DNA of 64,000 nucleotides from an uncultured beta proteobacterium. GTDB taxonomy: Bacteria; Pseudomonadota; Gammaproteobacteria; Burkholderiales; Burkholderiaceae_C. How positions within the stretch are numbered: position 1 is the first letter of the stretch; every line of letters begins with the position of its first letter. The stretch covers positions 3,785 to 67,784 of the forward strand of contig CAIKVZ010000293.1 of NCBI GenBank assembly GCA_903830985.1, written 5' to 3'. A program made the translations under genes and the position numbers. Of this stretch, positions 1-64,000 are shown in pieces. The notes below the pieces were generated by a model that did not search any database, had not been told where the DNA came from, and saw nothing but the letters and a program-made list of their open reading frames with translations.

Positions 1-2442
<2,442 letters not shown>

Positions 2443-2541
2443 GGTGTCAGGCCAGCAACTGTGTCAGACACATGGCCCGCGCCAGGTTGGGAAATGCGCT
2501 GTCGAGCACCGCGATCACCGGCATCGCGACTGCCACCGATG

Positions 2542-2910
2542 TCACGCCAGCGCCTCCCTGACCGCGTCGCGCAATTCGGTGTGGGTGAAGGGTTTGGTGA
2601 GCGTGAGCTTGACGCCAAGCAGCTTGGCCGACTCGAGGTTGAAGGCCGAGGTGATGGAACGGCGCCCGCCCGACATGGCGATCAGCGGCGTGGCGTTGCT
2701 CTGACGCGAGAGCGCCATGATGAATTCGACGCCATCCATGTTGGGCATCAGGATATCGGTCAGGATCACGTCGGGCTGGACGCGCGGCAACAGCGCCAGC
2801 CCTTTGGCACCGTCTTCCGTGGCCGTGACCTTGTGCCCGTCTGCATTGAGCATCTGCACCAGCATTTCGCGGAAAAATTCATCGTCGTCAATGACCAGAA
2901 TATGGGGCAT
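2542..2910 (-). CDS. Single-domain CheY-like response regulator (receiver only)
   Basis: 122-aa track ORF MPHILVIDDDEFF. Receiver signature residues are intact: DDD acidic pocket, acceptor Asp in VILTDILMP, AMSGG, TKPF. No output domain. Confidence 0.9.
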   Translation of the reverse strand: MPHILVIDDDEFFREMLVQMLNADGHKVTATEDGAKGLALLPRVQPDVILTDILMPNMDGVEFIMALSRQSNATPLIAMSGGRRSITSAFNLESAKLLGVKLTLTKPFTHTELRDAVREALA

Positions 2911-3154
2911 CAGGGGCTTCCTTGAATGGGTAATTGCGACGCATCAGTCATGCCCGGCAGCGCATCAAAACAGCTCGAACTTGCGTTCGCCGCTGGCCGC
3001 TTCTTCGCGCCGGGCCGAGTGCTAGTGTTTGTCTTCTTCTGCCAGCCAGGCGCCGAGCACCTGCGCCAGCAACTGCGCCATCTCGGCCGCTCCCTGGGGC
3101 GGGGCCAGCACGGCGGGCATCGACACACTTTAAGAGCGAGGTGGCGCACCGGCG

Positions 3155-3193
3155 TACCGGTAAACCGGTACGCCGACTACCGGTTTACCGGTA
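3155..3193. promoter_or_regulatory. Two 16-bp 7-2-7 inverted-heptamer sites (TACCGGT-AA-ACCGGTA and TACCGGT-TT-ACCGGTA), a candidate NarL/FixJ-family operator; they could alternatively act as tandem hairpins
   Basis: Read directly: 3155-3170 and 3178-3193 are reverse complements of each other. GGCGTACCGG-TAAA-CCGGTACGCC (3151-3174) and CTACCGG-TTTA-CCGGTAG (3177-3194) can also fold as hairpins. The sites lie in the 373-bp gap between the LuxR-type regulator stop (3284) and the CheY-like gene start (2910). Confidence 0.45.
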
Positions 3194-3283
3194 GCGGTTC
3201 GCTATTTCTTTAAAATTTTGACTTCTGGAGGCGTTATGGTGGTTTTCACCATGCCGCGAGTCATGGCGCGGCCGGGGCACGGA

Positions 3284-3943
3284 TCAGGCGCTCTGATCAG
3301 CGCGCTCGTCGTCCAGCATGTAGCGCGTGAGTTCGGCCACGGAGTGGCGATCGAGCTTGCGCATGATGTTGCGCCGGTGCACTTCCACGGTGGAAGCGGC
3401 AATCGACAGCTGTTTGGCAATCTGGCCCGAGGTCAGGCCTTCGGTGACCAGCTTGAGCACCTGGCGCTCGCGCTCGCTGAGCATCACAGAAGAGCGCGAC
3501 GCACGCTGGCGGCCGGCCAGCACGTCGCTCACGACGCCCGACACGTCGGGACACAGGTAGATGCGACCGCGCAGCACGGCGCGGATGGCGCGCAGCAACT
3601 CGTCGCCGGCCTCGACCTTGGTGACGTAGGCGCTGGCGCCGGCGTCGAGCATTTCGCGCACGTGGTTCTGGTCGGTGCAGGCCGACAGGGCCACCACCTT
3701 GATCAGCGGGCGCTGCGCCAGCAGCGTACGCGTGACCTCGATGCCGTTCATGCCGGGCATGCTGATGTCCATGCAGACCACGTGCGGCGCGCAACTGCAT
3801 GCCAGTTCGACGATCTGCAGGCCGTCGCCGGTTTGCGCCACCACCTCGAGGTCGGCCTGCGTGCCCAGCATGTGGCACAGCGCCTCGCGAAACATCTGGT
3901 GGTCGTCGGCGATCAGGATGCGAATTTTCATGGGCTCAGTCAA
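3284..3943 (-). CDS. NarL/FixJ-family response regulator (REC + LuxR-type HTH)
   Basis: 219-aa ORF with IRILIADDHQMFRE, acceptor Asp in VVCMDISMPGMNG, and C-terminal LSERERQVLKLVTEGLTSGQIAKQLSIAASTVEVHRRNIMRKL. Its start overlaps the upstream kinase stop (ATGA at 3940-3943). Confidence 0.9.
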   Translation of the reverse strand: MTEPMKIRILIADDHQMFREALCHMLGTQADLEVVAQTGDGLQIVELACSCAPHVVCMDISMPGMNGIEVTRTLLAQRPLIKVVALSACTDQNHVREMLDAGASAYVTKVEAGDELLRAIRAVLRGRIYLCPDVSGVVSDVLAGRQRASRSSVMLSERERQVLKLVTEGLTSGQIAKQLSIAASTVEVHRRNIMRKLDRHSVAELTRYMLDDERADQSA

Positions 3944-5223
3944 AGTTCAACCGAAACGCGGGTGCCGCGACCCGGGACGGATTCCAGACCGAAGCGCCCG
4001 CCCACGAACTCGGCCGTCTCCTTCATGTTGCGCAGGCCTTGGCCCGCGGGCTGCAACAGCCCATCCTTGGCATTGAGTTCGAAACCAACGCCGTCGTCCA
4101 GCACGGACAGCAGCTTGGGTTCGGAGTCGAGTTGCAGTCGCACCAGCACCACCTTGGCGCTGGCATGTTTGGCGCAATTGGTCAGCGCCTCCTGCACGAT
4201 GCGAAACAGCGCCAACTCCAGACTCGGTGCCAGCCGAACTTCGGCGTGCGGGCATTGGACACGCACCTGCAGGCCGGTGCGCCGGGCAAAGGGCTGGGCA
4301 TAGCTTTGCACCACGCCCAGCAGGCCGCCGGCGTCCAGCGCGGGCGGGTGCAGTTCGGCGCAGATTTCGCGCACGCTCAGCGTCGTGTCCTTGATCAGGG
4401 CGCGCGTGTCCTCGATGCGGTCGGAATAGGCCGCCGTAGCGCGCACCCCGGGTGTGGCCTGGGTGATGATGTCCAGGTTGATGCGCAGTGCGGCCAGATT
4501 CGGACTGGTGCGATCGTGCAATTCGCGCGAGAAGCGACGCCGCGCCTGTTCGTGCGCCTGCACCAGGCGGTGCGACAGTTCTTCGATCAGCAGCGACTGG
4601 CTGGCGCGCTTCTTCTCGGCCTGCTTGCGATGCGTGATGTCAAGCACCACCAGGCGCATGAGCGGTGCGCCATCCAGGTCCATGGCCTTGGTGGCGGTAA
4701 GTTGCACCCACAGGCTGGAGCCATCCTGGACCACCATCTGCAGTTCGCAGGAGGAACCTGAACCGGCGATGACCTGCTGGCGAATCAGGTAGTAGGCGTC
4801 CTGGTCTTCCTTGAGAATGAAACGCGAAATCGGCTTTTTCAAAAGCTCGGCTCGGGGCAAGCCCAACAGCGCCGCGCAGGTGAGGTTGGCCTTGACGATC
4901 AGCCCGCGCTCACTCAGCGTCAGGTAGCCCACCGGTGCCAGGTCGTAGAGGTCGACATAGCCCTCACGCTCGATGTCACGCTCGGCCTGCACCCGTCGCA
5001 GTTCCTCGTTCTGCATCTCGAGTTCGATTTGATGGACCTGCAACTCATGCAACATGGCCTGCATGGCCTGCGTGGCCTGCAGGGTTTGCGCGGAGTCGTC
5101 GCACAGTTCCGACGACTGCAGGACCGGCTTGGCCCAGGCATGGCGCTCGGCCTGACCACGCAAAGTCTGACCCGACCCGGCCTTGGCCGCGTCTCGGGTT
5201 TGCTGCTTGTCCCGAATCGTCAT
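3940..5223 (-). CDS. PAS-containing sensor histidine kinase, HisKA_3 (NarX/DegS-like) type, apparently cytoplasmic
   Basis: 427-aa ORF with coiled-coil LHELQVHQIELEMQNEELRR, a PAS region, H-box FSRELHDRTSPNLAAL, and ATPase boxes EALTNCAKHA, DDGVGF, GQGLRNMKE. No obvious TM helix. Confidence 0.85.
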   Translation of the reverse strand: MTIRDKQQTRDAAKAGSGQTLRGQAERHAWAKPVLQSSELCDDSAQTLQATQAMQAMLHELQVHQIELEMQNEELRRVQAERDIEREGYVDLYDLAPVGYLTLSERGLIVKANLTCAALLGLPRAELLKKPISRFILKEDQDAYYLIRQQVIAGSGSSCELQMVVQDGSSLWVQLTATKAMDLDGAPLMRLVVLDITHRKQAEKKRASQSLLIEELSHRLVQAHEQARRRFSRELHDRTSPNLAALRINLDIITQATPGVRATAAYSDRIEDTRALIKDTTLSVREICAELHPPALDAGGLLGVVQSYAQPFARRTGLQVRVQCPHAEVRLAPSLELALFRIVQEALTNCAKHASAKVVLVRLQLDSEPKLLSVLDDGVGFELNAKDGLLQPAGQGLRNMKETAEFVGGRFGLESVPGRGTRVSVEL

Positions 5224-5339
5224 GGGCCATTTATGGTTTGAGTTGGTAACAGGATTCTCTCACGGGTTCTGTGCACTGACGAACACTTTCGCCGTTTTCG
5301 CCATGCCACAATGGCCGATCCATAACCCAGGAGACATTC

Positions 5340-5582
5340 ATGACCACTGCCGTTCGCGCTGCCGACGTCCCTTCAGCCACCCAGGTCGAGGCGGGCAAGG
5401 ACTATTACTGGTGCTCCTGTGGCCAGAGCAAGGCCCAGCCCTTTTGCGACGGTTCGCACAAGGGCAGCAGTTTCACGCCCTTGAAATACAGCGCGACCGA
5501 GAGCAAGCTGGTCCATTTCTGCGCCTGCAAGGCCACGGCGAATGCACCACTGTGCGACGGCGCGCACAAGAAGCCGGTTTAA
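5340..5582 (+). CDS. CDGSH iron-sulfur domain protein (two CDGSH-type motifs)
   Basis: 80-aa ORF with CSCGQSKAQPFCDGSH and CACKATANAPLCDGAH. AGGAGA Shine-Dalgarno sequence a few nt upstream of the ATG. Confidence 0.85.
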   Translation: MTTAVRAADVPSATQVEAGKDYYWCSCGQSKAQPFCDGSHKGSSFTPLKYSATESKLVHFCACKATANAPLCDGAHKKPV

Positions 5583-5617
5583 ACCCTCAAGAAGTCACCC
5601 GTCTCTGCGAGGCTGCC

Positions 5618-7009
5618 TCAGCTGCCGGCCACCATCATGCGGTCGATCAGGATCGAACCCACGGTCTTGGAGCCGTAGTTGTAGCTGTCGGCGCCGACGG
5701 CCTTGATGCCCTTGAGCATGGCCTGCATGCTGGCGGCGATGGTGATCTCGTGCACCGGGTAGGCGATGACGCCGTTCTCCACCCAGAAGCCGCTGGCGCC
5801 ACGCGAATAGTCGCCCGTGACGTAGTTCACGCCCTGCCCCATGAGTTCGGTGACGAACAGGCCGGTGCCGAGCTTGCGCAGCATTTCGTCGAGCGTGTCG
5901 CTGGCGCGCGTATGGCGCGAACTCAGCACCAGGTTGTGCGAGCCGCCGGCGTTGCCGGTGGTGGGCATGGACAGCTTGCGCGCCGAATAGCTGCTCAGAA
6001 AATAGCCCTGCACGCGCCCGGCTTCGATCACCTTGCGCGCCTTCACGCGCACACCCTCGTCGTCAAAGGGCGAGCTGCCCTTGCCACGCACGATGAACGG
6101 GTCTTCGCTGATGTCGATGTGCTGCGGCAGCACGCGTTTGCCCAGCGAGTCGAGCAAAAAAGAGCTCTTGCGGTACAGCGCGCCGCCGCTGAGCGCCTGC
6201 ACCACCGAGCCGAGCAGGCCCGCGGCCAGCGGCGACTCGAACAGCACCGGGCATTGGGTGGTGCCGATCTTGCGCGACTTCAGTCGGCTCAGGGCGCGCT
6301 CGGCGGCGTAGCGCCCGACCGCCTCGGGTGAAGCCAGCTCAGTCGCATCGCGCATCGAGCTGTACCAGGCGTCGCGCTGCATGCCAGCGCCCTTGCCGGC
6401 GATGGGCGAGACGGAAAACGAATGGCGCGAACTGGCGTAACCGCCGCGAAAGCCGTGCGTGTGCGCGCTGAAGAAATGCGCCTGCTGGGCCGACACGCTG
6501 GCGCCTTCGCTGTTGGTGATCTTCTTGCTGGTCTGCAGCGCTGCGGCCTCGCAGCGCATCGCCATTTCGGCCGCCTGTTCGCTGTTCACGGCCCAGGGGT
6601 GGAACAGGTCCAGGTCGGTGCGCTGCTCGCCGACTTGCGCGATGTCGGCCGCATCGGGCAGCCCGGCCGCCGGGTCTTCCGCGGTGAAGCGCGCGATGTC
6701 GAAAGCGGCCTGCACGGTCTGGCGGATCGCCGTCTTGGAGAAGTCCGAGGTGCTGGCGTTGCCGCGGCGCTGGCCGCTGTACACCGTGATGCCCAGCGAC
6801 TTGTCTCGGTTGCGCTCGACGTTTTCGATCTCGCCCTTGCGCACCGAAACACTCAGGCCGCAGCCTTCGGAAGCTTCGGCGCCGGCGTCGGTGGCGCCGA
6901 GCTTTTTGGCATGCGCCAGCGCGGTGTCAACCAGGTCTTCGAAAAAGGCTTTGCTGTAGGCGAACCCGCGATCGGGGGCGGAGGAAACGGGCGTGGTGGG
7001 TTTTTTCAT
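5618..7009 (-). CDS. pmbA: PmbA/TldE-family metalloprotease
   Basis: The track ORF is 5618..7090. I prefer the internal start MKKPTTPVSS (27 codons in), which avoids overlap with the divergent gene. Family-typical blocks: GLSVSVRKGEIENVERNRDKSLGITVY and GDYSRGASGFWVENG. Confidence 0.85.
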   Translation of the reverse strand: MKKPTTPVSSAPDRGFAYSKAFFEDLVDTALAHAKKLGATDAGAEASEGCGLSVSVRKGEIENVERNRDKSLGITVYSGQRRGNASTSDFSKTAIRQTVQAAFDIARFTAEDPAAGLPDAADIAQVGEQRTDLDLFHPWAVNSEQAAEMAMRCEAAALQTSKKITNSEGASVSAQQAHFFSAHTHGFRGGYASSRHSFSVSPIAGKGAGMQRDAWYSSMRDATELASPEAVGRYAAERALSRLKSRKIGTTQCPVLFESPLAAGLLGSVVQALSGGALYRKSSFLLDSLGKRVLPQHIDISEDPFIVRGKGSSPFDDEGVRVKARKVIEAGRVQGYFLSSYSARKLSMPTTGNAGGSHNLVLSSRHTRASDTLDEMLRKLGTGLFVTELMGQGVNYVTGDYSRGASGFWVENGVIAYPVHEITIAASMQAMLKGIKAVGADSYNYGSKTVGSILIDRMMVAGS

Positions 7010-7073
7010 GTCGACGGCTATGATACTTGCCGCTGTCTCCCTCCGTGGGCCAGACCCACATTCACCACGCACC

Positions 7074-7730
7074 ATGACCAGAAAACTCAAAAAAGGCTAT
7101 TACGTCAAAGGCGTTTTCGTTGCCGAAGGCAGCGAAGCGGACCTGGCGTACAAGCTCGAACTCAAGGGCAGCGACGAGCCCAGCCGCACCGAACTCAAGC
7201 GCGAAAGCGACGAGTTGCAGGAAATCGGCGAAGCCCTGCTGACGCTGCGCCCCTCGGGCCTGGCCAAGCTGGTGCTGTCGGAAAAGCTGGTCGACGCGGT
7301 CAACGAAGCCAAGCGCATCACCAATTTCGAAGGCAAGCGCCGCCAGATGCAGTTCATCGGCAAGCTCATGCGCAAGCTGGAGCCGGCCGCTCTGGTGGCG
7401 ATCCGCGCCGCCTTGCACGACCAGAACTTCGGCTCGGCGCAGGAGACGCTGTCGCTGCACCTGGCCGAGCAGTGGCGCGATCGGCTGATTGCCGAGGACG
7501 GCGCTTTTGAGGAGTGGCTCAAGGCCTACGCCGAGACCGACACCCAGCAGCTGCGCGCCCTGATCCGCCAGGCGCGCAAGGACGCACAGGCGCAGCCGAA
7601 GACGCCGGCGGGCGCCGGGCCGCGCCAGGCAAGGGCTTACCGCGAGTTGTTCCAACTGGTGCGCGAGCAGATGCAGGCCATTCCCGCGCCGGAGTTGCCC
7701 GCCGTGCCATCCATCGCCAGCATGCAATGA
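7074..7730 (+). CDS. darP: YjgA/DarP (DUF615) ribosome-associated protein
   Basis: The track ORF is 6993..7730. The start was moved to MTRKLKKGYY (ATG confirmed at 7074). Charged helical protein with SRTELKRESDELQEIGEALL and RITNFEGKRRQMQFIGKLMR. Confidence 0.8.
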   Translation: MTRKLKKGYYVKGVFVAEGSEADLAYKLELKGSDEPSRTELKRESDELQEIGEALLTLRPSGLAKLVLSEKLVDAVNEAKRITNFEGKRRQMQFIGKLMRKLEPAALVAIRAALHDQNFGSAQETLSLHLAEQWRDRLIAEDGAFEEWLKAYAETDTQQLRALIRQARKDAQAQPKTPAGAGPRQARAYRELFQLVREQMQAIPAPELPAVPSIASMQ

Positions 7731-8332
7731 CCATGACCAGCTCAGCCGACTTCGATCCCGTCAAGATCGGCATCGTCTCCATCAGCGACCGCGCCTCCGG
7801 CGGCGTGTACGAGGACAAGGGCCTGCCGGCGCTGCAGGCCTGGCTCACACGCGCGCTGAAGAACCCGATCACGTTCGAGCCGCGCCTCATCCCAGACGAA
7901 GTGCCCGGCATCAGCGCCACGTTGATTGAGTTGGTGGAGGCGGGTTGCGCCCTGGTGCTCACCACCGGTGGCACGGGCCCGGCTCTGCGCGACGTGACGC
8001 CCGAGGCCACGCTGGCGGTGGCGCACAAGGAGATGCCGGGATTCGGCGAGCAGATGCGCCAGATCAGCCTGAAGTTCGTCCCCACGGCGATCCTGTCGCG
8101 CCAGGTGGCGGTGATCCGCGAGCAGTGCCTGATCATCAACCTGCCGGGCCAGCCCAAGGCGATTGCGGAGACGCTGGAAGGCCTGAAGGACGCCGAGGGC
8201 AAGTCACTGGTTCACGGCATCTTCGCCGCCGTGCCCTACTGCGTGGACCTGATCGGCGGGCCCTACATCGAGACCGACGACACGGTCTGCGCGGCCTTTC
8301 GGCCCAAGGCGGCGATCCGGCCACAGCGCTGA
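7727..8332 (+). CDS. mogA: Molybdopterin adenylyltransferase MogA
   Basis: C-terminal part of track ORF 7514..8332. The ATG at 7727 overlaps the darP stop (ATGCAATGA). Blocks IGIVSISDRASGGVYEDKG, LVLTTGGTGPALRDVTPEA, INLPGQPKA. Confidence 0.85.
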   Translation: MTMTSSADFDPVKIGIVSISDRASGGVYEDKGLPALQAWLTRALKNPITFEPRLIPDEVPGISATLIELVEAGCALVLTTGGTGPALRDVTPEATLAVAHKEMPGFGEQMRQISLKFVPTAILSRQVAVIREQCLIINLPGQPKAIAETLEGLKDAEGKSLVHGIFAAVPYCVDLIGGPYIETDDTVCAAFRPKAAIRPQR

Positions 8333-8341
8333 GGCTGAGGG

Positions 8342-9118
8342 CTACTTCCCCACCAACTCGTTGAGCTTGGCGGCTTCGAAGTGCTCGCTGCGCGCGGCGT
8401 CGCCGGGCACGCAGCTTTGCTCCTGGCGCTGGGTCGTGAGCTGGTCTATGGTCTGCCACAACATCGCGATCTGGTGCTCCTGAGCTGCGGCGTGGTCGAT
8501 CAGGCCGCGCATGGCCTGGCTCAGCGGGTCGTCGTTCTGCGTCACGCCGTAGGCGGAGAAACCCATCTTGGACGCGGCCTCCTCGCGCTTCACGTCGAGT
8601 TCGGCCTGGATGATGCGCGCCGGGTTGCCCACGGCGGTGGCGCCCGCCGGCACCGGCTTGGTGACCACGGCGTTGGAGCCGACCTTGGCGCCGTCGCCCA
8701 CCGTGAAGCCGCCCAGCACCTGAGCTCCTGCCCCCACGACCACATCGCGCCCCAGCGTGGGATGGCGTTTCATGCCCTTGTACAGCGCCGTTCCGCCCAG
8801 CGTCACGCCCTGGTAGATGGTGCAGCCGTCGCCGATCTCTGCGGTCTCGCCCACCACCACACCCATGGCATGGTCGAAAAAGACGCGGCTGCCGATGACG
8901 GCGCCGGGATGGATTTCGATGCCGGTGAGAAAGCGCGCCAGGTGCGAGATGAAGCGCCCCAGCCATTTCAGACCGTGCGTCCAGCACCAGTGCGCGCGCC
9001 GGTACAGCACCAGGGCGTGCAGTCCCGGATAGCAGGTCAGCACTTCCCAGCGACTGCGCGCAGCCGGGTCGCGGTCAAGAATGCACTGGATGTCGGAACG
9101 CAGGCGGGAAAACAACAT
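8342..9118 (-). CDS. cysE: Serine O-acetyltransferase
   Basis: 258-aa ORF with [31 protein letters not shown], and hexapeptide repeats [24 protein letters not shown]. Confidence 0.9.
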
Positions 9119-9128
9119 GGCGTCGAGT

Positions 9129-9914
9129 CTAGCCTTTCACCGCAGTGTCTGCCGTTGCCGGCACAGCCGGGCGCGTTGCCGCCATGGCCTTGGCCATGCC
9201 GCGCAGGATGTGGATCTCTTCCTGCGTCAACTGGGCCCGGTTGAACAGCTGGTTGAGGCGCGGCATGAGCTTCTTGGGCGCGGCCGGGTCCAGAAAGCCG
9301 ATGGCCACCAGCGACTGCTCCAGGTGCGCCAGCATGCCGCTGAGCTGGCGCGCATCAGCCAACTCCGACGGCGCTATCGCATCGTGCACGGCAAAACCGC
9401 CCAGGGCCTGACGCCAGTCGTAGGCGATCAGTTGCACGGCTGCGCCCAGATTGAGCGAACCGAAGTTCGGATCGGTGGGGATGCTCAGCGCCGCGTGGCA
9501 ACGGTACACGTCCTCGTTGCGCATGCCAAAGCGCTCCGAGCCGAACAAAAACGCCACGCCGCCGGCGCTGCCCGTCTCGGCCGCAACGGGCAGCTGCAGC
9601 AACTGCTCGAAATGCTGGCGCGGCGCCACGGTGGGCGGGCCAAAGTCGCGCGGCGTCATGGCCGTGGCGCACAGATGCGTCATGCCATCCAGCGCCTCGT
9701 CCAGCGTGGCGACAATGCGCGCGTTCTTCAGCACGTCCAGGGCGCCGCTGGCGCGCTGTATGGTCTCCTCGCGGCGCAGCACGTTGTCCCAGCGCGGAGC
9801 CACCAGCACCAGGTCGTCAAACCCCATGGTCTTCATGGCGCGCGCGGTGGCGCCCACATTGCCGGCGTGGCTGGTCTGGATCAGGATGAATCGGGTCGGG
9901 CGTGTGGTCGGCAT
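9129..9914 (-). CDS. SpoU/TrmH-family RNA 2'-O-methyltransferase (TrmJ-like)
   Basis: The track ORF is 9129..10022. The preferred start is [32 protein letters not shown] (ATG confirmed at 9914-9912). C-terminal block [13 protein letters not shown]. Confidence 0.8.
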
Positions 9915-10027
9915 CGTGGAAAATGGGCTGACGAGTAAAATCACCCTATTGTCGCCGCCCGTATCGACGGGCCTTCTTCCATGCTCTTCAACAGGGCTCC
10001 GTATCAAAGCGGGGCGCTGCACAATTT

Positions 10028-10894
10028 ATGTCGTCACCCAATCTGCATCCCATGCTCAACGTGGCCGTCAAGGCCGCACGCGCCGCCGGCGCCATCATCA
10101 ACCGCGCCGCGCTGGATGTGGAAGCGGTGCGCATTTCGCAAAAGCAGCTCAACGATTTCGTCACCGAAGTCGATCACGCCAGCGAAAAAGTCATCATCGA
10201 GACCATGCTCACGGCCTATCCCGGTCACGGCATCCTGGCCGAAGAGTCGGGCTCCGAGCACGGCGCCAAGGATTCCGAATGCGTGTGGATCATCGATCCG
10301 CTGGACGGCACAACCAACTTCATCCATGGACTGCCGGTGTACTGCGTGAGCATTGCGCTGGCGGTGCGCGGCAAGGTCGAGCAGGCGGTGATTTACGACC
10401 CGACGCGCAACGACCTGTTCACCGCCACCAAGGGCCGCGGCGCCTACCTCAACGACCGGCGCCTGCGCGTTTCCAAGCGCACCCGGCTGAGCGAGTGCCT
10501 GCTGTCCACGGGCTTTCCATTTCGTCCTGGCGACAACCTCAAGAGCTACCTGAACCTGATGGGTGAAGTGATGCAGGCCAGCGCAGGCTTGCGCCGCCCC
10601 GGTGCCGCAGCGCTGGACCTGGCCTATGTGGCTGCCGGCTATACCGACGGCTTCTTCGAGAAGGGTTTGCAGCCCTGGGACGTGGCAGCAGGGTCGCTGC
10701 TGGTCACCGAAGCCGGTGGCCTGGTCGGCAACTTCACCGGTGAAGCGGTGTTTCTGGACCAGCAGGAATGCATGGCCGCCAGCCCGAAGATCTACGGCCA
10801 GATGGTGCCGCTGCTGGGCAAGTACAGCAAGTTCGCCAGCGCCGGCGAAAAGGCCCAGGTGCGTCAGGCTGGCAACGAAGCCGCGCAATCCTGA
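10028..10894 (+). CDS. suhB: Inositol monophosphatase family protein (SuhB)
   Basis: 288-aa ORF with [44 protein letters not shown]. Confidence 0.9.
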
Positions 10895-13764
10895 AGCAGG
10901 CGCAACAACTCGGCCTCGGGCGCGGGTCGCCCAAACAGATAGCCCTGGTAAGACTGGCAGCCCAGGGCCTGCAAAAATTCACGCTGCCCCTGGGTCTCCA
11001 CGCCTTCGGCCACCACATCCAGACCCAGGCTGTGCGCCAAGGTCACGATGGTGCGCGCAATGGCCGCAGCGTTGTTGTCGGTGAGCACATTGCAGACAAA
11101 GGAGCGGTCGATCTTGAGTTGCTCCAACGGCAGGCGGTTCAGATAGGCCAGGGACGAATAGCCGGTGCCGAAATCGTCCAGCGCAAATCCCACGCCGTGG
11201 CGCTTGAGGGCCGCCATCTTCTCGATGATGTCCTCCACGTCATTGAGCAGCAGGCTCTCGGTCAGCTCCAGTTTGAGCCGGGACGCCGGCGCGCGGGTCT
11301 GCTCCAGCACGGACAGCACCTGCGTGGCAAAGTCGTCCTGGCGGATCTGCGCGGCGCTCACGTTCACCGCCAGGTGCAGGTGCGCGGTGCGCGCGTCCTG
11401 CGACCAGACGGCAAGGCGCTCGCAGGCCAGTTGCAGCACGCGCTGGCCCAGCGGCAGGATCAGACCGGTCTGCTCGGCCACGCCAATGAAGTCTCCCGGC
11501 ATCACCATGGCGCGCTGCGCCGGCTGCCAGCGCACCAGCGCTTCAGCACCCACCAGTCGCGCGTCGTGGTCCACCACCGGCTGAAAGTGCAGCAGCAGTT
11601 CGTCGCGCTGCAAGGCCACGCGCAAGTCGGCTTCGACCTGCACCCGCTCGGACACCGAGCGCTGCATCGCCGGGTCGAAAAAACGCAAGGTGTTGCGACC
11701 TGCCGACTTGGACTGGTACATCGCCAGATCGGCCTGCTTGAGCAACTCCTCCACGCTGTGCGGACCACCGTCAAACAGCGTCACGCCGATGCTGGGCGAG
11801 CTCAGGTGCAGCTTGCCCCCCACATGAAACGGCGCGTGAAAGGCGCCAAGAATTTTGTCGCCCACAGCCTGCGCATGCAGCGTGGCTTCCGCCGGGACCG
11901 CGCTCAGACCTTCGACCATGACGATGAACTCGTCGCCACCCAGACGCGACACGGTGTCAATGGCGCGGACACACTGACACAGTCGCAGCGCCACCTGACG
12001 CAGCAATTCGTCGCCGATGTCGTGCCCCATGGTGTCGTTGAGCGTCTTGAAATTGTCCAGATCGATGAATAGCAGCGCGCCCTGGGTCTGGTGCCGTTGT
12101 GCCGATTCCAGCGCCTTGCCCAGGCGGTCCAGCATCAGGCGCCGGTTCGGCAAGGTCGTGAGCGGATCGTAGAACGCCAGGCTGAGCGTGGCCTGCTCGG
12201 CCAGCTTGCGTTCGGTGATGTTTTGACCGACACCACGGTAGCCGCAGAACGTACCGTCGCCGGCAAAGATCGGCAGTCCGCTGATCGACACCCAGTAAGG
12301 CGCACCCTTACCATCGAGTCGATGTAACTCCAGATGACGAAAGTCCTGATGGGCACGCAGCACGTCATGGTGTTCCTCCCAGTCGAGTTCGTTCATGTTG
12401 AGCGCCCCCAGGGCCCAGCGCGTCATGCCGATCACTTCGAGTTGGGGCATGCCGGCCTTGTGCGCATCAAAGCCGTCAAAGCGCACGAAGCGAAACTGCT
12501 CGTCCATCTCCCAATACCAGTCCGAAGACAGTTGGGTCAGGCCGCGAAACCGCTCTTCGCTGGCGCTCAAGGCCTGTTTGGTTTCGAAATAATCGGTCAC
12601 ATCGGAGAATGTGCGCACCCAGCCGCCGTCGGCCACGATCTTGCTCTTGACTTCGAGAAAGCGCCCGCTGCGCGTCTTGCGCCAGTAGTTCACCGGCAAG
12701 TCCGTCTTGCTCAGTGCGCCATGCTGAAATTCTGCCGCCAGGTGCTGGCGCACGCCGGGAAAGGCCAGGCTGTACTCCTCGCCGAAGTCGCCGCGGTCGC
12801 GCTGCAGCTGAAAGACCTCGCGAATATTCGGGTTTCGCGCCATCAACTCGACCGGCAGCTCCAGCAACTCGCACAGCCGCTGGTTGTAGTGCAGCACCGT
12901 GCCGTCCGCGGCGATGCGCAAGATGCCCTGGGAGATGCTGGCCATGGACAGCTCCAGCAGCTGCGACTTGTGCGCCAGCTGCTGCGCTGCCACGCGCAAT
13001 TGTTCTTCCGCCTTGTGCGCATAGGACACATCCATCACCGTGCCGCAAACGCGCAGCGGCTCACCCTGCGCGTCGCACTGCACGACGCGGCCGTGGCTGA
13101 GCACCCAGACCCAGTGGCCGAGCTTGTGGCGCACGCGGTACTCCCAGCGCAGCAGGCTGGCAGGGCCCAGACTCCCTGCCGCAGCCAGCAGATGCGGCAA
13201 GTCCTCGGGGTGGATGCGCTGCTGCAACAGGGTGGAGTTCCAGACCAACTCATCAGGGGCAAAGCCCAGCATGGCGCAGGCGCGGTCGCTCAGTGCCAGG
13301 GCGCCGCTGTCCTGCCAGCGCTCCCACCAGCCCATGTCGGCGTGGGTCAGTGCCAGATCGAGACGTTCGCTGATGTCTTGCAGCCGAGCCGTGGTCTGGG
13401 AGCGCAGCATGGCGGCCTGCACCTGCGCGGCCAGCATGGCCAGCCAGGCGCCAGCGGGGTCGATCAGCACGTAATCGGTAAAGCCCTCGGACAAGGCGCG
13501 CGACGCCGCAAACTCCTGTCCCGGGCTGATGCAGATCAGCGTGGGCGCCAAACCCAGAACGTCGCACAGATCGAAGGCGTTGCCGTCGACCAGCTTGTAG
13601 CGCACCAGCACGACGTCAAAGCTGCCCTGTGCCAGTGCTTGCTGCGCCTGGGATACGCCCGAAGCGGTTTCCACATGCCAGGCCAAGCCCTGATCCGCCA
13701 CGGCCGCTGTCAGCGCCTGGGCGCAGTGGACCTCACTCTCAACGAGCAACAGGGCGATGGACAT
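10864..13764 (-). CDS. Multidomain c-di-GMP protein: degenerate receiver, three PAS-like regions, GGDEF, EAL
   Basis: 966-aa ORF. GGDEF block [16 protein letters not shown] includes an RxxD I-site 5 residues upstream. EAL blocks [23 protein letters not shown]. Confidence 0.9.
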
Positions 13765-13812
13765 GGGCTGGAAAATACCACAGTCCGCCCCCCTTGAGAC
13801 CTGTACTCCCGG

Positions 13813-14403
13813 CTACTTCACACCGACCGCGTCGGTGACGCGGTAGTACAGGCCATAGCTGTCATCATTCAGCACCAGAAAACGCCCCTCCACCACCACC
13901 GGCTCCAAGGTGTATTTGACCGGCGTCTTGGTCTTGACTTCGACCATGCTTTCGGGACCGCCGGGGGTGCAGAACGAGCAGGTCATGGGAACCGAGGTGA
14001 GCAGAAAGTGCTTCTGTTTTTCCCCCGGCTCCAGCGGCATCATGAAACCCTGAATGCGCTGACTCTTCTGGTTCAGCGCCATCTGGCTGACCGTGAACAC
14101 GGGCAGTATGCGGTTCTTTTCCGCCTTGGTCTTGACGTCGGTCAGCACCGACCAGGGCACGACGTCGGCGCGCTCGTTCAAGGGCGCAAACGGGCTGTTC
14201 GGGCTGTGCACGCCGGGGCCGCTGCCGCCGGGCAGGTCGATGCTGGCAGGCGCGGCCTGGGCCGCTGCAGCTTTGGCGGGTGCCGCCTTGGACGCGCCAC
14301 CCAGCGGCGAACTCAGCTGCGCCTGCGCCGCGCCCAGGCACAGCAAGCTGGCCGCGATGGCCATCTTGCCCAGACCCCGAATGGAAATAATTTCAGTGTT
14401 CAT
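13813..14403 (-). CDS. Exported DUF3299-like protein (last gene of the ABC operon)
   Basis: 196-aa ORF with signal-like MAIAASLLCLGAAQAQ. The C-terminal pattern QGFMMPLEPGEKQKHFLLTSVPMTCSFCTPGGPESMVEV is as I remember for DUF3299. Overlaps the upstream small ORF by 11 nt. Confidence 0.7.
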   Translation of the reverse strand: MNTEIISIRGLGKMAIAASLLCLGAAQAQLSSPLGGASKAAPAKAAAAQAAPASIDLPGGSGPGVHSPNSPFAPLNERADVVPWSVLTDVKTKAEKNRILPVFTVSQMALNQKSQRIQGFMMPLEPGEKQKHFLLTSVPMTCSFCTPGGPESMVEVKTKTPVKYTLEPVVVEGRFLVLNDDSYGLYYRVTDAVGVK

Positions 14404-14635
14404 GTTTCATCCCGCAGTATTTTCCGATGGCCAAGCCCTTGCACGCGGCCTGCAATTCCTTCTCGCAAACCTCGTCCTTCTTGCCCGACTCCAGGCACTT
14501 GGCCGCGGCTTCATGCGCCGCCGCCATGGCACGGTGCCGGGCGATATCTTCCTTCATTTCCTTGTCGCTGTGCTGCGCCCAGACGCCGCCTGCGGCCAAA
14601 AACAAGGCAAGACCCAAGGTGTGATGCAGTTTCAT
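14393..14635 (-). CDS. Small exported helical Cys/His-containing protein, function unknown
   Basis: 80-aa ORF with signal peptide MKLHHTLGLALFLAAGGVWA-QH. The mature part has 4 Cys and ends GMKHEH. It sits in the operon between the permease and the DUF3299 gene. Confidence 0.6.
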   Translation of the reverse strand: MKLHHTLGLALFLAAGGVWAQHSDKEMKEDIARHRAMAAAHEAAAKCLESGKKDEVCEKELQAACKGLAIGKYCGMKHEH

Positions 14636-14657
14636 GTGCGTGGTTCCAATTGAATAA

Positions 14658-15872
14658 TCAGCGTTCGTTCAACAGCGTCAGCGGGTCCAGCCGGTACGCC
14701 GCCCAGGTGGGCAGCAGCGCCGCCAGCAGCGCCACGCCCCCAGCCAGCACCGGCACCGCCCATTCTCCCTCGACCCAGGTCCAGCCGGTGACCGAGAGGG
14801 ATTGTTGCCCTTGCAGCAACAAGCCTATCAGTCCGGTCAGGGCGTGGCCTGCCAGCATGCCCAACAGCGATGCCAGCAGCGCCAGCCACAGCGCCTCGCA
14901 CAGCAGCAGCGCAGCGACCCGCCTGCGCGGCGCGCCCAGCATGCGCAGCATGGCAAGATCGGCGCGGCGCTCCCGCACGGCATTCCACAGGGCGATGAAC
15001 ACGCTCACCGCGGCTGTCAGCAACAGCACCGCGCCAAAGCCGCGCAGCACCTCCGTGCCCACGCCCACCATGTGCAGCAGCCGGGTGATTTCCACCGCCG
15101 GCGCCGCCGCCTGCATGTTGGTGCTGCTGTTGACATAGCGCGGAAAACTCACCGCCGCCATCGGACTTTTGTAGCGGATCAGCGCCAGGGTGATCTCGCG
15201 CTCAGCTTCCAGCGCCGCGAGGTCCTCGGCGTCCAGCGGTGTGTCACCTTCGTAGGCCTTTTCATGCACCTGCCAGACTGATTCGGTGGCCGTCAGCACC
15301 AGGCGGTCGAGCACGCAGGCGCAGGGCTTGAGCACGCCGCGCACCCGGTACGGGTTGTCGCCATGGCTGTGGCCGCCGGCCCCCAGACCGTGCGTGCCGA
15401 CAAACCGCTGTCCGATCTGCAAGCCCGTGGCCAGCGCCACCTGCGTGCCGATCACCACCTGCATGGGCTGGTTCCAGAGTTCTCCCACGTCCAATTCAGC
15501 GCCGTAGTGCGTGATGTAGTCGGTCGTGGTGCCGACGATGCGAAAGCCGCGAAAGCTGTCGCCCAGGCTCAGCGGAATCAGTTCGGCAACCTGCGGGTTC
15601 TTTTGCAGTTCGCGGACCTCGGACAAGGCAATATTTCCCGGCGGCACGTCAAGGTGAAAAACCCCGGCCAGGATCAGCTGCATCGGGCTGCCCTTGGCGC
15701 CGACGACCAGGTCGATGCCCGCCAGGTCGCGCTCAAAGGCGTGGTCGATCTGTTCGCGCGTGAGCAGCACCATGGTGATGGACGCCAGGCCCAGCGCCAG
15801 CAGCAACAGGTTCAGCGCTGCGGCCAGCGGACGCGACCACAGGTAGCGAAAGGACAAAGCCAGCGTCTTCAT
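14658..15872 (-). CDS. ABC transporter permease, FtsX/MacB-like
   Basis: 404-aa ORF with an N-terminal TM, a large periplasmic loop and three C-terminal TM helices (layout of FtsX-type permeases). Its 4-nt overlap with the ATPase gene suggests coupling. Confidence 0.85.
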   Translation of the reverse strand: MKTLALSFRYLWSRPLAAALNLLLLALGLASITMVLLTREQIDHAFERDLAGIDLVVGAKGSPMQLILAGVFHLDVPPGNIALSEVRELQKNPQVAELIPLSLGDSFRGFRIVGTTTDYITHYGAELDVGELWNQPMQVVIGTQVALATGLQIGQRFVGTHGLGAGGHSHGDNPYRVRGVLKPCACVLDRLVLTATESVWQVHEKAYEGDTPLDAEDLAALEAEREITLALIRYKSPMAAVSFPRYVNSSTNMQAAAPAVEITRLLHMVGVGTEVLRGFGAVLLLTAAVSVFIALWNAVRERRADLAMLRMLGAPRRRVAALLLCEALWLALLASLLGMLAGHALTGLIGLLLQGQQSLSVTGWTWVEGEWAVPVLAGGVALLAALLPTWAAYRLDPLTLLNER

Positions 15873-16534
15873 GCGGCCACCGCCTCTTGCGTTGCGGCCT
15901 GGCTCAGGCGCAGTGTCAGCGCCTGCGGCAGCGCCGCAGCAACGCGGGCGTCGTGCGTGGCGATCACCAGCGTGGCGTTGCAGCGGGCAGCGCTGTCTTG
16001 CAGCAGCTTGACGGCCAGGGCTGCGGCCTCGTCGTCCAGGCTGGCCGTGGGTTCGTCCGCCAGGATCACCATGGGATGGAGCAACACGGCGCGCGCCAGC
16101 GCGACGCGCTGCGCCTGCCCGCCGGACAGCTGCTGCGGTCGGCGCTGCGCCAGATCGGCCACGCCCAGGGCTTGCAGCGCACGGTTGATTTCCCAGCGGT
16201 CCGGTGGCAAGCCAGCGGCAAAATAGACCAGGCCCAGGTTGTCCTGCACGTTCAAGGCACCGGTGAGGTGCAGCCTCTGCGGCAAAAAGCCCAGCTTGCG
16301 GGCACGCCAGGCGTCACGCGCTGCACCACCGATGGCCATCAAATCCTGTCCGGCCACGCTGATCGTGCCGCCGGCCGCGCTCAACAAGCCCGCGGCGAGC
16401 GCCAGCCAGGTCGACTTGCCGCTGCCCGAATTGCCGCGCAGCAGCAAGGTGGCGCCCTGCGGCAGGTCGACGTCGGGAAATAACAAGGGAGTGCCCTTGG
16501 GGTAACGGTAGCTCAGGGCTTGGGTGCGGATCAT
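15869..16534 (-). CDS. ABC transporter ATP-binding protein
   Basis: 221-aa ORF with Walker A GNSGSGKST, signature LSGGQAQRVALARA and Walker B ILADEPT. Confidence 0.9.
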   Translation of the reverse strand: MIRTQALSYRYPKGTPLLFPDVDLPQGATLLLRGNSGSGKSTWLALAAGLLSAAGGTISVAGQDLMAIGGAARDAWRARKLGFLPQRLHLTGALNVQDNLGLVYFAAGLPPDRWEINRALQALGVADLAQRRPQQLSGGQAQRVALARAVLLHPMVILADEPTASLDDEAAALAVKLLQDSAARCNATLVIATHDARVAAALPQALTLRLSQAATQEAVAA

Positions 16535-16725
16535 AGGGGGGCGATCTTAGTCCTTGTGTGTGAAGATTTCGTGTGCCAAGCCCTTGGGGCAGTGCTGGCA
16601 ACGAAGGTTCCCGAATGCGCCAACTAAAACGCAAGTTTCAGTGCAGGCTAACAATTGCCCGCAGGGCTTGTTAGGCCGGAACTACACTCGCCCAGCGTCC
16701 GAACTGGGCGCGGCTGGAGTCCTGC

Positions 16726-17601
16726 TTGTCCTATTCCCATCTTCTGCTGGCGTTGTCCGTCGTTTTTATCTGGGGAACGAACTTCGTTGTCATTCGCTGG
16801 GGGCTCGACGGTTTGCCACCCCTGCTGTTTGCCACGTTGCGCTTTGCCTTTTCCGCCCTGCCCTGGCTGCTCTTCATCCCCCGACCGGCTGTGCCCTGGT
16901 ACAAGCTGGCGCTGTTTGGCGTGCTGCTGGGCGGCCAGTTCGCCCTGATGTTTCTGGCCATACGCGCCGACATCTCGCCGGGCCTGGCTTCGCTGGTGAT
17001 CCAGGTGCAGGTGTTCTTCACCATCGGCCTGTCCCTGCTGATGCTGGGCGAGCGCGTGCGCGGCTACCAGTTGGTCGGGCTGCTGCTGGGGGTGGCCGGA
17101 CTGGCGGTGATCGCCTCGCACATCGACGCCACGCTCACGCCCAAGGGCATCGGCCTGATGGTGACGGCAGCCTTGTTCTGGGCCAGCGCGAACATGGTGG
17201 TCAAGACCGTGGGGCGGGTCGACATGCTGGGCTTCATGGTCTGGACCTGTTTGTTTGCCGTGCCGCCGTTGCTGGCCCTGTCGTGGTGGGTGGAAGGTCC
17301 GACCCTGATGCTGAGCAGCGTGCAGCAAGCCAGCGCCACGGTCTGGGCCTGCGTGCTGTGGCAGGCGGTGGGCAATTCGCTATACGGCTACGGCGCCTGG
17401 AACTGGTTGCTGGCGCGCCACCCTGCGGCCACCGTCACGCCGCTGGCGCTGCTCGTTCCCGTGTTCGGTATGGGCGCCTCGGCATTGTCGCTGGGCGAGT
17501 CGTTGCCCGGCTGGAAGCTCGGCGCGGCCGCTCTGGTGCTGTGCGGCCTGGCGGTGATCGTGCTGTGGCCGAGATGGCGCGCCAGGCTGAGCCGGACTTG
17601 A
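16726..17601 (+). CDS. EamA/DMT-family transporter
   Basis: 291-aa ORF with ten hydrophobic segments. The start MSYSHLLLALSVVFIWGTNFVVIRWG is typical of EamA domains. Confidence 0.85.
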   Translation: MSYSHLLLALSVVFIWGTNFVVIRWGLDGLPPLLFATLRFAFSALPWLLFIPRPAVPWYKLALFGVLLGGQFALMFLAIRADISPGLASLVIQVQVFFTIGLSLLMLGERVRGYQLVGLLLGVAGLAVIASHIDATLTPKGIGLMVTAALFWASANMVVKTVGRVDMLGFMVWTCLFAVPPLLALSWWVEGPTLMLSSVQQASATVWACVLWQAVGNSLYGYGAWNWLLARHPAATVTPLALLVPVFGMGASALSLGESLPGWKLGAAALVLCGLAVIVLWPRWRARLSRT

Positions 17602-17676
17602 GTTGTGCGGCGCGTGCCTCGGGCGCAGCCAAAACACCGGCGATAATTCCTGCCAGTCTGACACCTTCGGAGCTCG

Positions 17677-19587
17677 ATGCACATACGTCATGGCCTGCTG
17701 ATACTTGGGACGCTGCTGTGCCTCATGACGCAGCACGCCTGGGCGCAGTCCGAGCCGCGGCTGGCGCTGCTGATTGGCAACTCGGCGTACCGGTCCTCAC
17801 CCCTGGCCAACCCGGTGAACGATGTGCGGCTCATGGAGAGCGCGCTCAAGGAAACCGGCTTCACCGTGATCAAGGCCGAAAACGCGTCGATACGCGAGAT
17901 GCGTCGACTGGTACGCGACTTTGGCGACAAGTTGAAGGCCTCGGGCGGCGTGGGACTGTTCTATTTCGCGGGCCACGGCGTGCAGGTGCGCGGCGAAAAT
18001 TATCTGGTCTCGACCGATTCGGACATCCGCAACGAGGACGAGGTGGCCGACGATTCGATCAATGCCAGCGTCATCCTGGAAAAGATGCAGGGCGCGGGCA
18101 ACCGCATGAACCTGATCGTGCTCGACGCCTGCCGCAACAACCCCTTCGCCGTGAAATCGCGCAGCGCCGCGTCGGGCCTGGCCACCATGAGCGCGCCCAG
18201 CGGCTCGCTCGTCGCCTACGCCACGGCGCCGGGTTCGGTGGCGTCGGACGGGAGCGGCAACAACGGCCTGTACACCCAGCATCTGGCCAAGGTGATTCGC
18301 CAACCGGGGCTGCCTGTGGAAGAGGTTTTCAAGCAGGTGCGCGCCGCCGTGCGCCGTGCCAGCAACAACCAGCAGACACCCTGGGAAAACACCGCGCTGG
18401 AGGGCCAGTTCTACTTCAAGGCGCCGCCGGTGCAGGCCGAAGCCTTGCCGGCACCGGTGGCCGCGCGCCCGCCGTCCAATGAACCGGCGACGCTGGAGCT
18501 GATGCTGTGGGAGAGCGCCAAGAGCGCGACCACTTTGGGTGAATTGCAGGCCTACCTGAACCGTTACCCGAACGGCTTTTTCGCCGACATGGCGAAGGCG
18601 CGCATGGCGGCGCTGGGCGGTGTCGCCAACGACAAGGCGGCCGCGGAAAGGATCGCCAATGAGCGGGCTGAGTCCCAGCGCGCTGCGGCCGAGCGCGACG
18701 CGCAGGCGGCCAGACTGAAGACCGCCAACGAGTTTGCCACGGCGCAAGCCAGCCGAAAGGACGCAGAGGAACGCGCAGCGGCAGGCGCGAAACTGCAGAC
18801 TGCCGCCGAGCGTGCCGCAACTGAAGCGAAGCTGAAATCTGCGTCGGATCGTGTTGCAAATGAGGAAGCTCAGGCGGCGCAACAGTCTGCTGCAGCTTTG
18901 GCATTGGCAGTCGACCAGTGGAGTTGGGAGAAAATTCGCTTCAGCCAGAACCGGACTGAACTCGAGGCCTACCTGATGCAATTCCCGGACGGAAGCTTTT
19001 CTGCAGTGGCTAGGAGCCGGTTGGCACAGCTTGGAGCGGCACCGGCAACGCTTGCGCCCGGTCCAGTGCAGGCAGCGGCACCGAAGGCGGGCGACGTGAT
19101 CGGCACGATGGTGCTGACGGATACGCTCACGGGAATCAAGAGCGAGCTGGAAGTCACCGTGCTTGAGGCCGATGCGCAGAAGATCATGTACTCGACGGGG
19201 GATGTGATTGGAAGGGACGGCAAGGTATTGCAGGTCCGTGTCGGAGAAGTTGTGCTGGAACTCTTGTCTGGATCACTGTGGACAGTGCCGATAAAGGCCG
19301 GAGCGTCGGGCGAGGCCACAGTTCGCACGGGGATTGCTGCGGGCAGCCAGAAGGGCGAGTTGCAATGGAAGACATTGGATGCAGGCAATGGCAAGATCCG
19401 CGTTGATTCGACTGTTCAATATAGGGTGACGAACTCTAACGGAATCACGAATTTGGGGTCTGGGAATTGGCTGGCAAGCTACGTCAGCGGCCAACCAATT
19501 CCTGAGTCTTTTTCCACGAATATCAGAGGCGGAGCGGCTGCCAACGCCATCTTCAATTTATTCACGGCCGAACTGAAATTTCATTGA
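17677..19587 (+). CDS. Exported caspase-fold (peptidase C14) protein A: signal peptide, C14 domain, helical motif, Ala/Glu/Arg coiled coil, second helical motif, beta-rich C-terminal domain
   Basis: 636-aa ORF with signal LLILGTLLCLMTQHAWA-QS. C14 blocks LALLIGNSAYRSSPLANPVNDV, FYFAGHG (His100), LIVLDACRNNPF (Cys152). Confidence 0.85.
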   Translation: MHIRHGLLILGTLLCLMTQHAWAQSEPRLALLIGNSAYRSSPLANPVNDVRLMESALKETGFTVIKAENASIREMRRLVRDFGDKLKASGGVGLFYFAGHGVQVRGENYLVSTDSDIRNEDEVADDSINASVILEKMQGAGNRMNLIVLDACRNNPFAVKSRSAASGLATMSAPSGSLVAYATAPGSVASDGSGNNGLYTQHLAKVIRQPGLPVEEVFKQVRAAVRRASNNQQTPWENTALEGQFYFKAPPVQAEALPAPVAARPPSNEPATLELMLWESAKSATTLGELQAYLNRYPNGFFADMAKARMAALGGVANDKAAAERIANERAESQRAAAERDAQAARLKTANEFATAQASRKDAEERAAAGAKLQTAAERAATEAKLKSASDRVANEEAQAAQQSAAALALAVDQWSWEKIRFSQNRTELEAYLMQFPDGSFSAVARSRLAQLGAAPATLAPGPVQAAAPKAGDVIGTMVLTDTLTGIKSELEVTVLEADAQKIMYSTGDVIGRDGKVLQVRVGEVVLELLSGSLWTVPIKAGASGEATVRTGIAAGSQKGELQWKTLDAGNGKIRVDSTVQYRVTNSNGITNLGSGNWLASYVSGQPIPESFSTNIRGGAAANAIFNLFTAELKFH

Positions 19588-19669
19588 TGCACCATCTTCC
19601 AGCCATCCAATCCAGTACCTCTTTGATACGCCAGCACCGACAATCCACCCCAACAGCATTGAGACAACC

Positions 19670-20164
19670 ATGACGCCACATTACCCACAACGCCTGGCCT
19701 GGATCCTGGCGCTGTCCCTCTCCCTTCTGGCCTGCGCCTCCAGCCCCGATCCGCAGCCCCTCGCGCCGCCGCAGGCCGAACTGCAGTTCGTCGATCTTCA
19801 GGGCTTTGACCGCGATCTGAATGGTTCGCTCTCGGCGCCGCTGCCCCGGGTGGAAGTGGCTTTCTACGACCGCATTGTTCCCAGCGCCATGCCCGAGCGC
19901 CTGCAGCACTGGATGGCGGCCGTGGAAGCCGGCGGTGGCAAGGTCAGCATCATTCCCGTCAAACCGACAGTGACGGCGAAGAACCCGTTTCTGGTGATCA
20001 GCGCCATCAGCACGCTGTGGAGCGCCTCCAAAATGATGCGCGAGGCCAGCAGCGAGGCCAGGTTCAAGAGTGCGCAAACCTTTGACGCCGAAATCGTTCT
20101 CAAGCAGGACGCGCAGGGCGAATCCGTGGTGGACAAGGTGGTCTTCGTACAACGCAAAAAATAG
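19670..20164 (+). CDS. Lipoprotein, function unknown
   Basis: 164-aa ORF with lipobox ALSLSLLAC-ASS. I recognise no family motif. It is in the operon, 9 nt upstream of the OmpA-like gene. Confidence 0.7.
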   Translation: MTPHYPQRLAWILALSLSLLACASSPDPQPLAPPQAELQFVDLQGFDRDLNGSLSAPLPRVEVAFYDRIVPSAMPERLQHWMAAVEAGGGKVSIIPVKPTVTAKNPFLVISAISTLWSASKMMREASSEARFKSAQTFDAEIVLKQDAQGESVVDKVVFVQRKK

Positions 20165-20173
20165 GCGGGCCCG

Positions 20174-20686
20174 ATGCGACTCAGCATTCTCCCTGGACTG
20201 CTATGCCTGGCGGCGGCGGTAGCAGCCCTGGCGCAAACCGCCACGCCCAGCGCCGAGCAGATGGTCGAGCAGTTGCGCGCGGCGCCGCTGACCCGCAACC
20301 TCGCGGTGCAGGCGGTGGCCGGGTTGGCCGCAGCCGCACCGGCCAACCGCCCTTCGCTGTCGCTGCTGATCCAGTTCGACTTCGATTCGGCGCGCATCCG
20401 CAGCGAGAGCCAGGGCGCGTTGATGACGCTGGCGCAGGCCTTGCAGTCGCCTGAACTTCGCACCGTGCGCTTCGCTGTGGAAGGTCACACCGACGCCAAA
20501 GGCAGGGCCGACCACAACCAGCGCCTGAGCCAGCAGCGCGCTGAGGCGGTGCGCCAATTTCTCGGCGCCCAGGGCGTGGACGACACTCGCCTGCTGGCCG
20601 CAGGCATGGGATCGAGTCAACTGGCTGTCACCGGCCAGCCATACTCGGCCCTGAACCGGCGCGTGCGCATCGTCAATCTGCAGTAG
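20174..20686 (+). CDS. OmpA_C-like peptidoglycan-binding protein (short, no beta-barrel)
   Basis: 170-aa ORF with signal LCLAAAVAALA-QT. OmpA_C blocks FDFDSARIRSES, VEGHTDAKGRADHNQRLSQQRAEAV, NRRVRIV. Confidence 0.85.
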   Translation: MRLSILPGLLCLAAAVAALAQTATPSAEQMVEQLRAAPLTRNLAVQAVAGLAAAAPANRPSLSLLIQFDFDSARIRSESQGALMTLAQALQSPELRTVRFAVEGHTDAKGRADHNQRLSQQRAEAVRQFLGAQGVDDTRLLAAGMGSSQLAVTGQPYSALNRRVRIVNLQ

Positions 20687-20718
20687 CCGCGCGGCCCATT
20701 CCCGGCCCTTTTGAATGG

Positions 20719-22638
20719 ATGCATCACAGCATGACCCACCGCCATCAGTTGCACCGCAAACACTCGCCCCTCACCGTGGCAACAGCGCTGCTGTGCGCGT
20801 CCCTTGCGCTGCCAGGTCAGGCACAACCCGCAGCAACGGCCAAGGCGCCGCCAGGCGAGCGCAACCTGCAGGTGCAGGCGACAGCGCCTGTCGCCATCAA
20901 CAATGCGCAGCGCTTCGCCCTGGTGATCGGCAATTCGGATTACAGGGACGCCCCCTTGAGCAACCCGGTGAACGACGCGCGCGCCATCGCGGCAGCACTC
21001 AAGGAATCCGGATTTACCGTGATGTCGCGCGAAAACACCGACCAGCGCGGCATGCTGGCGGCGCTGCGTGAATTCGGCGACCACCTGCGCGCCGGTGGCA
21101 CCGGGCTGTTCTATTACGCCGGGCACGGCATGCAGATCAAGGGACGCAACTACCTGATCCCGGTGGGTGCGAACATCGAGCGCGAAGACGAAGTGGCCTA
21201 CAGCGCCGTCGACGCGCAGGCCGTGCTCGACAAGATGGAGGCGGCAGGCAACGTGGCCAACATCATGATCCTGGACGCCTGCCGCAACAACCCGTTCACG
21301 CGCAGCATGCGCTCCGGCCAGGCCGGCCTGGCGCAAATGGACGCGCCCGTGGGTACGCTCGTGGCCTACGCCACCTCGCCCGGCGCGGTGGCCAGCGACG
21401 GCGCCGGCGCCAATGGCCTGTACACGCAGCACCTGCTGACTGCCATCCGTGAGCCCGGCAACAAGGTGGAGGACGTGTTCAAGCAGGTGCGCGCCAATGT
21501 GCGGCGCGACTCGGCGGGCAAGCAAGTGCCCTGGGAATCCACTTCGCTGGAAGGCGACTTCTACTTCAAGCTAAGGCCCGCAACCGTGGCCCCGGTCGCA
21601 GTGGACCCGGCGCTGGCGCTGGAGTCCGCGCTGTGGGACGCGGTCAAGGACAGCAGCCTGCCGATCGAAGTTCGCGCCTATTTGAACCGCTACCCGAAGG
21701 GGCGTTTTGCAGAACAGGCGCAGGAGCGTTTGAAGCAACTCCAAGTGGCAGCCACGACCGCGACCGGCGCCGCAGTCCCGTTGGCAACAGACCAGGCCAA
21801 GGCCGAGGCCGCACGCAAGGCCAGTGCCGAACTCGCCAAAGCCGAGGCAATGCAGTTGGAGCAACGGACCAGGGCACAAGCCCAATTGGTGGTTGCGGCC
21901 GAGGTGGCACGGGCCAGGGACCAGGCAGCTGCCAGACAACGCAAGGACGAACAGTTGACCAGCCTGGCCAAGCCTGCGACGCCGCAAGTCGCAACAGCCG
22001 CGGCGCCGGTCAAACTCAGCCGGCCCCTGGCAGCCAGCAACAAGAATGGCTTCACCGTGGGAGACCGCTGGCGTTATCAGGTGGTAGACAAATTCAAGAA
22101 GGAAGTCGTGCGCAACTGGAGCCGCAAGGTCGACGCCGTCAACAGCGATGGCAGCCTGAAACTGAACGGGGGCACAGTGGATTGGGCGAGTGACGGTTCG
22201 ACCAAGGCAGCGCGTGGCGACGGGGGGTTCTTGCGCGAGTACTCGCCTGCAATGCCTTCGCAGCCGAGCAGTTTGAAGATCGGCTTCTCTGAACCAGTGA
22301 AGCTGACTTTGGCGTACCGCAACGCTGATGGCGTCAGCGGCACAGAGGAACTCGAGGGCACGATCACCGTGCTTGCCAAGGAAACGATCAAGGTGCCCGC
22401 AGGCGAATTTGAAACACTGAAAATCGAGTTATCTGTCACCACCAACGGCAAGAATTCAAGCTCTGGCACAGGCTACTACCAGAGAACCAAACAGGCCGCC
22501 TGGTACGTTCCCGCGCTGCGTAATTATGTCGCGTTGGAAGTCGAGGTGCGCAACCGAACCGGTCAGTTGCTGACTTTTGAGCGCAACGAGCTCACCAGCT
22601 TCTCGGTGCATGGCGCCGAACTGCTGGCGCAGCACTGA
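20719..22638 (+). CDS. Exported caspase-fold (peptidase C14) protein D, paralog of A with the same architecture
   Basis: 639-aa ORF with signal TVATALLCASLALPGQA-QP. C14 blocks FALVIGNSDYRDAPLSNPVNDA, FYYAGHG (His136), IMILDACRNNPF (Cys188). The start could be a few codons downstream (MTHRHQ). Confidence 0.85.
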   Translation: MHHSMTHRHQLHRKHSPLTVATALLCASLALPGQAQPAATAKAPPGERNLQVQATAPVAINNAQRFALVIGNSDYRDAPLSNPVNDARAIAAALKESGFTVMSRENTDQRGMLAALREFGDHLRAGGTGLFYYAGHGMQIKGRNYLIPVGANIEREDEVAYSAVDAQAVLDKMEAAGNVANIMILDACRNNPFTRSMRSGQAGLAQMDAPVGTLVAYATSPGAVASDGAGANGLYTQHLLTAIREPGNKVEDVFKQVRANVRRDSAGKQVPWESTSLEGDFYFKLRPATVAPVAVDPALALESALWDAVKDSSLPIEVRAYLNRYPKGRFAEQAQERLKQLQVAATTATGAAVPLATDQAKAEAARKASAELAKAEAMQLEQRTRAQAQLVVAAEVARARDQAAARQRKDEQLTSLAKPATPQVATAAAPVKLSRPLAASNKNGFTVGDRWRYQVVDKFKKEVVRNWSRKVDAVNSDGSLKLNGGTVDWASDGSTKAARGDGGFLREYSPAMPSQPSSLKIGFSEPVKLTLAYRNADGVSGTEELEGTITVLAKETIKVPAGEFETLKIELSVTTNGKNSSSGTGYYQRTKQAAWYVPALRNYVALEVEVRNRTGQLLTFERNELTSFSVHGAELLAQH

Positions 22639-22649
22639 GTCCCCGACAC

Positions 22650-24314
22650 ATGCAGTGGTGGCAATCTTTCACACGCCCCAGCGGCGCCTGGTCCACGGCG
22701 CGTGTCACCTGGGGCCTGGCCATGGCATTTTGCCTGTGGGCCGTGCTCGACCTGATGCTGCTGCAAGTCTCGGGAGGCCTGGGCAGCTCCACTTATGACA
22801 CCATGGTGCGCGCGCGCTTTTATGCCGCGCCGTCCGATCCGAGACTGGTGATTATCGACATCGACGAAGCCTCTCTGCTGCGCATGGCGCCGGAATTCGG
22901 CCGCTGGCCCTGGCCGCGCGACACCCTGGCCACGGTGCTCGACCATGTGGAAAAACAGCAGCCCCAGGCCATCATCTGGGATGTCCTGTTCAGCGACGCC
23001 GACCGCCTTTCGCCGGGAGGCGACCGCGCTTTTGACGAAGCCGCACGGCGCAGTGTGCACAGCCATTTTTCCGTGGTGCGCCTGCCCCAGGAATACGACG
23101 CACAAAGCCGGGTGACGCAGTCCACGCTGCCCAGCCTGTGGGACAGCGTGCCGGTCACGCCGGGAACCAGACCGTCCACGGTGGCGCTGATCGCACCGGT
23201 CCTGCCGGCAGTGGCCGCATCCCGATTGGGCTACAACAACGGCTATCCCGACGCCGACGGCGTGCTGCGCCGCTACCGTCTGGCGCAGACCCTGGCCGAC
23301 GGCAGCAGGATTCAGTCGCTGGCCCTGAGCGTGGCGCGCAGCCTGACGCCTGCCATTAGCCCCCCTGACGAACCGGCCAACGCGCTGATCCTGTGGCGCG
23401 CGCGCGCGAACCAGTACCCGCGTGTGCCTTTTGCCGACGTCTTTGCCGCCGCCGAGGGTGGCGTCCCTGGGCGCCCCCTGCCCAGCTTTGCCGGCAAGAT
23501 CGTGCTCATTGGCGCCACCGCGTCGAGCCTGCACGACATCCACCCCACGCCCTTGGTGGCGCAACAGGCCGGTGTCGACAGTCTGGCCACGGTCATCGAC
23601 AACGCCGTGAACCAGCGCCGCCTCATCGAACTGCCGCGCTGGCTTCAGGCCTTGCTGGCCATGGCACTGTGCCTGGGCATGGCGGCCTGGTCGCAACGCC
23701 AAGGGCTGGGTTCGCTCGACCCGGCCCTGTTCCTGCTGCCCGGAACGCTGCTGGGCGTGAGCTACCTGTCGCTCAATGCCGAGTGGTTTTGGCACAGCCC
23801 GGTCTTCCTCGACCTGCACCTGCCGGCTGGCATGGCTCTGCTCTACATGGCCTTGCTGCGCGGCTGGAACGGCCGGCACCGTGACCATTGGTGCGGCGAC
23901 GTCCCCGCCTGCGACGAAGTCCGGGGCGTGATGGCATTGGCATTGGAGCGTTCGGCCACCGGCATCGTGCTGGACGCTCTGCTGTTGGCCCTGCACCGGC
24001 ATGCGCCGCAATGTCGCTTGCTCGGGGGCGACGCCAGTGCCACCTGGCCGGCCCAAATGCGCTGGCCCGAGTTGCACCAGACCGTGGCCGTGGCCGGGCC
24101 GATGTCGCAGCTCCTTACCCTGCGTCAGGCCTTGCAGACCGCGCCGGACAGCGCGCGGCAATTGGGGCCCGTGGCGTGTGCGTTGCCGCTGCCCGTGCCG
24201 ACCCCTACCAGCCGCAGCGAATGGGCGCAGCACGCCCGCATCGCCTGCGCCCAACGCCCTTTCACAAGCCCACAGTCCAACCACGAAAGCCCGCATGTCG
24301 ACATCACCCTTTAA
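22650..24314 (+). CDS. CHASE2-domain membrane receptor with an about 150-aa cytoplasmic tail of no recognisable family
   Basis: 554-aa ORF with an N-terminal TM (WGLAMAFCLWAVLDLMLLQV). CHASE2 hallmark LVIIDIDEASLLRMAPEFGRWPWPRDTLATVLDHV...IIWDVLFSD. Three TM segments at about aa 331-405, then an orphan tail. Confidence 0.8.
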   Translation: MQWWQSFTRPSGAWSTARVTWGLAMAFCLWAVLDLMLLQVSGGLGSSTYDTMVRARFYAAPSDPRLVIIDIDEASLLRMAPEFGRWPWPRDTLATVLDHVEKQQPQAIIWDVLFSDADRLSPGGDRAFDEAARRSVHSHFSVVRLPQEYDAQSRVTQSTLPSLWDSVPVTPGTRPSTVALIAPVLPAVAASRLGYNNGYPDADGVLRRYRLAQTLADGSRIQSLALSVARSLTPAISPPDEPANALILWRARANQYPRVPFADVFAAAEGGVPGRPLPSFAGKIVLIGATASSLHDIHPTPLVAQQAGVDSLATVIDNAVNQRRLIELPRWLQALLAMALCLGMAAWSQRQGLGSLDPALFLLPGTLLGVSYLSLNAEWFWHSPVFLDLHLPAGMALLYMALLRGWNGRHRDHWCGDVPACDEVRGVMALALERSATGIVLDALLLALHRHAPQCRLLGGDASATWPAQMRWPELHQTVAVAGPMSQLLTLRQALQTAPDSARQLGPVACALPLPVPTPTSRSEWAQHARIACAQRPFTSPQSNHESPHVDITL

Positions 24315-26184
24315 ACCGCGCCTGGGCGCCATTGTGCTGGCAATGGCCGGCTTGCTCACGGCCGGAACCGCCGCTGCTCAGACCACAGCCACCTCACGCG
24401 CCACCGAACTGCGCGCCGACAAACTGGCCAGCGCGCCGATACTCGCGCCCCTGAGCGCGGGCGCCAGCCTGCGCCTGATCAGTCTGGAAGGCGGCTGGGC
24501 CTATGTGGAGCAGACCCTGCCTGCGGGGAGACAGGTGGGCTGGGTCCGTGCTTCGGCGCTGAACCTGCAGGCTGGCACCTCACTGGTTTCCAGCCAGGAC
24601 ACCGGACGCCAGGCCACGGGTGGTGGCGTCAACGCCGCCCTGACCCTGGGCGTGCGAAGCCTGCCGCCGCGGGTGAACCGGCATGCGTTGATCATCGGCA
24701 TCAGCCGTTACGCCGATCCGGCCACGCCACAGCTGCCGGGTGCGCGCATCGACAAGCAGTCGGCCACGCAGATGGCGCAAGCGATGCAGGTGCCAATGAG
24801 CAATATCCGCTATCTGCAGGACGAGCAGGCTACGGGCAAGGGAATCCGCCAGGCTCTGCAGGAGCTCAACGACCAGGTACAGGACGGGGACCGCGTGTTT
24901 ATTCATTTCTCGGGGCACGGCACGCGCTACAACGACCCGGCCGCTGGCGGCTGTGTCGAAGCCCTGCTGGCTTACGACGGCGGACAAAGCGGCGTCATCA
25001 CGAACCATGAAATGGCCGACCTGCTCAAGGGCATCACCAACAAGACCGACAAGCTGTTCGTCATGTACGACGCCTGCCATTCGGGCGGCGTGGTACAGGC
25101 CGCCAGCGCGGTGCGCACGCGCGGCCTGCTCAACAGCGACGACGAGGGCCTGCTGCGCCCCAAGTTCGCGGGCATTTCGCAAGAGTGCGGCCGTCCCGTC
25201 AACATCAAGTCACGCAATCTGGTGGTGGAAACGGCGGCTCAGGGCGCCCTGCCGCAAGACATCATCCACGTCAGCGCGTCGCGCGATAACGAGATCAGCT
25301 TTGACGATGAACTCAAGGGCGGACTGGCCACGCAGTTCATGCGCGACTGCATGCTGCGCGACGCGGTCGACCTGGACAACTCGGGCTCCATCAGCATGGA
25401 AGAGATCCGCCAGTGCGCCCAGGAGAAGATCAACAAGCGCATGGCGCACGACGTGAACTTCAAGCCGCACAACCTGGTGCTCAACGGCAACGCGGCCTTC
25501 GTTCCGTCCTGGTTCGGCCTGGCCAGCACCGCACCGGTGAGCGCCATCGCGGCGACGCTCCCGCCCACGGGGCAAGCTGCAACCAACACCGTGCAGCCTG
25601 CGCCCGTGGTGGCGGCACCGGTTACAACAGCGCCAGCGGTCGCGGCACCGCTCAGCGGCGCGCAGGCTTTGCAGCAGCTGTTCGAACAGCGCGACGCCAA
25701 GCGCCGTGTGCAACTCACCACAGCCAAGGACAAACTCAAGATCGGTCAGGACGCACTCGACCTGGCGGTGCAATCGGACCGCGCCGGCTACGTGTACGTG
25801 GCGCTGGCAGGATCGGACAACAAGTCGGTCTACCTGCTGTTCCCCAACGACCTGGACGCCAACAACCGGATCGAGGCGAACCAGCAACTGCTGCTGCCGC
25901 GACCGGCCTGGCGCGTCAAGGCCGCAGGACCGGTGGGTAAAGACCAACTGCTGGTGCTGGTTGCCGACGGCCCGCGCGACCTGCACGCGCTGGCCGCAGC
26001 CAAGGCCGGTCCCTTCGTCACCTCGCTGAACGACGCCCAGGGACGGGCCCAGTTGGGTGCCCTGCTGACGCGCTCCGCAACGGCGAATGGCGACAGCTGC
26101 AGCAGCCCCGCCGCGCGAAAGAAGAACCCGCAATGCTCCGACGCCTATGGCGCGGCCATGTTGACAGTAGAGGAGACAAAATGA
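24295..26184 (+). CDS. Exported SH3-like + metacaspase-like (C14) + EF-hand loop + DUF4384-like protein F
   Basis: In-frame part of track ORF 24001..26184. The ATG at 24295 gives MSTSPFKPRLGAIVLAMAGLLTAGTAAA-QT. Further blocks: SH3_3-like LRLISLEGGWAYVEQ...VGWVRASAL, IHFSGHG (His208), VMYDACHSGG (Cys261), DLDNSGSISMEE, and DUF4384-like GYVYVALAGSDNKSVYLLFPND. Overlaps the CHASE2 gene by 20 nt. Confidence 0.8.
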   Translation: MSTSPFKPRLGAIVLAMAGLLTAGTAAAQTTATSRATELRADKLASAPILAPLSAGASLRLISLEGGWAYVEQTLPAGRQVGWVRASALNLQAGTSLVSSQDTGRQATGGGVNAALTLGVRSLPPRVNRHALIIGISRYADPATPQLPGARIDKQSATQMAQAMQVPMSNIRYLQDEQATGKGIRQALQELNDQVQDGDRVFIHFSGHGTRYNDPAAGGCVEALLAYDGGQSGVITNHEMADLLKGITNKTDKLFVMYDACHSGGVVQAASAVRTRGLLNSDDEGLLRPKFAGISQECGRPVNIKSRNLVVETAAQGALPQDIIHVSASRDNEISFDDELKGGLATQFMRDCMLRDAVDLDNSGSISMEEIRQCAQEKINKRMAHDVNFKPHNLVLNGNAAFVPSWFGLASTAPVSAIAATLPPTGQAATNTVQPAPVVAAPVTTAPAVAAPLSGAQALQQLFEQRDAKRRVQLTTAKDKLKIGQDALDLAVQSDRAGYVYVALAGSDNKSVYLLFPNDLDANNRIEANQQLLLPRPAWRVKAAGPVGKDQLLVLVADGPRDLHALAAAKAGPFVTSLNDAQGRAQLGALLTRSATANGDSCSSPAARKKNPQCSDAYGAAMLTVEETK

Positions 26185-26663
26185 TTACGCATCGCACAAT
26201 TTTCTTTGGTTCACTCATCGGCCTGCTTACCTTATCGGCGCAGGCACAGGGCGGCCGCGGCCTGGCGGAAAACTGGCTGATCAGCCCGGCCGAGGCGCTG
26301 CAGTATCAGGGCGAGGAAGCGTTCAACGAGCCGCCGGCCCTGCGGCCCCGCGCGGTCATGCCGGTCATCGACATCCTGCGGCCCGAACCCGTGCCCGACC
26401 TGAAGGTGAAGGCGCCCTTCGCCATCGCCGTGCAGTTCCGGGCCCAGTCCGACGCAGCCATTGACCCGGCCAGCTTCAAGGTGTTTTACGGCGCCTTCAA
26501 ACTCGATATCACCGGTCGCATCACGACGCACGTGAAGGTCTCAGCCGATGGATTCACGCTGGACAACGCCCGCATCCCCGTGGGCAAACACCGTCTGACC
26601 TTGCACATCGAGGACGAAAAACAACGCGTCGCCGAGCGCGAGTTGCGCGTGGAAGTGGAGTGA
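26181..26663 (+). CDS. Small secreted protein, function unknown (last gene of the caspase operon)
   Basis: In-frame part of track ORF 26133..26663. ATG at 26181 overlaps the upstream stop (ATGA). Signal FFGSLIGLLTLSAQA-QG. The mature part is beta-strand-like (KVKAPFAIAVQF, FKLDITGRITTHVKV, HRLTLHIED). Confidence 0.65.
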   Translation: MITHRTIFFGSLIGLLTLSAQAQGGRGLAENWLISPAEALQYQGEEAFNEPPALRPRAVMPVIDILRPEPVPDLKVKAPFAIAVQFRAQSDAAIDPASFKVFYGAFKLDITGRITTHVKVSADGFTLDNARIPVGKHRLTLHIEDEKQRVAERELRVEVE

Positions 26664-26709
26664 GTCGCAGCCGACTGGGTGCCTTGGCTCAAAAGGCTGT
26701 GCGTCTGTC

Positions 26710-27261
26710 CTACCTGGCAAGTCGGGCAAAGGTCTTGCGGAACTTCGCCACCTTGGGTCCGGCCACGGCCATGCAATAACCCTGGTTCGGGTTTTTCGCG
26801 AAGAAGTCCTGGTGGTAGTCCTCGGCCGCGAAGTAGTGCGCCAGCGGCAGCACCTCGGTCACGATGGGGCGGGTGCTGGCCGGGTCGCCTTGCAATTCGG
26901 CGATCACTGCGCGCGCCACCGCCTCCTGCTCGGGCGTCGAGAAGTAAATGCCGCTACGGTACTGCGTTCCCGCGTCGTTGCCCTGGCGGTTCAGCGTCGT
27001 CGGGTCGTGGATCAGAAAGAAGATCTCCAGGATTTCGCGCAGGCTGATCTGTGCCGGGTCAAAGCGCAGCTGCACCACCTCGTTGCAACCGGTGCGGCCC
27101 GTGCAGACCTGCTCGTAGCTCGGCGCCGTGCCCTGGCCATTGCAGTAGCCGCTTTGCACGTCGTCCACGCCCTTGACGCCGACGAACACGGCATCAAGGC
27201 ACCAGAAGCAGCCTCCGCCGAGCGTGATGGTTTCCAGATTGGTGGTCATGGTGACGTCCAA
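26710..27261 (-). CDS. msrA: Peptide-methionine (S)-S-oxide reductase
   Basis: 183-aa ORF with active-site block TLGGGCFWCLDAVF and the later block YHQDFFAKNP. The start may be the second Met (MTTNLE). Confidence 0.9.
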   Translation of the reverse strand: MDVTMTTNLETITLGGGCFWCLDAVFVGVKGVDDVQSGYCNGQGTAPSYEQVCTGRTGCNEVVQLRFDPAQISLREILEIFFLIHDPTTLNRQGNDAGTQYRSGIYFSTPEQEAVARAVIAELQGDPASTRPIVTEVLPLAHYFAAEDYHQDFFAKNPNQGYCMAVAGPKVAKFRKTFARLAR

Positions 27262-27361
27262 AAATTGAAGGAGACGGCATTGTCGGGGCGATGGCGGATT
27301 CGCGTTGAAACTTCAGCAATCCCTGCGTTGCCATAACGGCCATGGGATACTGGCCACCGCC

Positions 27362-28405
27362 ATGATCACCTACTACAACGAACTCCACGCCCTGCACCAG
27401 GGCAGGCTGGAAATGTTCCGCGGTGCGCTCGTTCCCTGTTTTGAAGTGCCGGCGCGCGTTGACCATGTGCGCGACGAATTGCTGCGCCGCGGGGGCGGCA
27501 CGCTGACGCCCAAGGCATTCCCCGACAGCGCGCTGCTCGGCGTGCACAGCGCGCGCTACCTGGATTTTCTGCAGCACGCTTGGGACGACTGGCTGGCGCT
27601 GGATCCGGCAAACGCCGGGCGCGACGCCCTGCCCTCGGTCTGGCCGATACGCGGCATGCGCAGCGACTTTTTACCGGACAACTTTTCCGCCCGCATGGGC
27701 CTGTTTTCCTTTGACGCGGGCACGCCGCTGACCAGCGGCACCTGGGCGGCGGCACGCGCCGGCGCCGACTGCGCGCTGAGTGCGGCGCACAGCGTGCTGC
27801 ACGGCGAGCGCGCAGCTTTTGCCCTGACGCGTCCGCCCGGCCACCACGCGGGGGCGGACTTCTTTGGCGGCTACTGCTTCCTGAACAACGCCGCGCTGGC
27901 GGCGCAGTCGCTGTGCGACGCAGGCCTGCAGCGCGTGGCCGTGCTGGACCTGGACTACCACCACGGCAACGGCACTCAGTCCATCTTCTATGAACGTGCT
28001 GACGTGTTCTTTGCCAGTGTGCACGGCGACCCGCGCACCGAATACCCCTTCTACTTGGGCCACGCGGACGAGACCGGCGCCGGCGCGGGGCTGGGCTGCA
28101 ATTTGAACCTCCCATTGGCGCGGGGCAGCGACTTTGTCACCTGGTCCGCCGCACTCGAACATGCTCTTGAAAAAATAGCAGCCTTCGGCGCCGACGCGCT
28201 CGTGGTTTCGCTCGGTCTGGACACCTTTGCCGGCGACCCGATCTCCGGCTTCAGCTTGCAAAGCGCCGACTACCTGCGGGTGGGCCAGCGCCTGGCCGCG
28301 GCAGGACTGCCCACGGTGCTGGTGTTCGAGGGCGGTTACGCCGTGGCCGAAGTCGGCGTGAACGCCGTCAATGTGCTCGAGGGCTTCGACACGATCAGTC
28401 CTTGA
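27362..28405 (+). CDS. Histone deacetylase-family (arginase-fold) deacetylase, acetylpolyamine amidohydrolase-like
   Basis: Track ORF 27305..28405 with the start moved to MITYYNE (ATG at 27362). Blocks RPPGHHAG, GYCFLNNAA, DLDYHHGNGTQ, SLGLDTFAGDP. Confidence 0.85.
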   Translation: MITYYNELHALHQGRLEMFRGALVPCFEVPARVDHVRDELLRRGGGTLTPKAFPDSALLGVHSARYLDFLQHAWDDWLALDPANAGRDALPSVWPIRGMRSDFLPDNFSARMGLFSFDAGTPLTSGTWAAARAGADCALSAAHSVLHGERAAFALTRPPGHHAGADFFGGYCFLNNAALAAQSLCDAGLQRVAVLDLDYHHGNGTQSIFYERADVFFASVHGDPRTEYPFYLGHADETGAGAGLGCNLNLPLARGSDFVTWSAALEHALEKIAAFGADALVVSLGLDTFAGDPISGFSLQSADYLRVGQRLAAAGLPTVLVFEGGYAVAEVGVNAVNVLEGFDTISP

Positions 28406-31139
28406 AATCTCCGCCAAAGGCGTAAACAAACTTTGCCGGATTCAGGTACTTGCGCAGCGCGGCGTTCACCTGTTCGACTGTCACCGAGGCGATCTGCGCG
28501 TCCACCTTTTGCGCCAGCAGGAAGTTGCGGTTCAGGTACAGGTTGGATGCCAGCGTGCCGGCCAGGTTGTTGTCCTGGGCCCGCGAGAGTCGACGAAAGC
28601 TCAGCAGGCTCTCCCGGGCTTCGGCCAGTTCCTTGGCGCCAAAACCGTCCTTCAGGGCACGCGCCACTTCCTCCCTGAAAGCGGTCTCGACCTTGTCGCG
28701 GTTTTGCGGCGCGAAGATGGCCGTGGCCTTCCAGTTGCTGTGCGGCTCGTGGTTGCTCCAGTTGATGCCGCTGCGCACGTCATAGCTCAAGCCGCCTTTT
28801 TCGCGGATGCGCACCCACAGCCGCGAAGACCCACCCTGGCCCAGCATGTAGTTGCCCACGAGCAGCGGCACGTAGTCAGCGTCGTTGTCGCTCAGGCCAA
28901 AAGCCTGCTCGACCTGCATGAAGGCGTTCTGCTTGTCTACGGCCTTGAACACCAGACGCTTAGGCTCCACCACCACCAGCGGGTTGGGCACGCGGGCAAA
29001 CGGCGCCTCGCTGGCCCAGTCACCGAGCGCCGCCGTCAGCGCCGGGACCGCCTTGGCTTCGTCGAAGTCGCCCACCAGCGCCGCCTGGGCCGACTGGGCG
29101 CCGTAGAACTTCTTGTGGAAAGCACGCAGCTGCTCTACCGTCAGCGCTTTGGTGGCTTCGACCATTTCGTCAAAGCTGGCGGCATAGCGCACATCGCCCT
29201 TGGGGTAGGGGTTGCCATAACGCTGCATCTCGTTTTCCACGATGGCCTCGGGGTCGGTGCGCTGCTCGTCGATGGCGGCCAGGGTCTGGCGCTTGTACTC
29301 CTCGAGCGCGTCGGGAGGAAAGCTGGCATGGCGCAGCACTTCACCCACCAGCGCCACAACGGCCGGCAGGTTCTCGCGCGTGGTCTTGATGCTGGCGCCG
29401 ACGCGGGTGGCGCCGCCGTGGAAGCCCACCTGGGCGCTCAGCTGGTCGAACTTGTCCTGGATCTGCTGGCGCGTCAGCGTCGTCGTGCCTTTGTCCAGCA
29501 TGGCGGCCGTGGCGTTGGCCACGTCTTCCAGACCGAACAGGCTTTTCTCGTCGCCCAGCTGCAGCGTCACGGTGCCGCTGACGACCTGGCCGCGCGCGCC
29601 CTTGGGCAGCAGGCTGAGCTTCATGCCATTGGCCAGCGCCTGGCTGCGCGTGCGCTGTTCGATGTTGGCCGGAGTGGCGTCAAACACTTCGGTGGCTGCG
29701 GCCACGGCCTCGCCCTTGTAGCCCTTCACCTGAGGCGCCACCTCCACCCTTGCCGGCGCGGGTGCGCGCTGCGGTTTTTCTGTGGGGATGTAGCTGCCCA
29801 GGGTGCGGTTGTCGCGCAGCAGGTAACTGGCCGCGACGCGGTTCACATCGGCCAGCGTGAGGCGACGCACCTGGTCGCGGTGCAAAAAGAACAGCCGCCA
29901 GTCACCCCCGGCAATCGATTCCGACAACGCCACGCCGACCTGCTCCGGGTTGGTGAAGTTCAGCTCCCAGCGTTTCAGGTATTTCAGACGCGCGCGCTCG
30001 AGCTCTTCCTGCGTCACCGGCTCGGTCGCCACCGATTCGAGGGTGGCCAGCATGGCGTCGCGCGCGCGGTCCAGGTCCTGGCCCGGAGCCAGTTGCAAAC
30101 CCATCAAGGTGAAGCCCGGATCCCGCAGACCCTGGGAAAAGGCAAACGACTCGGCGGCCAGTTGCTTCTCCACGACACGCGTGTGCAGCCTTCCCGAAGG
30201 CGTGTCCCCCAGCACCAGATCCAGCACCGCGATGGCGGCATAGTCGGGGCTGGCGCCGGGGGGAATGTGGTACAGCGCGTAGAGCGCGGGGCTGCCGCCA
30301 ACACGGCGTACGGTCACGCTTTTTTCGCCATCCTGTGCCGGGTCGATGGTGTAGAGCGGCGGCATCGGCATGGCCGGTTTCTTCAGCTTGCCAAAGGACG
30401 CGGCGATCCATTGGCGCACCTTGACCGGATCGAACTTGCCCGAGACGATGAGCGTCGCGTTGTCGGGGCGGTAGTAGGTCCGGTAGAACTGCTGCAGGCG
30501 CTCGATGTTCACGCCCTCGACGTCGGCGCGCGCGCCAATCGTGCTCTTGCCGTAGTTGTGCCACTGAAAGGCTGTGGCCATGACGCGCTCGAACAGGACG
30601 TTGCCGGCGTTGTTCTCGCCCATTTCCATTTCGTTGCGCACCACCGTCATTTCGGTGTCCAGGTCGCGCCGGGCGATGAAGCTGTGCACCATGGCGTCGG
30701 CCTGCCAGTTCAGGTACCAGCGCAGGTTTTCCTCGTTGTACGACAGGCTGGCAAAGTAGTTGGTGCGGTCCAGCCAGGTGGAGCCGTTGGCGCGCAGACC
30801 GCGCTTGGTGAACTCGGCCCAGACGCCGGGCGTGCCCGGTGTGCCCTTGAACAGCAAATGCTCAAGCAAATGCGCCATGCCGGTCTCGCCGTAGTTTTCG
30901 TGTCGGCTGCCGACGCGGTAGGTCACGTTCACCGTGGTCGTGGGCTTGCTGTCGTCCTGGATCAGCAGCACCTGCAGGCCGTTGGCCAGGACGTATTCGT
31001 CCACACCTTCGACCGAAGTCAGTTTGCTCATGCCGGCGGGCAGGCTCTGGGCTGGCAGGGCACAGGGCAGCACCATCAGCAGGCTTGCGCTCAGCAAGGT
31101 GAGCAGGGATTTGCGCAACAACATGGGGGAAGTCTCCAA
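28395..31139 (-). CDS. Exported M16-family (pitrilysin/PqqL-like) zinc peptidase, double-length
   Basis: 914-aa ORF with a signal-like N-terminus LLTLLSASLLMVLPCALPAQS and the inverted zinc motif GMAHLLEHLLFKG (HxxEH). The length fits four M16 half-domains. Confidence 0.9.
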   Translation of the reverse strand: METSPMLLRKSLLTLLSASLLMVLPCALPAQSLPAGMSKLTSVEGVDEYVLANGLQVLLIQDDSKPTTTVNVTYRVGSRHENYGETGMAHLLEHLLFKGTPGTPGVWAEFTKRGLRANGSTWLDRTNYFASLSYNEENLRWYLNWQADAMVHSFIARRDLDTEMTVVRNEMEMGENNAGNVLFERVMATAFQWHNYGKSTIGARADVEGVNIERLQQFYRTYYRPDNATLIVSGKFDPVKVRQWIAASFGKLKKPAMPMPPLYTIDPAQDGEKSVTVRRVGGSPALYALYHIPPGASPDYAAIAVLDLVLGDTPSGRLHTRVVEKQLAAESFAFSQGLRDPGFTLMGLQLAPGQDLDRARDAMLATLESVATEPVTQEELERARLKYLKRWELNFTNPEQVGVALSESIAGGDWRLFFLHRDQVRRLTLADVNRVAASYLLRDNRTLGSYIPTEKPQRAPAPARVEVAPQVKGYKGEAVAAATEVFDATPANIEQRTRSQALANGMKLSLLPKGARGQVVSGTVTLQLGDEKSLFGLEDVANATAAMLDKGTTTLTRQQIQDKFDQLSAQVGFHGGATRVGASIKTTRENLPAVVALVGEVLRHASFPPDALEEYKRQTLAAIDEQRTDPEAIVENEMQRYGNPYPKGDVRYAASFDEMVEATKALTVEQLRAFHKKFYGAQSAQAALVGDFDEAKAVPALTAALGDWASEAPFARVPNPLVVVEPKRLVFKAVDKQNAFMQVEQAFGLSDNDADYVPLLVGNYMLGQGGSSRLWVRIREKGGLSYDVRSGINWSNHEPHSNWKATAIFAPQNRDKVETAFREEVARALKDGFGAKELAEARESLLSFRRLSRAQDNNLAGTLASNLYLNRNFLLAQKVDAQIASVTVEQVNAALRKYLNPAKFVYAFGGDFKD

Positions 31140-31223
31140 AGGTCAATACGAGAAGTGCCTGCATCCTACCTTGACGCAGCGCACGCGCCAGACTAAACTA
31201 ATAACCCACTAGTCATTAAAAGA

Positions 31224-31922
31224 ATGTACACGCCGCCCGCCACTTCAGACCAAGCCGTGCCGCGCCGCGCACGGCGCAAACAGGCGCGCCCGGGTGAATT
31301 GCTCGACGCTGCACTGGACCTGTTTGTGGAAAAAGGCTTTGCCGCGACCCGCGTGGAAGAGGTGGCGCACCACGCCGGCGTTTCCAAGGGAACGCTGTTC
31401 CTGTATTTCTCCAGCAAGGAAGAGCTGTTCAAGGCGGTGGTGCGGCACAACCTGTCGGGCCAGTTCCCGCAGTGGAACGCGCAACTGGAAAAATTCGCCG
31501 GCAGCACGCCCGACATGCTGCGCAGCCTGCTGTCCGTCTGGTGGGATACGGTGGGCAACACCAAGGCCTCGGGCTTGACCAAGCTCATCCTGAGCGAGGC
31601 CGGCAACTTCCCGGAGATCGCCGCCTTCTACCAGCAGGAAGTGATACAGCCCGGCAATGCGCTGATCCGTCGCGTGCTGCAGCGCGGCATGGACCGGGGC
31701 GAGTTCAGGCCCATGGACCTTGAATACGCGGTGTACAGCGTGCTGGCACCGATGATCTTCCTGATGATGTGGAAGCACTCCCTGGGCGCCTGCCCGTGCC
31801 TGGACGGCGCGCAGCAACTCGACCCGGCACGCTACATCGCACACCAGACCGAAACCCTGCTCAATGGTCTGTGCCAACCGGCACAGACCCAAGCTACCAC
31901 CCGGAAGCCCCCAAAAAAATGA
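31224..31922 (+). CDS. TetR-family transcriptional regulator
   Basis: 232-aa ORF with HTH block LLDAALDLFVEKGFAATRVEEVAHHAGVSKGTLFLYFSSKEELF. Its stop overlaps the next start (ATGA). Confidence 0.9.
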   Translation: MYTPPATSDQAVPRRARRKQARPGELLDAALDLFVEKGFAATRVEEVAHHAGVSKGTLFLYFSSKEELFKAVVRHNLSGQFPQWNAQLEKFAGSTPDMLRSLLSVWWDTVGNTKASGLTKLILSEAGNFPEIAAFYQQEVIQPGNALIRRVLQRGMDRGEFRPMDLEYAVYSVLAPMIFLMMWKHSLGACPCLDGAQQLDPARYIAHQTETLLNGLCQPAQTQATTRKPPKK

Positions 31923-33082
31923 AACCATGGCTCAAATGGCTGATACCCGTACTGGTCCTGCTGCTGTTGGGCTTGGGCCTGCAGCGCGTGCTGGGCAACC
32001 GCCGCGCACAGCAAGACGCCGTCGCTGCAGCGGCGCAGAAATCCGAAGCCGTGGTCGAATTGGCAGGCACCGATGTGCTGCGCGCCGAGCTGACCGAGCT
32101 GACCCAGGGCCTGCCGATCTCGGGCGCGCTCAAGGCCGCGAACTCGGCCGTGGTGAAAGCCCGCGTCGCGGGAGAACTGCAAGCCTTGAGCGTGCGCGAA
32201 GGCGATGCTGTCAAAGCCGGTCAGATCCTTGCCAGGGTCGATCCGAGTGAGTACCAGGCCAGATTGAAACAAGCCCAGGAGCAGGCGCTGGCGGCGAAAG
32301 CGCAGATCGACATCGCGCAGCGCCAGCTCGACAACAACAAGGCGCTGGTGGACCAGGGCTTCATCTCGCGCACTGCGCTGGAGACGACGCAAGCCAGCCT
32401 GCAATCGGCGCAGGCCACCTGGCAGGCAGCGCGGGCGGCCGTCGAGGTGGCGCAAAAATCCCTGGACGACACGGTGCTGCGCGCGCCCATTGGCGGCCTG
32501 GTATCGCAACGTCTGGCACAACCCGGCGAGCGCGTCGCCATCGAGGCGCGCATTGTGGAGATCGTCGACCTGGGCCAACTGGAACTCGAAGCCAGCCTGG
32601 CCGCCAGCGACGCTGGCGCGGTGCGCGTCGGACAGCTGGCCACGCTGACCATCGAGGGCATGGCGCAGCCGCTGGCGGCCAGGGTGGTGCGCATCAACCC
32701 CAGCGCCCAGGCTGGCAGCCGCAGCGTGCTGGCGTATCTCAGCGTTGCCGGCCGCGAGGGTCTGCGCCAGGGGTTGTTTGCTCAAGGCACGCTGGACACG
32801 GCCAAGGTGCGCGTGCTGGCCGTGCCGCTGGACGCGGTGCGCACCGACAAACCCGAGCCCTATGTGCAACTCGTGGTCAGCAACCGGGTGCAGCATCAGC
32901 CGGTGCAGACCGGCGCCCGGGGCCTGGCACGCACTGAAGCCATGGTGGCGGTGACAGGCGTCACCGAGAACGCCCTGGTGCTGCGCGGCAGCGTCGGGCC
33001 CTTGCGCGCCGGCACGGGCGTGAAGTTCACGGCCGCACCCGCGGCGGTTTCGGCCGCATCCGCACCCCAGCCCGGACGCTGA
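31919..33082 (+). CDS. RND efflux periplasmic adaptor (membrane fusion protein)
   Basis: In-frame part of track ORF 31769..33082. The ATG at 31919 gives MKPWLKWLIPVLVLLLLGL. There is a coiled-coil hairpin (EYQARLKQAQEQALAAKAQIDIAQRQLDN), followed by RAPIGGLV. Confidence 0.85.
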   Translation: MKPWLKWLIPVLVLLLLGLGLQRVLGNRRAQQDAVAAAAQKSEAVVELAGTDVLRAELTELTQGLPISGALKAANSAVVKARVAGELQALSVREGDAVKAGQILARVDPSEYQARLKQAQEQALAAKAQIDIAQRQLDNNKALVDQGFISRTALETTQASLQSAQATWQAARAAVEVAQKSLDDTVLRAPIGGLVSQRLAQPGERVAIEARIVEIVDLGQLELEASLAASDAGAVRVGQLATLTIEGMAQPLAARVVRINPSAQAGSRSVLAYLSVAGREGLRQGLFAQGTLDTAKVRVLAVPLDAVRTDKPEPYVQLVVSNRVQHQPVQTGARGLARTEAMVAVTGVTENALVLRGSVGPLRAGTGVKFTAAPAAVSAASAPQPGR

Positions 33083-33086
33083 GCAC

Positions 33087-36000
33087 ATGTGGTTCACCCA
33101 GGTCAGCCTGAAAAATCCGGTGTTCGCCACCATGGTGATGCTCGCCTTTGTGGTGTTGGGCGCGTTTTCCTACCAGCGACTGCCGGTCGACCAATTCCCG
33201 AACATCGAGTTCCCGGTGGTCGTGATCACCACCGAGTATCCGGGTGCCTCGCCCGAGATCGTGGAAAACGAGATTTCGAAAAAAGTCGAGGAAGGTGTGA
33301 ATTCGGTGGCGGGCATCAACGCACTGACCTCGCGCAGCTATGAAGGCCTGTCGGTGGTGGTGATCGAGTTCCAGCTCGAAGTGAACGGACGGCGCGCCGC
33401 CGAAGATGTGCGCGAAAAGGTCGCGGCCATTCGCTCCACCTTCCGCACCGAGGTAAAGGAGCCGCGCGTACTGCGCTTCGACCCCGGCAGCCGTGCCGTC
33501 TGGTCTCTTGCAGTGGTGCCGGACGGCACCAAGGGAACAACACTCAGCGCTGTCGAACTCACCAATTGGGCCGACCAGGTGCTGAAGAAACGCCTGGAAA
33601 ACGTGCGCGGCGTGGGCACCATCACGCTCGTGGGCGGCACCAAGCGCGAAATCAACATCTATCTCAATCCGCAGGCGCTGGAGAGTTTTGGCGTCAGCGC
33701 CGAGCAGGTGGCCAATGCCGTGCGCAATGAGAACCAGAGCCTGCCGGCAGGCGCGGTGCGGTCCCTGGCGCAGGAACGCGTGGTGCAGATCGACGCGCGC
33801 ATGCAGCGCCCGGAGGATTTCGGCCAGATCATTGTGGCGCGCAAGAGCGGTGCGCCGATCCGCGTGAACCAGCTGGCCACGGTGCAGGACGGCGCCCAGG
33901 AACTCGACAGCCTGGCGCTGTTCAACGGCGGGCGCACCCTGCTGCTGTCGGTGCAGAAGGCGCAGGACGAAAACACCATCGACGTAATCGACGGCCTGGT
34001 CAAAACGGTGGCCGAGTTGCAATCGCAGCTGCCCCCTGGCGTGCGCCTGCAGCCGATCACCGACGCCTCGCGCCCGATCCGCGTTTCGGTGGAAAACGTG
34101 CGCGAGACCCTGATCGAAGGTGCGGCACTCACCGTGCTGATCGTGTTCCTGTTCCTGAACTCCTGGCGCTCCACGGTCATCACCGGTCTCACGCTGCCGA
34201 TCGCGCTCATCGGCACCTTCTTGTTCATGCAGCTGTTCGGCTTCACCATCAACATGATCACACTCATGGCGCTGAGCCTGTGCGTGGGCTTGCTGATCGA
34301 CGATGCCATCGTGGTGCGCGAGAACATCGTGCGCCACGTGCAAATGGGCAAGACGCCGTTCCAGGCGGCGCTGGACGGCACGCAGGAGATCGGCCTGGCG
34401 GTCTTTGCCACGACACTGTCCATCGTCGCGGTGTTCCTGCCCATCGGTTTCATGGGCGGCATTGTCGGCAAGTTTTTCCACGAGTTCGGCCTCACCATCG
34501 TGGCGGCGGTGCTGATCTCCATGTTCGTGAGCTTCACCCTGGACCCCATGCTGTCGAGCATCTGGCACGACCCGAGCATCCACGCGCCGGGGCGTCACGC
34601 AGCGCCCGTCACGCTGTACGACAAGACCATAGGCCGAGTCACCGGCTGGTTCGACCACGCCACGGAACTGATGTCGGGCGTCTACCAGACCCTGCTGCGC
34701 TGGGCGCTGCAGCACAAGCTCACCACGCTGGCACTCGCGCTGGCAATCTTTCTGGCGAGCATCTTCATGCTACCCCTGCTGGGAACCGAGTTTGTCCCCA
34801 AGGCCGATTTCTCCGAGACGCAGCTCAATTTCTACACACCGGTGGGCTCCTCGCTGGAAGTGACGGAAGCCAAGGCGCGCCAGGCTGAAGCCATCATCCG
34901 GGAGTTCCCCGAGGTGAAATACACCCTGGCCACGCTGAACCCGAACGCCACTGGCAAGATGTACGCCAGTCTTTACGTGCGCCTGGTGGACCGCAAGGAG
35001 CGCAGCCGTAACGTGGACGAGATGTCGGCCGTGTTGCGGGAGCGTCTGCGCCAAGTGCCAGGCATGACCGTGACCCACGTCGGCCTGCTCGATCCGGTGG
35101 GCGGAAACAAGCAGATCGAGTTCTCCCTGCAGGGTGCCGACACCCGGGAACTGGAGCGCCTGACGCTGCTCGTCATGGACAAGATCAAGCGCATCCCTGG
35201 CCTGGTGGACCTGGATTCCAGCGTAAAACCGGACAAGCCCACGCTGGAAGTGGACGTCAGGCGCGACGCGGCCTCCGATCTGGGGCTGAGCGTGGCCCAG
35301 GTCGGCTCCGCCCTGCGCACCCTGGTGGCCGGGCAAACGGTGGGCAACTGGCGCGCGCCGGATGATCAGACCTACGACGTGAACGTGCGCCTGGCAGCAG
35401 GCGCCAGAACCCAGGCATCCGACCTGGAGCGCGTGCCGCTGATTGCCGCCGCCAACGCCGATGGCAGCGCGCGCATCGTGCGCCTGAACCAGGTCGCGAG
35501 CCTGCGCAACGGCACGGGACCGAACCAGATCAACCGGCGCGACCTGACGCGCGAAGTGGCGATCAGCGCCAACACCTACCTGCGCTCGGCGGGAGAAATC
35601 TCTGCCGACATCCGCGCCGTGCTGGAAACCGTCAATTTCCCCCCTGGCTACCGTTACCAGTTCAGCGGCTCCACGAAAAACATGGCCGAAACCTTCGGCT
35701 ACGCGGTGTCGGCGCTGGGCCTGGCTGTCGTCTTCATCTACATGATCCTGGCCAGCCAGTTCAAGAGCTTTTTCCAGCCGCTGGCGCTGATGACGGCCCT
35801 GCCCCTGACGTTGATCGGTGTGGTGCTGGCGCTGCTGAGTTTTGGCTCGGCCCTGTCCATTTTTTCCGTCATCGGCATCGTCATGCTCATGGGACTGGTG
35901 ACGAAAAACGCCATTTTGCTGGTCGACTTCACCATCCGCAGCCGCGAGGACAGCGTTGACGCCAACGGGCAAACGGTGCCCTGCATGGCGCGCACCGAGG

Positions 36001-36263
36001 CCCTGCTGCACGCCGCCCAGGTCCGGCTGCGGCCCATCCTGATGACCACCCTGGCCATGATCTTCGGCATGGTGCCGCTGGCCTTTGCCCTGAGTGAAGG
36101 CGCAGAGCAGCGTGCCCCCATGGGCCAGGCGGTAATCGGCGGCGTCATCACGTCGTCGCTGCTGACTTTGGTGGTGGTTCCGGTGGTTTACTGCTACATG
36201 GATGACCTGGGTCAATGGTTGCGGCGCCGCTTTGCCCCCCGCACCGTAAGCACCGGCCGGTAG
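33087..36263 (+). CDS. RND efflux transporter permease (AcrB/HAE family)
   Basis: 1058-aa ORF. The start MWFTQVSLKNPVFATMVMLAFVVLGAFSY is typical, as are two large periplasmic loops and 12 hydrophobic segments. Confidence 0.95.
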   Translation: MWFTQVSLKNPVFATMVMLAFVVLGAFSYQRLPVDQFPNIEFPVVVITTEYPGASPEIVENEISKKVEEGVNSVAGINALTSRSYEGLSVVVIEFQLEVNGRRAAEDVREKVAAIRSTFRTEVKEPRVLRFDPGSRAVWSLAVVPDGTKGTTLSAVELTNWADQVLKKRLENVRGVGTITLVGGTKREINIYLNPQALESFGVSAEQVANAVRNENQSLPAGAVRSLAQERVVQIDARMQRPEDFGQIIVARKSGAPIRVNQLATVQDGAQELDSLALFNGGRTLLLSVQKAQDENTIDVIDGLVKTVAELQSQLPPGVRLQPITDASRPIRVSVENVRETLIEGAALTVLIVFLFLNSWRSTVITGLTLPIALIGTFLFMQLFGFTINMITLMALSLCVGLLIDDAIVVRENIVRHVQMGKTPFQAALDGTQEIGLAVFATTLSIVAVFLPIGFMGGIVGKFFHEFGLTIVAAVLISMFVSFTLDPMLSSIWHDPSIHAPGRHAAPVTLYDKTIGRVTGWFDHATELMSGVYQTLLRWALQHKLTTLALALAIFLASIFMLPLLGTEFVPKADFSETQLNFYTPVGSSLEVTEAKARQAEAIIREFPEVKYTLATLNPNATGKMYASLYVRLVDRKERSRNVDEMSAVLRERLRQVPGMTVTHVGLLDPVGGNKQIEFSLQGADTRELERLTLLVMDKIKRIPGLVDLDSSVKPDKPTLEVDVRRDAASDLGLSVAQVGSALRTLVAGQTVGNWRAPDDQTYDVNVRLAAGARTQASDLERVPLIAAANADGSARIVRLNQVASLRNGTGPNQINRRDLTREVAISANTYLRSAGEISADIRAVLETVNFPPGYRYQFSGSTKNMAETFGYAVSALGLAVVFIYMILASQFKSFFQPLALMTALPLTLIGVVLALLSFGSALSIFSVIGIVMLMGLVTKNAILLVDFTIRSREDSVDANGQTVPCMARTEALLHAAQVRLRPILMTTLAMIFGMVPLAFALSEGAEQRAPMGQAVIGGVITSSLLTLVVVPVVYCYMDDLGQWLRRRFAPRTVSTGR

Positions 36264-36304
36264 AATTGAAGAGAATCGGTTAACATACCCCAAGGAGTAT
36301 CTAA

Positions 36305-36958
36305 ATGAACGTTGAACAAGCACGCGCCAACATGATCGAGCAGCAGATCCGACCATGGAATGTGCTCGATGCGCATGTGCTGGAGTTGCTGGGTTCCGTG
36401 AAACGCGAGGAATTCGTACCCTTGGCGCACAAGGCGCTGGCCTTCGCCGACATGGAGATTCCCCTGCCGGGCGGGCAACGACTGCTCACCCCCAAGGTGG
36501 AAGCGCGCCTGGTGCAGGAAGTCAATGCCCAGCGCCATGAAAAAGTATTGCAGATCGGTGTCGGCTCGGGCTACGTCACTGCATTGCTGGCGCACCGCGC
36601 GCAACGCGTCGTCGCCGTCGACAGCTCGGCCGAACTGGTACAGCTGGCACGCACCAACCTGCAGAAGGCCGGCATATTCAACGCCGAAGTTCGCCAGATC
36701 GACGCCCCCCTGGGCACGGCCGCGGAACAGCCCTTCGATGCGATCCTGCTGATGGGCTCGGTGGACGAGGTGCCATCGTCGCTGCAGCAACAACTCAAGG
36801 TCGGTGGCCGTCTCGTGGCCATCGTCGGTGAGGAGCCCATGATGTATGTCACGGTGATGACGCGCACGGGTGCAAAGACCTTTACCAGCGAGCAACGCTG
36901 GGACACCGTCGCGGCGCGCCTGCCGGGTGTTCCCCCGGCTTCTCGCTTCAAGTTCTGA
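36305..36958 (+). CDS. Protein-L-isoaspartate O-methyltransferase-like SAM methyltransferase
   Basis: 217-aa ORF with ARANMIEQQIRPWNV and SAM motif I VLQIGVGSGY. Confidence 0.85.
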   Translation: MNVEQARANMIEQQIRPWNVLDAHVLELLGSVKREEFVPLAHKALAFADMEIPLPGGQRLLTPKVEARLVQEVNAQRHEKVLQIGVGSGYVTALLAHRAQRVVAVDSSAELVQLARTNLQKAGIFNAEVRQIDAPLGTAAEQPFDAILLMGSVDEVPSSLQQQLKVGGRLVAIVGEEPMMYVTVMTRTGAKTFTSEQRWDTVAARLPGVPPASRFKF

Positions 36959-37036
36959 TGACCCGGTCCAGTCTTGGTGCCAGAACGTGCCACGGCACAG
37001 GGTAAGATAGGTTGTTAAACTGATTATTACCAAACC

Positions 37037-37378
37037 ATGCCTGCCCAAATACGCCCCAGCGGACTGTCGGACTGGATCCGCGAAATGCAACCCTACGGCC
37101 AAGCCGTACTGCTCGACGTACGCGAGCCGTGGGAGTTGCAAACCGCCAGCGTGAAACCGGACGAGATCGAGTTGTGCGCCATTCCCATGAGCGTGCTCGG
37201 CGCGCGCCTGCACGAGCTCGACCGCTCCAGGCCTGTGGCCTGCCTGTGTCACCATGGCGCGCGCAGCATGCAGGTGGCGAACTTCCTGATGCACCATGGA
37301 TTTGCCCGGGTCGCCAACATCAGCGGCGGCATCCATGCCTGGTCGCAAGAACTGGACCCGTCGGTCCCCTGCTATTGA
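37037..37378 (+). CDS. Single-domain rhodanese-like sulfurtransferase
   Basis: 113-aa ORF with active-site loop CLCHHGARS, followed by ISGGIHAW. Confidence 0.85.
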   Translation: MPAQIRPSGLSDWIREMQPYGQAVLLDVREPWELQTASVKPDEIELCAIPMSVLGARLHELDRSRPVACLCHHGARSMQVANFLMHHGFARVANISGGIHAWSQELDPSVPCY

Positions 37379-37415
37379 GCCAGACGCCGACCAGAACGAA
37401 CATCAAAGGACGAAC

Positions 37416-38735
37416 ATGCGTATTTCCCGACTTCTCCCCCTGAGCCTGGCCTTGGTTGGCGTGTTCGCCGGCGCCGCCCAGGCCCAAAGCCTGAGCGAAC
37501 TGTATACAGCAGCACGCGGCTACGACGCGGCCTACCAGTCGGCGCGCGCCCAGTACGACGCCAATCTGGCCAAGGCGGATCAGGCCAAGGCGCTGATCCT
37601 GCCGTCGGTGGGTTTGTCGGCCGGCGCCTCGCATTCCGAGTTCGAAAATTCCTCTCCCTCCTACAGCCGCGGCTACGGCACGCAAAGCGCGACCCTGAGC
37701 GCCTCCCAGCCCCTGTACCGCCCGGTGAACAAAGCAAGCTACGCGCAGGGACTGAAGCAACTCGACTTGGCTCAGGCCCAACTGATAGCCGCTGAACAGG
37801 ACCTGATCGTGCGCGTCAGCCAGGCCTATTTCGACGCCCTGGGCGCCAAGGACAGCCTGACCTTTGTGGTGGCGCAAAAGGCCGCCGTGGCTGAACAACT
37901 GGCTGCGGCCAAACGCAACTTTGAAGTCGGCACCTCGACCATCACCGACCAGAGGGAAGCGCAGTCGCGCTACGACCTGGTGGTGGCACAGGAAATCGCC
38001 GCCACCAACGATTTGCGCGTGAAACTCATCGCGCTCGACATCCTGGTGGGCAAGGACTCGACGACGCCAAAACGCCTGTCGTTGCCGGTGGCACTGCCGA
38101 TGTTGAACCCGGACCAGGTGAACACCTGGGTCGAGCAGGCCGAAGACGCACACCCAGGTCTGAAGCAGGCTGTCGTCGCGCTGGACGTGGCGAAACTGGA
38201 AACCGAAAAGGCCCAGGCCGGCCACAAGCCCACGGTGGATCTGGTGGCCAGCTACAACGTCACCAACAACACCGCCTCGCCCACCGTGGGTGGGGCTTAC
38301 CGCAGCAACGTGGGCACCCTGGGCGTGCAATTCAATCTGCCGCTGTTCGCCGGTTATTCGATCCAGAACCGTGTGCGTGAAACCGTGGCGTTGGAGGAAA
38401 AGGCGCGCAACGATGTGGACGGGACGCGCCGCGCCGTGGCCCAGGCCACGCGCACTGCCTACTTCGGTGTGGTCTCGGGTCTGAGCCAGGTCACGGCCTA
38501 TGAAGCCGCCGAGGCCTCCAGCCAGAGCGCCCTGGACGCGAACAAGCTGGGCTACCAGGTGGGCGTGCGCATCAACATCGACGTGCTGAACTCGCAAAGC
38601 CAGTTGTTCCAGACGAAACGCGATCTGGCCAAGGCGCGCTACGACGTGCTGGTGGGTGGACTGAGGTTGCGCCAGGCCAACGGCACGCTCAAGGCTGAAG
38701 ACCTGAACGCCATCAACGCGCTGCTGGCGCCCTGA
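37416..38735 (+). CDS. tolC: TolC-family outer-membrane channel
   Basis: In-frame part of track ORF 37296..38735. The ATG at 37416 gives MRISRLLPLSLALVGVFAGAAQA-QSLSELY. The helical/beta organisation is internally duplicated. Confidence 0.9.
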   Translation: MRISRLLPLSLALVGVFAGAAQAQSLSELYTAARGYDAAYQSARAQYDANLAKADQAKALILPSVGLSAGASHSEFENSSPSYSRGYGTQSATLSASQPLYRPVNKASYAQGLKQLDLAQAQLIAAEQDLIVRVSQAYFDALGAKDSLTFVVAQKAAVAEQLAAAKRNFEVGTSTITDQREAQSRYDLVVAQEIAATNDLRVKLIALDILVGKDSTTPKRLSLPVALPMLNPDQVNTWVEQAEDAHPGLKQAVVALDVAKLETEKAQAGHKPTVDLVASYNVTNNTASPTVGGAYRSNVGTLGVQFNLPLFAGYSIQNRVRETVALEEKARNDVDGTRRAVAQATRTAYFGVVSGLSQVTAYEAAEASSQSALDANKLGYQVGVRINIDVLNSQSQLFQTKRDLAKARYDVLVGGLRLRQANGTLKAEDLNAINALLAP

Positions 38736-39978
38736 GCAGTTCCACAATCGCTTGCACGGTTTTTTCTGTGGCACCCCGATGCGCCACAGAAAACCGAACG
38801 CCGGCTGCGCGGGTCGCATCCAGTCGAACCGGAACCAGCAGCAGTGTCTGCGCCAGCGACAGCGCCTGCGCCAGATCGGTGACGACAAAGGCCGCGCCAG
38901 CATCAATCGCCAGACTGGCCGCTTCCGAAAAATTGAAGGTGTGCGGACCCATCAGCACCGGGCAGCCGCAAGCCAAAGCTTCGATGAGATTTTGCCCACC
39001 CAGGGGCGCAAAGCTGCCGCCCAGCAAGGACAGGTCGCTCAGGCCGTAGTACAGCGCCATCTCCCCCAGCGAGTCGCCCAGCCAGACCTGTGCGTCTTCG
39101 GGCGCCAGACCCCAGCTGCTGCGCCTCGACACCGTGAAACCGTTTTGCTCGATCAGGCTGGCCACCGCGTCAAAGCGCTGCGGATGGCGCGGCACGATCA
39201 GCCACTGCCAGGCTTTGGCCAGCGGGTTACTGGCCAGCGCCTGGAGCAGCGCCAGTTCTTCGCCCTCGCGCGAGCTGGCAAACATCAGCACCGGCCGGTT
39301 CTGGCGCCGCCGCCAACCCTGGCCCAGCGCCAGTTGCGCAGCGTCGGGCGAGGCGTCGAACTTCAGATTGCCCAGCACGGCGCGCACCGGCGCACCCAGG
39401 CTGAGCAGCGCCTGCGCGTCGGCCAAGGTCTGGGCCCAGACGGCGGCGAGCGCAGCGTAAGCGGGGCGTGCCAGCCAGGCCAAGCGGCGCGCGTTTTGCG
39501 CTGAAGCCGTGCTCATGCGGGCATTCACCAGCACCAGAGGAACGCCGGCGCTGACGCAGCCGGCCACCATATTCGGCCAGATTTCGGTCTCGACCAGAAT
39601 GCCTAGCCGCGGGCGGAAATGGGTCAGGAAGCGGCGCACGGCCGCTGGTGTGTCCCAGGGCTGCCAGACCTGGACGTCACCATGGCGCAGCAGGGCCGCG
39701 CCCTCCTCGCGACCCGTGGCCGTGCCATGCGTGAGCAGCAGGCGCATGCCGGGAAGTTGCTGACGCAACTCGCCCAGCAACAGCACGGCGGCGCGCGTTT
39801 CGCCCAGCGATACGGCGTGCACCCAGACAAAACCCTCGCCAGCGGGCACGCTGTAGTGGCCGAAGCGCTCGTCCACAGCGTGCGCGTAACCCGGCTCGGC
39901 GACAGCGCGGCGCGCCAGCTTGCGTTTGAGCAGCGGCTGCGCCAGCCACATGAACAGGGAATAGAAGCGGCGTATCAC
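38713..39978 (-). CDS. waaA: 3-deoxy-D-manno-octulosonic acid (Kdo) transferase
   Basis: 421-aa ORF with block VWVHAVSLGETRAA and a GT-B C-terminal half. Its 3' end overlaps the tolC 3' end by 23 nt (convergent). Confidence 0.9.
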   Translation of the reverse strand: MIRRFYSLFMWLAQPLLKRKLARRAVAEPGYAHAVDERFGHYSVPAGEGFVWVHAVSLGETRAAVLLLGELRQQLPGMRLLLTHGTATGREEGAALLRHGDVQVWQPWDTPAAVRRFLTHFRPRLGILVETEIWPNMVAGCVSAGVPLVLVNARMSTASAQNARRLAWLARPAYAALAAVWAQTLADAQALLSLGAPVRAVLGNLKFDASPDAAQLALGQGWRRRQNRPVLMFASSREGEELALLQALASNPLAKAWQWLIVPRHPQRFDAVASLIEQNGFTVSRRSSWGLAPEDAQVWLGDSLGEMALYYGLSDLSLLGGSFAPLGGQNLIEALACGCPVLMGPHTFNFSEAASLAIDAGAAFVVTDLAQALSLAQTLLLVPVRLDATRAAGVRFSVAHRGATEKTVQAIVELLRAPAAR

Positions 39979-41015
39979 GCAGCGTCAGACGTTGGCTCGC
40001 CGGCAAACTCGCTCACACCGGTGGCGGCGGCCCAGGCGCGCCAAACCGCGTCCACGCTGGGACAGGGTTGGGCGAAGACGCTGATCTGATGCGCCGCGCC
40101 CAGGGGACCGGTGCGCCAGGCAGTGTCGAAGTTGTAGATCTGCACGTGCAGCAGATCCAGCGCCACAGCCAGATGGCTGAGTCCGCTGTCGACACCGATC
40201 ACGCCCACGCAGGTGCCCAGCGCGTCGATCATGGCATCCAGATCCAGTCGCGGCCAGACGATGGCATGCTCCAATTGCGTCGCCAGGGCCTCCGCATCGC
40301 GCTGCTCCGCGTCCGAGCCGTGCGGCAAGGCCACGGTATAGCCCTGAGCGTTCAAACGAGCGCCCAGGGCCAGCCAATGCGTCAGCGGCCATTGCTTGTC
40401 AGCGCGCGAAGTTCCATGCACCAGCGCTACGCAGGGGCGCCGGGTCGGCGGGACAATCGGCAGGCCGCTCTCGAGTTCGGCCTGAAACGGTCCGGGTTGC
40501 CCAGCCAACCCGTAACGCACTTCAGCCAGGGGCGGGTAGCCCAAGGCCCTGGCGCACAGCAAGCGGGAGCGCTCCACGGCGTGGCTGTCCACAGGCACGT
40601 CGACCGCCACGTCCGCCACCCAGCGTGTCGGCGCCTCGTAGCTCGAACCCCGGGTCCGGTTCGCCATGGCGAAGCGTCGCCCACCCGGCGCCAGTTGGGC
40701 CAACCAGGCCACGAGCGCGGACTTGCTCAAGCCCTGCAGGTCCAGCACGACGTCATACGGTTCGCGCCGCAAGTCGGCCTTGAAGGCCTGCCACTGGGCC
40801 CGGGTCTGAGCGGAGAAAGGACGCTTGCGCCACTGCCGCAGATCCGACTCGATGACCCGGTGCACGCCGGCACAACGGCGCACCAAAGGGGCAAAGCCGC
40901 GCTCCACCACCCAGTCGATCTGCGCCTCGGGAAAGGCCGCGCGCAGGTCCTGCACGGCCGGCATGGCGTGGATCACGTCGCCCAGCGAGGAGAGTTTGAC
41001 GATCAGAATTTTCAT
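39975..41015 (-). CDS. waaC: ADP-heptose:LPS heptosyltransferase I
   Basis: Track ORF 39975..41063 with the start moved to MKILIVKLSSLGDVIHAMPAV. C-terminal block GVDSGLSHLA. Confidence 0.85.
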   Translation of the reverse strand: MKILIVKLSSLGDVIHAMPAVQDLRAAFPEAQIDWVVERGFAPLVRRCAGVHRVIESDLRQWRKRPFSAQTRAQWQAFKADLRREPYDVVLDLQGLSKSALVAWLAQLAPGGRRFAMANRTRGSSYEAPTRWVADVAVDVPVDSHAVERSRLLCARALGYPPLAEVRYGLAGQPGPFQAELESGLPIVPPTRRPCVALVHGTSRADKQWPLTHWLALGARLNAQGYTVALPHGSDAEQRDAEALATQLEHAIVWPRLDLDAMIDALGTCVGVIGVDSGLSHLAVALDLLHVQIYNFDTAWRTGPLGAAHQISVFAQPCPSVDAVWRAWAAATGVSEFAGEPTSDAA

Positions 41016-41109
41016 GGGAACAGTGCCCGTTCCATCGGCTTTTCGGCAAGTCGGCAGCCGCAAGGCTTCGCGGTAATCTCTGATCGAACTTGAATTCCCT
41101 CGCGGGAGC

Positions 41110-41395
41110 TTGTATTCCCCCCCCTATCCCCCCCGCCCCTTTCCACCCCCGCCGGGGCGGAAAGGGGAGCCCAATTTGGCCGCGTGCAAAAGTGGCTCAG
41201 TGCCAACGCCACAGCACGCTGCAACGGGGCGGCAACTGGCCGCCTGGCTTCGGGGGGCCAACCCTGCACCAAGGCACAGCGGTCAAACCCTCTCAGCTTG
41301 CACGCACCCCCTTTAAGGACGCGGCCACATGAAGCTCCCCTCTTTCGCCCGGCGGGGCGAGAGAGGGGCGGGGGGGTATGAGTGGGGGAATACAA
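41110..41395. repeat. MITE-like / REP-like non-coding element with about 58-bp imperfect terminal inverted repeats, each arm itself a hairpin
   Basis: The left arm from 41110 is TTGTATTCCCCCCCCTATCCCCCCCGCCCCTTTCCACCCCCGCCGGGGCGGAAAGGGG. The reverse complement of the right arm, ending at 41395, is TTGTATTCCCCCACTCATACCCCCCCGCCCCTCTCTCGCCCCGCCGGGCGAAAGAGGGG. Track ORFs here are Pro/Gly/Arg-rich junk. Confidence 0.6.
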
Positions 41396-41433
41396 AAGCA
41401 AAGACAAAAGGAAACGATAAAGCACTGATCGAT

Positions 41434-42840
41434 TCAGTGCGCCGCCAGTGCAATCTTGGCATCCGGCTTGGCCTGGCGCAGCAAGGCCAGCATCGCCGCC
41501 TCGATGCGCTCCAGGGCTTGCTGCGTTTGCCCTTCGAAACGCAGCACCAGCACCGGTGTGGTGTTGGAGGCGCGGATCAGGCCGAAGCCATCCGGCCAAT
41601 CGACGCGCAGACCATCCATCAGCGACACGCTGGCCGGCGCGGGGAAGGCACCCTGAGTGGCCAAGGCCTGCAACGCGGCGGTGACGCGGGGCGGCTCGCC
41701 CTCGACGCAGGTGACGTTCAACTCGGGCGTGGAAAAGCTCGTCGGCAGCGCGTCAAGCACGGCGTTGGCGTCGGGCGCGCGGCTGACGATCTCCAGCAGG
41801 CGCGCGCCGGCATAAGTGCCGTCGTCAAAGCCGTACCAGCGCTCCTTGAAGAAGATGTGGCCGCTCATTTCGCCGCCCAGCGGGGCTTGGCCGCCGGCGG
41901 CTTCTATTTCGCGCATCTTGGCCTTGATGAGCGAATGGCCGGTCTTGTACATCAGCGGCTTGCCACCAGCCGCAACAATTGCCGGTGCCAGGCGCTGCGT
42001 GCACTTCACGTCAAACAGGATGGTGCCGCCGGGAACGCGCGTCAGCACGTCGCGGGCGAACAGCATCATCTGGCGGTCCGGGAAGATGTTGTTGCCTTCG
42101 CGCGTGACGATGCCCAGGCGGTCGCCGTCGCCGTCAAACGCCAGGCCCAGCTCCGCGCCGCTGGTCTTCAACGCGGCGACCAGGTCACGCAGATTCTCCG
42201 GCTTGCTCGGATCGGGATGGTGGTTCGGGAAGTTGCCGTCGACCTCGCTGAACAGTTCGATCACTTCGCAGCCGAGGGCGCGGAAGATGCCGGGCGCAGA
42301 AGCCCCGGCCACACCGTTGCCCGAATCGACGACGATCTTCATGGGGCGCGACAGCTTGACATCGCCAACGATGCGCGCCACGTAGGCGTCGTGCACGTCC
42401 ACAGAACGCACGGAGCCGCCCGGCTGCAACACCCAGGCGTCGGTCTCCATGACGGTGCGCAGCGCCTGGATCTCGTCGCCAAAAATCGCCCGGCTGGCCA
42501 GCACCATCTTGAAGCCGTTGTAGTCCTTGGGGTTGTGGCTGCCGGTGATCTGTATGCCGGTGCGGCACAGGGTCGTGGCGGCGAAGTACAGCATGGGCGT
42601 TGTCACGACACCCACGTCGATCACTTCCAGGCCGGTGGCGACCAGGCCGCGGATCAGCGCGGCGCTCAGGGACTGCCCGCTCAGACGCCCGTCGCGTCCC
42701 ACGGCCACCGTGCTCTCGCCGGCCTGGCGCGCCGCCGTGCCGAAAGCGCGGCCCAGCCCCTCGGCCATTTCTTCGTTCACCGTTGACGGCACGACGCCGC
42801 GAATGTCATACGCCTTGAAAATGGAAGCAGCAATTTGCAC
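41434..42840 (-). CDS. Phosphomannomutase/phosphoglucomutase
   Basis: 468-aa ORF with IFKAYDIRG, active-site TGSHNPKDYNG, FDGDGDR, GEMSGHIFF. Confidence 0.9.
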   Translation of the reverse strand: MQIAASIFKAYDIRGVVPSTVNEEMAEGLGRAFGTAARQAGESTVAVGRDGRLSGQSLSAALIRGLVATGLEVIDVGVVTTPMLYFAATTLCRTGIQITGSHNPKDYNGFKMVLASRAIFGDEIQALRTVMETDAWVLQPGGSVRSVDVHDAYVARIVGDVKLSRPMKIVVDSGNGVAGASAPGIFRALGCEVIELFSEVDGNFPNHHPDPSKPENLRDLVAALKTSGAELGLAFDGDGDRLGIVTREGNNIFPDRQMMLFARDVLTRVPGGTILFDVKCTQRLAPAIVAAGGKPLMYKTGHSLIKAKMREIEAAGGQAPLGGEMSGHIFFKERWYGFDDGTYAGARLLEIVSRAPDANAVLDALPTSFSTPELNVTCVEGEPPRVTAALQALATQGAFPAPASVSLMDGLRVDWPDGFGLIRASNTTPVLVLRFEGQTQQALERIEAAMLALLRQAKPDAKIALAAH

Positions 42841-42971
42841 GGTCGTCCCTTGGGTTCGTTGGAGGGCAACAGGTACTCTGACCCGTATCCTGCAATTGTA
42901 GGCTCAGGGGTGGCGATTGACAGGTCCGAAAACGGCTGATCCTAGCCCCTTGGCCGCGTATCATCAGACGC

Positions 42972-44528
42972 ATGAAATCCAGCCTGCGCACCCCGCCGAG
43001 CACACTGCAAGACAGTGCCACGGACGATGCCCGCTACCTGGCATTGAAGGCGCAGGACGCCCGCTTTGATGGCTGCTTCTTCACCGGTGTTCTGTCCACC
43101 GGCATCTACTGCCGCCCGGTCTGTCGGGTGAAGACGCCGAAACGCGAGAACTGCCGCTTCTTTGTGCACGCGGCGCAGGCCGAACACGCCGGCTTTCGAC
43201 CCTGTCTGCGTTGTCGCCCGGAACTGGCGCCGCGCCTTGCAGGGGCGGCCCCAGCCCTGCCCGCCTGGTCGGTGCAGGACGCCAGCGCCATTCTGGCGCA
43301 GCAGGCAGCACGGTGGCTGGATGAACCCGATGCCTGGCGCGGCGCCGCGCCGACGGTGGCCGCCCTGGCCCAGCGCTTGGGCGTCAGTGACCGCCATGTG
43401 CGCCGCATTTTCGAGGCGCAATTCGGCGTCTCACCCCTGCAGTACCTGCAAACCCGGCGTCTGCTCACGGCCAAACAGTTGCTCACCGACACCGATCTGG
43501 CCGTGAGCCAGATCGCCCACTGCGCCGGCTTCGCCAGCGTGCGCCGCTTCAACACGGCCTTTCTCGAACAGTACCGGCTCAACCCGACGCAACTGCGCAA
43601 GGTGGGCGCAACACCGGCAGACAAGGGCATGCGCGTGCTGCTCAGCTACCGCCCACCGTACGACGTGGCGGCCATGCTGGCCTTTTTTGAAAAACGTCAG
43701 GTGCCAGGACTCGAACAACTCACCCGCGACGGCGACGGCACCTGTCTGCTGCGCAGCATGCGCGTGACTGTGGCGGGACAGACGCACAGCGGCTGGTTGC
43801 AACTGCGCTTTGACGAAGCGCAGCACCGGGTCGAAATGCGCGTGGGCGACAGCCTGCGTGCAGTCTTGCCACAGGTGATTGGCCGGGTGCGCAGCCTGCT
43901 GGACCTGGACGCAGAGCCGCAGGCCATCAACGCCGTGCTGCACGCCCATTTTCCCGAGGGTGACGGGCTGCGAGTTCCGGGCACGCTGGACGGCTTCGAA
44001 CTGGCGGTGCGCGCCGTACTCGGGCAGCAAGTGACGGTGGCCGCTGCGCGCACCTTCACGCACCGCCTGGTGCAGCGTTTTGGCGAGGCGCTACAAACCC
44101 CCTGGGTGGAATTGAACCGGCTCTTCCCCAGCGCCGCCACGCTGGCCGGGCTGGGCGCCGGCGCAGGCGACGCGCTGGGCTCGCTCGGTATCGTGCAGCA
44201 GCGGCAAAAGGCCATCGTGGCGCTGGCACAGGCCGTACACAGCGGCGAACTGACACTGCATGCCGGCGCCGACCTGAAGACCACGCTGCAAGCGCTCACG
44301 CAACTGCCGGGGATTGGCGACTGGACGGCACAGTACATCGCCATGCGGGCCCTGCGCTGGCCCGACGCTTATCCCGCGGGCGACGTGGCCCTGCAAAAGG
44401 CTCTGGGCGTGCGCGACGAGCGCCATCCGGCACAGGCCGCTGAACTGGCGGGCCAAGGCTTTCGCCCCTGGCGCGCTTATGCCGTGCTGCGCGCCTGGAG
44501 TGCTGCAGCAACCGCAGTCAAGCGCTGA
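42972..44528 (+). CDS. Ada-N (zinc methylphosphotriester acceptor) + AraC HTH + AlkA-type DNA-3-methyladenine glycosylase fusion
   Basis: 518-aa ORF with Cys4 block GIYCRPVCRV...FRPCLRCRPE, AraC HTH ALAQRLGVSDRHVRRIFEAQFG and IAHCAGFASVRRFNTAF, and HhH-GPD region LPGIGDWTAQYIAMRAL. Confidence 0.85.
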   Translation: MKSSLRTPPSTLQDSATDDARYLALKAQDARFDGCFFTGVLSTGIYCRPVCRVKTPKRENCRFFVHAAQAEHAGFRPCLRCRPELAPRLAGAAPALPAWSVQDASAILAQQAARWLDEPDAWRGAAPTVAALAQRLGVSDRHVRRIFEAQFGVSPLQYLQTRRLLTAKQLLTDTDLAVSQIAHCAGFASVRRFNTAFLEQYRLNPTQLRKVGATPADKGMRVLLSYRPPYDVAAMLAFFEKRQVPGLEQLTRDGDGTCLLRSMRVTVAGQTHSGWLQLRFDEAQHRVEMRVGDSLRAVLPQVIGRVRSLLDLDAEPQAINAVLHAHFPEGDGLRVPGTLDGFELAVRAVLGQQVTVAAARTFTHRLVQRFGEALQTPWVELNRLFPSAATLAGLGAGAGDALGSLGIVQQRQKAIVALAQAVHSGELTLHAGADLKTTLQALTQLPGIGDWTAQYIAMRALRWPDAYPAGDVALQKALGVRDERHPAQAAELAGQGFRPWRAYAVLRAWSAAATAVKR

Positions 44529-44555
44529 TTCATTTCCACCTGACGGACCCTTGCC

Positions 44556-45134
44556 ATGAAACTTCCTCCCTCCCTGGTGCACAAGCGCTATGCCAGCCCG
44601 CTGGGTCCCATCGTCCTCGGTGCCAGCGACCTCGGCCTGGCCCTGTGCTGCTTTGATGACCATCGCGCCCTGCCCGACTTCATGCAGCACCAGGATGCCC
44701 ACGCCGCGAGCGAACACCCCGTGCTGCGCCAGGCCAGCCGCCAGCTCAAGGAGTATTTCGAGGGACAGCGCCAGCACTTTGACCTGCCGCTGGACGCGGG
44801 CAATGGCACAGCCTTCCAGCAATCGGTGTGGCAGGCCCTGCTGAAGATCGGCTACGGCCATACCTGCTGCTACGCCGACGTGGCCACAGCCATAGGCAAA
44901 CCGAGCGCCGTGCGCGCCGTTGGCGCGGCCGTGGGCGCGAATCCGCTGAGCATCCTGGTCCCCTGCCACCGCGTCATCGGTTCCGACGGCTCGCTCACCG
45001 GCTATGCCGGCGGACTCGAACGCAAGACCTTTCTGCTGCAGTTGGAAAGCGGCCATTCAGTTGGGGGCAGAGCTGGCTCGCTTTGCGTAGCTGCGGTCTT
45101 TCCCGCAATTTCTCAGCAGGGCACCTTGCTGTGA
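44556..45134 (+). CDS. ogt: Methylated-DNA--protein-cysteine methyltransferase
   Basis: 192-aa ORF with active site LVPCHRVIGSDGSLTGYAGG and upstream block TAFQQSVWQALLKIGYGHT. Confidence 0.85.
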   Translation: MKLPPSLVHKRYASPLGPIVLGASDLGLALCCFDDHRALPDFMQHQDAHAASEHPVLRQASRQLKEYFEGQRQHFDLPLDAGNGTAFQQSVWQALLKIGYGHTCCYADVATAIGKPSAVRAVGAAVGANPLSILVPCHRVIGSDGSLTGYAGGLERKTFLLQLESGHSVGGRAGSLCVAAVFPAISQQGTLL

Positions 45135-46027
45135 CGCTCGCGCAGGGCGGACGCGCCTGGTTGACCGAATTCATCGCGCTGGCCGCCATCTGGGGTTCAT
45201 CGTTCCTGTTCATGCGGCTGGCGGTGCTGGACTTCGGCGCCATCGCCACCGCCGGCGTGCGCGTGGGCGTGGCCGCGCTGGTGCTGCTGCCGCTGCTGCT
45301 GCGCCAGGGGCTGGGCCAGCAGTTGCTGCGCCACTGGCGGCAGTTGCTGGTGGTGGGACTGCTGAACTCGGCCATCCCCTTTGTCTGCTTCGCCTATGCA
45401 CTGCAATCCATCAGCACCGGTCTGTCGTCCATCCTCAACGCCACGGTGCCGCTGTTCGGCGCCGTCGTGGCCTGGGTCTGGCTCAAAGACCGGCCCGGCG
45501 CCTCGCGTGCTCTGGGGCTGGCAGTGGGCTTTGTCGGCGTGGCGATGCTGGCCTGGGACAAGGCCAGCTTCAAACCCGACGCCTCCGGGCAGGCCAGCGG
45601 CTGGGCCGTGCTGGCCTGCTTGCTGGCCACGCTGTGCTATGGCCTGGCGGCCAGCTACACCAAACGCCATCTGACGGGACTGCCGTCGATGATCACCGCC
45701 ACCGGCAGCCAATTGGGCGCAGCGCTGGCGCTGGTCCTGCCCACGATCTGGTTCTGGCCGCCCAAGCTACCCGGGGCAACGGCCTGGCTGGCGGTGCTGA
45801 CTGTGGGCGTACTGTGCACCGGCGTGGCCTATGTGCTGTACTTTCGCCTGATCGCAACCGTCGGTCCGGCGCGCGCCCTGGCCGTGACCTTTGTCATCCC
45901 CGTGTTCGCCGTGCTGTATGGCGTGCTGCTGTTGGGTGAACACGTGACCGGCTGGATGCTGCTGTGCGGCGCCGTCATCGTCTGCGGCACGGCCTTGTCA
46001 GCCGGTCTGTTGAAGATACGGCTGTAA
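45131..46027 (+). CDS. EamA/DMT-family transporter
   Basis: In-frame part of track ORF 44828..46027. The proposed GTG start at 45131 overlaps the ogt stop; the first in-frame ATG (MRLAVLDF) is about 25 codons further downstream. Ten hydrophobic segments, with EFIALAAIWGSSFLFMR near the N-terminus. Confidence 0.7.
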   Translation: MTLAQGGRAWLTEFIALAAIWGSSFLFMRLAVLDFGAIATAGVRVGVAALVLLPLLLRQGLGQQLLRHWRQLLVVGLLNSAIPFVCFAYALQSISTGLSSILNATVPLFGAVVAWVWLKDRPGASRALGLAVGFVGVAMLAWDKASFKPDASGQASGWAVLACLLATLCYGLAASYTKRHLTGLPSMITATGSQLGAALALVLPTIWFWPPKLPGATAWLAVLTVGVLCTGVAYVLYFRLIATVGPARALAVTFVIPVFAVLYGVLLLGEHVTGWMLLCGAVIVCGTALSAGLLKIRL

Positions 46028-46421
46028 ATTTGAATTTTTGGGAAAAAAGCTTTTTGTTACCTGCCGGGTCTCGCCCCGGCGGGCGACGTCCTTTCTTTTG
46101 CTTCGCCAAAAGAAAGGACGCAAAGAAAAGGCGAGCCGGATTCGTCGGAGGTTAGTGGGGTCAGACGCCAATTTCGCTGCGGCGCTTCGCGCCGCAGCCT
46201 GCAGGCGAGCCCAAAGGCTCCGCGAATTTGGACTCTGACCCCAAAAACCCTTGCTCGGCTCAGCCGGGGTCTGGCTAAACTCGCTTCGCTCGGACAACGC
46301 CAGCCCTTATCCGGCTTCACCTGCGCTACTCGTCTCCTCATAACGGCGTTCGATACCGAATACCGGAAACCAAAACCAACATCCTCAGAGCGCAGCCGAA
46401 TGCAGCCCGATCCGCCCTCGC
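46028..46421. repeat. Cluster of palindromic REP-like repeats filling a 394-bp convergent intergenic gap
   Basis: Read directly, coordinates approximate: TCGCCC-cggc-GGGCGA (46071-46086); a perfect hairpin CCTTTCTTTTG-cttcgc-CAAAAGAAAGG (46090-46117); an imperfect inverted repeat GGGGTCAGACGCCAATTTCGC ... GCGAATTTGGACTCTGACCCC (46157-46242) that encloses GCTGCGGCG-cttcg-CGCCGCAGC. Confidence 0.55.
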
Positions 46422-47918
46422 CTATGCCAGCCGCAACGCCAGTTCCTGCGCGTCCAGTGGCTCGATCCAGCTGAGTTGTTTGTCCAGCACGGCCAGCGTC
46501 GCTTCCGAGGCATCGCGCCCCGCCGCCTGACGCGCGACGATGCGCTCGCGCAGTTGCTCTACGGTGGCCTGGGGAGCGCAAATGGCGAAGGCCGCACCGC
46601 AGTCCTGCGCCAGCGCGGCAAAGCGCGCGCGTTCGGCACGGCGCAAAAAAGCCGCGTCCACCACCACCGACCAACCGGCACGCAGCAGCATCTGCGCCAG
46701 TTCATGCAGGCGCTCGTAGGTGCGCACATGGGCGTCGGGGGCATAGAGGCCGGCGTCCAGCGCAGAAGCACTGGACTGCAGCGCCGACAGGCCATGCAGG
46801 CGCTTGCGTTCCACGTCCGAGCGCAGCCTCAGGGTACTGGCTTGCGGGTCGTCCAGCAGAAGCCGGCTGCTGGCCCGGGTCTTGCCGCAACCCGACAGAC
46901 CATGCGTGATGACCAGGCGCGGCGCGGGCGGCGCGGCCAGGTGCTCGGCCAGGGCGAGGTAGGTCAGCGCCTCGGCGCCAGCGCCAGGATCCGCCTGTCC
47001 CCCGCGGATGGCCGCCACCTTGGCCCGCACCAGTGCCCGGTACACGGCATAAAAGCGCAGCAGCTGCGCAACCTCGTAGTCGCCACTGGCGCTCAAGGTT
47101 TGATCGAGCAGCCAGTTCGCCAGGCCGGGCTGCCGGTGCTGGATCAGGTCCATGGTGGTGAAGGCGAGTTCGCTCGCCACGTCTATCCAGCGCAAGTCCT
47201 CGTTGAACTCGATGCAGTCGAACAAGCGAACATGCCCGTCCAGCAGCACCAGGTTGCCCAGATGCAGGTCGCCGTGGCATTCCCGCACCCTGCCCTGTGC
47301 CTTGCGCGCCAGCAGCAGCGGCGTGAGTCGGGCGTGCTGTTCCTGGGTCCAGCGCCGCAGGGTGTCCAGTCGGGTCTGGCTGGCGGCAGGCAGCAGGCCG
47401 GCGGCGATCGTGAGGTTGTCCAGGGCGGGCGCCAGCACACGCGCCGGTGTGCCAAAACGCGAGTCCTGGGGCGCGACCGCGGCAGAGGCGTGAAAGGTCA
47501 CCAGGGTTTGCGCCAGATCGCTGATATGCGCGGCAGTCAACGCTCCCCTGGCGCAGACGTGATCCAGACGCCCGGATTCATCAAAGCGCCGCATCTTCAC
47601 GGCGTATTCGATGGCCACGCCCCCGCCGCCCAGCACTGGCGCGGCCGGCGTGCCGCCGATCGCCACCATCTCGAGGTAAATGTCCGGAGCAAAGCGCTGG
47701 TTCAGACGAAGTTCGTCAAGGCAGCAAGCGCGCCGCTGTTCCAGCGTGGCGAAGTCCAAAAAAGCCAGCGTCACCGGCTTCTTGACCTTGTAGGCATAGT
47801 CGCCGGCGAGCAGCACCCAGGAGATATGCGTCTGCACCAACTCCACGGTTTGCACCGGATGCGGGTAATGCCGGGCCTGCAGCAGGGCGGCGATCAGGGG
47901 CGGCAAGGCTAAGGACAT
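46422..47918 (-). CDS. Fusion protein: aminoglycoside-phosphotransferase-like kinase domain + P-loop (AAA_33/gluconate-kinase-like) domain
   Basis: In-frame part of track ORF 46422..48665. The start MSLALPPLIAALLQ is residue 250 of that ORF, which places it at 47918 by track arithmetic. Kinase block CHGDLHLGNLVL, then P-loop THGLSGCGKT. Confidence 0.8.
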   Translation of the reverse strand: MSLALPPLIAALLQARHYPHPVQTVELVQTHISWVLLAGDYAYKVKKPVTLAFLDFATLEQRRACCLDELRLNQRFAPDIYLEMVAIGGTPAAPVLGGGGVAIEYAVKMRRFDESGRLDHVCARGALTAAHISDLAQTLVTFHASAAVAPQDSRFGTPARVLAPALDNLTIAAGLLPAASQTRLDTLRRWTQEQHARLTPLLLARKAQGRVRECHGDLHLGNLVLLDGHVRLFDCIEFNEDLRWIDVASELAFTTMDLIQHRQPGLANWLLDQTLSASGDYEVAQLLRFYAVYRALVRAKVAAIRGGQADPGAGAEALTYLALAEHLAAPPAPRLVITHGLSGCGKTRASSRLLLDDPQASTLRLRSDVERKRLHGLSALQSSASALDAGLYAPDAHVRTYERLHELAQMLLRAGWSVVVDAAFLRRAERARFAALAQDCGAAFAICAPQATVEQLRERIVARQAAGRDASEATLAVLDKQLSWIEPLDAQELALRLA

Positions 47919-48023
47919 ACGAGCATGGTGCCAGATTTGCCGCGTCGCTGCGTCGTCGATCCGCAAGGGCGACAGGGTAAACTGAAATTTTTGCGTGCCT
48001 GATGGCACGCCGCGTACGCACCG

Positions 48024-49262
48024 ATGCCCTTGCCAACGAAACCCATGACAGAAAATCGATCCGACACCATCCGCCCCGTCCTGGCCAGCGACCTGGCAGC
48101 GCTGCCGTTGATCGAAAAATGGGTCGCTTTTGCCTCGGTTTCGCGCGACAGCAACCTGCCCCTGATCGAGTGGACAAGGGAGCTGCTCGTGGCCCAGGGC
48201 GCGGTCTGCCGCCTGACCTACGACGACACCGGCAAAAAGGCCAACCTGTGGGCCACCCTGGCGGCGCATGACGGAGAAACCCAGGTCGGCGGGCTGGTGC
48301 TGTCCGGCCACACCGACGTGGTGCCAGTGGACGGCCAACCCTGGGACACGGACCCGTTTGTGGCGCAGGTGATTGGCGACAAGCTGTACGGCCGCGGCGT
48401 GGCCGACATGAAGGGCTTCGGCGCGACCGTGCTGATGATGGTGCCCGAACTTGTCAGACGCCAACTCAGGCACCCCGTGCACCTGGCCTTCAGCTACGAC
48501 GAAGAGGTCGGCTGCATCGGCGTGCGCCGGCTGATCGCCGACATGATCGACCAGGGCTTCAGGCCCGCGGGCTGCATCGTGGGCGAACCCACGGGCATGC
48601 AGGTGGTGATCGCGCACAAGGGCAAGCACGCTTACAGGACTTCGGTGCGCGGCTTTGAGGCGCATTCATCGCGCACGCCGCAGGGCGCCAATGCGGTCGA
48701 GTTCGCCTGCGAATTCGTCGCCAAGCTCAAGTCCATGCAGCGCCGCCTGGCGGCCGAAGGCCCGTTCGATCCGCAGTTCGACGTGCCCTTCACCACCATT
48801 CACACCGGCGTCATCTCTGGCGGCACGGCGCTCAACATCATCCCGCGCGACTGCCACGTCACTTGGGAGATCCGGCATCACCACCTGAATTCACCGCTCG
48901 CCCTGTTCCACGAGGCCAAGACCTTTGCCGAAAGCCTGCTGCCCGAGATGCAGGCGGTGTCGCCGGACACGGGCGTCACGCACAAGCAGCTGTCGGTCCT
49001 GCCCGGTTTCGCCACCGAGGCGAGCAGCGAGATCGCGCAACTGTGCTACCGCTGCGGTGAGCTCGACCCCGGCGTGGGCGCCGGCAAGGTGTCCTATGGC
49101 ACGGAAGCTGCACTGTTTCACCAGGTTGGCGTGCCCACGATCGTGTGCGGCCCCGGCCACATCGCGCAGGGACACCAACCGAACGAGTGGATCTCGCTGG
49201 CGCAGCTGGCCTGGTGCGAGCGCTTCATGCACCGGCTGGCGGACGAGATCTGCGTCGACTGA
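48024..49262 (+). CDS. argE: M20-family deacylase, acetylornithine deacetylase-like
   Basis: 412-aa ORF with LSGHTDVVP, GRGVADMKG, YDEEVG, GEPTG. An alternative start MTENRS lies at 48045. Confidence 0.8.
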   Translation: MPLPTKPMTENRSDTIRPVLASDLAALPLIEKWVAFASVSRDSNLPLIEWTRELLVAQGAVCRLTYDDTGKKANLWATLAAHDGETQVGGLVLSGHTDVVPVDGQPWDTDPFVAQVIGDKLYGRGVADMKGFGATVLMMVPELVRRQLRHPVHLAFSYDEEVGCIGVRRLIADMIDQGFRPAGCIVGEPTGMQVVIAHKGKHAYRTSVRGFEAHSSRTPQGANAVEFACEFVAKLKSMQRRLAAEGPFDPQFDVPFTTIHTGVISGGTALNIIPRDCHVTWEIRHHHLNSPLALFHEAKTFAESLLPEMQAVSPDTGVTHKQLSVLPGFATEASSEIAQLCYRCGELDPGVGAGKVSYGTEAALFHQVGVPTIVCGPGHIAQGHQPNEWISLAQLAWCERFMHRLADEICVD

Positions 49263-49301
49263 TTCGCCCCAATTAACCCGCAACAACCCCTAAGGCCCCC
49301 C

Positions 49302-50261
49302 ATGATCGTCCGCAGAGATTTCCTGAGCACCGTTTTGGCGCTGACCTGCCTCCCAGCCTGGGCCCAGTTTTCGGGAAAGGTGCAGCGCATCGTCGTTCCT
49401 TATTCCGCCGGCGGCGTGCAGGACCTGCTGGCGCGCGCGATCTCGATCGAGCTGGGCCAGGCCCTGGGCCAGAGCGTGATCATCGAGAACAAGCCGGGCG
49501 CGGGCGGCACCGTGGGCACGGCTTATGTTGCCAAGTCTGCGCCCGAAGCCGGCGTGATGGTGCTGGCCGCAGCCAGCCACAACATCGCCGGCTCGCTCTA
49601 CAGCAAGCTCAGCTACGACCCGCAAAAGGATTTCGCCCCGATGGCCCACATCGGCACGGCAGGCTATGTGCTGATGGTTCATCCTGACGTGCCGGCCAAG
49701 ACCGCGGCCGAGTACATCCGTTACGTCAAGGCCAACCCCGGCAAGCTGAATTACGCGACCGCAGGCATGGGCAGCGCAACGCACCTTTCCATGGCCTACT
49801 TCAACGGCCTGGCCGGCATCGACGTGGTGCACGTTCCGCTCAAGTCCACGGGTGAAGCCATCACCGAAGTGATCTCTGGAAGAGCGCAGGCCGTGATCGC
49901 CGCCAACATCGGCGCCCTCCCCTTCGCCAAGGACAGCCGCATCAGGCTCATCGGCGTGACCTCGCCCAAACGCTCCAAGTACCTGCCCGAGGTTCCGTCG
50001 ATCGCCGAAAGCGGGCTGCCCGGCTACCAGTTCGACTCCTGGTTTGGCCTGCTGGGCCCGGCCGCTACGCCGCCCGCGCAAGTCGCTCGCGTGCATGCGG
50101 CCGTCGCCAAACTGCTCGTCGACCCGGTGGTGCTGGAGCGTCTGGACAGGCAGGGCATCGAGCCGCTGGCCATGAGCAACGTCGACTTCGCGCGACTGCT
50201 GACGCAGGACTACGAGCGCATGGCCCGGGTGGTGAAGGCGTCCGGCGCAAAATTGGAATAG
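49302..50261 (+). CDS. Bug-family (TctC-like) tripartite tricarboxylate transporter substrate-binding protein
   Basis: 319-aa ORF with a Tat/Sec-like N-terminus RRDFLSTVLALTCLPAWA and blocks VVPYSAGGVQDLLAR, ENKPGAGG. Confidence 0.9.
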   Translation: MIVRRDFLSTVLALTCLPAWAQFSGKVQRIVVPYSAGGVQDLLARAISIELGQALGQSVIIENKPGAGGTVGTAYVAKSAPEAGVMVLAAASHNIAGSLYSKLSYDPQKDFAPMAHIGTAGYVLMVHPDVPAKTAAEYIRYVKANPGKLNYATAGMGSATHLSMAYFNGLAGIDVVHVPLKSTGEAITEVISGRAQAVIAANIGALPFAKDSRIRLIGVTSPKRSKYLPEVPSIAESGLPGYQFDSWFGLLGPAATPPAQVARVHAAVAKLLVDPVVLERLDRQGIEPLAMSNVDFARLLTQDYERMARVVKASGAKLE

Positions 50262-50288
50262 GCGGCCCGTGAAATATCTGGCTGACAT

Positions 50289-50639
50289 ATGGCGCCGAGC
50301 AACCGGAGTGGCCATTTGGAACAAGTGATCGGTACGCTTTTGGGCTGGCTGTTGCGTGCGGCCTTGCTCGCCATGGGGCTGGTGTTCATCGCCAGTCTGT
50401 TGCTCGTGGCCGGCACCCTGTTCGCCCTGTGGCTGCTGCGCGCGCTGTGGCTGCGGCTCACCGGTCGCCCTGTCACACCCTGGGCCTTCAAGTTCAACCC
50501 ACGCGCGCAGTGGGGGCGCTTTCATGCGGCGACTGCACCCGCCGCGGACCGATCCGCCAAGGCGCAGCACACCAAGGAAGCAGTTGGCGACATCACGGAC
50601 GTCGTGCCGCGCGAAATCAAGCCGGACAGCGAGCGTTAG
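50289..50639 (+). CDS. Hypothetical small membrane protein
   Basis: 116-aa ORF with two hydrophobic helices (LLGWLLRAALLAMGLVFIASLLLVAGTLFALWLL). I recognise no family, and support is weak. Confidence 0.4.
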   Translation: MAPSNRSGHLEQVIGTLLGWLLRAALLAMGLVFIASLLLVAGTLFALWLLRALWLRLTGRPVTPWAFKFNPRAQWGRFHAATAPAADRSAKAQHTKEAVGDITDVVPREIKPDSER

Positions 50640-50742
50640 CCGCTCCCGGCCTGCAGCACCGTCCATCGATTGACGTGGATCAATCACAGTCTCTGCCATA
50701 AAGCGTGAAATGGCTGCGACCCCGCTTCAAGGAAAGTCTGCC

Positions 50743-52290
50743 ATGAACCTGCACGACATCAAGATCTCCACCCGGCTGATCCTCGGCTTTGGCACGCTGG
50801 CGCTGTTGATCGCAATGCTGGGCGCGATGGCGCTGTTCAAAGTGAACGTCATGAGCGACATGTTCGGCCAGGTGGTGAACGATCGCCTGCCCAAGATCGT
50901 CGCCATCACCGACACCAAGGGCGACATCAACCTGATAGCCATCGCCCTGCGCAACATGATCCTCATGAGCGACAGCGAGCAAATCGTGAAGGAAGCGGCG
51001 CGCATCGAAAGCGCGGACAAGCGTGTCACCGGCCGATTGCTCAAGCTTGGCGAAGAACTCCAGTCGACTGAGGGCAAGGCTGCGCTGGCCAAGGTCACCG
51101 CGGCGCGCGCCAGTTACGCCACACTGCAGGCCGAGGCGGTGGATCTTGCTGGCGCGGGCCAGACCTTCGAGGCCAAGGCGCTGCTGCTGGACAAGGTGCG
51201 CCCGGCGCAACAGGGCTTCTTCGAGGCCCTCGACGCCCTGCTCACCTTCCAAGACAGTCTGCTGGACCAATCGACCGACGCGACCCAAGCCGCCGCCGCC
51301 AGCATGCAATACGCCATCCTGGCCACCATCGCAGTCTCACTGGCACTGGCGGCGCTGATGTCGGTCTGGACCATGCGCTCCATCCTGCGCCCCTTGCGCC
51401 AGGCGGTGCGGGTGGCGCGCGCCGTGGCCGATGGCGACCTGAGCACGCGCTTCGACGCCAGTGGCAGCAACGAGACGGCGCAACTGCTGAGCGCACTGCA
51501 CGACATGCAGACCAGCCTGGTGCGTGTCGTCGCCGAAGTGCGCCAGGGCTCGCTGGGCGTGGCCACGGCCAGCGCCGAAATCGCCCAGTCCGATCTGGAC
51601 CTGTCGGCGCGCACCGAAAGCCAGGCCAGCTCACTCGAGCAAACGGCGGCCTCGATGGAACAGCTCAGTGCGACAGTGAAGCAAAACGCCGACAGCGCGC
51701 GTCAGGCAAACCACCTCGCCATGAGTGCCAGCGCAGTGGCAGCCCAGGGCGGCGAAGTCGTGGGTCAGGTGGTACAGACCATGAAGGGCATCAACGAGTC
51801 CTCGCACCGCATCGCCGACATCATTCAGGTGATCGACGGCATCGCGTTTCAGACCAATATCCTGGCGCTCAACGCGGCCGTGGAAGCCGCGCGTGCCGGC
51901 GAGCAAGGCCGCGGCTTTGCCGTGGTGGCGAGCGAGGTGCGCTCGCTGGCCGGGCGCAGCGCCCAGGCCGCCAAGGAAATCAAGTCGCTGATTTCCGCCA
52001 GCGTGGAGCGCGTGGGTCAGGGCTCGGCGCTGGTCGATCAGGCGGGCAGCACCATGGCCGAAGTGGTCAGCAGCATTCGCCGCGTCACCGACCTCATGGG
52101 CGAAATCAGCGCCTCCAGCAGCGAGCAGAGCCTGGGCGTAGCGCAGGTGGGCGAAGCGGTGGCTCAGATGGACCGCGTGACGCAGCAAAACGCCGCTCTG
52201 GTGGAGGAAATGGCCGCCGCCGCGGCGAGCCTGAAGACCCAGGCCGAAGGCCTGGTGCAAACCGTGTCGGTGTTCAAGCTGGAACACTGA
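50743..52290 (+). CDS. Methyl-accepting chemotaxis protein
   Basis: Track ORF 50710..52290 with the start moved to MNLHDIKISTRLILGFG. Four-helix-bundle ligand domain, HAMP, and signalling hairpin IAFQTNILALNAAVEAARAGEQGRGFAVVASEVRSLA. Confidence 0.9.
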   Translation: MNLHDIKISTRLILGFGTLALLIAMLGAMALFKVNVMSDMFGQVVNDRLPKIVAITDTKGDINLIAIALRNMILMSDSEQIVKEAARIESADKRVTGRLLKLGEELQSTEGKAALAKVTAARASYATLQAEAVDLAGAGQTFEAKALLLDKVRPAQQGFFEALDALLTFQDSLLDQSTDATQAAAASMQYAILATIAVSLALAALMSVWTMRSILRPLRQAVRVARAVADGDLSTRFDASGSNETAQLLSALHDMQTSLVRVVAEVRQGSLGVATASAEIAQSDLDLSARTESQASSLEQTAASMEQLSATVKQNADSARQANHLAMSASAVAAQGGEVVGQVVQTMKGINESSHRIADIIQVIDGIAFQTNILALNAAVEAARAGEQGRGFAVVASEVRSLAGRSAQAAKEIKSLISASVERVGQGSALVDQAGSTMAEVVSSIRRVTDLMGEISASSSEQSLGVAQVGEAVAQMDRVTQQNAALVEEMAAAAASLKTQAEGLVQTVSVFKLEH

Positions 52291-52303
52291 GGGTTGCCGG
52301 GCC

Positions 52304-52918
52304 GTGGAACTCGAGTTCTTCCTGCTGCTGCTGACACTGGCCTTCGCGCTGGCGCTGCGCCCCTGGCGCATGCTGGCCAACGGCGCGCTGCTGTCGCCCC
52401 TGCTGGGAACCCTGGTCGTCCTGCCCTGGCTGTGGGCCCTGCCGCGCCTGCACACCATGCCGCTGCCACTGCAACTCTCCGGCGCCTGCGCCGTGACGCT
52501 GATGCTGGGCTGGCCGCTGGCGGTTCCGGTGCTGAGCCTGGTGGCCTGGCTGTCGGGCTGGATCGCCCCGGCGGAGCTGGATGCACTGGCGGCCCAGGCG
52601 CTGTGGCAGGGCGCCGTACCGGCCACGTTGGCCCTGCTGCTGGGCGCGGCACTGCGCCGCTGGCTGGGCACGCACCCCTTCATCTACATCCTGGCGCGGG
52701 CCTTTGCGGGAACCGTGCTGTGCACTTTTTGTGCCGCGCTGCTGGCGCAGTGGGCCGGGCATGAGCTACCCCACATCGGTCCCGACCTTTCCGCGGTGGC
52801 GCGCTGGTTGCTCGCCTGGGGCGACGGCATCATCACCGGCATGATGGTGGCGATCTTTGTCGCCTACCGCCCCGAATGGCTGGCCACCTGGTCGGACCGG
52901 CTCTATCTCAAGAACTGA
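52304..52918 (+). CDS. Hypothetical polytopic membrane protein
   Basis: 204-aa ORF with five to six hydrophobic segments, starting 14 nt after the chemoreceptor stop. No family assigned. Confidence 0.55.
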   Translation: MELEFFLLLLTLAFALALRPWRMLANGALLSPLLGTLVVLPWLWALPRLHTMPLPLQLSGACAVTLMLGWPLAVPVLSLVAWLSGWIAPAELDALAAQALWQGAVPATLALLLGAALRRWLGTHPFIYILARAFAGTVLCTFCAALLAQWAGHELPHIGPDLSAVARWLLAWGDGIITGMMVAIFVAYRPEWLATWSDRLYLKN

Positions 52919-52944
52919 GCGGGACGACCCGGCCCCTGAAGGCA

Positions 52945-54819
52945 TCAAAGAAAGCCGATGGAGATCCAGGGCACGAAGGCCACGATCACCGTGCCCACAA
53001 ACAGCGCCGCCATGTAGCCCACGATCGGGCCTATGCCCTCGTCCGGATTGACCCGGCCGATGGCGCAGGCGGCGTAATAGCCCACACCCAGCGGCGGCGC
53101 AAACAGGCCCAGGCCCATGGACAGCACCACCACCATGGCGTAGTGCACGTCGTGCACGCCGAGCTGGCGCGCAATCGGGAACAGCAACGGACCAAACAGC
53201 ACGATCGCCGGTATGCCCTCCAGCACCGAACCCAGCACCGTGAAGGCCAGGATCGACACCGCCAGAAACATCGGAGCGCCGCCCGGCAGTTCGGCCATGG
53301 CCTGGGCCAGCATGCGCGAGAAGCCCGACTGTGTGAGCCCCCAGGCCATCGCCGTGGCCGTGCCGATGATCAGCAGGATGGCGCCCGACAGCGAAGCCGT
53401 TTCCACCAGCATGGGACCGACGCGCTTGAGCGGAAACTGCCGGTAGATCAGCACCCCCGCCAGGATGGAATAGGCGATGCCGATGGTCGAGACCTCGGTC
53501 GCCGTGGCCACGCCCTGCACCACGGCCGCGCGGATCACGAACGGCAGGGCCAGCGCCGGGAAGGCGATGACGAACAAGCGACCCACTTCGGCCTTGGGCG
53601 TGCGCTTCACCTGGCTCAGGTCTTCATGCCGGTAGCGGCTCCACACCACCCCGCACAGCAGGGCGCCCAACACCACGGCCGGCAGCAAGCCACCAGTGAA
53701 CAGCGCGGCGATGGAGATGCCGGTGACCGAACCGATGGTGATCAGCACCAGGCTGGGCGGTACGGTCTCGGTCTGCGCGCCGGTGGCCGCCAGCAGTGCC
53801 ACCAGATCGCCCGGCTTGGCGCCGCGCGCCTTCATCTCGGGAAACAGCGCCGGCGCAATCGCCGCCATATCGGCCGCCTTGGAGCCCGAGATGCCCGACA
53901 CCAGGTACATGGCGCCGACCAGCACATAGGACAGTCCGCCCTTGACGTGACCCAGCAGCGCCGCAAGGAAGGCGATCATGGCGCGCGCCATACCGGTCAT
54001 CTCGATCAGCAGGCCCAGAAAGACGAACAGCGGCACGGCCAGCAGGATCAGGTGCGACATGCCCTCGTCCATGCGCCCCACGATCACCGGCAGCGGCGTC
54101 GTGGTGGTCAATGCCAGGTAGCCGAAGGTGGCCAGGCCAAACCCGAAACCAATGGGAATCCCGGCAAAGACGCAGCCACCGGCGACGCCAACAAAGAAGA
54201 TCAGCAGATTGAAACGCCCCAGGCCCGCGAACAACGGCGCGGCCAGCCAGAAAGCGGCGGCGATGCCGGCGACGATGGCCAGCGCCTGCAGCACCGGCTT
54301 CCAACTCAACTCTCCCGCCTGGCGAAACAGGCGCAACAGCGTGAACACGCCCATGAGGCCCAAGCCGACCGGCAGGGCCGCGGCGCGCCACAGGTTGGAG
54401 ATCTCCAGCGCTGGCGTCGTGATCGCCTGCTCGTCGGCCGCGTACTCCCAGGCCGGCCAGGCGACCATCGCCAGAAAGGCGCCGCAGGCCACCGTAGCCA
54501 CGGCCTCGAGCAGGGCGCGGCGCTGCGACGAAGCCTTGCTCACCAGCGCCGTCATGCGCAAGTGTTCGCCGCGGCGCAGCGCCACGACCGAGCCCAGCAT
54601 GGCCAGCCACAGGAAAAGAATCGATGCGAGCTCGTCCGACCACAACAACGGGTCATGCAGCACGTAGCGCGACACCACGCCGGCAAACAGCACGCCGATG
54701 TCGGCCAGCACCAGCAAGGCGGCCGGCACCTCGACCAGCACACCCAGTGCCCGGTCGATGCGTGCTGGCCAGCTGTTCTGCGAACCAGCGGCCATCACCC
54801 CGTGATGGCCTGCGCTCAT
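52945..54819 (-). CDS. TRAP transporter fused small/large permease (DctQ-DctM)
   Basis: 624-aa ORF. The DctQ-like N-terminus contains WSDELASILFLWLAMLGSVVALRRGEHL, followed by a DctM-like polytopic region. 4-nt overlap with the upstream DctP-like gene. Confidence 0.9.
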   Translation of the reverse strand: MSAGHHGVMAAGSQNSWPARIDRALGVLVEVPAALLVLADIGVLFAGVVSRYVLHDPLLWSDELASILFLWLAMLGSVVALRRGEHLRMTALVSKASSQRRALLEAVATVACGAFLAMVAWPAWEYAADEQAITTPALEISNLWRAAALPVGLGLMGVFTLLRLFRQAGELSWKPVLQALAIVAGIAAAFWLAAPLFAGLGRFNLLIFFVGVAGGCVFAGIPIGFGFGLATFGYLALTTTTPLPVIVGRMDEGMSHLILLAVPLFVFLGLLIEMTGMARAMIAFLAALLGHVKGGLSYVLVGAMYLVSGISGSKAADMAAIAPALFPEMKARGAKPGDLVALLAATGAQTETVPPSLVLITIGSVTGISIAALFTGGLLPAVVLGALLCGVVWSRYRHEDLSQVKRTPKAEVGRLFVIAFPALALPFVIRAAVVQGVATATEVSTIGIAYSILAGVLIYRQFPLKRVGPMLVETASLSGAILLIIGTATAMAWGLTQSGFSRMLAQAMAELPGGAPMFLAVSILAFTVLGSVLEGIPAIVLFGPLLFPIARQLGVHDVHYAMVVVLSMGLGLFAPPLGVGYYAACAIGRVNPDEGIGPIVGYMAALFVGTVIVAFVPWISIGFL

Positions 54820-55832
54820 ATCAGCTTGCCGGTGTACTTCTCGAGCACCTTCCAGGCTTCTTCACCGAACTTCTTGTGCCACTCGGCGTAGAAGCCGGCT
54901 GCGCGCAGCTTGTTGCGGAACAGCTCGGCGTCGGTGTTGTTGAAGGCCATGCCCTTGCCCTTGAGCTCGGCCACCAGACCGTCGGTCAGCGCCTTCACGT
55001 CGTCGCGCTCCTTCATGCCGGCGGCGTTGATGTTGCGCGTCACGATGTCCTTGAGGTCCTGCGGCAGGCGGTCGAAGGATTTCTTGTTGCCCAGGAACCA
55101 GAAGCCGTCCCACATGTGGTTCGTCACCGAGCAGTATTTCTGCACTTCGTTGAGCTTGGCCGTGGCGATGATGGCCAGCGGGTTTTCCTGCGCGTCCGCC
55201 ACCTTGGTCTGCAGAGCCGAATAGACCTCGGCGAAATTGATGGTCAGCGGCGACGCCTCGAAGGCCTTGAACATCGAGACCCAGAACGGGCTTGGCGGAA
55301 TGCGGATCTTCAGGCCCTTGAGGTCGTCGGGGTTGGTGATCGGCTTGGTGCTGGTGGTGATCTGGCGGTAGCCGTTGTCCCAGATCTTGTCGAAGGCGAA
55401 CAGCGTGCTGGAAGCGGCGATCTGCTTGCGCACATGGGCGCCCAGTTCGCCGTCCATGGCCGACCAGACCTGGCTGTAGTCCTTGAAGGCAAAACCCACA
55501 CCGCTGATCTGCGCTGCCGGCACCAGCGTGCCCAGGATCAGCGGCGACAGGGTGAAGAAGTCGAGCGCGCCGGAGCGCACCTGCGACAGCATGTCGGTGT
55601 CATTGCCCAACTGGTTGTTCGGATAGACCTGGAAGTCGATGCGACCCTTGGACTCGGCGTTGATGGCGGCTGCCATTTCGGCGGCGCGCTTGTTCATCGG
55701 ATGCGCCACGGGCAGGTTGTTGCCGTACTTGAAGGTGAACTCGGCCGCCTTTTGCGCCAGCACCTGACCGGTGCTCAGCGTGAGTGCTCCGGCGCTGGCG
55801 CCGGCGAGAAGGGTACGTCGTGTGATCTGCAT
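54816..55832 (-). CDS. TRAP transporter solute-binding protein (DctP family)
   Basis: 338-aa ORF with Tat-like ITRRTLLAGASAGALTL and blocks FKYGNNLPVAHPMN, QLGNDTDMLSQVRSGALDF. Confidence 0.9.
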   Translation of the reverse strand: MQITRRTLLAGASAGALTLSTGQVLAQKAAEFTFKYGNNLPVAHPMNKRAAEMAAAINAESKGRIDFQVYPNNQLGNDTDMLSQVRSGALDFFTLSPLILGTLVPAAQISGVGFAFKDYSQVWSAMDGELGAHVRKQIAASSTLFAFDKIWDNGYRQITTSTKPITNPDDLKGLKIRIPPSPFWVSMFKAFEASPLTINFAEVYSALQTKVADAQENPLAIIATAKLNEVQKYCSVTNHMWDGFWFLGNKKSFDRLPQDLKDIVTRNINAAGMKERDDVKALTDGLVAELKGKGMAFNNTDAELFRNKLRAAGFYAEWHKKFGEEAWKVLEKYTGKLI

Positions 55833-55894
55833 GGTTTTGTCTCCTGTTAACTGGTTGAAAATTTTTTTAAGGGCTGCCGACTATAGCCTCAGCC

Positions 55895-57493
55895 TCACGC
55901 CGCCACGTCCTGCACCTCGCCGCGCTCGAACAGCAGGCGCCGGATGTCTTTTTTCACGATCTTGCCGTAGCCCGACTTGGGCAGCGCGTCCCAGAACACC
56001 ACCTGGTGCGGCCAGCGGTAGCGCGCACAGCGCCCTTCCAGGTGCGCCAGCAGCGCGGGGGCATCGACTGGCGGCACGCCCTCGCGGCGCACCACCACGG
56101 CCACGCCGACCTCGCCCCATTTGCGATCCGGCATGCCCAGCACCGCAATCTCGGCCACACCGGGATGCGCGAGCAGCAGTTCCTCGACTTCGCGCGGGTA
56201 CACGTTGGAGCCGCCCGAGATGTACATGTCGGACTCGCGCCCGGTGATGTAGAGCAGCCCGCGCGCGTCCAGGCGACCCAGGTCGCCGGTGTGAAACCAG
56301 CCGCCGCGCAAGGCCTTTTGCGTGGCCTCGGGGTTGCCGTGGTAGCCGGCAAAGACGCCGGGACCGCGGCAACAGATCTCGCCAATGTCGCCGGTCTTGC
56401 AGGGACGCAGATCGGCGTCCAGCACGGCCACTTCCATGCCGGTGCGCGCACGCCCGCAGGAACCGATGTTGGCATTGGAATCAGCGTCGTCGGCCGAGTG
56501 CATGTCGGGTGGCAACACCGTGATGCAGCCCGTGACCTCGCCCAGACCGAAGTACTGCACCAGCACCGGCCCGAGTTTTTGCAGCGCCAGCTTCTGGTCG
56601 GCGCGGTACATGGGCGCACCGGCGTAGATCACGAAGCGCAGCGAACTGTGGTCATAGCGGTCCACGGCCGGGTGTTCGACCAGGATCTTCACGATCGTCG
56701 GCACGGTGAACAGATTGCTCACGCGGTGCTTTTGCACCAGCTGCCAGAACACTTCCGGGTCGAGCTTTTCGCCGGGCAGCAGCACCGTGGCAGCGCCGCG
56801 CGCCACATTGAGCAGTGCATGGACGCCGGCGCCATGCGACAGCGGCGCCACGGCGATGGAGCAGTCGGTCTCGCGCGTTCCCGGAATCAGATCGGCCAGA
56901 TGGTTCGTCACGATGAAGGCCATTTGCCCGTGCGTCAGCACCGCTGCCTTGGGGTGGCCGGTCGTGCCCGAGGTGTAGAAGTACCACAGCGGGTCGTCGC
57001 AGCCCACGGTGGCGTCCGGTACCCGCTCCAGCGGCATCAGCAGCAATTGCTGCTGCACCAGCGCCTCGTAGGAATGCTCGCCGGCGCGCGGGTCGCCGAT
57101 GCAGATCACATGCTGCAACGCCGGCGAGGCCGCACGCACCGCGTCGGCATGGGCGGCAAAAACGTCCTCTACGATCATCGCCACGGCGCCGCTGGAGGCG
57201 CCCATGTAAGCGACCTCAGGCGGTGTCAGACGGAAGTTGGTCGGCACCCAGACGCAGCCCAGACGGAAAGCCGCCCAGCAGCTCTCGAACATCTGCAAAT
57301 TGTTGCGCGACTGGACCAGGATGGCGTCGCCTTGTCTCAGCCCCAGGGCGCGCAGTGCGGCCACCATGGCGTCGACGCGCTGGTCGATCTGTTCCCAGGT
57401 CCACTGCTGCGCACCCTGGATGAGACCAATGCGGTCCGGAAACAGCTGGGCCGTGTGCGTCAGCAGACGGCCCAGGTTCATGACGGATCTCAT
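55895..57493 (-). CDS. AMP-dependent acyl-CoA synthetase/ligase
   Basis: 532-aa ORF with AMP-binding motif FYTSGTTGHPKA and blocks GWFHTGDLG, PKSGYGKI. Confidence 0.9.
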   Translation of the reverse strand: MRSVMNLGRLLTHTAQLFPDRIGLIQGAQQWTWEQIDQRVDAMVAALRALGLRQGDAILVQSRNNLQMFESCWAAFRLGCVWVPTNFRLTPPEVAYMGASSGAVAMIVEDVFAAHADAVRAASPALQHVICIGDPRAGEHSYEALVQQQLLLMPLERVPDATVGCDDPLWYFYTSGTTGHPKAAVLTHGQMAFIVTNHLADLIPGTRETDCSIAVAPLSHGAGVHALLNVARGAATVLLPGEKLDPEVFWQLVQKHRVSNLFTVPTIVKILVEHPAVDRYDHSSLRFVIYAGAPMYRADQKLALQKLGPVLVQYFGLGEVTGCITVLPPDMHSADDADSNANIGSCGRARTGMEVAVLDADLRPCKTGDIGEICCRGPGVFAGYHGNPEATQKALRGGWFHTGDLGRLDARGLLYITGRESDMYISGGSNVYPREVEELLLAHPGVAEIAVLGMPDRKWGEVGVAVVVRREGVPPVDAPALLAHLEGRCARYRWPHQVVFWDALPKSGYGKIVKKDIRRLLFERGEVQDVAA

Positions 57494-58656
57494 ACCGTTT
57501 CAAGCACGCTCAGGTAATTCGCCACGGCGGCGCCGCCCATGTTGAAGACGGCACCGAGGCCGGCGTTGGCCACCTGCATGTCGCCCGCCGTGCCGGACAA
57601 CTGCATGGCGGCCATGACGTGTTGCGACACGCCGGTGGCGCCGATCGGATGGCCGCGAGATTTGAGGCCACCCGAAGGATTCACCGGCAGTTTTCCATCC
57701 TTGCGGCTCACGCCGTCGAGGATCACGCGCGCGCCCTGCCCTTGCGGCGCCAGGCCCATGGCCTCGTACTCGAGCAATTCGGCCACGGTAAAGCAGTCGT
57801 GCGTCTCGACGAAGTGCAGATCGGCCAGCGTGCGCCCGGCGGCTTGCAGACCGCGGCTCCAGGCCAGGGCAGCGCCCTCGAAGCGCGTGGCGTCGCGCCG
57901 GGACAGCGGCAGGAATTCATTCACCTGTGTGCGGGACCTCCAGCGCACGGCCGGCACCTGGGCACCGGCCAAGGGTTCCATCGACAGCACCAGCGCGGCA
58001 GCGCCGTCGGACACGAGCGAGCAGTCGGAGCGTTTCAGCGGACCGGCAACAAAGGGATTCTTGTCGGAGGGGTTACGGCAAAAGTCAAAGCCCAGGTCGC
58101 GCCGCATGTGGGCATAGGGGTTGTGCACGCCGTTGGCGTGATTCTTGGCCGAGATCGCGGCCAGCGCGTCGCTCTGGTCGCCAAAGCGCTCGAAGTATTC
58201 GCTGGCAATCTTGCCGAAGACGCCGGCAAAGCCGCCGGGCGTGTCGCCCTCTTCCTTCACGTAGCTGCAGCGCAGCAGGGTCTCGCCGATCTGCACGTTG
58301 GGCAGGGTGTTCATCTTTTCCATGCCCACCACCAGCGCGCGCTTGACGCGGCCGCTGCCCAGCGCATCGAGTGCCGCCCAGATCGCCGCCGAACCGGTGG
58401 CGCAGGCGTTCTCCATGCGCACCGAAGGCGTGTGGCGAAACTCAGGAATGGCCACGGCCGCCAGCGCGCCGCTGAAATCCTGGCGCACGAAGCCGCCATT
58501 GAAATGGCCGATGAAGATGCCATCGATGTCGGCCGGCTCCAGCCCCGCGCTGGCGATGGCCGGCAGGGCCGCGTCGCGGATCAGTTGCTCGAGCTCGACG
58601 TTGTCGAGCTTGCCGAACGGGGTGTGGCCCCAGCCGATGATGTGTGGTGTGTTCAT
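57490..58656 (-). CDS. Thiolase-fold protein (SCP-x/lipid-transfer type acetyl-CoA acyltransferase-like)
   Basis: 388-aa ORF with nucleophile block ENACATGS and C-terminal blocks VETHDCF, GHPIGATG. ATGA overlap with the ligase gene. Confidence 0.85.
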   Translation of the reverse strand: MNTPHIIGWGHTPFGKLDNVELEQLIRDAALPAIASAGLEPADIDGIFIGHFNGGFVRQDFSGALAAVAIPEFRHTPSVRMENACATGSAAIWAALDALGSGRVKRALVVGMEKMNTLPNVQIGETLLRCSYVKEEGDTPGGFAGVFGKIASEYFERFGDQSDALAAISAKNHANGVHNPYAHMRRDLGFDFCRNPSDKNPFVAGPLKRSDCSLVSDGAAALVLSMEPLAGAQVPAVRWRSRTQVNEFLPLSRRDATRFEGAALAWSRGLQAAGRTLADLHFVETHDCFTVAELLEYEAMGLAPQGQGARVILDGVSRKDGKLPVNPSGGLKSRGHPIGATGVSQHVMAAMQLSGTAGDMQVANAGLGAVFNMGGAAVANYLSVLETV

Positions 58657-58840
58657 GTGACGTGAATGATTTGGGTATCAAGCGGTCCAGCATGTGAACC
58701 AACTTGCCATCTGACCGATTCTTTGAAAAATCGATTCTAGAAGCGCTGGCCACAGGCACTCAGGGCATTTGCTCCCCGCACGAAGATAATGGTCCACCAT
58801 GTGATCAAGCCGATTCGGGTAATCCCCGATTCAAGTCCCG

Positions 58841-59674
58841 ATGAAAATCCCCTCTGCCCCACCACCCAGCACCGCAGCCACGGAAAAAGCCGCCATGGCC
58901 GGTGCCCAGACCCTGCGCCGAGGTCTGTCCGTGCTGCGCCTGCTGACGCGCACGGGGCCCGGCGGCCTGCGCATGAGCGAGATCGGGCGCCGCCTGGAAC
59001 TGAACAAGGCCACGGCGATCCGCCTGACGCGCACCCTGGTGGACGAGGGCTTTGTGCTGCACGACCGCTCCCTGGGACGTTACCGCCTGGGCCCCGAGGC
59101 CTTTGCCGTGGGACTGGCGGCCGAGCCCAGCTACGAGTTGCAGCGACTGGCCGCACCCACGCTGCGCGCGCTCGCCGCCGAGTCGGGCGATACCGTGTTC
59201 TTCGCCGTGCTGCACGGCTATGAGAGCATCTGCCTGTCGCGCGACGAGGGCGACTTTCCGATCCGCAACCAGCTCATCAAGGCCGGCGACCGTCTCCCGC
59301 TGGGCGTGGGCGCGGGCAGCTGCGCCGTGCTGGCGGCCATGCCCGAGCACGAGCAGGAAGACGTGCTGCAGCGCAACGCCCTGTTGCGTGCCGAACGCTA
59401 CCCGCATTGCACGGACGAGGCCATCCGGCGCCTGCTGGCCGACACGCAAGCGCGCGGCTACTGCGTACAACCCGGCCTGGTGATCGCCGACAGTTGGGCC
59501 GTGGGCGTGGTGGTGTTTGACGGCGACGGCAGTCCGGTGGCGTCGATCAGCATTGCGGCCATCAAATCGCGCCTGGGCGCGGCGCGCAGCGCCGCCCTGG
59601 GGAACCGCCTGATGCGCGCCAGCCGTGCCCTGAGCCTGCTGCAAAAGGACTCCAAAACGGACGCTCAGGCATGA
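58841..59674 (+). CDS. IclR-family transcriptional regulator
   Basis: 277-aa ORF with wHTH LRRGLSVLRLLTRTGPGGLRMSEIGRRLELNKATAIRLTRTLV and an effector domain. An alternative start MAGAQT lies at 58895. Confidence 0.85.
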   Translation: MKIPSAPPPSTAATEKAAMAGAQTLRRGLSVLRLLTRTGPGGLRMSEIGRRLELNKATAIRLTRTLVDEGFVLHDRSLGRYRLGPEAFAVGLAAEPSYELQRLAAPTLRALAAESGDTVFFAVLHGYESICLSRDEGDFPIRNQLIKAGDRLPLGVGAGSCAVLAAMPEHEQEDVLQRNALLRAERYPHCTDEAIRRLLADTQARGYCVQPGLVIADSWAVGVVVFDGDGSPVASISIAAIKSRLGAARSAALGNRLMRASRALSLLQKDSKTDAQA

Positions 59675-59736
59675 AGTAGCATCGCGCATTCCCCGATTCC
59701 CGGGACATTCACCGCCTTGCGCAGGAGCAGCCGTCC

Positions 59737-60525
59737 ATGACATCGACCCCTTCATCCACCCCCGTTGCGGTGGTCACCGGCGGCGCACGCGGCATCGGCC
59801 TGGCCATCGCCCACTGGTTCCTTGACCACGGCCACCACGTCGCCTTGATCGACATCGACACGGCCACGCTGGCGCAAACCGAGAAGCAACTGGACGACCC
59901 GCGCGTGCTGGCGCTGAACTACGACGTGTCCAAACCTGGGCAGGTGCAGGTCGCCGTGAACCAGGTCGTGGCACGCTTTGGCCGCATCGACGCGCTGGTG
60001 AACAACGCCGGCGTGGCAGTGTTCAAGCCGATACTGGAAACCAGCTTCGAGGAATGGCGCCATGTGATGGAGACCAATCTGGACGGCGCTTTCCTGTGCA
60101 CCCAGGCCTGTGCGCCAGTGATGCTCAGGACCGGTGGTGGGTCCATCGTCAACATCGCCTCGATTTCCGGGCTGCGCGCCAGCACGCTGCGCGTGGCCTA
60201 CGGCACGAGCAAGGCCGCGCTCATCCATCTGACCAAGCAGCAGGCGGTGGAACTGGGAGACGCCGGCATCCGCGTCAACGCCGTCGCGCCGGGCCCGGTC
60301 GACACCGAAATGGCCAAACTGGTGCACAGCGACATGATCCGCAAGGACTACTTCGACGCCATTCCCCTCAAGCGCTACGGCTCGACCGAAGAGATCGCCA
60401 ACGTCGTCGGCTTCCTGTGCAGCGTCGAGGCCGGTTACGTCAACGGCCAAGTGCTGGCCGTGGACGGCGGCTTTGACGCCAGCGGCGTGGGCCTGCCCAC
60501 GCTGCGCCGCGCTGGCGGCAACTGA
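59737..60525 (+). CDS. Short-chain dehydrogenase/reductase (SDR)
   Basis: 262-aa ORF with VTGGARGIG, NNAG and catalytic YGTSKAA. Confidence 0.9.
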   Translation: MTSTPSSTPVAVVTGGARGIGLAIAHWFLDHGHHVALIDIDTATLAQTEKQLDDPRVLALNYDVSKPGQVQVAVNQVVARFGRIDALVNNAGVAVFKPILETSFEEWRHVMETNLDGAFLCTQACAPVMLRTGGGSIVNIASISGLRASTLRVAYGTSKAALIHLTKQQAVELGDAGIRVNAVAPGPVDTEMAKLVHSDMIRKDYFDAIPLKRYGSTEEIANVVGFLCSVEAGYVNGQVLAVDGGFDASGVGLPTLRRAGGN

Positions 60526-60536
60526 ACGACCGCCGC

Positions 60537-61394
60537 ATGCGCGCCATCCTGCACCCGGGGCTCGTTTCCGCGCAGCGCGTGCAGGTGCTGCCGGCTTACG
60601 CCCGCGTGCTGAGCGTGTTGCTGAAACCCGGGCTTTCGCTGCTGGACGCCGTGACCCAGGCCCTGCCGGCCGGCGCGACCAGTGCCGTACTGCGCCTGCA
60701 CGGTGGCGCCCTCTTCCCGCTGGCCTATGCCATGCCGGCGCTGTCCACCACGCCCGAGCACGCGGTCTACTTCAGCCCGCGCTTGGAGGCCAGCGGCCTT
60801 TGCCAGCTGGAAACAGCGAGCATCACCTATGGCCAGCGCGACGGCCAACCCTGGCTGCACTGCCACGCGGTGTGGACCGAGCCCGGTGGCACGCGCCGCT
60901 GCGGCCATGTGCTGCCGGATCAGGCGATGGTCTGTGCACCGATTGAGGCCAGCGCCTGCCTGCTCGACGGCGCGCAATTCCACGTGGCGCCCGACGGGGA
61001 AACCCATTTCTCGCTGTTCCAACCGGTGGCCATTGCTGCACTCCAGCTCGAAGGTGTGGCCCGTAATTCGCTGGTGGTGCAGTTGCGGCCCAACGTCGAT
61101 GTCTGTAACGCGATCGAGGCCATCTGCCGCGAGCATGGGATCGTCAAGGCGACGATCGCTGGCGGAGTCGGCAGCACCGTGGGCGCGGCATTCGACGACG
61201 GGAGCGTCGTGGAGCCCTTTGTCACCGAAGTGCTGATCCGATCGGGGCGCGTGACGACTGACGACACAGGCCAACTGCGCGCCGACATCGATGTGAGTCT
61301 GGTGGACTACCTTGGCGGCATGGCACAGGGGCGTCTGCTGCGCGGCGCCAACCCGGTGCTCGTCACTTTCGAGCTGCTGCTGGTTCCCGATTGA
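60537..61394 (+). CDS. Conserved hypothetical protein, tentatively a duplicated DUF296/PPC-like domain
   Basis: 285-aa ORF with good GC3 bias, starting 12 nt after the SDR stop. The pattern HCHAVW...G.V.GGH-like is only loosely remembered, so the family call is weak. Confidence 0.55.
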   Translation: MRAILHPGLVSAQRVQVLPAYARVLSVLLKPGLSLLDAVTQALPAGATSAVLRLHGGALFPLAYAMPALSTTPEHAVYFSPRLEASGLCQLETASITYGQRDGQPWLHCHAVWTEPGGTRRCGHVLPDQAMVCAPIEASACLLDGAQFHVAPDGETHFSLFQPVAIAALQLEGVARNSLVVQLRPNVDVCNAIEAICREHGIVKATIAGGVGSTVGAAFDDGSVVEPFVTEVLIRSGRVTTDDTGQLRADIDVSLVDYLGGMAQGRLLRGANPVLVTFELLLVPD

Positions 61395-61422
61395 AGGCGT
61401 CCAGGCAGGCGAACGGCCACTG

Positions 61423-62859
61423 CTACTGTGCACCCTTGCGCATCAGCACCACGCCCACGGTTTCGAACAACACCACCAGGTCCAGAAACAGCGTGTGGTT
61501 CTTCACGTAGTACAGGTCGTACTGCAGTTTTTCCATCGCGTCCTCCACCGAGGCGCCGTACTGGTAGCGCACCTGCGCCCAGCCGGTCACCCCGGGCTTG
61601 ACGCTCTGGCGCACCGCAAAATAGGGAATTTCCCGGGTCAGTTGTTCCACAAAATAAGGTCGCTCTGGTCGCGGCCCGACCAGGCTCATGGAGCCACCCA
61701 GGACGCAGAACAACTGGGGCAATTCGTCGATGCGCAGCTTGCGGATCACCGCGCCAACGCGCGTCACCCGGTCGTCGGTGGCGGAAGCCCAGCGCGGCTT
61801 GCCGTCCTTCTCGGCGTCGGTGCGCATGCTGCGAAACTTCACCACATTGAAAGGGAGCCCGGCCAAGCCGACCCGCTCCTGACGGTACAGGATGGGCCCG
61901 CTGCTTTCCAGTTCGATGAACAAAGCCGTCACCAGCATCACAGGAAAGCTCAGCACGATCAGGATGCTGGCGCACACGATATCGAATACGCGCTTGACTG
62001 CAGCACGCACCACCCCATGACCGAAACCATCGCCAAACACCAACCAACCGGCAGAAACCGAGTCCAGCCGAATCTGCCCCAGGGTCTTTTCGAAGTGCGT
62101 CGCAATATCGAGCACGCTCACCCCATTGAGCTTGCAGTCAAGCAGTTCACGCAGGGGCATGCTGCCGCCACGGCGCTCCGACAAGGCCACCACGATTTCG
62201 TCGATCTGATACTCCGCCACCACTTCGGTCAGGGATTTACCGCGCGCCAACAGCGGATTCCCCGAGGCGTCCAGGACGGTATCGCTTGGGCTGGCGTAAT
62301 AGCCCACCACGTCAACATGGGGATCGGACTGGGTCAGGCTTTGGCCAACCATCCTGGCGCGTGTTCCAGTGCCGAAGATCAGGACACGTTGGCGCATCAT
62401 GTCGCTGGGCGCGTTGTGCAGCGCATGCACGCGATGCATCAACATCAGCGCCAATCCCGCAGCAAACATCACAAGGAACAGCAGACCGTCCAACATTTGG
62501 ATCGGTGAAATGCGAAACAGGAGGTAGGCCAAGGGAATGCTCAGGCACAGCGACAGCGCGGCCCGGGCACGCGTCTGGCTCGGACGGCGGGCATAGGAAC
62601 GCTGGTAAAAGCCCAGGCTGGCATTGATGGCAAATATGCCAACAATCAGCAATATTCCCGTGGTCCAAGCCACGGGGGATTGCAGGCTGGAACTTGCCGA
62701 ATGCAAAAATATGGCGGCCACCAACGCCCCAACCGTCCAGACCAGATCGAGCAGAATCCGAAGAATGGTTTGTTTATGAAAATAATGATCGAATATCTTT
62801 ATCACGGACAAACCCAATACTTCCAGGAAATCATCACCACAGCGAGGCTCAATGCGCAC
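61423..62859 (-). CDS. Polyprenyl-phosphate glycosyl-1-phosphate (priming) sugar transferase, EPS/PEP-CTERM-associated type
   Basis: 478-aa ORF with bacterial sugar transferase blocks KRVFDIVCASILIVL, ILYRQERVG, FRSMR, DELPQLFCVLGGSMSLVGPRPERP, KPGVTGWAQV. An alternative GTG start at 62805 would give MIKIFDHYF. Confidence 0.85.
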   Translation of the reverse strand: MRIEPRCGDDFLEVLGLSVIKIFDHYFHKQTILRILLDLVWTVGALVAAIFLHSASSSLQSPVAWTTGILLIVGIFAINASLGFYQRSYARRPSQTRARAALSLCLSIPLAYLLFRISPIQMLDGLLFLVMFAAGLALMLMHRVHALHNAPSDMMRQRVLIFGTGTRARMVGQSLTQSDPHVDVVGYYASPSDTVLDASGNPLLARGKSLTEVVAEYQIDEIVVALSERRGGSMPLRELLDCKLNGVSVLDIATHFEKTLGQIRLDSVSAGWLVFGDGFGHGVVRAAVKRVFDIVCASILIVLSFPVMLVTALFIELESSGPILYRQERVGLAGLPFNVVKFRSMRTDAEKDGKPRWASATDDRVTRVGAVIRKLRIDELPQLFCVLGGSMSLVGPRPERPYFVEQLTREIPYFAVRQSVKPGVTGWAQVRYQYGASVEDAMEKLQYDLYYVKNHTLFLDLVVLFETVGVVLMRKGAQ

Positions 62860-63167
62860 CCCGCCAACAGACGCGCGTTTATTCAGCCAAACACCTTCTA
62901 ATTCGGGCGATGTTACACGTCAGCCCCGCCCCGGGCAGAACTCGTGGGCATGCAGCCAGCCGAACTGGTGCGCGGCGATCCAAAAAGCCAATGGGTTCAG
63001 GTATTCATGCATTCCCTGCGGCGCCGAGCTTTTTAGCGCGATAAACTCTCGCCCTGACAGCCTTGAGCGGCTGCGCATGTGGGCTTGCGCAGAGAACCCG
63101 CCAGTGTCGCTGCCGTGTGGCGGTGCGGGGATGCACACCAACGTTCGACGTCAATCGGGAATACTTC

Positions 63168-64000
63168 ATGAATATCGTCCAGCCAGATTCGGAACCCACA
63201 GCGGTCGACAACCTGTTCGAGCGATCCTTGATCGACATCGGAATCCCACCCTGCCCGCTCATTCTCAACACCTTCATGGCCGAGGCACGCCGCGACGATA
63301 CCGACTTCCACGACCTGGAGAGCATCCTGCGCAACGACGTCGGGCTATCGGCAGGGCTGATCAAGACCGCCAACTCGCCGTTCTTTGGCCTGCGCCAGCC
63401 GGTTCGCTCGGTGCACAGCGCCCTGTCGATTCTCGGCTTGAAAGCGTCGGCCTGCGCCGTGGCCGGCATCGTGCTGCGCAACGCCTTCCCCAAGGCGCAA
63501 AACCTGGAGCGTTTCTGGGACGGGTCGGCGCGCATCTCGCGCCTTTCGGGCTGGCTGGCACTGCGCCTGGACATCCGGGGACTGCGCGCCGATGACGCGT
63601 ACACCTTCGGCCTGTTTCGCGACTGCGGCATTGCCGTGCTCATCAGCCACGTCCCGGACTATCAGAAGTTGCTTGGCGTCGCCAACGCCGAAACCGAGCG
63701 CAGCTTTGTCGCCGTGGAACAAGCCGCGATTCAGACGAATCACGCTGCAGTTGGCAGTCTGATGGCAAAAAGCTGGTGGCTGCCCGAGGAAATCAGTCTC
63801 GCCATCGCCTCCCATCATGACGCCCAGGCCCTGGGATCAGACGAATCCGCTTTGCCGCCCGCCAGTCGCAGACTGATCGCCACGGCGCAAATTTCGGAAT
63901 ACATCGTGCAGCGGCGCCATCGGCTCAGCCTCACGCAGGAGTGGCCCAAACTGGGCGCACCCTGCCTGAAAGCGCTGGGGCTGCAGGAGCAGGACCTGGA
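63168..64000 (+). CDS. HDOD-domain protein, C-terminus beyond the window
   Basis: Not in the track (no stop in the window). Hand translation from ATG 63168 reads MNIVQPDSEPTAVDNLFERSLIDIGIPPCPLILNTFMAEARRDDTDFHDLESILRNDVGLSAGLIKTANSPFFGLRQPVRSVHSALSILGLKA...HAAVGSLMAKSWWLPEEISLAIASHH. The frame is open to 64000. Confidence 0.75.
   Translation, partial: MNIVQPDSEPTAVDNLFERSLIDIGIPPCPLILNTFMAEARRDDTDFHDLESILRNDVGLSAGLIKTANSPFFGLRQPVRSVHSALSILGLKASACAVAGIVLRNAFPKAQNLERFWDGSARISRLSGWLALRLDIRGLRADDAYTFGLFRDCGIAVLISHVPDYQKLLGVANAETERSFVAVEQAAIQTNHAAVGSLMAKSWWLPEEISLAIASHHDAQALGSDESALPPASRRLIATAQISEYIVQRRHRLSLTQEWPKLGAPCLKALGLQEQDL

Follow-up and report, generated by a model that had tools for sequence, protein, structure and literature searches.

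A seven-gene cluster for predicted envelope proteins, including three putatively exported caspase-type proteases and a CHASE2 membrane protein, in freshwater Comamonadaceae

We propose that a cluster of seven genes in freshwater Comamonadaceae encodes an envelope-resident, peptidoglycan-anchored system of periplasmic caspase-type proteases, gated by a CHASE2 membrane protein (E) and a small Ig-like protein (G), with the module being chromosomal and mostly vertically inherited; to this explanation as a whole we assign a probability of about 0.4. The seven tightly packed open reading frames, termed A to G, lie on the forward strand at positions 17677-26663 of the window (the whole stretch of 64,000 nt of DNA that was analysed) and are as follows, where core and accessory refer to their conservation across related loci.

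A, 17677..19587, + strand: predicted exported MALT1-like C14 caspase, 636 aa (Pfam Peptidase_C14, E 3e-42); accessory
B, 19670..20164, + strand: predicted orphan lipoprotein, 164 aa, lipobox LLA↓C at residues 19-22; accessory
C, 20174..20686, + strand: predicted exported OmpA_C-like peptidoglycan-binding protein, 170 aa (Pfam OmpA, E 1e-20); core
D, 20719..22638, + strand: second predicted exported MALT1-like C14 caspase, 639 aa (Pfam Peptidase_C14, E 4e-41); accessory
E, 22650..24314, + strand: CHASE2 membrane protein, 554 aa (Pfam CHASE2, E 5e-48); core
F, 24295..26184, + strand: predicted exported metacaspase-like protease, 629 aa (Peptidase_C14, E 2e-21; DUF4384, E 2e-13); core
G, 26181..26663, + strand: predicted exported orphan, 160 aa, signal peptide AQA↓Q; core in this clade

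The genes are separated by gaps of 82, 9, 32 and 11 nt and joined by overlaps of 20 nt (the end of E with the start of F) and 4 nt (the stop of F with the start of G), and the convergent msrA gene (26710-27261; PMSR, E 7e-61) starts 46 nt past the end of the cluster. The coordinates thus bear out the original prediction of seven same-strand genes with these spacings that end against msrA. It is noted that promoter and terminator scans of the cluster gave nothing beyond the shuffled control.

The evidence for an envelope location comes from the N-termini of the products. The signal peptides were read by eye from their n, h and c regions; in A, C, D, F and G these regions end in AxA, GQA or AAA and are followed by Gln, and, as had been claimed at the outset, an export signal is seen by eye or by model on every product when the lipobox of B and the transmembrane helix of E are included. 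Based on these signals, all seven products are predicted to leave the cytoplasm or to be inserted into the membrane. It is unlikely that seven envelope-targeted products out of seven would be met by chance, with the probability being ~2e-4 by our own estimate, for which ~30% of the proteome was assumed to be exported.

The searches with Pfam gave Peptidase_C14 (PF00656) in A, D and F with 145, 142 and 77.5 bits, respectively, at a gathering cut-off of 21.4, together with CHASE2 in E, OmpA in C and DUF4384 in F, all of which had been anticipated; of the SH3_3 domain anticipated likewise, the F protein of the window shows only a weak SH3-type match (SH3_16, E 0.05), SH3_3 itself being recorded for the orthologue of Variovorax terrae. 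The motifs of the His-Cys dyad that had been read in A, D and F are all present, as are the lipobox LSLLAC of B and GRWPWPR of E, with A aligning with MALT1 and F with the metacaspases. In A, FYFAGHG and LDACR align with LYYAGHG and LDMCR of MALT1, which we take to hold the catalytic His and Cys of MALT1; D carries the same His/Cys motifs as A, and the dyad is retained in 31 of the 32 relatives of the A/D type. Moreover, the best match of A among solved structures is the MALT1 paracaspase (PDB 3v4o, 3uo8 and others), with E 1e-11. Note also that in A, D and F an Asp stands two residues ahead of the catalytic Cys, as it does in the aligned MALT1 (LDMCR) and AtMC4 (SDSCHSGG). Since an Asp at this position is linked to Arg/Lys specificity in the caspase family, it is likely that A, D and F prefer a basic P1 residue (Arg or Lys).

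In A, the signal peptide (AWA↓Q) is followed by the caspase domain (residues 28-246), two TPR-like helical hairpins (~283-313 and ~412-452) with an Ala/Glu/Arg-rich linker between them, and a beta-rich C-terminus. D, with the signal peptide GQA↓Q and the caspase domain at residues 65-282, has a single helical hairpin, and its linker leads to a beta domain at the C-terminus. From the caspase domain through the first hairpin, the two proteins share 51% identity, and residues 409-452 of A, a repeat of the hairpin, match residues 298-341 of D (E 3e-6). Their C-terminal domains have no relationship to one another, with that of D showing a weak, sub-threshold resemblance to DUF3108 (E 0.0065). A faint DUF3108 mark is also seen on a related caspase in locus L087.

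F starts with a signal peptide (AAA↓Q) and an SH3-like N-domain, which are followed by the p20 and p10 regions, where His208 and Cys261 are located; next come the EF-hand loop (359-370), the Pro/Ala linker and finally DUF4384 (482-557). Its HFSGHG and DACHSGG align with HYSGHG and DSCHSGG of AtMC4, its dyad also aligns with that of Yca1, and it has a p10-like SxxDNExS segment. In 49 F orthologues, the catalytic dyad and six non-catalytic Cys residues are invariant, and so are the EF-hand ligands D359, D361, S363, G364 and E370 of the loop DxDxSGxIxxxE, the Pfam matches to the EF-hand being sub-threshold. Because of the six invariant non-catalytic Cys residues and the invariant EF-hand loop, F looks extracytoplasmic, and its sequence fits that of a disulfide-bonded, Ca2+-binding protease.

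C has a signal peptide (ALA↓Q) and an OmpA domain (residues 68-156), with no beta-barrel and no lipobox. The protein scores 73.9 bits against OmpA (PF00691), the cut-off being 27.2, has the peptidoglycan-contact motif GHTD...LSQQRA in its sequence, and resembles the C-terminal domains of Pal, YiaD and YfiB; as an equivalog of Pal, YiaD, YfiB or MotB it was rejected, all the NCBIfam scores being below cut-off (the best one, to YiaD, being 82.7 bits against 175). The canonical OmpA_C domain of C supports its predicted anchoring to peptidoglycan. For B, the lipobox of the original prediction is strengthened by the finding that its Cys is invariant in 25 homologues. B has 246 homologues and a mature domain of ~140 aa, and no match to it was found in Pfam, NCBIfam or PADLOC. 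By the sorting rule of E. coli lipoproteins, the residue at position +2 decides the membrane destination, and since this residue is Ala in B, the protein is probably sorted to the outer membrane.

G consists of a conserved N-terminal stretch (residues ~24-60), which is poorly modelled, and an Ig-like beta sandwich (residues ~60-160), with the pLDDT being 63 for the AF2 model and 70-84 for the sandwich. Residues 32-68 are nearly invariant yet of low model confidence, as expected for a docking segment. The family has 472 homologues and 593 representatives at 50% identity, some relatives of G being OmpA-G fusions, and no Pfam family matches it, so that B and G are indeed the two orphan exported proteins that had been described. 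The structural check suggested for G returned the Ig-like sandwich as a generic fold, with the best Foldseek matches being to CopC and PKD domains and none better than E 2e-3; with only generic Ig/PKD/CopC sandwiches and a mediocre model, the fold gives no specific function for G. It is also noted that the idea of the ALRPRA segment of G as a family-wide cleavage site is weakened, because both Arg residues are invariant only in a close subfamily, to which the segment is confined.

E scores 164 bits against CHASE2 (PF05226), the cut-off being 26.3, and has more than 1000 homologues. In its AF2 model (pLDDT 75, pTM 0.71), there are transmembrane helices at residues 16-38, 330-351, 353-376 and 390-414, one before CHASE2 and three after it, with the CHASE2 domain (~32-344) placed in the periplasm and an alpha/beta domain of ~110 aa (~421-535) in the cytoplasm. 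With these four modelled helices, E is predicted to be the only membrane-spanning component of the cluster. It had been supposed that E is output-less. This is inconsistent with the tail, which is a conserved cytoplasmic domain modelled with confidence (pLDDT ~80-95) and belonging to no known family: W414, L441, D442, A452, P453, R456, W466, P467, W472, P473 and G483 are invariant, giving the signature WC...APxCR...WP...WPE, and no match to the tail was found in Pfam (E up to 10), in NCBIfam or, by profile search, among the PDB sequences. When the confident fold was submitted to Foldseek, as had been suggested, only weak matches (E >0.1) to ACT, CutA and PII-like ferredoxin folds were returned. 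Thus, no recognised output domain (cyclase, kinase or GGDEF/EAL) was found in E by Pfam, NCBIfam, PDB or Foldseek searches, and the idea that the tail is a cyclase or GGDEF domain in degenerate form is not supported.

The conservation of the cluster was analysed by comparing gene neighbourhoods at 80 loci from related genomes. G directly follows F in 48 of 51 loci, and F is preceded by E in 41 of 45. Among the close loci, 36 of 43 have C, which is also retained in variants that lack E (F-C-G) or G (C-D-E-F). B occurs in 17 of 42 related loci, mostly as the gene immediately before C, and A/D-type caspases occur in 18 of 37; only 4 of 29 loci have a gene that intervenes between C and E. The conserved core thus comprises C, E, F and G only, with A, B and D being accessory, and the pair that is constant over all variants is C and F. 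The genes do not lie side by side merely by chance. Of the co-conservation expected for all seven genes, the retention of gene order in related genomes holds, and the extension beyond the C/E/F/G core to A, B and D does not. The existence of the E-less and G-less variants implies that neither E nor G is essential for F. An MlaD-like cluster is seen upstream of the G-less variants, and none was found in the window.

In at least 15 loci, the module has a fixed position, with ptsI on one side and either lipA or a gene for fumarylacetoacetate hydrolase (FAH) on the other, and the core proteins are 50-75% identical across genera, which suggests vertical inheritance under purifying selection. The hosts are Limnohabitans (L048, L050, L055), Rhodoferax, Polaromonas and Variovorax, which are freshwater bacteria, planktonic or in biofilms, and by its nearest relatives the window is assigned to the Comamonadaceae. 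The flanks checked in the window, ~13 kb upstream of the cluster and 4.5 kb downstream of it, contain housekeeping genes, among which there is no integrase, defence island or additional defence gene; no tRNA or Rfam match is present in the window, and the G+C of the cluster region is that of its surroundings. An origin from a mobile element is therefore not supported, in agreement with the earlier reading of core-gene flanks with neither integrase nor tRNA. A gene for a PAS-GGDEF-EAL protein lies 4 kb upstream of the cluster and one for an exported M16 peptidase 2 kb downstream.

It was stated in the original prediction that the C14 proteases studied so far act in the cytoplasm. The idea of an exported C14 protease is, however, an older one. 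A survey of 2012 (Asplund-Samuelsson et al., PMC3501461) reported that 46 prokaryotic metacaspases carry N-terminal transmembrane helices or signal peptides and that OmpA occurs in 14 operons with metacaspases; it also recorded multi-metacaspase operons, DUF4384 and CHASE2 among the associated domains and one metacaspase-CHASE2 fusion. Tat-type pseudo-orthocaspases were also proposed earlier (PMC6426788). On the other hand, no characterised system of this composition was found in the literature search, as had been surmised, and the set C-E-F-G (OmpA-like protein, CHASE2 protein with an orphan tail, C14/DUF4384 protease and Ig-like orphan) is described in no paper found.

The proteases have in common with the prokaryotic metacaspases and orthocaspases (e.g., MaOC1 of Microcystis) the p20-type fold, the His-Cys dyad and an Asp ahead of the catalytic Cys, whereas the experimentally studied members are cytoplasmic and the three proteases here are predicted to be exported, with F adding the EF-hand and the six conserved cysteines. 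With MALT1, A (and D) shares the LYYAGHG and LDMCR motifs almost exactly, a likeness that would imply an Arg-specific S1 pocket in A; A and D lack both the death domain and the flanking Ig domains of MALT1, and are bacterial, predicted to be exported, and equipped with TPR-like hairpins and C-terminal beta domains of their own. The known kinds of CHASE2 receptors, such as CyaD1, CyaD2 and CyaK of Sinorhizobium meliloti, the CHASE2 kinases and the GGDEF proteins, have outputs, whereas E has no cyclase, kinase or GGDEF domain but the conserved ~110-aa domain of an orphan family, and its partner proteases, unlike those outputs, would be on the same side of the membrane as its sensor domain. The S. 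meliloti CHASE2 cyclases respond to a protein signal via an outer-membrane protein (PMC13001267), so that CHASE2 is able to sense proteins. The pairing of caspase with CHASE2 seen here is found also within single proteins, in the metacaspase-CHASE2 of Trichodesmium (PMC3501461) and in EACC2-caspase-CHASE2 (PMC8195603); the caspase part of these fusions is predicted to lie in the cytoplasm and to serve as the receptor output, while here the caspase is a separate, putatively exported protein.

Against the model of EACC1-associated caspases (NF047832; cut-off 140 bits), A, D and F score 62.6, 69.4 and 32.8 bits, which are far below the cut-off, and the assignment to that type was rejected. In PADLOC, the generic caspase model matches A, D and F, with the other matches being only MotB-like. 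A defined defence system (gasdermin, Craspase, SAVED-CHAT or others in PADLOC) was also rejected, because the partner genes (for gasdermin, Cas7-11/Csx30, a cyclic-nucleotide sensor or an NTPase) are absent and the proteases, which in those systems are cytoplasmic, are predicted here to be exported; in agreement with the original prediction, neither PADLOC nor the flank check revealed a gasdermin, NTPase or nuclease as a partner.

Two systems serve as analogues. In the LapD/LapG system of Pseudomonas fluorescens, an inner-membrane receptor with degenerate GGDEF-EAL domains controls a periplasmic Ca2+-dependent Cys protease and thus the cleavage of an envelope protein. Its likeness to E and F is one of logic only, the proteins being not homologous, and no family of the LapD or LapG type was found among the seven products in Pfam or NCBIfam. 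Protease inhibitors that are encoded in operons are exemplified by staphostatins with staphopains, AprI/Inh with alkaline protease, and chagasin, and some of these block the active site with an N-terminal segment. By analogy, G is a small protein of the beta-sandwich or barrel type, encoded directly downstream of a protease and predicted to reside in the same compartment, although it has no sequence match or significant fold match to these inhibitors.

In our model, F would be kept at the cell wall through C and through the SH3-like and DUF4384 domains that F itself carries, and would need Ca2+, bound by the EF-hand, and periplasmic disulfide bonds, with F, A and D cutting after Arg or Lys. 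The gating of F would be performed by E, the CHASE2 ectodomain of which may bind the protease or a peptide that the protease produces, and the cytoplasmic domain of which may couple the gating to the state of the cell by a logic like that of LapD/LapG. G, presumably coupled to F in translation, would be a dedicated periplasmic inhibitor or adaptor of F, with its flexible conserved N-terminus (ALRPRA) docking on the protease; C and G are linked by the OmpA-G fusion proteins and the F-C-G operons. A and D may widen or prime the activity of F, and the output would be a controlled cutting of wall-associated envelope proteins of the cell itself, serving envelope remodelling or signalling. Each mechanistic step beyond localisation is one that we infer. 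A further-reaching form of the model, in which a caspase-based relay, the first of its kind, would run wholly outside the cytoplasm, with the E tail switching the wall-anchored, Ca2+-dependent caspases on or off from the inside out, G representing a new family of inhibitors or adaptors and A and D being the initiators upstream of F as the executioner, is regarded by us as rather improbable.

Alternatively, the cluster could be a suicide or defence module of the envelope, in which phage attack or envelope damage, sensed by E or by the variable C-terminal domains of A and D, leads to the cleavage of Lpp-, OmpA- or Pal-type tethers and to lysis, in the manner of abortive infection or programmed cell death. 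Such a module would be consistent with the bacterial caspases being known mostly from conflict and cell-death systems (PMC8195603), with the PADLOC caspase match of A, D and F, with the patchy occurrence of A, B and D, with the unrelated C-terminal domains of A and D, which are typical of diversifying sensors, with the presence of the module in at least two genomic contexts, and with the CHAT, trypsin and MORN-caspase genes that related loci add. Against it stand the surroundings, in which neither an integrase or tRNA nor a defence island or further defence gene is seen, the lack of a match to any defined PADLOC system, the vertical inheritance indicated by the core identity and fixed syntenic site, a G+C equal to that of the host and the presence of the module in Limnohabitans, so that we consider this alternative doubtful, though to be taken seriously.

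Two other explanations place the proteases in the periplasm as well. A switch of the LapD/LapG type, which would release or mature a large adhesin or another surface or outer-membrane protein encoded elsewhere and so decide between attachment and planktonic life, with E relaying an intracellular signal, is in our judgement quite improbable, since the loci inspected and their immediate neighbourhoods contain neither an adhesin gene nor a type I secretion gene, the E tail has no detectable GGDEF, EAL or nucleotide-binding family, and the system is predicted to be anchored to peptidoglycan and not to the outer-membrane surface; the logic of an inner-membrane receptor with a periplasmic Cys protease, the cytoplasmic domain of E, the nearby PAS-GGDEF-EAL gene and the planktonic or biofilm life of the freshwater hosts are nevertheless in its favour. 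It is also conceivable that A, D and F are nutritional or housekeeping proteases that degrade imported or misfolded proteins, with E, C, B and G being unrelated neighbours. Degradative periplasmic or secreted proteases of clan CD do exist (gingipains, clostripain), and the exported M16 peptidase is encoded close by, but the retention of the order C-E-F-G, the overlaps between genes and the existence of OmpA-G fusions stand against unrelated neighbours. The predicted anchoring, EF-hand and membrane partner speak for proteolysis that is regulated and not for bulk turnover, and we regard mere degradation as highly improbable.

To our knowledge, the bacterial relatives of caspases are understood almost entirely as cytoplasmic effectors of death or defence. 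Three families are now defined, namely, the G family (593 clusters at 50% identity), the family of lipoprotein B and the tail domain of E, and the hosts are abundant freshwater bacteria, some of which are cultivable. If the reading of the cluster as a peptidoglycan-anchored caspase system gated by E and G is true, regulated proteolysis of the caspase type would be extended to the periplasm, and CHASE2, the ligands and mechanism of which are largely unknown, would gain a concrete protein partner.

The operon consists of seven ORFs lying on the same strand of the window, which are given below with the E values of their Pfam matches.

A, 17677-19587, + strand, ORF, Peptidase_C14 (E 3e-42)
B, 19670-20164, + strand, ORF, no Pfam family
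C, 20174-20686, + strand, ORF, OmpA (E 1e-20)
D, 20719-22638, + strand, ORF, Peptidase_C14 (E 4e-41)
E, 22650-24314, + strand, ORF, CHASE2 (E 5e-48)
F, 24295-26184, + strand, ORF, Peptidase_C14 (E 2e-21) and DUF4384 (E 2e-13)
G, 26181-26663, + strand, ORF, no Pfam family

The coordinates confirm the gaps of 82, 9, 32 and 11 nt and the overlaps of 20 and 4 nt that were claimed in the original prediction, with the run ending against the convergent msrA gene across a spacer of 46 nt. Every motif quoted there is found in the sequences, and orthologue alignments beginning at residue 1 back the starts assigned to D, F and G. That description of the operon is largely correct and the finding is real, with A, D and F being true members of Peptidase_C14, E of CHASE2 and C of OmpA_C.

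The three caspases have intact catalytic sites, as had been proposed. In A, which is MALT1-like, FYFAGHG and LDACR align on LYYAGHG and LDMCR of the MALT1 paracaspase (E 1e-11), and D has the same His/Cys motifs; the metacaspase-like F aligns with plant and yeast metacaspases, its HFSGHG and DACHSGG falling on HYSGHG and DSCHSGG. A and D are 51% identical across the caspase domain and the first helical hairpin, their C-termini being mutually unrelated and that of D showing a weak resemblance to DUF3108. The motif pair xYAGHG / LDACR[ND][ND]PF is kept in 31 of 32 proteins of the A/D type from the related loci. Note also that all three proteases have an Asp two positions before the catalytic Cys, a residue that in MALT1 and the metacaspases contributes to the basic-specific S1 pocket.

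In F, the signal peptide is followed by a weakly detectable SH3-like domain (SH3_16, E 0.05; SH3_3 is on record for the Variovorax terrae orthologue), the p20 region holding His208 and Cys261, an Arg/Lys-rich linker (265-320), a p10-like segment, an EF-hand loop, a Pro/Ala linker and DUF4384, which the literature describes only in terms of its frequent fusion to proteases and kinases. Across 49 orthologues the dyad, the six non-catalytic cysteines 220, 298, 352, 374, 602 and 614 and the EF-hand ligands D359, D361, S363, G364 and E370 are invariant. With these cysteines and the canonical Ca2+ loop, the sequence of F fits a disulfide-bonded, Ca2+-binding extracytoplasmic enzyme.

The signal peptides of the seven products were judged by eye. 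The Sec-type signals claimed for A, C, D, F and G are present, with a charged n-region and a hydrophobic core leading in each to a small-x-small site and then Gln, and the lipobox Cys of the lipoprotein B is invariant in 25 homologues. E is predicted to have a single TM helix on the N-terminal side of the CHASE2 domain and three more on the C-terminal side. The signals thus read show a predicted envelope localisation for the module, and its anchoring domains are likewise shown.

By contrast, the designation of E as output-less does not hold. In more than 1000 homologues of about the same length no output domain is recognised, and the tail after TM4 is conserved, with W414, L441, D442, A452, P453, R456, W466, P467, W472, P473 and G483 invariant and two conserved Cys, and is predicted with pLDDT of about 80-95 to form a beta-alpha-beta-beta-alpha-beta-alpha domain. 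The tail has no relative in Pfam or among PDB sequences, and its fold search gave only ferredoxin-like matches, all non-significant; the CHASE2 ectodomain likewise has no relative among the solved structures. Since the tail is conserved and confidently modelled and has no known relative, E is better termed a protein with an output of an unknown family. One related locus, L016, has a second CHASE2 gene (14622-15818) some 4 kb downstream of the module, coding for a divergent paralogue that shares 28% identity with E.

The G family, which no Pfam model covers, comprises 472 close homologues and 593 clusters at 50% identity. The model of G is mediocre (pLDDT 63), with an Ig-like sandwich predicted for the C-terminal 100 residues; CopC and PKD domains match this sandwich best, at E values no lower than 2e-3. 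Residues 32-68 are near-invariant in close homologues and yet poorly modelled, as would be expected of a segment folding only on a partner. In three homologues (P0399, P0403 and P0419) an OmpA_C domain carries a C-terminal G domain, and in a fourth (P0421, 462 aa) the G domain follows about 350 residues without any Pfam match. The orphan lipoprotein B is conserved and has 246 homologues, and C, with its canonical OmpA_C domain, falls outside all the named NCBI equivalogs tested (Pal, YiaD, MotB).

The module is co-conserved in related genomes. A search with the G alignment, taking one genome per GTDB species, gave 80 loci, mostly in freshwater metagenome-assembled genomes, from Rhodoferax, Polaromonas, Limnohabitans, Variovorax, Ramlibacter, Rubrivivax, other Comamonadaceae and Oxalobacteraceae, onto which the seven proteins were mapped by tblastn. 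Counting only loci with G at least 50% identical and with enough upstream DNA, F is present upstream of G in 48 of 51, E in 41 of 45, C in 36 of 43, B in 17 of 42 and an A/D-type caspase in 18 of 37, and a gene between C and E, the place of D in the window, occurs in only 4 of 29. From these counts and the rarity of that gene, the window holds the maximal version of the module and the core is C-E-F-G. Variants exist without E (F-C-G, in L075-L081) and without G (C-D-E-F or C-E-F-D', in L002, L086 and L087), the pair common to all being C and F. Distant G homologues (35-38% identity) again stand among exported-type proteases; the cluster at L069 (4929-13750), with a 707-aa caspase, an FGE-sulfatase, two unknown genes, G (38% identity), a TPR-trypsin and a MORN-caspase, indicates that the G family accompanies several kinds of protease.

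In the loci without G, a same-strand set of three genes lies directly upstream of the OmpA gene (L002, 4568-7367; L086, 3441-6394; L087, 5465-8228), encoding an MlaD/MCE-domain protein together with two others, of about 270-310 aa, that match no Pfam family. A DsbA gene precedes the set in L002 and L086, and in L002 an extra unannotated 224-aa ORF, the C homologue, lies between the set and the caspase gene. The set may be a further envelope component of this variant; no MlaD-like cluster was found among the window ORFs scanned.

At least 15 loci have the module placed between ptsI on one side and either lipA or a fumarylacetoacetate hydrolase gene on the other, a setting different from that in the window (EamA to msrA). 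The conserved context, a G+C content of the operon region equal to that of its surroundings, the lack of any tRNA or Rfam match in the window and the housekeeping genes flanking the operon point to a chromosomal module that is mainly vertically inherited and not a recent island. In the window a cluster of DUF3299, a small ORF, a MacB/FtsX permease and an ABC ATPase (13813-16534, - strand) adjoins the module; L087 has the same DUF3299/FtsX/ABC neighbours (14949-17697), but on the opposite side, with msrA also near, which could reflect local rearrangement or a preferred site. Also in the window, a gene for a 966-aa PAS-GGDEF-EAL protein (10864-13764, - strand; GGDEF E 4e-44, EAL E 3e-69) lies about 4 kb upstream of the operon, and a histone-deacetylase-family gene (27305-28405, + strand) converges on that of a 914-aa M16 (pitrilysin-like) peptidase (28395-31139, - strand), whose N-terminus resembles a signal peptide, the 3' ends overlapping by 11 nt. 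Positions 61001-64000 have a G+C of about 0.60, against about 0.65 in the rest of the window.

With a probability of about 0.4, we propose that the module carries out regulated envelope proteolysis. In this model, F would be tethered at the peptidoglycan through C and its own SH3-like and DUF4384 domains, would need Ca2+ and would cleave after basic residues. E is the sole membrane-crossing component, its gene overlapping that of F, and may gate F via the CHASE2 ectodomain while coupling to the cytoplasm via the orphan tail domain. G, which would be translationally coupled to F and share its compartment and is sometimes fused to OmpA, may be a dedicated inhibitor or adaptor, with A, D and B as optional extensions. 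The pairing of E with F is made plausible by the CHASE2 cyclases of S. meliloti, which sense a protein signal by way of an outer-membrane protein (PMC13001267), and by recurrent caspase-CHASE2 fusions (PMC3501461, PMC8195603), although in the fusions the caspase is on the cytoplasmic side, unlike the exported F. The closest functional analogy is the LapD/LapG switch, with no homology between the systems, and no module protein was found to belong to LapD/LapG.

The same machinery could instead serve self-lysis or defence, as conflict roles are common in bacterial caspases and the accessory content of the module is patchy. We consider this, the main rival, unlikely. Conserved synteny, strong sequence conservation and the absence of any defence context argue against it and for a physiological role. 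In PADLOC no system matches the module proteins, and the module caspases fall outside the EACC1 caspase family.

Finally, we note that the general ideas behind the module are not new, the individual associations having been noticed at survey level. Asplund-Samuelsson et al. 2012 (PMC3501461) described metacaspases with probable signal peptides, 14 metacaspase operons that include OmpA, operons in which as many as three metacaspases occur, and a fusion of a metacaspase with CHASE2. Full-text searches found no paper describing or testing this gene set. We class the module as a bacterial caspase operon that is in this case fully extracytoplasmic and has a defined conserved core, and that contributes three uncharacterised families as well as a CHASE2 partner open to testing.

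Follow-up and report, generated by a model that had tools for sequence, protein, structure and literature searches.

A conserved ferredoxin-like domain forms the cytoplasmic tail of a CHASE2 receptor encoded among exported C14 peptidases

Introduction

Canonical CHASE2 receptors (PF05226), such as the rhizobial CHASE2 adenylate cyclases and the Burkholderia RR-FecR-CHASE2 histidine kinases, share a plan in which a first transmembrane (TM) helix is followed by the periplasmic CHASE2 domain, three further TM helices and a cytoplasmic C-terminus. Past the last TM helix they carry an enzymatic output, either a class III cyclase or a PAS-HisKA-HATPase module. CHASE2 was reportedly defined in 2003; we know of no ligand for it, and every characterised CHASE2 receptor known to us signals outside-in. 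Similarly, to our knowledge, the exported bacterial caspase homologues are uncharacterised. Two envelope systems of other composition are relevant for comparison. In LapD-LapG, a periplasmic cysteine protease is controlled from inside out, LapD combining a HAMP domain and a degenerate GGDEF-EAL that binds c-di-GMP with a LapD/MoxY periplasmic domain. YfiBNR comprises an OmpA/Pal-like lipoprotein, a periplasmic repressor and an inner-membrane receptor, with a GGDEF output on YfiN. Finally, in the cyanobacterial caspase-CHASE2 fusions and EACC2 systems, a caspase-fold peptidase, N-terminal and predicted to be cytoplasmic, is functionally linked to CHASE2 (PMC3501461, PMC8195603).

The receptor described here lies in a 64,000-nucleotide stretch of DNA from an uncultured beta proteobacterium (the window). 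Its ectodomain is 28-40% identical to those of canonical CHASE2 receptors, but in place of their enzymes it carries a non-catalytic ferredoxin-like domain of ~130 aa, for which no relation to the canonical outputs was detected, and its neighbours are exported C14 peptidases instead of the FecR and response regulator of the Burkholderia type. Unlike in the caspase-CHASE2 fusions and EACC2, the caspases are separate and exported, and the cytoplasmic element is the receptor tail. With LapD-LapG the locus shares an inner-membrane receptor, a non-catalytic cytoplasmic domain and an adjoining gene for a periplasmic cysteine protease; however, Pfam detects no HAMP, GGDEF-EAL or LapD/MoxY domain in the receptor, and the proteases are C14 peptidases, in contrast to LapG. 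As in YfiBNR, one cluster encodes an OmpA-like protein, small periplasmic proteins and an inner-membrane receptor, although the GGDEF output of YfiN is missing and no YfiR homologue was detected. In the literature we found nothing on the OmpA - CHASE2 - C14/DUF4384 cluster or on output-less CHASE2 proteins.

Results

Receptor gene and membrane topology

The receptor gene (ORF list and translation) encodes 554 aa followed by a stop codon, and its product consists of TM1, the CHASE2 ectodomain, three TM helices and a 149-aa tail (Table 1). This is the architecture that a reading made from the sequence alone had described, and Pfam, AlphaFold2 (AF2) and the translation bear it out. The Pfam CHASE2 match covers aa 32-344 (E 5e-48, 164 bits against a cut-off of 26.3), and the PDB holds no structural relative of the ectodomain. 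The full-length AF2 model (pLDDT 90, pTM 0.85) places helices at 16-38, 330-351, 359-379 and 390-414, so that three TM segments follow the ectodomain, the last ending at about aa 405. The membrane plan of CHASE2 receptors calls for a single TM helix ahead of the extracytoplasmic domain and three behind it, as seen here, and the charge distribution agrees with the positive-inside rule; from the charges and the TM count, the tail is predicted to be cytoplasmic.

The tail extends from W406 to L554 (149 aa, 23865-24311, with the stop codon at 24312-24314). The tail string quoted in the sequence-only reading is real but begins one residue early, at G405. The tail shares its frame with the rest of the gene and has an equal codon-position composition (GC3 0.83 in both), which marks it as coding sequence rather than as a chance extension of an ORF in high-GC DNA. 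The overlap with the next gene, which starts at ATG 24295, is exactly 20 nt (24295-24314), as had been read.

Table 1. Features of the CHASE2 receptor gene and of its cluster in the window
Feature	Coordinates	Strand	Basis
Whole CHASE2-tail gene	22650..24314	+	ORF list, Pfam, AF2
Cytoplasmic N-terminal helix (aa 2-13) and TM1 (aa 16-38)	22650..22763	+	AF2 helices; R9 and R18 match positive-inside rule
Periplasmic CHASE2 ectodomain (aa 39-329)	22764..23636	+	Pfam PF05226; dN/dS 0.12
TM2-TM4 (aa 330-403)	23637..23858	+	AF2 helices 330-351, 359-379, 390-414; dN/dS 0.08
Juxtamembrane Trp/Arg-rich extension of TM4 helix (aa 404-414)	23859..23891	+	Consensus RxWNGWRRNxW; within AF2 helix 390-414
Variable-length linker (aa 415-424)	23892..23921	+	7-42 residues among 120 orthologues
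Conserved tail-domain core (aa 425-497): beta1, alpha1, beta2, loop, beta3, alpha2	23922..24140	+	AF2, invariant residues
Conserved fixed-length beta2-beta3 loop (aa 459-477)	24024..24080	+	Motif D-A-x-A-T-W-P-A-x-L-R-W-P-E-L
Variable linker with short strands beta4, beta5 (aa 498-521)	24141..24212	+	13-41 residues; AF2 strands at 508-516
C-terminal helix (aa 522-534)	24213..24251	+	AF2 helix, pLDDT ~93; R522 nearly invariant; pattern R..LA..A..AWA
Unconserved C-terminal end and stop codon	24252..24314	+	Mostly gap columns in orthologues; last 20 nt overlap next gene
C14_A, exported C14 peptidase, first gene of the cluster in the window	17677..19587	+	Pfam C14 E 3e-42; signal peptide
orfB, small lipoprotein, lipobox LLAC	19670..20164	+	Translation; present in 27 loci
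OmpA-like peptidoglycan-binding protein, conserved upstream partner	20174..20686	+	Pfam OmpA; 72/82 loci
C14_D, exported C14 peptidase	20719..22638	+	Pfam C14 E 4e-41; signal peptide; intact His/Cys dyad
C14_F, exported SH3b-like + C14 peptidase + DUF4384, translationally coupled	24295..26184	+	Pfam C14, DUF4384
orfG, small exported protein, last gene of the cluster	26181..26663	+	Signal peptide from ORF M17; 39 loci

Conservation and fold of the tail

The tail forms a conserved and folded domain that had not been described before and evolves under purifying selection. Conservation of its core (aa 404-497) persists down to ~41% whole-protein identity, with residues that are invariant or nearly so across 24 to 76 orthologues, and only about the last 20 residues are unconserved. 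In the juxtamembrane helix, the orthologue alignments show W406 and W414 to be invariant and N407 and R410 nearly so; further along, the invariant residues are L441, D442, A452, P453, R456, D461, W466, P467, W472, P473 and G483. The dN/dS ratio is 0.16 for aa 406-497, compared with 0.12 for the ectodomain, and 0.34 for aa 498-554. The linker at aa 415-424 carries long low-complexity inserts in two orthologues (P0028 and P0033). Most of the invariant residues fall in the beta2-beta3 loop, where D461 to W472 measures 10 residues in 119 of 120 orthologues; this loop is also the sole stretch with pLDDT<50, in both AF2 models. Together, the juxtamembrane helix and the loop hold five conserved Trp and several Arg.

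Modelled alone (pLDDT 83.8, pTM 0.77), the tail adopts a ferredoxin-like beta-alpha-beta-beta-alpha-beta fold with an additional C-terminal helix, in agreement with the full-length model. The top Foldseek matches are CutA1, PII-like proteins, dimeric alpha/beta barrels and EF-G domains, at non-significant E values of 0.02-0.4, and the PII/CutA analogy therefore holds at the level of the fold only. The best PII-like/CutA1 matches (2cz4, 2zfh and 1xk8) reach E 0.02-0.1 with TM-scores of 0.3-0.5. These proteins share with the tail the strand and helix order and a long beta2-beta3 loop where PII has its T-loop; in contrast to them, the tail is membrane-tethered and bears the extra C-terminal helix, and its sequence has no Pfam P-II or CutA1 match and no PII signature motif. 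The AlphaFold and Foldseek check proposed in the sequence-only reading thus returned a confident fold, with structural matches that are non-significant and fold-level only.

Search for a known output domain

The absence of a recognisable output motif, noticed from the sequence, extends to profile searches. Neither the tail alone nor the TM segments plus tail contain a Pfam domain at E<=10, Pfam assigns no known domain to any of 38 orthologous tails, and NCBIfam, PADLOC and a PDB sequence profile give no match to the tail. The recognised CHASE2 outputs (cyclase, GGDEF/EAL, histidine kinase) are absent by Pfam at E<=10, NCBIfam, the PDB profile and hhalign, and a Ser/Thr kinase was not found by Pfam, the one search used for it. 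With hhalign, the tail compared with cyclase, GGDEF and histidine-kinase C-terminal profiles gives P 0.16-0.79, whereas the positive control, small cyclase against GGDEF profiles, gives P 0.003. Over aa 404-534, no output domain is assigned and the orthologues are conserved and without low complexity. The suggestion of a novel small signalling domain is accordingly supported in part, for a conserved, folded, undescribed domain whose signalling role is putative.

Several other candidates were discarded. The histidine-kinase C-terminus gives no hhalign signal. Weak Lipase_GDSL_2 matches in 3 of the 38 tails (best E 0.004) are motif-level only (GGDA versus GDS), and the tail has no serine there and is too short for an SGNH/GDSL lipase. 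A metal or redox site formed by H451, C455 and C415 is contradicted by the orthologues, across which none of the three is invariant. A frameshift or spurious ORF masking an output domain is excluded by dN/dS, GC3 and the equal length of all orthologues.

Distribution of the tail domain

An exhaustive tail-profile search of 1.84 billion representatives retrieved 40 clusters, and every match with a checkable architecture proved to be the C-terminal end of a CHASE2 protein. Full-length proteins of ~500-565 aa were checked by match position and seven mid-length ones by Pfam. The mid-length matches are N-terminally cut CHASE2 fragments and the short ones look like fragments (P0152 has decayed to a relic, and the contig of P0158 measures 717 bp). 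No stand-alone or differently fused copy was found among the 1.84 billion representatives; the domain is restricted to the CHASE2-tail family and lineage-specific.

Gene cluster

A genome scan with the whole-protein alignment as query revealed the order OmpA - CHASE2 - C14/DUF4384 in nearly all of 80 genomes; C14_F directly follows the CHASE2 gene in almost every one of the 80 loci, and gene starts within the cluster overlap or abut. C14_F opens with MSTSPFKPRLGAIVLAMAGLLTAGTAAAQ, a signal peptide, and continues with C14 and DUF4384; SH3_3 is detected in its orthologues. C14_D is found in only part of the CHASE2-tail family. The OmpA-like gene has sub-threshold NCBIfam matches to YfiB and YiaD, and orfB and orfG have no Pfam or NCBIfam match. 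OmpA-caspase-DUF4384 modules also occur without a CHASE2 gene. A known defence system was rejected, as PADLOC gave only generic caspase and MotB-like matches.

The six other operon products all carry a signal peptide or lipobox, and the tail is the only cytoplasm-facing part of an otherwise exported gene cluster. No conserved cytoplasmic gene family lies beside the cluster in the flanks of the 80 loci, nor is an adjacent ECF sigma factor or other cytoplasmic target gene, as a membrane anti-sigma factor or regulated-proteolysis receptor would have, conserved there. Since the tail is cytoplasmic and all other products are exported, its direct control of the mature proteases is unlikely. The earlier proposal that the tail governs the co-encoded proteases, their export or their tethering through protein-protein contacts is weakened by this topology, which leaves room for contact before export or for transmembrane coupling via the ectodomain.

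Discussion

The results above show that the tail domain exists, that it is conserved and confined to the CHASE2-tail family, and what its fold class, topology and synteny are; it is lineage-specific and cytoplasmic, measures ~110-130 residues and bears no sign of catalysis. It is suspended from the last TM helix on a linker of variable length and displays a fixed-length, invariant yet flexible loop (D461, W466-P467, R-W472-P473-E474). Our main reading, to which we give a probability of roughly 0.4, is that this flexibly tethered domain works via binding or oligomerisation. Acting through binding and not catalysis, it may oligomerise the receptor, dock a cytoplasmic factor via the conserved loop, or both; such a factor would not be encoded nearby. 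The CHASE2 receptor would then have the tail as its cytoplasmic terminus, its periplasmic domain would work with the exported C14 peptidases and the OmpA-like protein, and the favoured direction would be outside-in, as in the characterised CHASE2 receptors known to us. The ferredoxin-like proteins matched by Foldseek are small regulatory or oligomeric proteins, which accords with binding. An outside-in pathway is hard to square with the lack of a conserved cytoplasmic gene beside the cluster across 80 loci, and conformational signals pass poorly through a flexible linker.

High-GC genomes yield long spurious ORFs, such as the 598-aa antisense ORF at 22563-24359, and the unconserved end of the tail overlaps the next gene, as might be expected of non-functional read-through, either a chance high-GC ORF extension or a spacer kept for the downstream ribosome-binding region. 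This explanation is scarcely credible at all: the dN/dS values of the core and the C-terminal part, the invariant residues kept at ~41-55% identity, the confident AF2 fold and the codon-position GC, which matches the rest of the gene, refute it for aa 404-534. A degenerate remnant of a canonical output, namely a class III cyclase or GGDEF palm domain reduced to its N-terminal half and with catalysis lost, is likewise highly improbable. By eye, beta1, the alpha helix, the beta2-beta3 hairpin, a basic beta2 residue and an acidic turn (CRVxGGDA) recall KFIGD/RxGGDEF, and hhalign against a two-sequence CHASE2-cyclase profile aligned exactly this region (P 0.1). The signal is lost, however, once the cyclase profile is built from five more diverse sequences (P 0.48), and the GGDEF profile (P 0.16) aligns to an unrelated region. 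The same small profiles still recover the true cyclase-GGDEF relationship. Furthermore, none of the 38 tails has a cyclase or GGDEF Pfam match at E<=10, and the top 50 Foldseek matches include no cyclase or GGDEF structure. The GG is not conserved, only D461 is, and GGDA is confined to one subclade. Both the class III nucleotide cyclase (PF00211), whose domain is about twice the length of the tail, and GGDEF (PF00990) were rejected as identities of the tail.

Because the whole cluster acts in the envelope, the tail could also be an inside-out input or merely structural. In the former case, control would be LapD-like: the tail would sense a cytoplasmic ligand (e.g., a nucleotide second messenger or metabolite) or protein, and the membrane helices would set whether CHASE2 holds or releases the cysteine proteases. 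With all other cluster products exported, the effect of the system must fall in the envelope, and LapD-LapG is a precedent for an inner-membrane receptor whose non-catalytic cytoplasmic domain governs a periplasmic cysteine protease. The absence of a linked cytoplasmic effector gene in the 80 loci, the translational coupling of CHASE2 to C14_F, suggestive of a stoichiometric receptor-protease pair, and a fold class resembling small ligand-binding regulators (PII-like), with the conserved loop at the T-loop position, point the same way. Nevertheless, Pfam (including the 38 tails) and NCBIfam find no nucleotide-binding motif or family in the tail, the linker of 7 to 42 aa includes no HAMP or other rigid coupler, the characterised CHASE2 proteins are, as far as we know, all outside-in, and the modules lacking a CHASE2 gene do without such a receptor; we regard inside-out control as rather unlikely. 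We are equally doubtful of a purely structural tail, one that does no more than keep the four-helix anchor stable or oligomeric, or attach to the membrane surface via its Trp/Arg-rich elements, with periplasmic CHASE2 as a scaffold for protease and OmpA. The conserved Trp and Arg residues would suit this role, as would the absence of a linked partner gene, the full-length pTM, which suggests fixed packing of the tail against the membrane domain, and the mostly obligate oligomers among the ferredoxin-like matches (CutA1 trimers, dimeric barrels). Yet a loop that is invariant, fixed in length and flexible fits a binding site better than a packing element, and the core and the ectodomain are under equally strong purifying selection.

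A bolder reading, which we hold to be unlikely, makes the tail a new class of cytoplasmic switch in a trans-envelope pathway where the CHASE2 receptor directly partners exported caspase-like proteases. The receptor could control them from inside, LapD-like but with a new ligand-binding fold, or it could be activated or processed by them and then recruit a cytoplasmic target via its invariant WP...RWPE loop. Should this hold, it would open a first functional route to the role of CHASE2 domains and to that of periplasmic bacterial caspases.

Taken alone, the tail adds one more domain of unknown function; its fold is common and its taxonomic range narrow, and its immediate importance is therefore moderate. 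The locus does offer a compact test case: alongside a single receptor it has one to three exported C14 peptidases and an OmpA-like anchor, and its sole cytoplasmic element contains few, mutable invariant residues. The named genomes that carry it are almost all Comamonadaceae, and there are cultivable carriers (Variovorax terrae, Rhodoferax bucti, Limnohabitans spp.).

Receptor Architecture and Conservation of the Tail

The full-length AlphaFold2 model of the CHASE2-tail receptor (pLDDT 90, pTM 0.85), in which Pfam places CHASE2 at aa 32-344 (E 5e-48), contains helices at residues 16-38, 330-351, 359-379 and 390-414, giving the order TM1, ectodomain, three TM helices and then the tail. The Lys/Arg distribution is consistent with an N-in/C-in topology, so that, by TM count and charge distribution, the tail is predicted to be cytoplasmic. 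The sequence-only reading had described a tail of about 150 aa after CHASE2 and three TM segments, which the ORF, Pfam and AlphaFold2 bear out; its 20-nt overlap between the end of the CHASE2 ORF and the next gene, which starts at ATG 24295 and encodes a signal peptide, is likewise found in the sequence.

Coordinates of the cluster genes (window nucleotides) and of the predicted elements of the tail (receptor residues)
Feature	Position	Strand	Description
Seven-gene envelope cluster	17677-26663		three C14 peptidases, lipoprotein, OmpA-like, CHASE2 receptor, small exported protein
C14_A			exported C14 peptidase
orfB	19670-20164		lipoprotein
C14_D			exported C14 peptidase
CHASE2-tail receptor gene	22650-24314	+	ORF, 554 aa
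Tail, W406-L554	23865-24311	+	149 aa after last TM helix
C14_F	24295-26184		SH3b-like, C14, DUF4384
orfG	26181-26663		small exported protein
Tail beta1	aa 425-432		AlphaFold2
Tail alpha1	aa 438-451		AlphaFold2
Tail beta2	aa 456-458		AlphaFold2
Tail loop	aa 459-472		AlphaFold2
Tail short helix	aa 473-477		AlphaFold2
Tail beta3	aa 478-484		AlphaFold2
Tail alpha2	aa 485-497		AlphaFold2
Tail short strands	aa 508-516		AlphaFold2
Tail alpha3	aa 522-534		AlphaFold2

Codon-position GC is alike in the tail (GC3 0.83) and the remainder of the gene. A search of 5.8 billion proteins yields >1000 receptor relatives, the best 120 of which measure 455-652 aa (mostly 530-600) at 82-100% query coverage; all 120 carry CHASE2 and 119 lack any further Pfam domain, the single exception being the related protein P0056, with an additional weak GDSL-lipase match. 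Alignments of 24 and 76 members, with identity down to about 41%, show a conserved tail. W406 and W414 are invariant within a juxtamembrane helix of consensus RxWNGWRRNxW, as are L441, D442, A452, P453, R456, D461, W466, P467, W472, P473 and G483 in the core; C455, L470, E474, L475, A480, P484, L488 and R522 are nearly so, and conservation is lost only over roughly the last 20 residues. Pairwise Nei-Gojobori dN/dS over 146 orthologue pairs is 0.12 for the ectodomain, 0.08 for the TM helices, 0.16 for the tail core (aa 406-497) and 0.34 for its C-terminal part (aa 498-554). The orthologous tails are thus not unconserved low-complexity sequence.

For the ectodomain (window 22764-23636) in the confident full-length model, Foldseek retrieves no structural relative from the PDB (best E 0.45), and the CHASE2 fold predicted there appears structurally uncharacterised. 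A metal or ligand site might be built from its invariant acidic and His residues, which cluster at DIDE 70-73, D111/D116/D118 and H295-D296-H298.

Search for an Output Domain and Fold of the Tail

The absence of a recognisable output domain, claimed from sequence inspection, holds against databases: the tail has no Pfam match at E<=10, none in NCBIfam, PADLOC or a PDB sequence profile, and no Pfam domain is assigned in a run on 38 orthologous tails. Because the hairpin CRVxGGDA looks by eye like KFIGD of class III cyclases and like RxGGDEF, the tail profile was compared directly by hhalign with CHASE2-cyclases of rhizobial replicons and with cyclase and GGDEF domains taken from PDB alignments. 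The resulting P is 0.1 against two CHASE2-cyclases, 0.48 against five diverse cyclases, 0.16 against five GGDEF domains (in an unrelated region) and 0.79 against CHASE2-histidine-kinase C-termini, compared with 0.003 for the positive control of cyclase versus GGDEF profiles. In these targeted comparisons, no remnant of a cyclase, GGDEF or histidine-kinase output is detectable and the tail is assigned to no known output domain.

Modeled alone by AlphaFold2 from 38 sequences (pLDDT 83.8, pTM 0.77), the tail is a predicted ferredoxin-like beta-alpha-beta-beta-alpha-beta domain with an extra C-terminal helix, and its secondary-structure elements recur in the full-length model. A Foldseek search of the PDB returns no significant match for the tail; the best (E 0.02-0.4, TM 0.3-0.5) are CutA1, a PII-like protein, EF-G/EF-2 domains, acylphosphatase, RRM domains and dimeric alpha/beta barrels. 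The predicted fold class is therefore clear, without clear homology to any family. Between W414 and beta1 lies a linker of 7 to 42 residues, depending on the sequence. The loop joining beta2 and beta3 (D461 to W472), which holds most of the invariant residues, comprises 10 residues in 119/120 sequences and is the sole low-confidence stretch in both models.

Distribution and Gene Neighborhood

An exhaustive HMM search with the tail profile matches only 40 clusters among 1.84 billion cluster representatives, and no stand-alone or differently fused tail is seen among them. In the longest matches (~500-565 aa) the tail is C-terminal; Pfam identifies the seven matches of 276-400 aa that were checked as CHASE2 fragments truncated at the N-terminus, and still shorter matches also resemble fragments. 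One Arg-rich 215-aa ORF downstream of cysS (P0152, locus L092 6001-6648) has no CHASE2 part, and a portion of the tail domain is recognisable in it at residues 50-114 (E 1e-11); the ORF is probably what is left of a decayed gene. Receptor relatives are encoded in 171 of 185,579 species genomes. Among the best 80 of these, every genus- or family-named genome is from Comamonadaceae (Polaromonas, Rhodoferax, Variovorax, Limnohabitans, Brachymonas, Ramlibacter) except for two MAGs, one assigned to Cytophagales and the other to Bordetella, and the rest are labelled merely Betaproteobacteria, Burkholderiales or Pseudomonadota.

The cluster runs C14_A, orfB, OmpA-like protein, C14_D, receptor, C14_F, orfG. 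All products except the receptor have a signal peptide or lipobox, the His/Cys dyad is intact in all three C14 peptidases, and neither orfB nor orfG belongs to a known family. The order (orfB) - OmpA - (C14_D) - CHASE2 - C14_F - (orfG) is nearly universal in 80 genomes and kept even in the most divergent members. The CHASE2 and C14_F genes overlap or abut. Clustering of all flank ORFs reveals no conserved cytoplasmic gene nearby.

Proposed Role of the Tail

The results show that the tail forms a folded, conserved domain that has not been described before and falls into no detectable catalytic family. It occurs only in one CHASE2 family, which is syntenically locked with exported C14 peptidases. 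A conserved flexible loop of fixed length in a flexibly tethered small domain is the anatomy expected of a binding module, unlike that of a rigidly coupled enzymatic output, and we infer that the tail acts by binding itself, a partner or a ligand. The favoured model (probability about 0.4) is outside-in signaling, in which the tail would recruit an unlinked cytoplasmic factor.

LapD-like inside-out control through the tail is a less likely arrangement, and a purely structural or assembly role is given similarly low odds. Descent from a known output, for which the hairpin offers a visual resemblance, is improbable given hhalign P values of 0.1-0.79 against 0.003 for the control; that the tail is junk sequence is less credible still, in view of the invariant residues, the core dN/dS and the shared GC3. 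The earlier suggestion that the tail controls the co-encoded proteases fares unevenly: the topology disfavours direct control, whereas action before export or across the membrane is compatible with it.

What is new is the non-enzymatic domain that ends this CHASE2 receptor; the domain itself has a common fold and a narrow taxonomic range. No published work on the OmpA - CHASE2-tail - C14 cluster was found in the literature; caspase-CHASE2 fusions with a cytoplasmic caspase are on record (PMC3501461, PMC8195603). The receptor-protease cluster offers a tractable way into two long-uncharacterised families.

Related Proteins and Additional Observations

The nearest other CHASE2 proteins, RR-FecR-CHASE2 kinases, share 28-31% identity with the receptor in the ectodomain only. 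One betaproteobacterial MAG has a second, paralogous CHASE2 gene, incomplete at the locus end, some 7 kb downstream of the cluster (L049 16194-17390). Upstream of the cluster in the window, on the opposite strand (10864-13764, -), is a large PAS-PAS-PAS-GGDEF-EAL protein of 966 aa, which is not conserved beside the cluster in other genomes. Two nearly coextensive opposite-strand ORFs, both >900 aa, occupy 28371-31196 (+) and 28395-31139 (-); only the latter matches a family (M16 peptidase), which marks the plus-strand ORF as a high-GC artefact, and a 598-aa antisense ORF over the CHASE2 gene (22563-24359) was likewise rejected.

Within its peptidase domain, C14_F carries a candidate EF-hand loop at aa 356-376 (DLDNSGSISMEEI), with Pfam matches below the gathering score, hinting at a possible calcium dependence as in metacaspases. 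Repeated OmpA-caspase-DUF4384 modules without a CHASE2 gene adjoin a tubulin-like-domain protein gene on an Azospirillum sp. TSA2s plasmid (L094, NZ_CP039644, 175440-190753), so the protease/OmpA/DUF4384 module extends beyond the CHASE2-tail family. In its C-terminus, which contains DUF4384, C14_F also shares 34-40% identity with the C-termini of annotated Ser/Thr protein kinases (plasmid matches H28, H31 and H34, from Caballeronia and Burkholderia), which indicates that DUF4384 is also an extracytoplasmic kinase module.

Follow-up and report, generated by a model that had tools for sequence, protein, structure and literature searches.

What does an exported bacterial metacaspase-like protein do with an EF-hand? 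The question is raised by a gene at 24295–26184 of the window (the whole stretch of DNA analyzed here, 64,000 nucleotides). The initial annotation described its product as a fusion of SH3, metacaspase, EF-hand and DUF4384 segments and took it for a Ca-gated protease docked at the cell wall. We therefore asked whether the loop is a credible Ca site, where in the protein it sits, and whether Ca would act as a switch.

Domain architecture and catalytic apparatus

The target protein has more than 1,000 homologs, labeled "caspase family protein" or "DUF4384 domain-containing protein". The first 20 nt of its gene lie within the 3' end of the CHASE2 gene upstream, and the ortholog alignment places the same start Met in the target and its orthologs. 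The following features were delineated within the gene.

24295–26184, + strand: gene for the exported SH3b / C14 metacaspase-like / DUF4384 protein (ORF and translation, 629 aa)
24295–24381, + strand: Sec-type signal peptide, aa 1–29, ending in TAAAQ (sequence features)
24379–24552, + strand: SH3b domain, aa 29–86 (ortholog Pfam matches, model strands, Foldseek)
24679–25488, + strand: C14 caspase/metacaspase fold, aa 129–398, comprising p20-like part, linker and p10-like part (Pfam PF00656; model)
24916–24918, + strand: catalytic His208 (SGHG)
25075–25077, + strand: catalytic Cys261 (DACHSGG)
25090–25254, + strand: flexible p20–p10 linker, aa 266–320, with R274, K290, R307 and Cys298 (low pLDDT, 51–73)
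25324–25362, + strand: entering EF helix, p10 helix alpha4, aa 344–356, with Cys352 at 25348–25350 (DSSP on model)
25369–25404, + strand: 12-residue EF-hand loop (DNA read, PS00018)
25396–25440, + strand: exiting EF helix, p10 helix alpha5, aa 368–382, with Cys374 at 25414–25416 (DSSP on model)
25507–25650, + strand: Pro/Ala/Thr/Val-rich disordered linker, aa 405–452 (pLDDT below 50 over 408–446)
25738–25965, + strand: DUF4384 beta-sandwich domain, aa 482–557 (Pfam PF14326, E 1.6e-13; beta strands in model)
25966–26181, + strand: C-terminal extension with a Cys602/Cys614 pair and a CSDAYGAA...EE tail (invariant among orthologs)

The domain order first described, namely signal peptide, SH3, C14, linker and DUF4384, was recovered from Pfam, ortholog matches and the AF2 model. 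The N-terminal segment MSTSPFKPRLGAIVLAMAGLLTAGTAAAQ reads as a basic n-region, a hydrophobic core and an AAA-Q site, with a helix modeled at residues 9–22, and a comparable basic and hydrophobic segment occurs in all aligned family members. Export via Sec is predicted for the target, as are signal peptides family-wide. The target's own sequence gave only a sub-threshold SH3 match (SH3_16, E 0.052), but SH3_3, SH3_16 or SH3_4 were matched by 10–12 of 19 orthologs (best E 2.3e-8). The model shows an all-beta module at residues 29–85, on which phage endolysin SH3b domains superpose with an rmsd of 1.3–2.5 A over about 65 columns (Foldseek). Conservation was assessed in 122 divergent family representatives, about 32–63% identical; only about 30 of these have SH3b, which is absent from about three quarters. 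The Pro/Ala/Thr/Val-rich linker differs in length between orthologs, and many divergent members have a gap or another residue in the Cys602/Cys614 columns, possibly in part as an end-of-alignment artefact.

Pfam Peptidase_C14 (PF00656) was matched over residues 129–358 (E 1.6e-21), and the C14 core was modeled with a pLDDT of about 90. In sequence as well as fold, the metacaspases AtMC4, AtMC9, Yca1, CgMCA-I and TbMCA2 are the solved structures nearest to the target, and the top Foldseek matches of the C14 model were AtMC9, AtMC4, MALT1 and GSU0716. Together with these matches, the His208/Cys261 dyad and a conserved acidic S1 pocket bear out the metacaspase character originally proposed. His208 and Cys261 align to the metacaspase catalytic residues and are kept in 112 and 111 of the 122 relatives, respectively, while the S1-pocket residues D153, D259 and D337 are found in 119, 120 and 100. 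Given the intact dyad and acidic pocket, cleavage after Arg or Lys is predicted. The p20–p10 linker, a candidate autoprocessing region, retains R274 in 110/122, K290 in 99/122 (with R in a further 18) and R307 in 104/122.

A conserved EF-hand loop within the p10-like lobe

The codons at 25369–25404 (gac ctg gac aac tcg ggc tcc atc agc atg gaa gag) encode DLDNSGSISMEE, with D359, D361, S363, G364, I366 and E370 at the defining positions. This loop matches PROSITE PS00018 and is the sole match in the six-frame translation of the window; the pattern appeared in 30 of 20,000 shuffles of the target protein, a chance of about 0.0015–0.0016 per protein. Pfam EF-hand_1, _5 and _6 were matched with E values of 2–5e-4, under the gathering score (21.3 vs 25.4 bits). 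When a 45-aa segment was compared with PDB, the best 60 matches listed were true Ca-binding EF-hand proteins only. EF-hand 1 of calcineurin B, DLDNSGSLSVEE, has ligand positions identical to those of the target loop and shares 10 of its 12 residues.

The full loop is kept in 111 of the 122 representatives. D359 is present in 115, position 361 is D in 91 and N in 24, and S363, G364 and E370 are found in 107, 117 and 116, whereas positions 360, 362, 365, 368 and 369 vary freely. Among 272 domain columns, D359, G364 and E370 rank 16th, 11th and 15th, above the catalytic His and Cys. The EF-hand-type loop recognized by the initial annotation is thus real and conserved, its ligand columns being held like the dyad, and Ca binding is strongly indicated.

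That annotation had treated the EF-hand as a separate module fused after C14, and had asked whether it packs on the p10-like lobe. In the AlphaFold model the loop lies inside the C14 domain and belongs to the lobe itself, where it joins the lobe's two helices: helix 344–356 is followed by loop 357–367 and helix 368–382 (pLDDT 84–90), the exit helix begins at loop position 10, where canonical EF-hands also start theirs, and the final strand of the caspase fold (394–398) comes next. From known caspase fold topology, the loop presumably sits at the end of the structure that is remote from the active site.

Cys352 and Cys374, which flank the loop, are each present in 121/122 relatives, and the four cysteines C220, C298, C352 and C374 are conserved in 119–121/122. 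C220 is lost together with C298 in one sequence (P0220) and C352 together with C374 in another (P0268), one of the two being poorly aligned. Cysteine pairing is judged from these two co-loss cases; C352 and C374 probably form a disulfide, and the four cysteines would fit an oxidising compartment. A few lineages have lost the loop and retained the dyad (P0216–P0218, P0264, P0182 and P0200), so the loop is not indispensable for the fold. Predicted dead-enzyme relatives (H208 replaced by Y or P; C261 by G or A) retain both the loop and the cysteines.

Gene neighborhood and paralogs

The gene lies in a cluster with the OmpA_C-type gene; its neighbors in the window are as follows.

17677–19587, + strand: distant C14 paralog A, DACRNNPF type (Pfam C14, E 3.4e-42)
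19670–20164, + strand: 164-aa predicted lipoprotein (LLAC lipobox), often the cluster head (sequence)
20174–20686, + strand: OmpA_C-type peptidoglycan-binding protein (Pfam OmpA, E 1.4e-20)
20719–22638, + strand: distant C14 paralog B, DACRNNPF type (Pfam C14, E 4e-41)
22650–24314, + strand: upstream CHASE2-domain membrane protein (Pfam CHASE2, E 5e-48)
26181–26663, + strand: downstream 160-aa exported protein, translationally coupled (ATGA start/stop overlap, GAGGAG ribosome-binding site)

In most of roughly 80 Comamonadaceae loci examined, the four genes keep the operon order OmpA - CHASE2 - protease - small protein. The OmpA gene, whose product has Pal-, YiaD- and YfiB-like NCBIfam matches, is found upstream of the protease or CHASE2 gene in nearly all loci, including those of Duganella and a Burkholderiales MAG. 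The CHASE2 gene is syntenic in most Comamonadaceae loci; its product has no recognisable output domain, and its C-terminal 155 aa have no Pfam match. The gene for the 160-aa protein is likewise syntenic in most loci and encodes an Ig-like beta-sandwich (model and fold matches) preceded by a conserved disordered N-terminal segment with invariant P52, L54, R55 and R57 in the alignment. The lipoprotein gene occurs in about a third of loci, and family searches with its product gave no match.

Both paralogs align with the target over the N-terminal p20 part only, at 29% identity (82 aa for paralog B), and the target is clearly distinct from these ACRNNPF-type proteins, as had been proposed. Paralog B is without EF loop and DUF4384, and its presence between the OmpA and CHASE2 genes is variable, being confined to a subset of genomes.

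Structural calcium site or calcium switch

In eukaryotic metacaspases, which are Ca-activated and mature by Ca-dependent self-cleavage, D173, D189, D190 and D220 of TbMCA2 correspond to D198, D214, D215 and D245 of CgMCA-I (PMC9622860). These four Asp align to V221, N237, H238 and Q268 of the target, and acids at all four positions were found in 0 of the 122 relatives. By alignment, then, the Asp-cluster site, which mediates eukaryotic Ca activation, is not intact here, and the analogy with that activation drawn by the initial annotation is a loose one. E222 and E239, which adjoin two canonical ligand positions, are conserved and may be a remnant of the old site.

The reading we favor, with moderate confidence, is that of an exported envelope metacaspase in which the EF loop is a structural or maturation Ca site of the p10 lobe and not an on/off switch. 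The protein would be a metacaspase-type cysteine protease (clan CD, family C14) that is exported via Sec and resides in the envelope, and in which the alpha4–alpha5 connection of the p10-like lobe has been turned into a single canonical EF-hand loop. On arrival in the Ca-containing, oxidising periplasm this loop would bind Ca2+, locking the lobe, which supplies the S1-pocket residue D337 and substrate loops, in its folded, active shape. Ca would then be a structural or maturation cofactor of a Ca-dependent enzyme, and the EF-hand site would stand in for the eukaryotic Asp cluster. EF-type Ca sites are commonly structural cofactors in exported proteins. Attachment of the enzyme to peptidoglycan is probably provided by the SH3b domain together with the OmpA_C-type protein, whose gene is co-transcribed; such docking is plausible from the SH3b fold and from the OmpA_C-type peptidoglycan-binding gene, which keeps its place immediately upstream across Burkholderiales. 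For the DUF4384 module, binding of a partner or substrate is the probable role, and the best substrate or inhibitor candidates are the conserved operon partners, above all the Ig-like protein with its invariant ...ALRPRA... linker.

Gating proper would require Ca2+ to be a true regulatory signal, a rise in periplasmic or external Ca2+ (e.g., after envelope damage or environmental change) filling the EF-hand and triggering autoprocessing and activity of an inactive cell-wall enzyme. The Ca-dependent self-cleavage of eukaryotic type I and II metacaspases (PMC9622860), the flexible p20–p10 linker with its conserved R274, K290 and R307, the high conservation of the EF-hand, and a CHASE2 neighbor suggestive of a sensory context all speak for it. 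We nevertheless consider it rather unlikely, and gating as originally stated unsupported: the activating site of the eukaryotic enzymes is not intact, the loop is placed away from the active site by the known fold topology, and predicted dead enzymes keep it. Moreover, the periplasm equilibrates with the medium via porins, so the EF site would always be filled unless its affinity were tuned close to ambient Ca. Retention of the loop in catalytically dead relatives, together with export of the protein, makes a structural or fold-on-export role no less probable than gating.

It is improbable that the loop is a look-alike that binds no Ca2+, its residues being conserved for turn geometry, another cation (e.g., Mg2+) or protein–protein contact. 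The sub-threshold Pfam scores, an unpaired loop within a fold other than an EF-hand domain, and the lineages that do without it would suit this idea, and a lone EF-hand may bind Ca weakly or accept other cations. However, conservation falls exactly on Ca ligands 1, 3, 5 and 12, Gly6 and hydrophobic position 8, with free variation between them, and the ligand positions equal those of a solved Ca-binding loop; Rigden and Galperin are also said to have reported in 2004 that DxDxDG-type loops bind Ca in many non-EF contexts. We give similarly little credence to an incidental EF-hand in a protease that acts as the effector in an envelope module for cell death or phage defence, with clustered caspase-like genes. 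Three C14 genes do lie within 9 kb, four or five caspase paralogs or CHAT proteins occur near some related loci, the PADLOC generic "caspase" model is matched, and the OmpA protein is weakly ZorB/MotB-like. Yet the PADLOC matches are generic domain matches, not system calls, two contig-scale loci have housekeeping neighbors (ATP synthase and lipoate synthesis genes in Variovorax terrae, gyrA in Duganella), and the gene has been kept by vertical descent across Comamonadaceae (60–85% identity), unlike typical patchy defence islands.

Comparison with known systems

No paper describing this protein family was found in the open-access literature. The best matches in sequence and structure are eukaryotic type I metacaspases (Yca1, CgMCA-I and TbMCA2; C14B), with which the target shares the fold, the SGHG and DxCHSG catalytic motifs, acidic S1 residues D153 and D259, a flexible inter-lobe linker with basic residues, and the p10 motif S-A/G-S-x-D-N-E/Q-x-S-x-D, in which D337 aligns to the Yca1 SAD Asp. 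In contrast to them, it has a signal peptide and SH3b instead of a Pro/Gln-rich or zinc-finger prodomain, V221, N237, H238 and Q268 in place of the four-Asp site, an EF-hand loop as the alpha4–alpha5 connection, four conserved cysteines and a C-terminal DUF4384 module. GSU0716 of Geobacter sulfurreducens (PDB 3BIJ) is a bacterial caspase fold with a solved structure (Foldseek E 1e-10, target-normalised TM-score 0.65; profile search E 1e-14), but is without SH3b and DUF4384, and its profile alignment stops before the EF region.

Surveys of bacterial metacaspases and orthocaspases (Asplund-Samuelsson 2012, PMC3501461; Klemencic 2019, PMC6426788) likewise include C14 proteins with signal peptides, and report OmpA genes in 14 metacaspase operons, a CHASE2–metacaspase fusion in Trichodesmium, DUF4384 combined with C14, and an "EF-hand motif" as an extra feature of 7 archaeal orthocaspases. 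These are domain lists, however, in which the target family, the position of an EF loop in the p10 lobe and its conservation, the cysteine pairs and the four-gene operon are absent.

Like calcineurin B, calmodulin, CDPK and centrin, the target has a 12-residue loop with ligands at 1, 3, 5 and 12, Gly at 6 and a hydrophobic residue at 8, set between an entering and an exiting helix. Unlike them, it has a single unpaired hand whose helices are structural elements of the protease fold, a conserved flanking cysteine pair and a score under Pfam gathering. Periplasmic galactose-binding protein and the lytic transglycosylase Slt35 each have a single EF-hand-like (DxDxDG) Ca site that stabilises their structure. 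They resemble the target in carrying a lone EF-like loop within a fold unrelated to EF-hands, and differ from it in host fold; in the target the role of Ca is putative. The target appears to be the first case of this kind found in a C14 protease. As a member of a large, uncharacterised family, it is a genuine variant of a type already known, new without being revolutionary.

Gene and domain architecture

The protein under study is encoded by a single open reading frame, and its domain layout (residue numbers, aa) is as follows.

24295-26184, forward strand: open reading frame, 629 aa
aa 1-29: signal peptide, Sec-type features by reading of the sequence, without a lipobox Cys
aa 29-86: probable SH3b domain, from ortholog profile matches, the structural model and Foldseek
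aa 129-398: C14 domain (Pfam Peptidase_C14 at 129-358, E 1.6e-21)
aa 359-370: EF-hand loop (sub-threshold Pfam EF-hand_1/_5/_6 matches at 356-376)
aa 482-557: DUF4384 (PF14326, E 1.6e-13)

The start of the gene overlaps the stop of the upstream gene for a CHASE2 membrane protein by 20 nt, and its stop overlaps the start of the next gene in the sequence ATGA, which is preceded by the ribosome-binding site GAGGAG. These overlaps at both ends place the gene in the middle of an operon. A longer open reading frame from the ATG at 24001 was rejected, as it would cross the CHASE2 gene and orthologs share the Met of 24295.

HMMER was run exhaustively against 1.84 billion cluster representatives and yielded 10,047 hits, of which the best 150 were 32-63% identical to the protein; the 122 near-full-length sequences among these were aligned and are referred to below as the relatives. 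DUF4384 matched well above its cut-off (50.9 bits versus 27) and was found in 114 of them. The SH3 profile match of the protein's own sequence was weak (SH3_16, E 0.052), while SH3_3, SH3_16 or SH3_4 were matched by 10-12 of 19 orthologs (lowest E 2.3e-8). An AlphaFold2 model built from 50 sequences (mean pLDDT 78, pTM 0.78) places an all-beta module at aa 29-85, which Foldseek superposed on the SH3b domains of phage endolysins.

A predicted C14 protease of the metacaspase type

The protease domain was assigned to peptidase family C14 (PF00656, E 1.6e-21, 77.5 bits versus a cut-off of 21.4). Its model adopts the caspase/haemoglobinase alpha-beta fold with a core pLDDT of about 90, and Foldseek returned a probability of 1.00 against metacaspases, a paracaspase and caspases. 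The nearest proteins by sequence were the metacaspases AtMC4, Yca1, CgMCA-I, AtMC9 and TbMCA2, and by fold AtMC9 and AtMC4, followed by MALT1, GSU0716 and caspases. The dyad H208 (in SGHG) and C261 (in DACHSGG) lines up with the catalytic residues in AtMC4 and Yca1, and the p10-type lobe carries an S-x-D motif, with HVSASRDNEISFDD aligned to MLSGSKDNQTSAD of Yca1. Three acidic residues occupy the positions of acidic S1-pocket residues, namely D153, D259 and D337 (kept in 119, 120 and 100 of the 122 relatives, respectively), the last of which corresponds in the alignment to the Asp in the "TSAD" motif of Yca1. In view of this family-wide conservation, the protein is expected to cleave after Arg or Lys.

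Neither the N-terminal prodomain of type I metacaspases nor the long linker of type II was found in the protein, which has a signal peptide and a probable SH3b domain at its N-terminus and a p20-p10 linker of about 55 aa. This linker (aa 266-320, 25090-25254) is modelled at low confidence and contains the strongly conserved basic residues R274, K290 and R307, which by analogy with metacaspase maturation are possible candidate sites of self-cleavage.

An EF-hand inside the p10 lobe

The DNA at 25369-25404 reads DLDNSGSISMEE and encodes the 12-residue loop, part of an exact match to PROSITE PS00018 at aa 359-371. This pattern occurs only once in a six-frame translation of the whole window, and it appeared in 30 of 20,000 shuffles of the protein (a chance of 0.0015 per protein). 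When the 45-aa segment around the loop was compared with all PDB sequences, 68 matches were obtained at E up to 10, and each of the best 60 was a genuine EF-hand Ca-binding protein. The matches include loops of CDPK, centrin, obelin and calmodulin as well as EF-hand 1 of calcineurin B (DLDNSGSLSVEE), to which the ligand positions are identical.

DSSP applied to the predicted model assigned a helix at 344-356, a loop at 357-367, and a helix at 368-382; the final strand of the caspase sheet follows at 394-398. The pLDDT around the loop is 84-90. As in canonical EF-hands, the exit helix of the model starts at loop position 10. Comparison with Yca1 identified the two flanking helices as p10-lobe helices, which are joined in yeast by a short turn. 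Since these helices belong to the C14 fold, the secondary-structure map ruled out an EF-hand fused as a separate domain, and in the predicted model it is a remodelled link within the protease fold itself.

Conservation of the loop

Close orthologs (65-85% identity) retain the loop, but they say little about it because the whole surrounding region is also conserved among them. The divergent relatives are more informative. The initial annotation had proposed an EF-hand here, with an unconserved, ordinary surface loop as the alternative; the proposal held, with a complete canonical loop present in 111 of the 122 relatives.

Conservation of the EF-hand loop among the 122 relatives
Position 1, D359: 115
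Position 3, D361: D in 91, N in 24
Position 5, S363: 107, with D or N in a further 8
Position 6, G364: 117
Position 8, I366: I, L or V in 113
Position 12, E370: 116
Positions 2, 4, 7, 10 and 11: free variation

D359, G364 and E370 rank 16, 11 and 15 among the 272 columns of the domain, above the catalytic H208 and C261. Judged from the alignment, the pattern is that of selection on metal ligands and not that of a generic surface loop. From this ligand-specific conservation, together with the identity of the ligands to those of calcineurin B EF-hand 1, we infer that the loop binds Ca2+.

The classical calcium site and the cysteines

In eukaryotic metacaspases the Ca/Sm ligands are D198, D214, D215 and D245 of CgMCA-I, equivalent to D173, D189, D190 and D220 of TbMCA2 (PMC9622860). 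Alignments to Yca1 and CgMCA-I map this Asp cluster of the p20 lobe to V221, N237, H238 and Q268 of our protein, and the numbering was checked by the alignment of H182 to H208 and of residue 259 to 282. Acidic residues were present at these columns in 11, 41, 19 and 11 of the 122 relatives, respectively, and none of the 122 was acidic at all four. The adjacent E222 and E239 are conserved and may be a remnant of the classical site. On these alignments, a degraded classical Ca site and a new, strongly conserved one are combined in the same family.

Four cysteines lead the conservation ranking of the protease domain, and their codons are located as follows.

24952-24954: Cys220
25186-25188: Cys298
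25348-25350: Cys352
25414-25416: Cys374

C352, seven residues before loop position 1, and C374, four residues after position 12, exceed all other columns of the domain in conservation (121 of 122 relatives each), while C220 and C298 are each kept in 119. One relative lacks both C220 and C298, and another, poorly aligned, lacks both C352 and C374. Because of this paired loss and the signal peptide found across the family, the simplest reading is that of two disulfides, 220-298 and 352-374, and such cysteines would suit an oxidising compartment. The 352-374 bond would staple both EF helices together, and the 220-298 bond would fasten the p20-p10 linker to the p20 loop whose counterpart in the eukaryotic enzymes binds Ca.

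Genomic context

The gene belongs to a cluster with the following other members.

17677-19587, forward strand: C14 paralog A
19670-20164, forward strand: predicted lipoprotein, 164 aa, no family match
20174-20686, forward strand: OmpA_C protein
20719-22638, forward strand: C14 paralog B
22650-24314, forward strand: CHASE2 membrane protein
26181-26663, forward strand: 160-aa exported protein

A scan of 16.4-27.4 kb for promoters and terminators gave no signal above shuffles, so the operon boundaries were drawn from overlaps and synteny only. Among 185,579 species genomes scanned, relatives of the protease were encoded at 348 loci. The best 80 of these were mostly from named Comamonadaceae genera (Polaromonas, Rhodoferax, Limnohabitans, Curvibacter, Variovorax and Ramlibacter) or from unclassified Betaproteobacteria/Burkholderiales MAGs; two of them came from bins labelled Cytophagales and Synechococcus. 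According to tblastn of the neighbours, most sufficiently long loci share the order [lipoprotein]-OmpA-[paralog B]-CHASE2-protease-small protein, with the lipoprotein gene preceding the OmpA gene in about one third of related loci. The CHASE2 protein is syntenic with the protease throughout Comamonadaceae. In Duganella and a Burkholderiales MAG (46-47% identity) the OmpA gene lies immediately upstream and CHASE2 is missing, and in a gammaproteobacterial group at 37% identity the neighbours are different, encoding a DUF4384 protein and a protein of 1,085 aa. The presence of OmpA genes in metacaspase operons, as well as a single fusion of CHASE2 to a metacaspase, had been reported in earlier surveys (PMC3501461).

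In two loci of the gammaproteobacterial branch (L084, 8575-9570, and L086, 7575-8522, each with the genes that come next), the protease gene is followed by a stand-alone DUF4384 gene, and after it come the 1,085-aa protein, which has no known domain, and small proteins about 227 aa long, of which L084 has two and L086 has one. The gene for a TPR-CHAT protein is found close to this distinct gene set.

Paralogs A and B belong to an exported, distant C14 subfamily of the DACRNNPF type, with a long Ala/Glu/Gln-rich centre, a weak DUF3108-like domain at the C-terminus and repeats of the motif '...YL.RYP.G.FA..A...'; in some related loci (L066 and L077), four or five paralogs of this kind stand side by side. 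The three caspase genes are not recent paralogs, as only 82 aa could be aligned, at 29% identity. The cytoplasmic C-terminal 150-155 aa or so of the CHASE2 protein had no Pfam match even at E 10, and a degenerate cyclase-like region considered there was therefore dropped.

The cluster has the look of neither a mobile nor a defence island. Its surroundings include the following ordinary neighbours.

10864-13764, reverse strand: PAS-GGDEF-EAL protein
14658-16534, reverse strand: MacB/FtsX-type ABC transporter pair
26710-27261, reverse strand: methionine sulfoxide reductase MsrA
27305-28405, forward strand: histone-deacetylase-family enzyme

The 160-aa protein encoded downstream had no Pfam or NCBIfam match, and each of its 472 homologs is named "hypothetical". 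In its model, a signal helix is followed by a segment of low confidence and then, at 62-159, by an Ig-like sandwich, for which a fold search gave generic resemblance only, to CopC, FnIII and PKD modules. With these generic Ig-like, CopC, FnIII and PKD matches only, a known protease-inhibitor fold could not be claimed. The low-confidence segment, N-terminal to the sandwich and apparently disordered, is highly conserved, with invariant P52, L54, R55 and R57 ("PALRPRA"). Since the gene of the putatively Arg/Lys-specific protease lies upstream and is translationally coupled, this segment would be an obvious candidate cleavage or bait site, as substrate or as inhibitor.

Proposed mechanism and alternatives

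The protein is probably an exported, peptidoglycan-associated protease of the metacaspase type whose p10 lobe needs Ca2+ at the in-fold EF-hand as well as disulfides. Together, Ca2+ and the disulfides would hold the p10 lobe in a stable, active form. Calcium would then be a compartment-specific structural cofactor, and the protein would be Ca-dependent in vitro.

The initial annotation went further and proposed that Ca gates the protease, a regulatory role that we consider unlikely, though worth weighing. The N-terminus of the first p10 helix directly continues the S1-pocket loop (residues 329-343, with D337, G342 and G343), and, to judge from the way the caspase fold is laid out, the connection between alpha4 and alpha5 that forms the EF loop presumably lies at the far end of the domain from the active site. 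Eight relatives predicted to be dead enzymes, with H208 replaced by Y or P and C261 by G or A (P0126, P0158, P0164, P0171, P0180, P0201, P0232 and P0269), still have the EF ligands and the four cysteines, which argues that the loop helps the module to fold or to stay stable and does not only control catalysis. In a few lineages the loop is lost and the dyad retained, so the loop is not absolutely required. The Pfam EF-hand models stayed below their thresholds (EF-hand_1 21.3 versus 25.4 bits, EF-hand_6 20.5 versus 25, EF-hand_5 19.8 versus 25.9), and the protein has no second hand, with a single PS00018 match and a single Pfam EF-hand stretch. That the loop is a look-alike that does not bind Ca2+ is nevertheless quite improbable, given the ligand-specific conservation.

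As for the cluster as a whole, it may have a role in defence or cell death, for which we found no support; assignment to a specific defence system was rejected, as NCBIfam and PADLOC matched only generic caspase and OmpA/MotB. On a more speculative reading, the protein would act as the protease in a hitherto undescribed cascade of envelope signalling or quality control. In such a cascade, a periplasmic metacaspase would have exchanged the Asp cluster of the p20 lobe for a Ca site in the p10 lobe, an EF-hand stapled by a disulfide, and the SH3b domain and an OmpA-like partner would hold the protease at peptidoglycan. The protease would cleave the co-translated Ig-like protein at its invariant ...ALR-P-R-A... 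linker and so free the conserved peptide at the N-terminus, and either this peptide or the Ig domain left after trimming would be read by the output-less CHASE2 membrane protein. All of these steps holding jointly is a long shot. The compact conserved operon suggests concrete partners and indicates that a bacterial metacaspase may act in the envelope rather than in cytoplasmic cell death, and the finding would gain interest if the operon were a proteolytic envelope signalling pathway.

Comparison with known metacaspases

The family comprises more than 1,000 proteins, with relatives in at least 348 species-level genomes, and its members are named "caspase family protein" or "DUF4384 domain-containing protein" in databases. 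A search of the full-text literature found no description of this family or of an EF-hand inside the C14 fold, and to our knowledge almost nothing is known about the roles of bacterial metacaspases. Metacaspases are Ca-dependent proteases, and we know of this dependence being mapped only to the p20 Asp cluster of eukaryotic enzymes. The in-fold EF-hand described here would be an independent solution to Ca binding in the caspase fold, and an exported protein with an EF-hand in the p10 lobe and conserved cysteines would offer a clean natural experiment on how Ca is coupled to caspase-fold activity.
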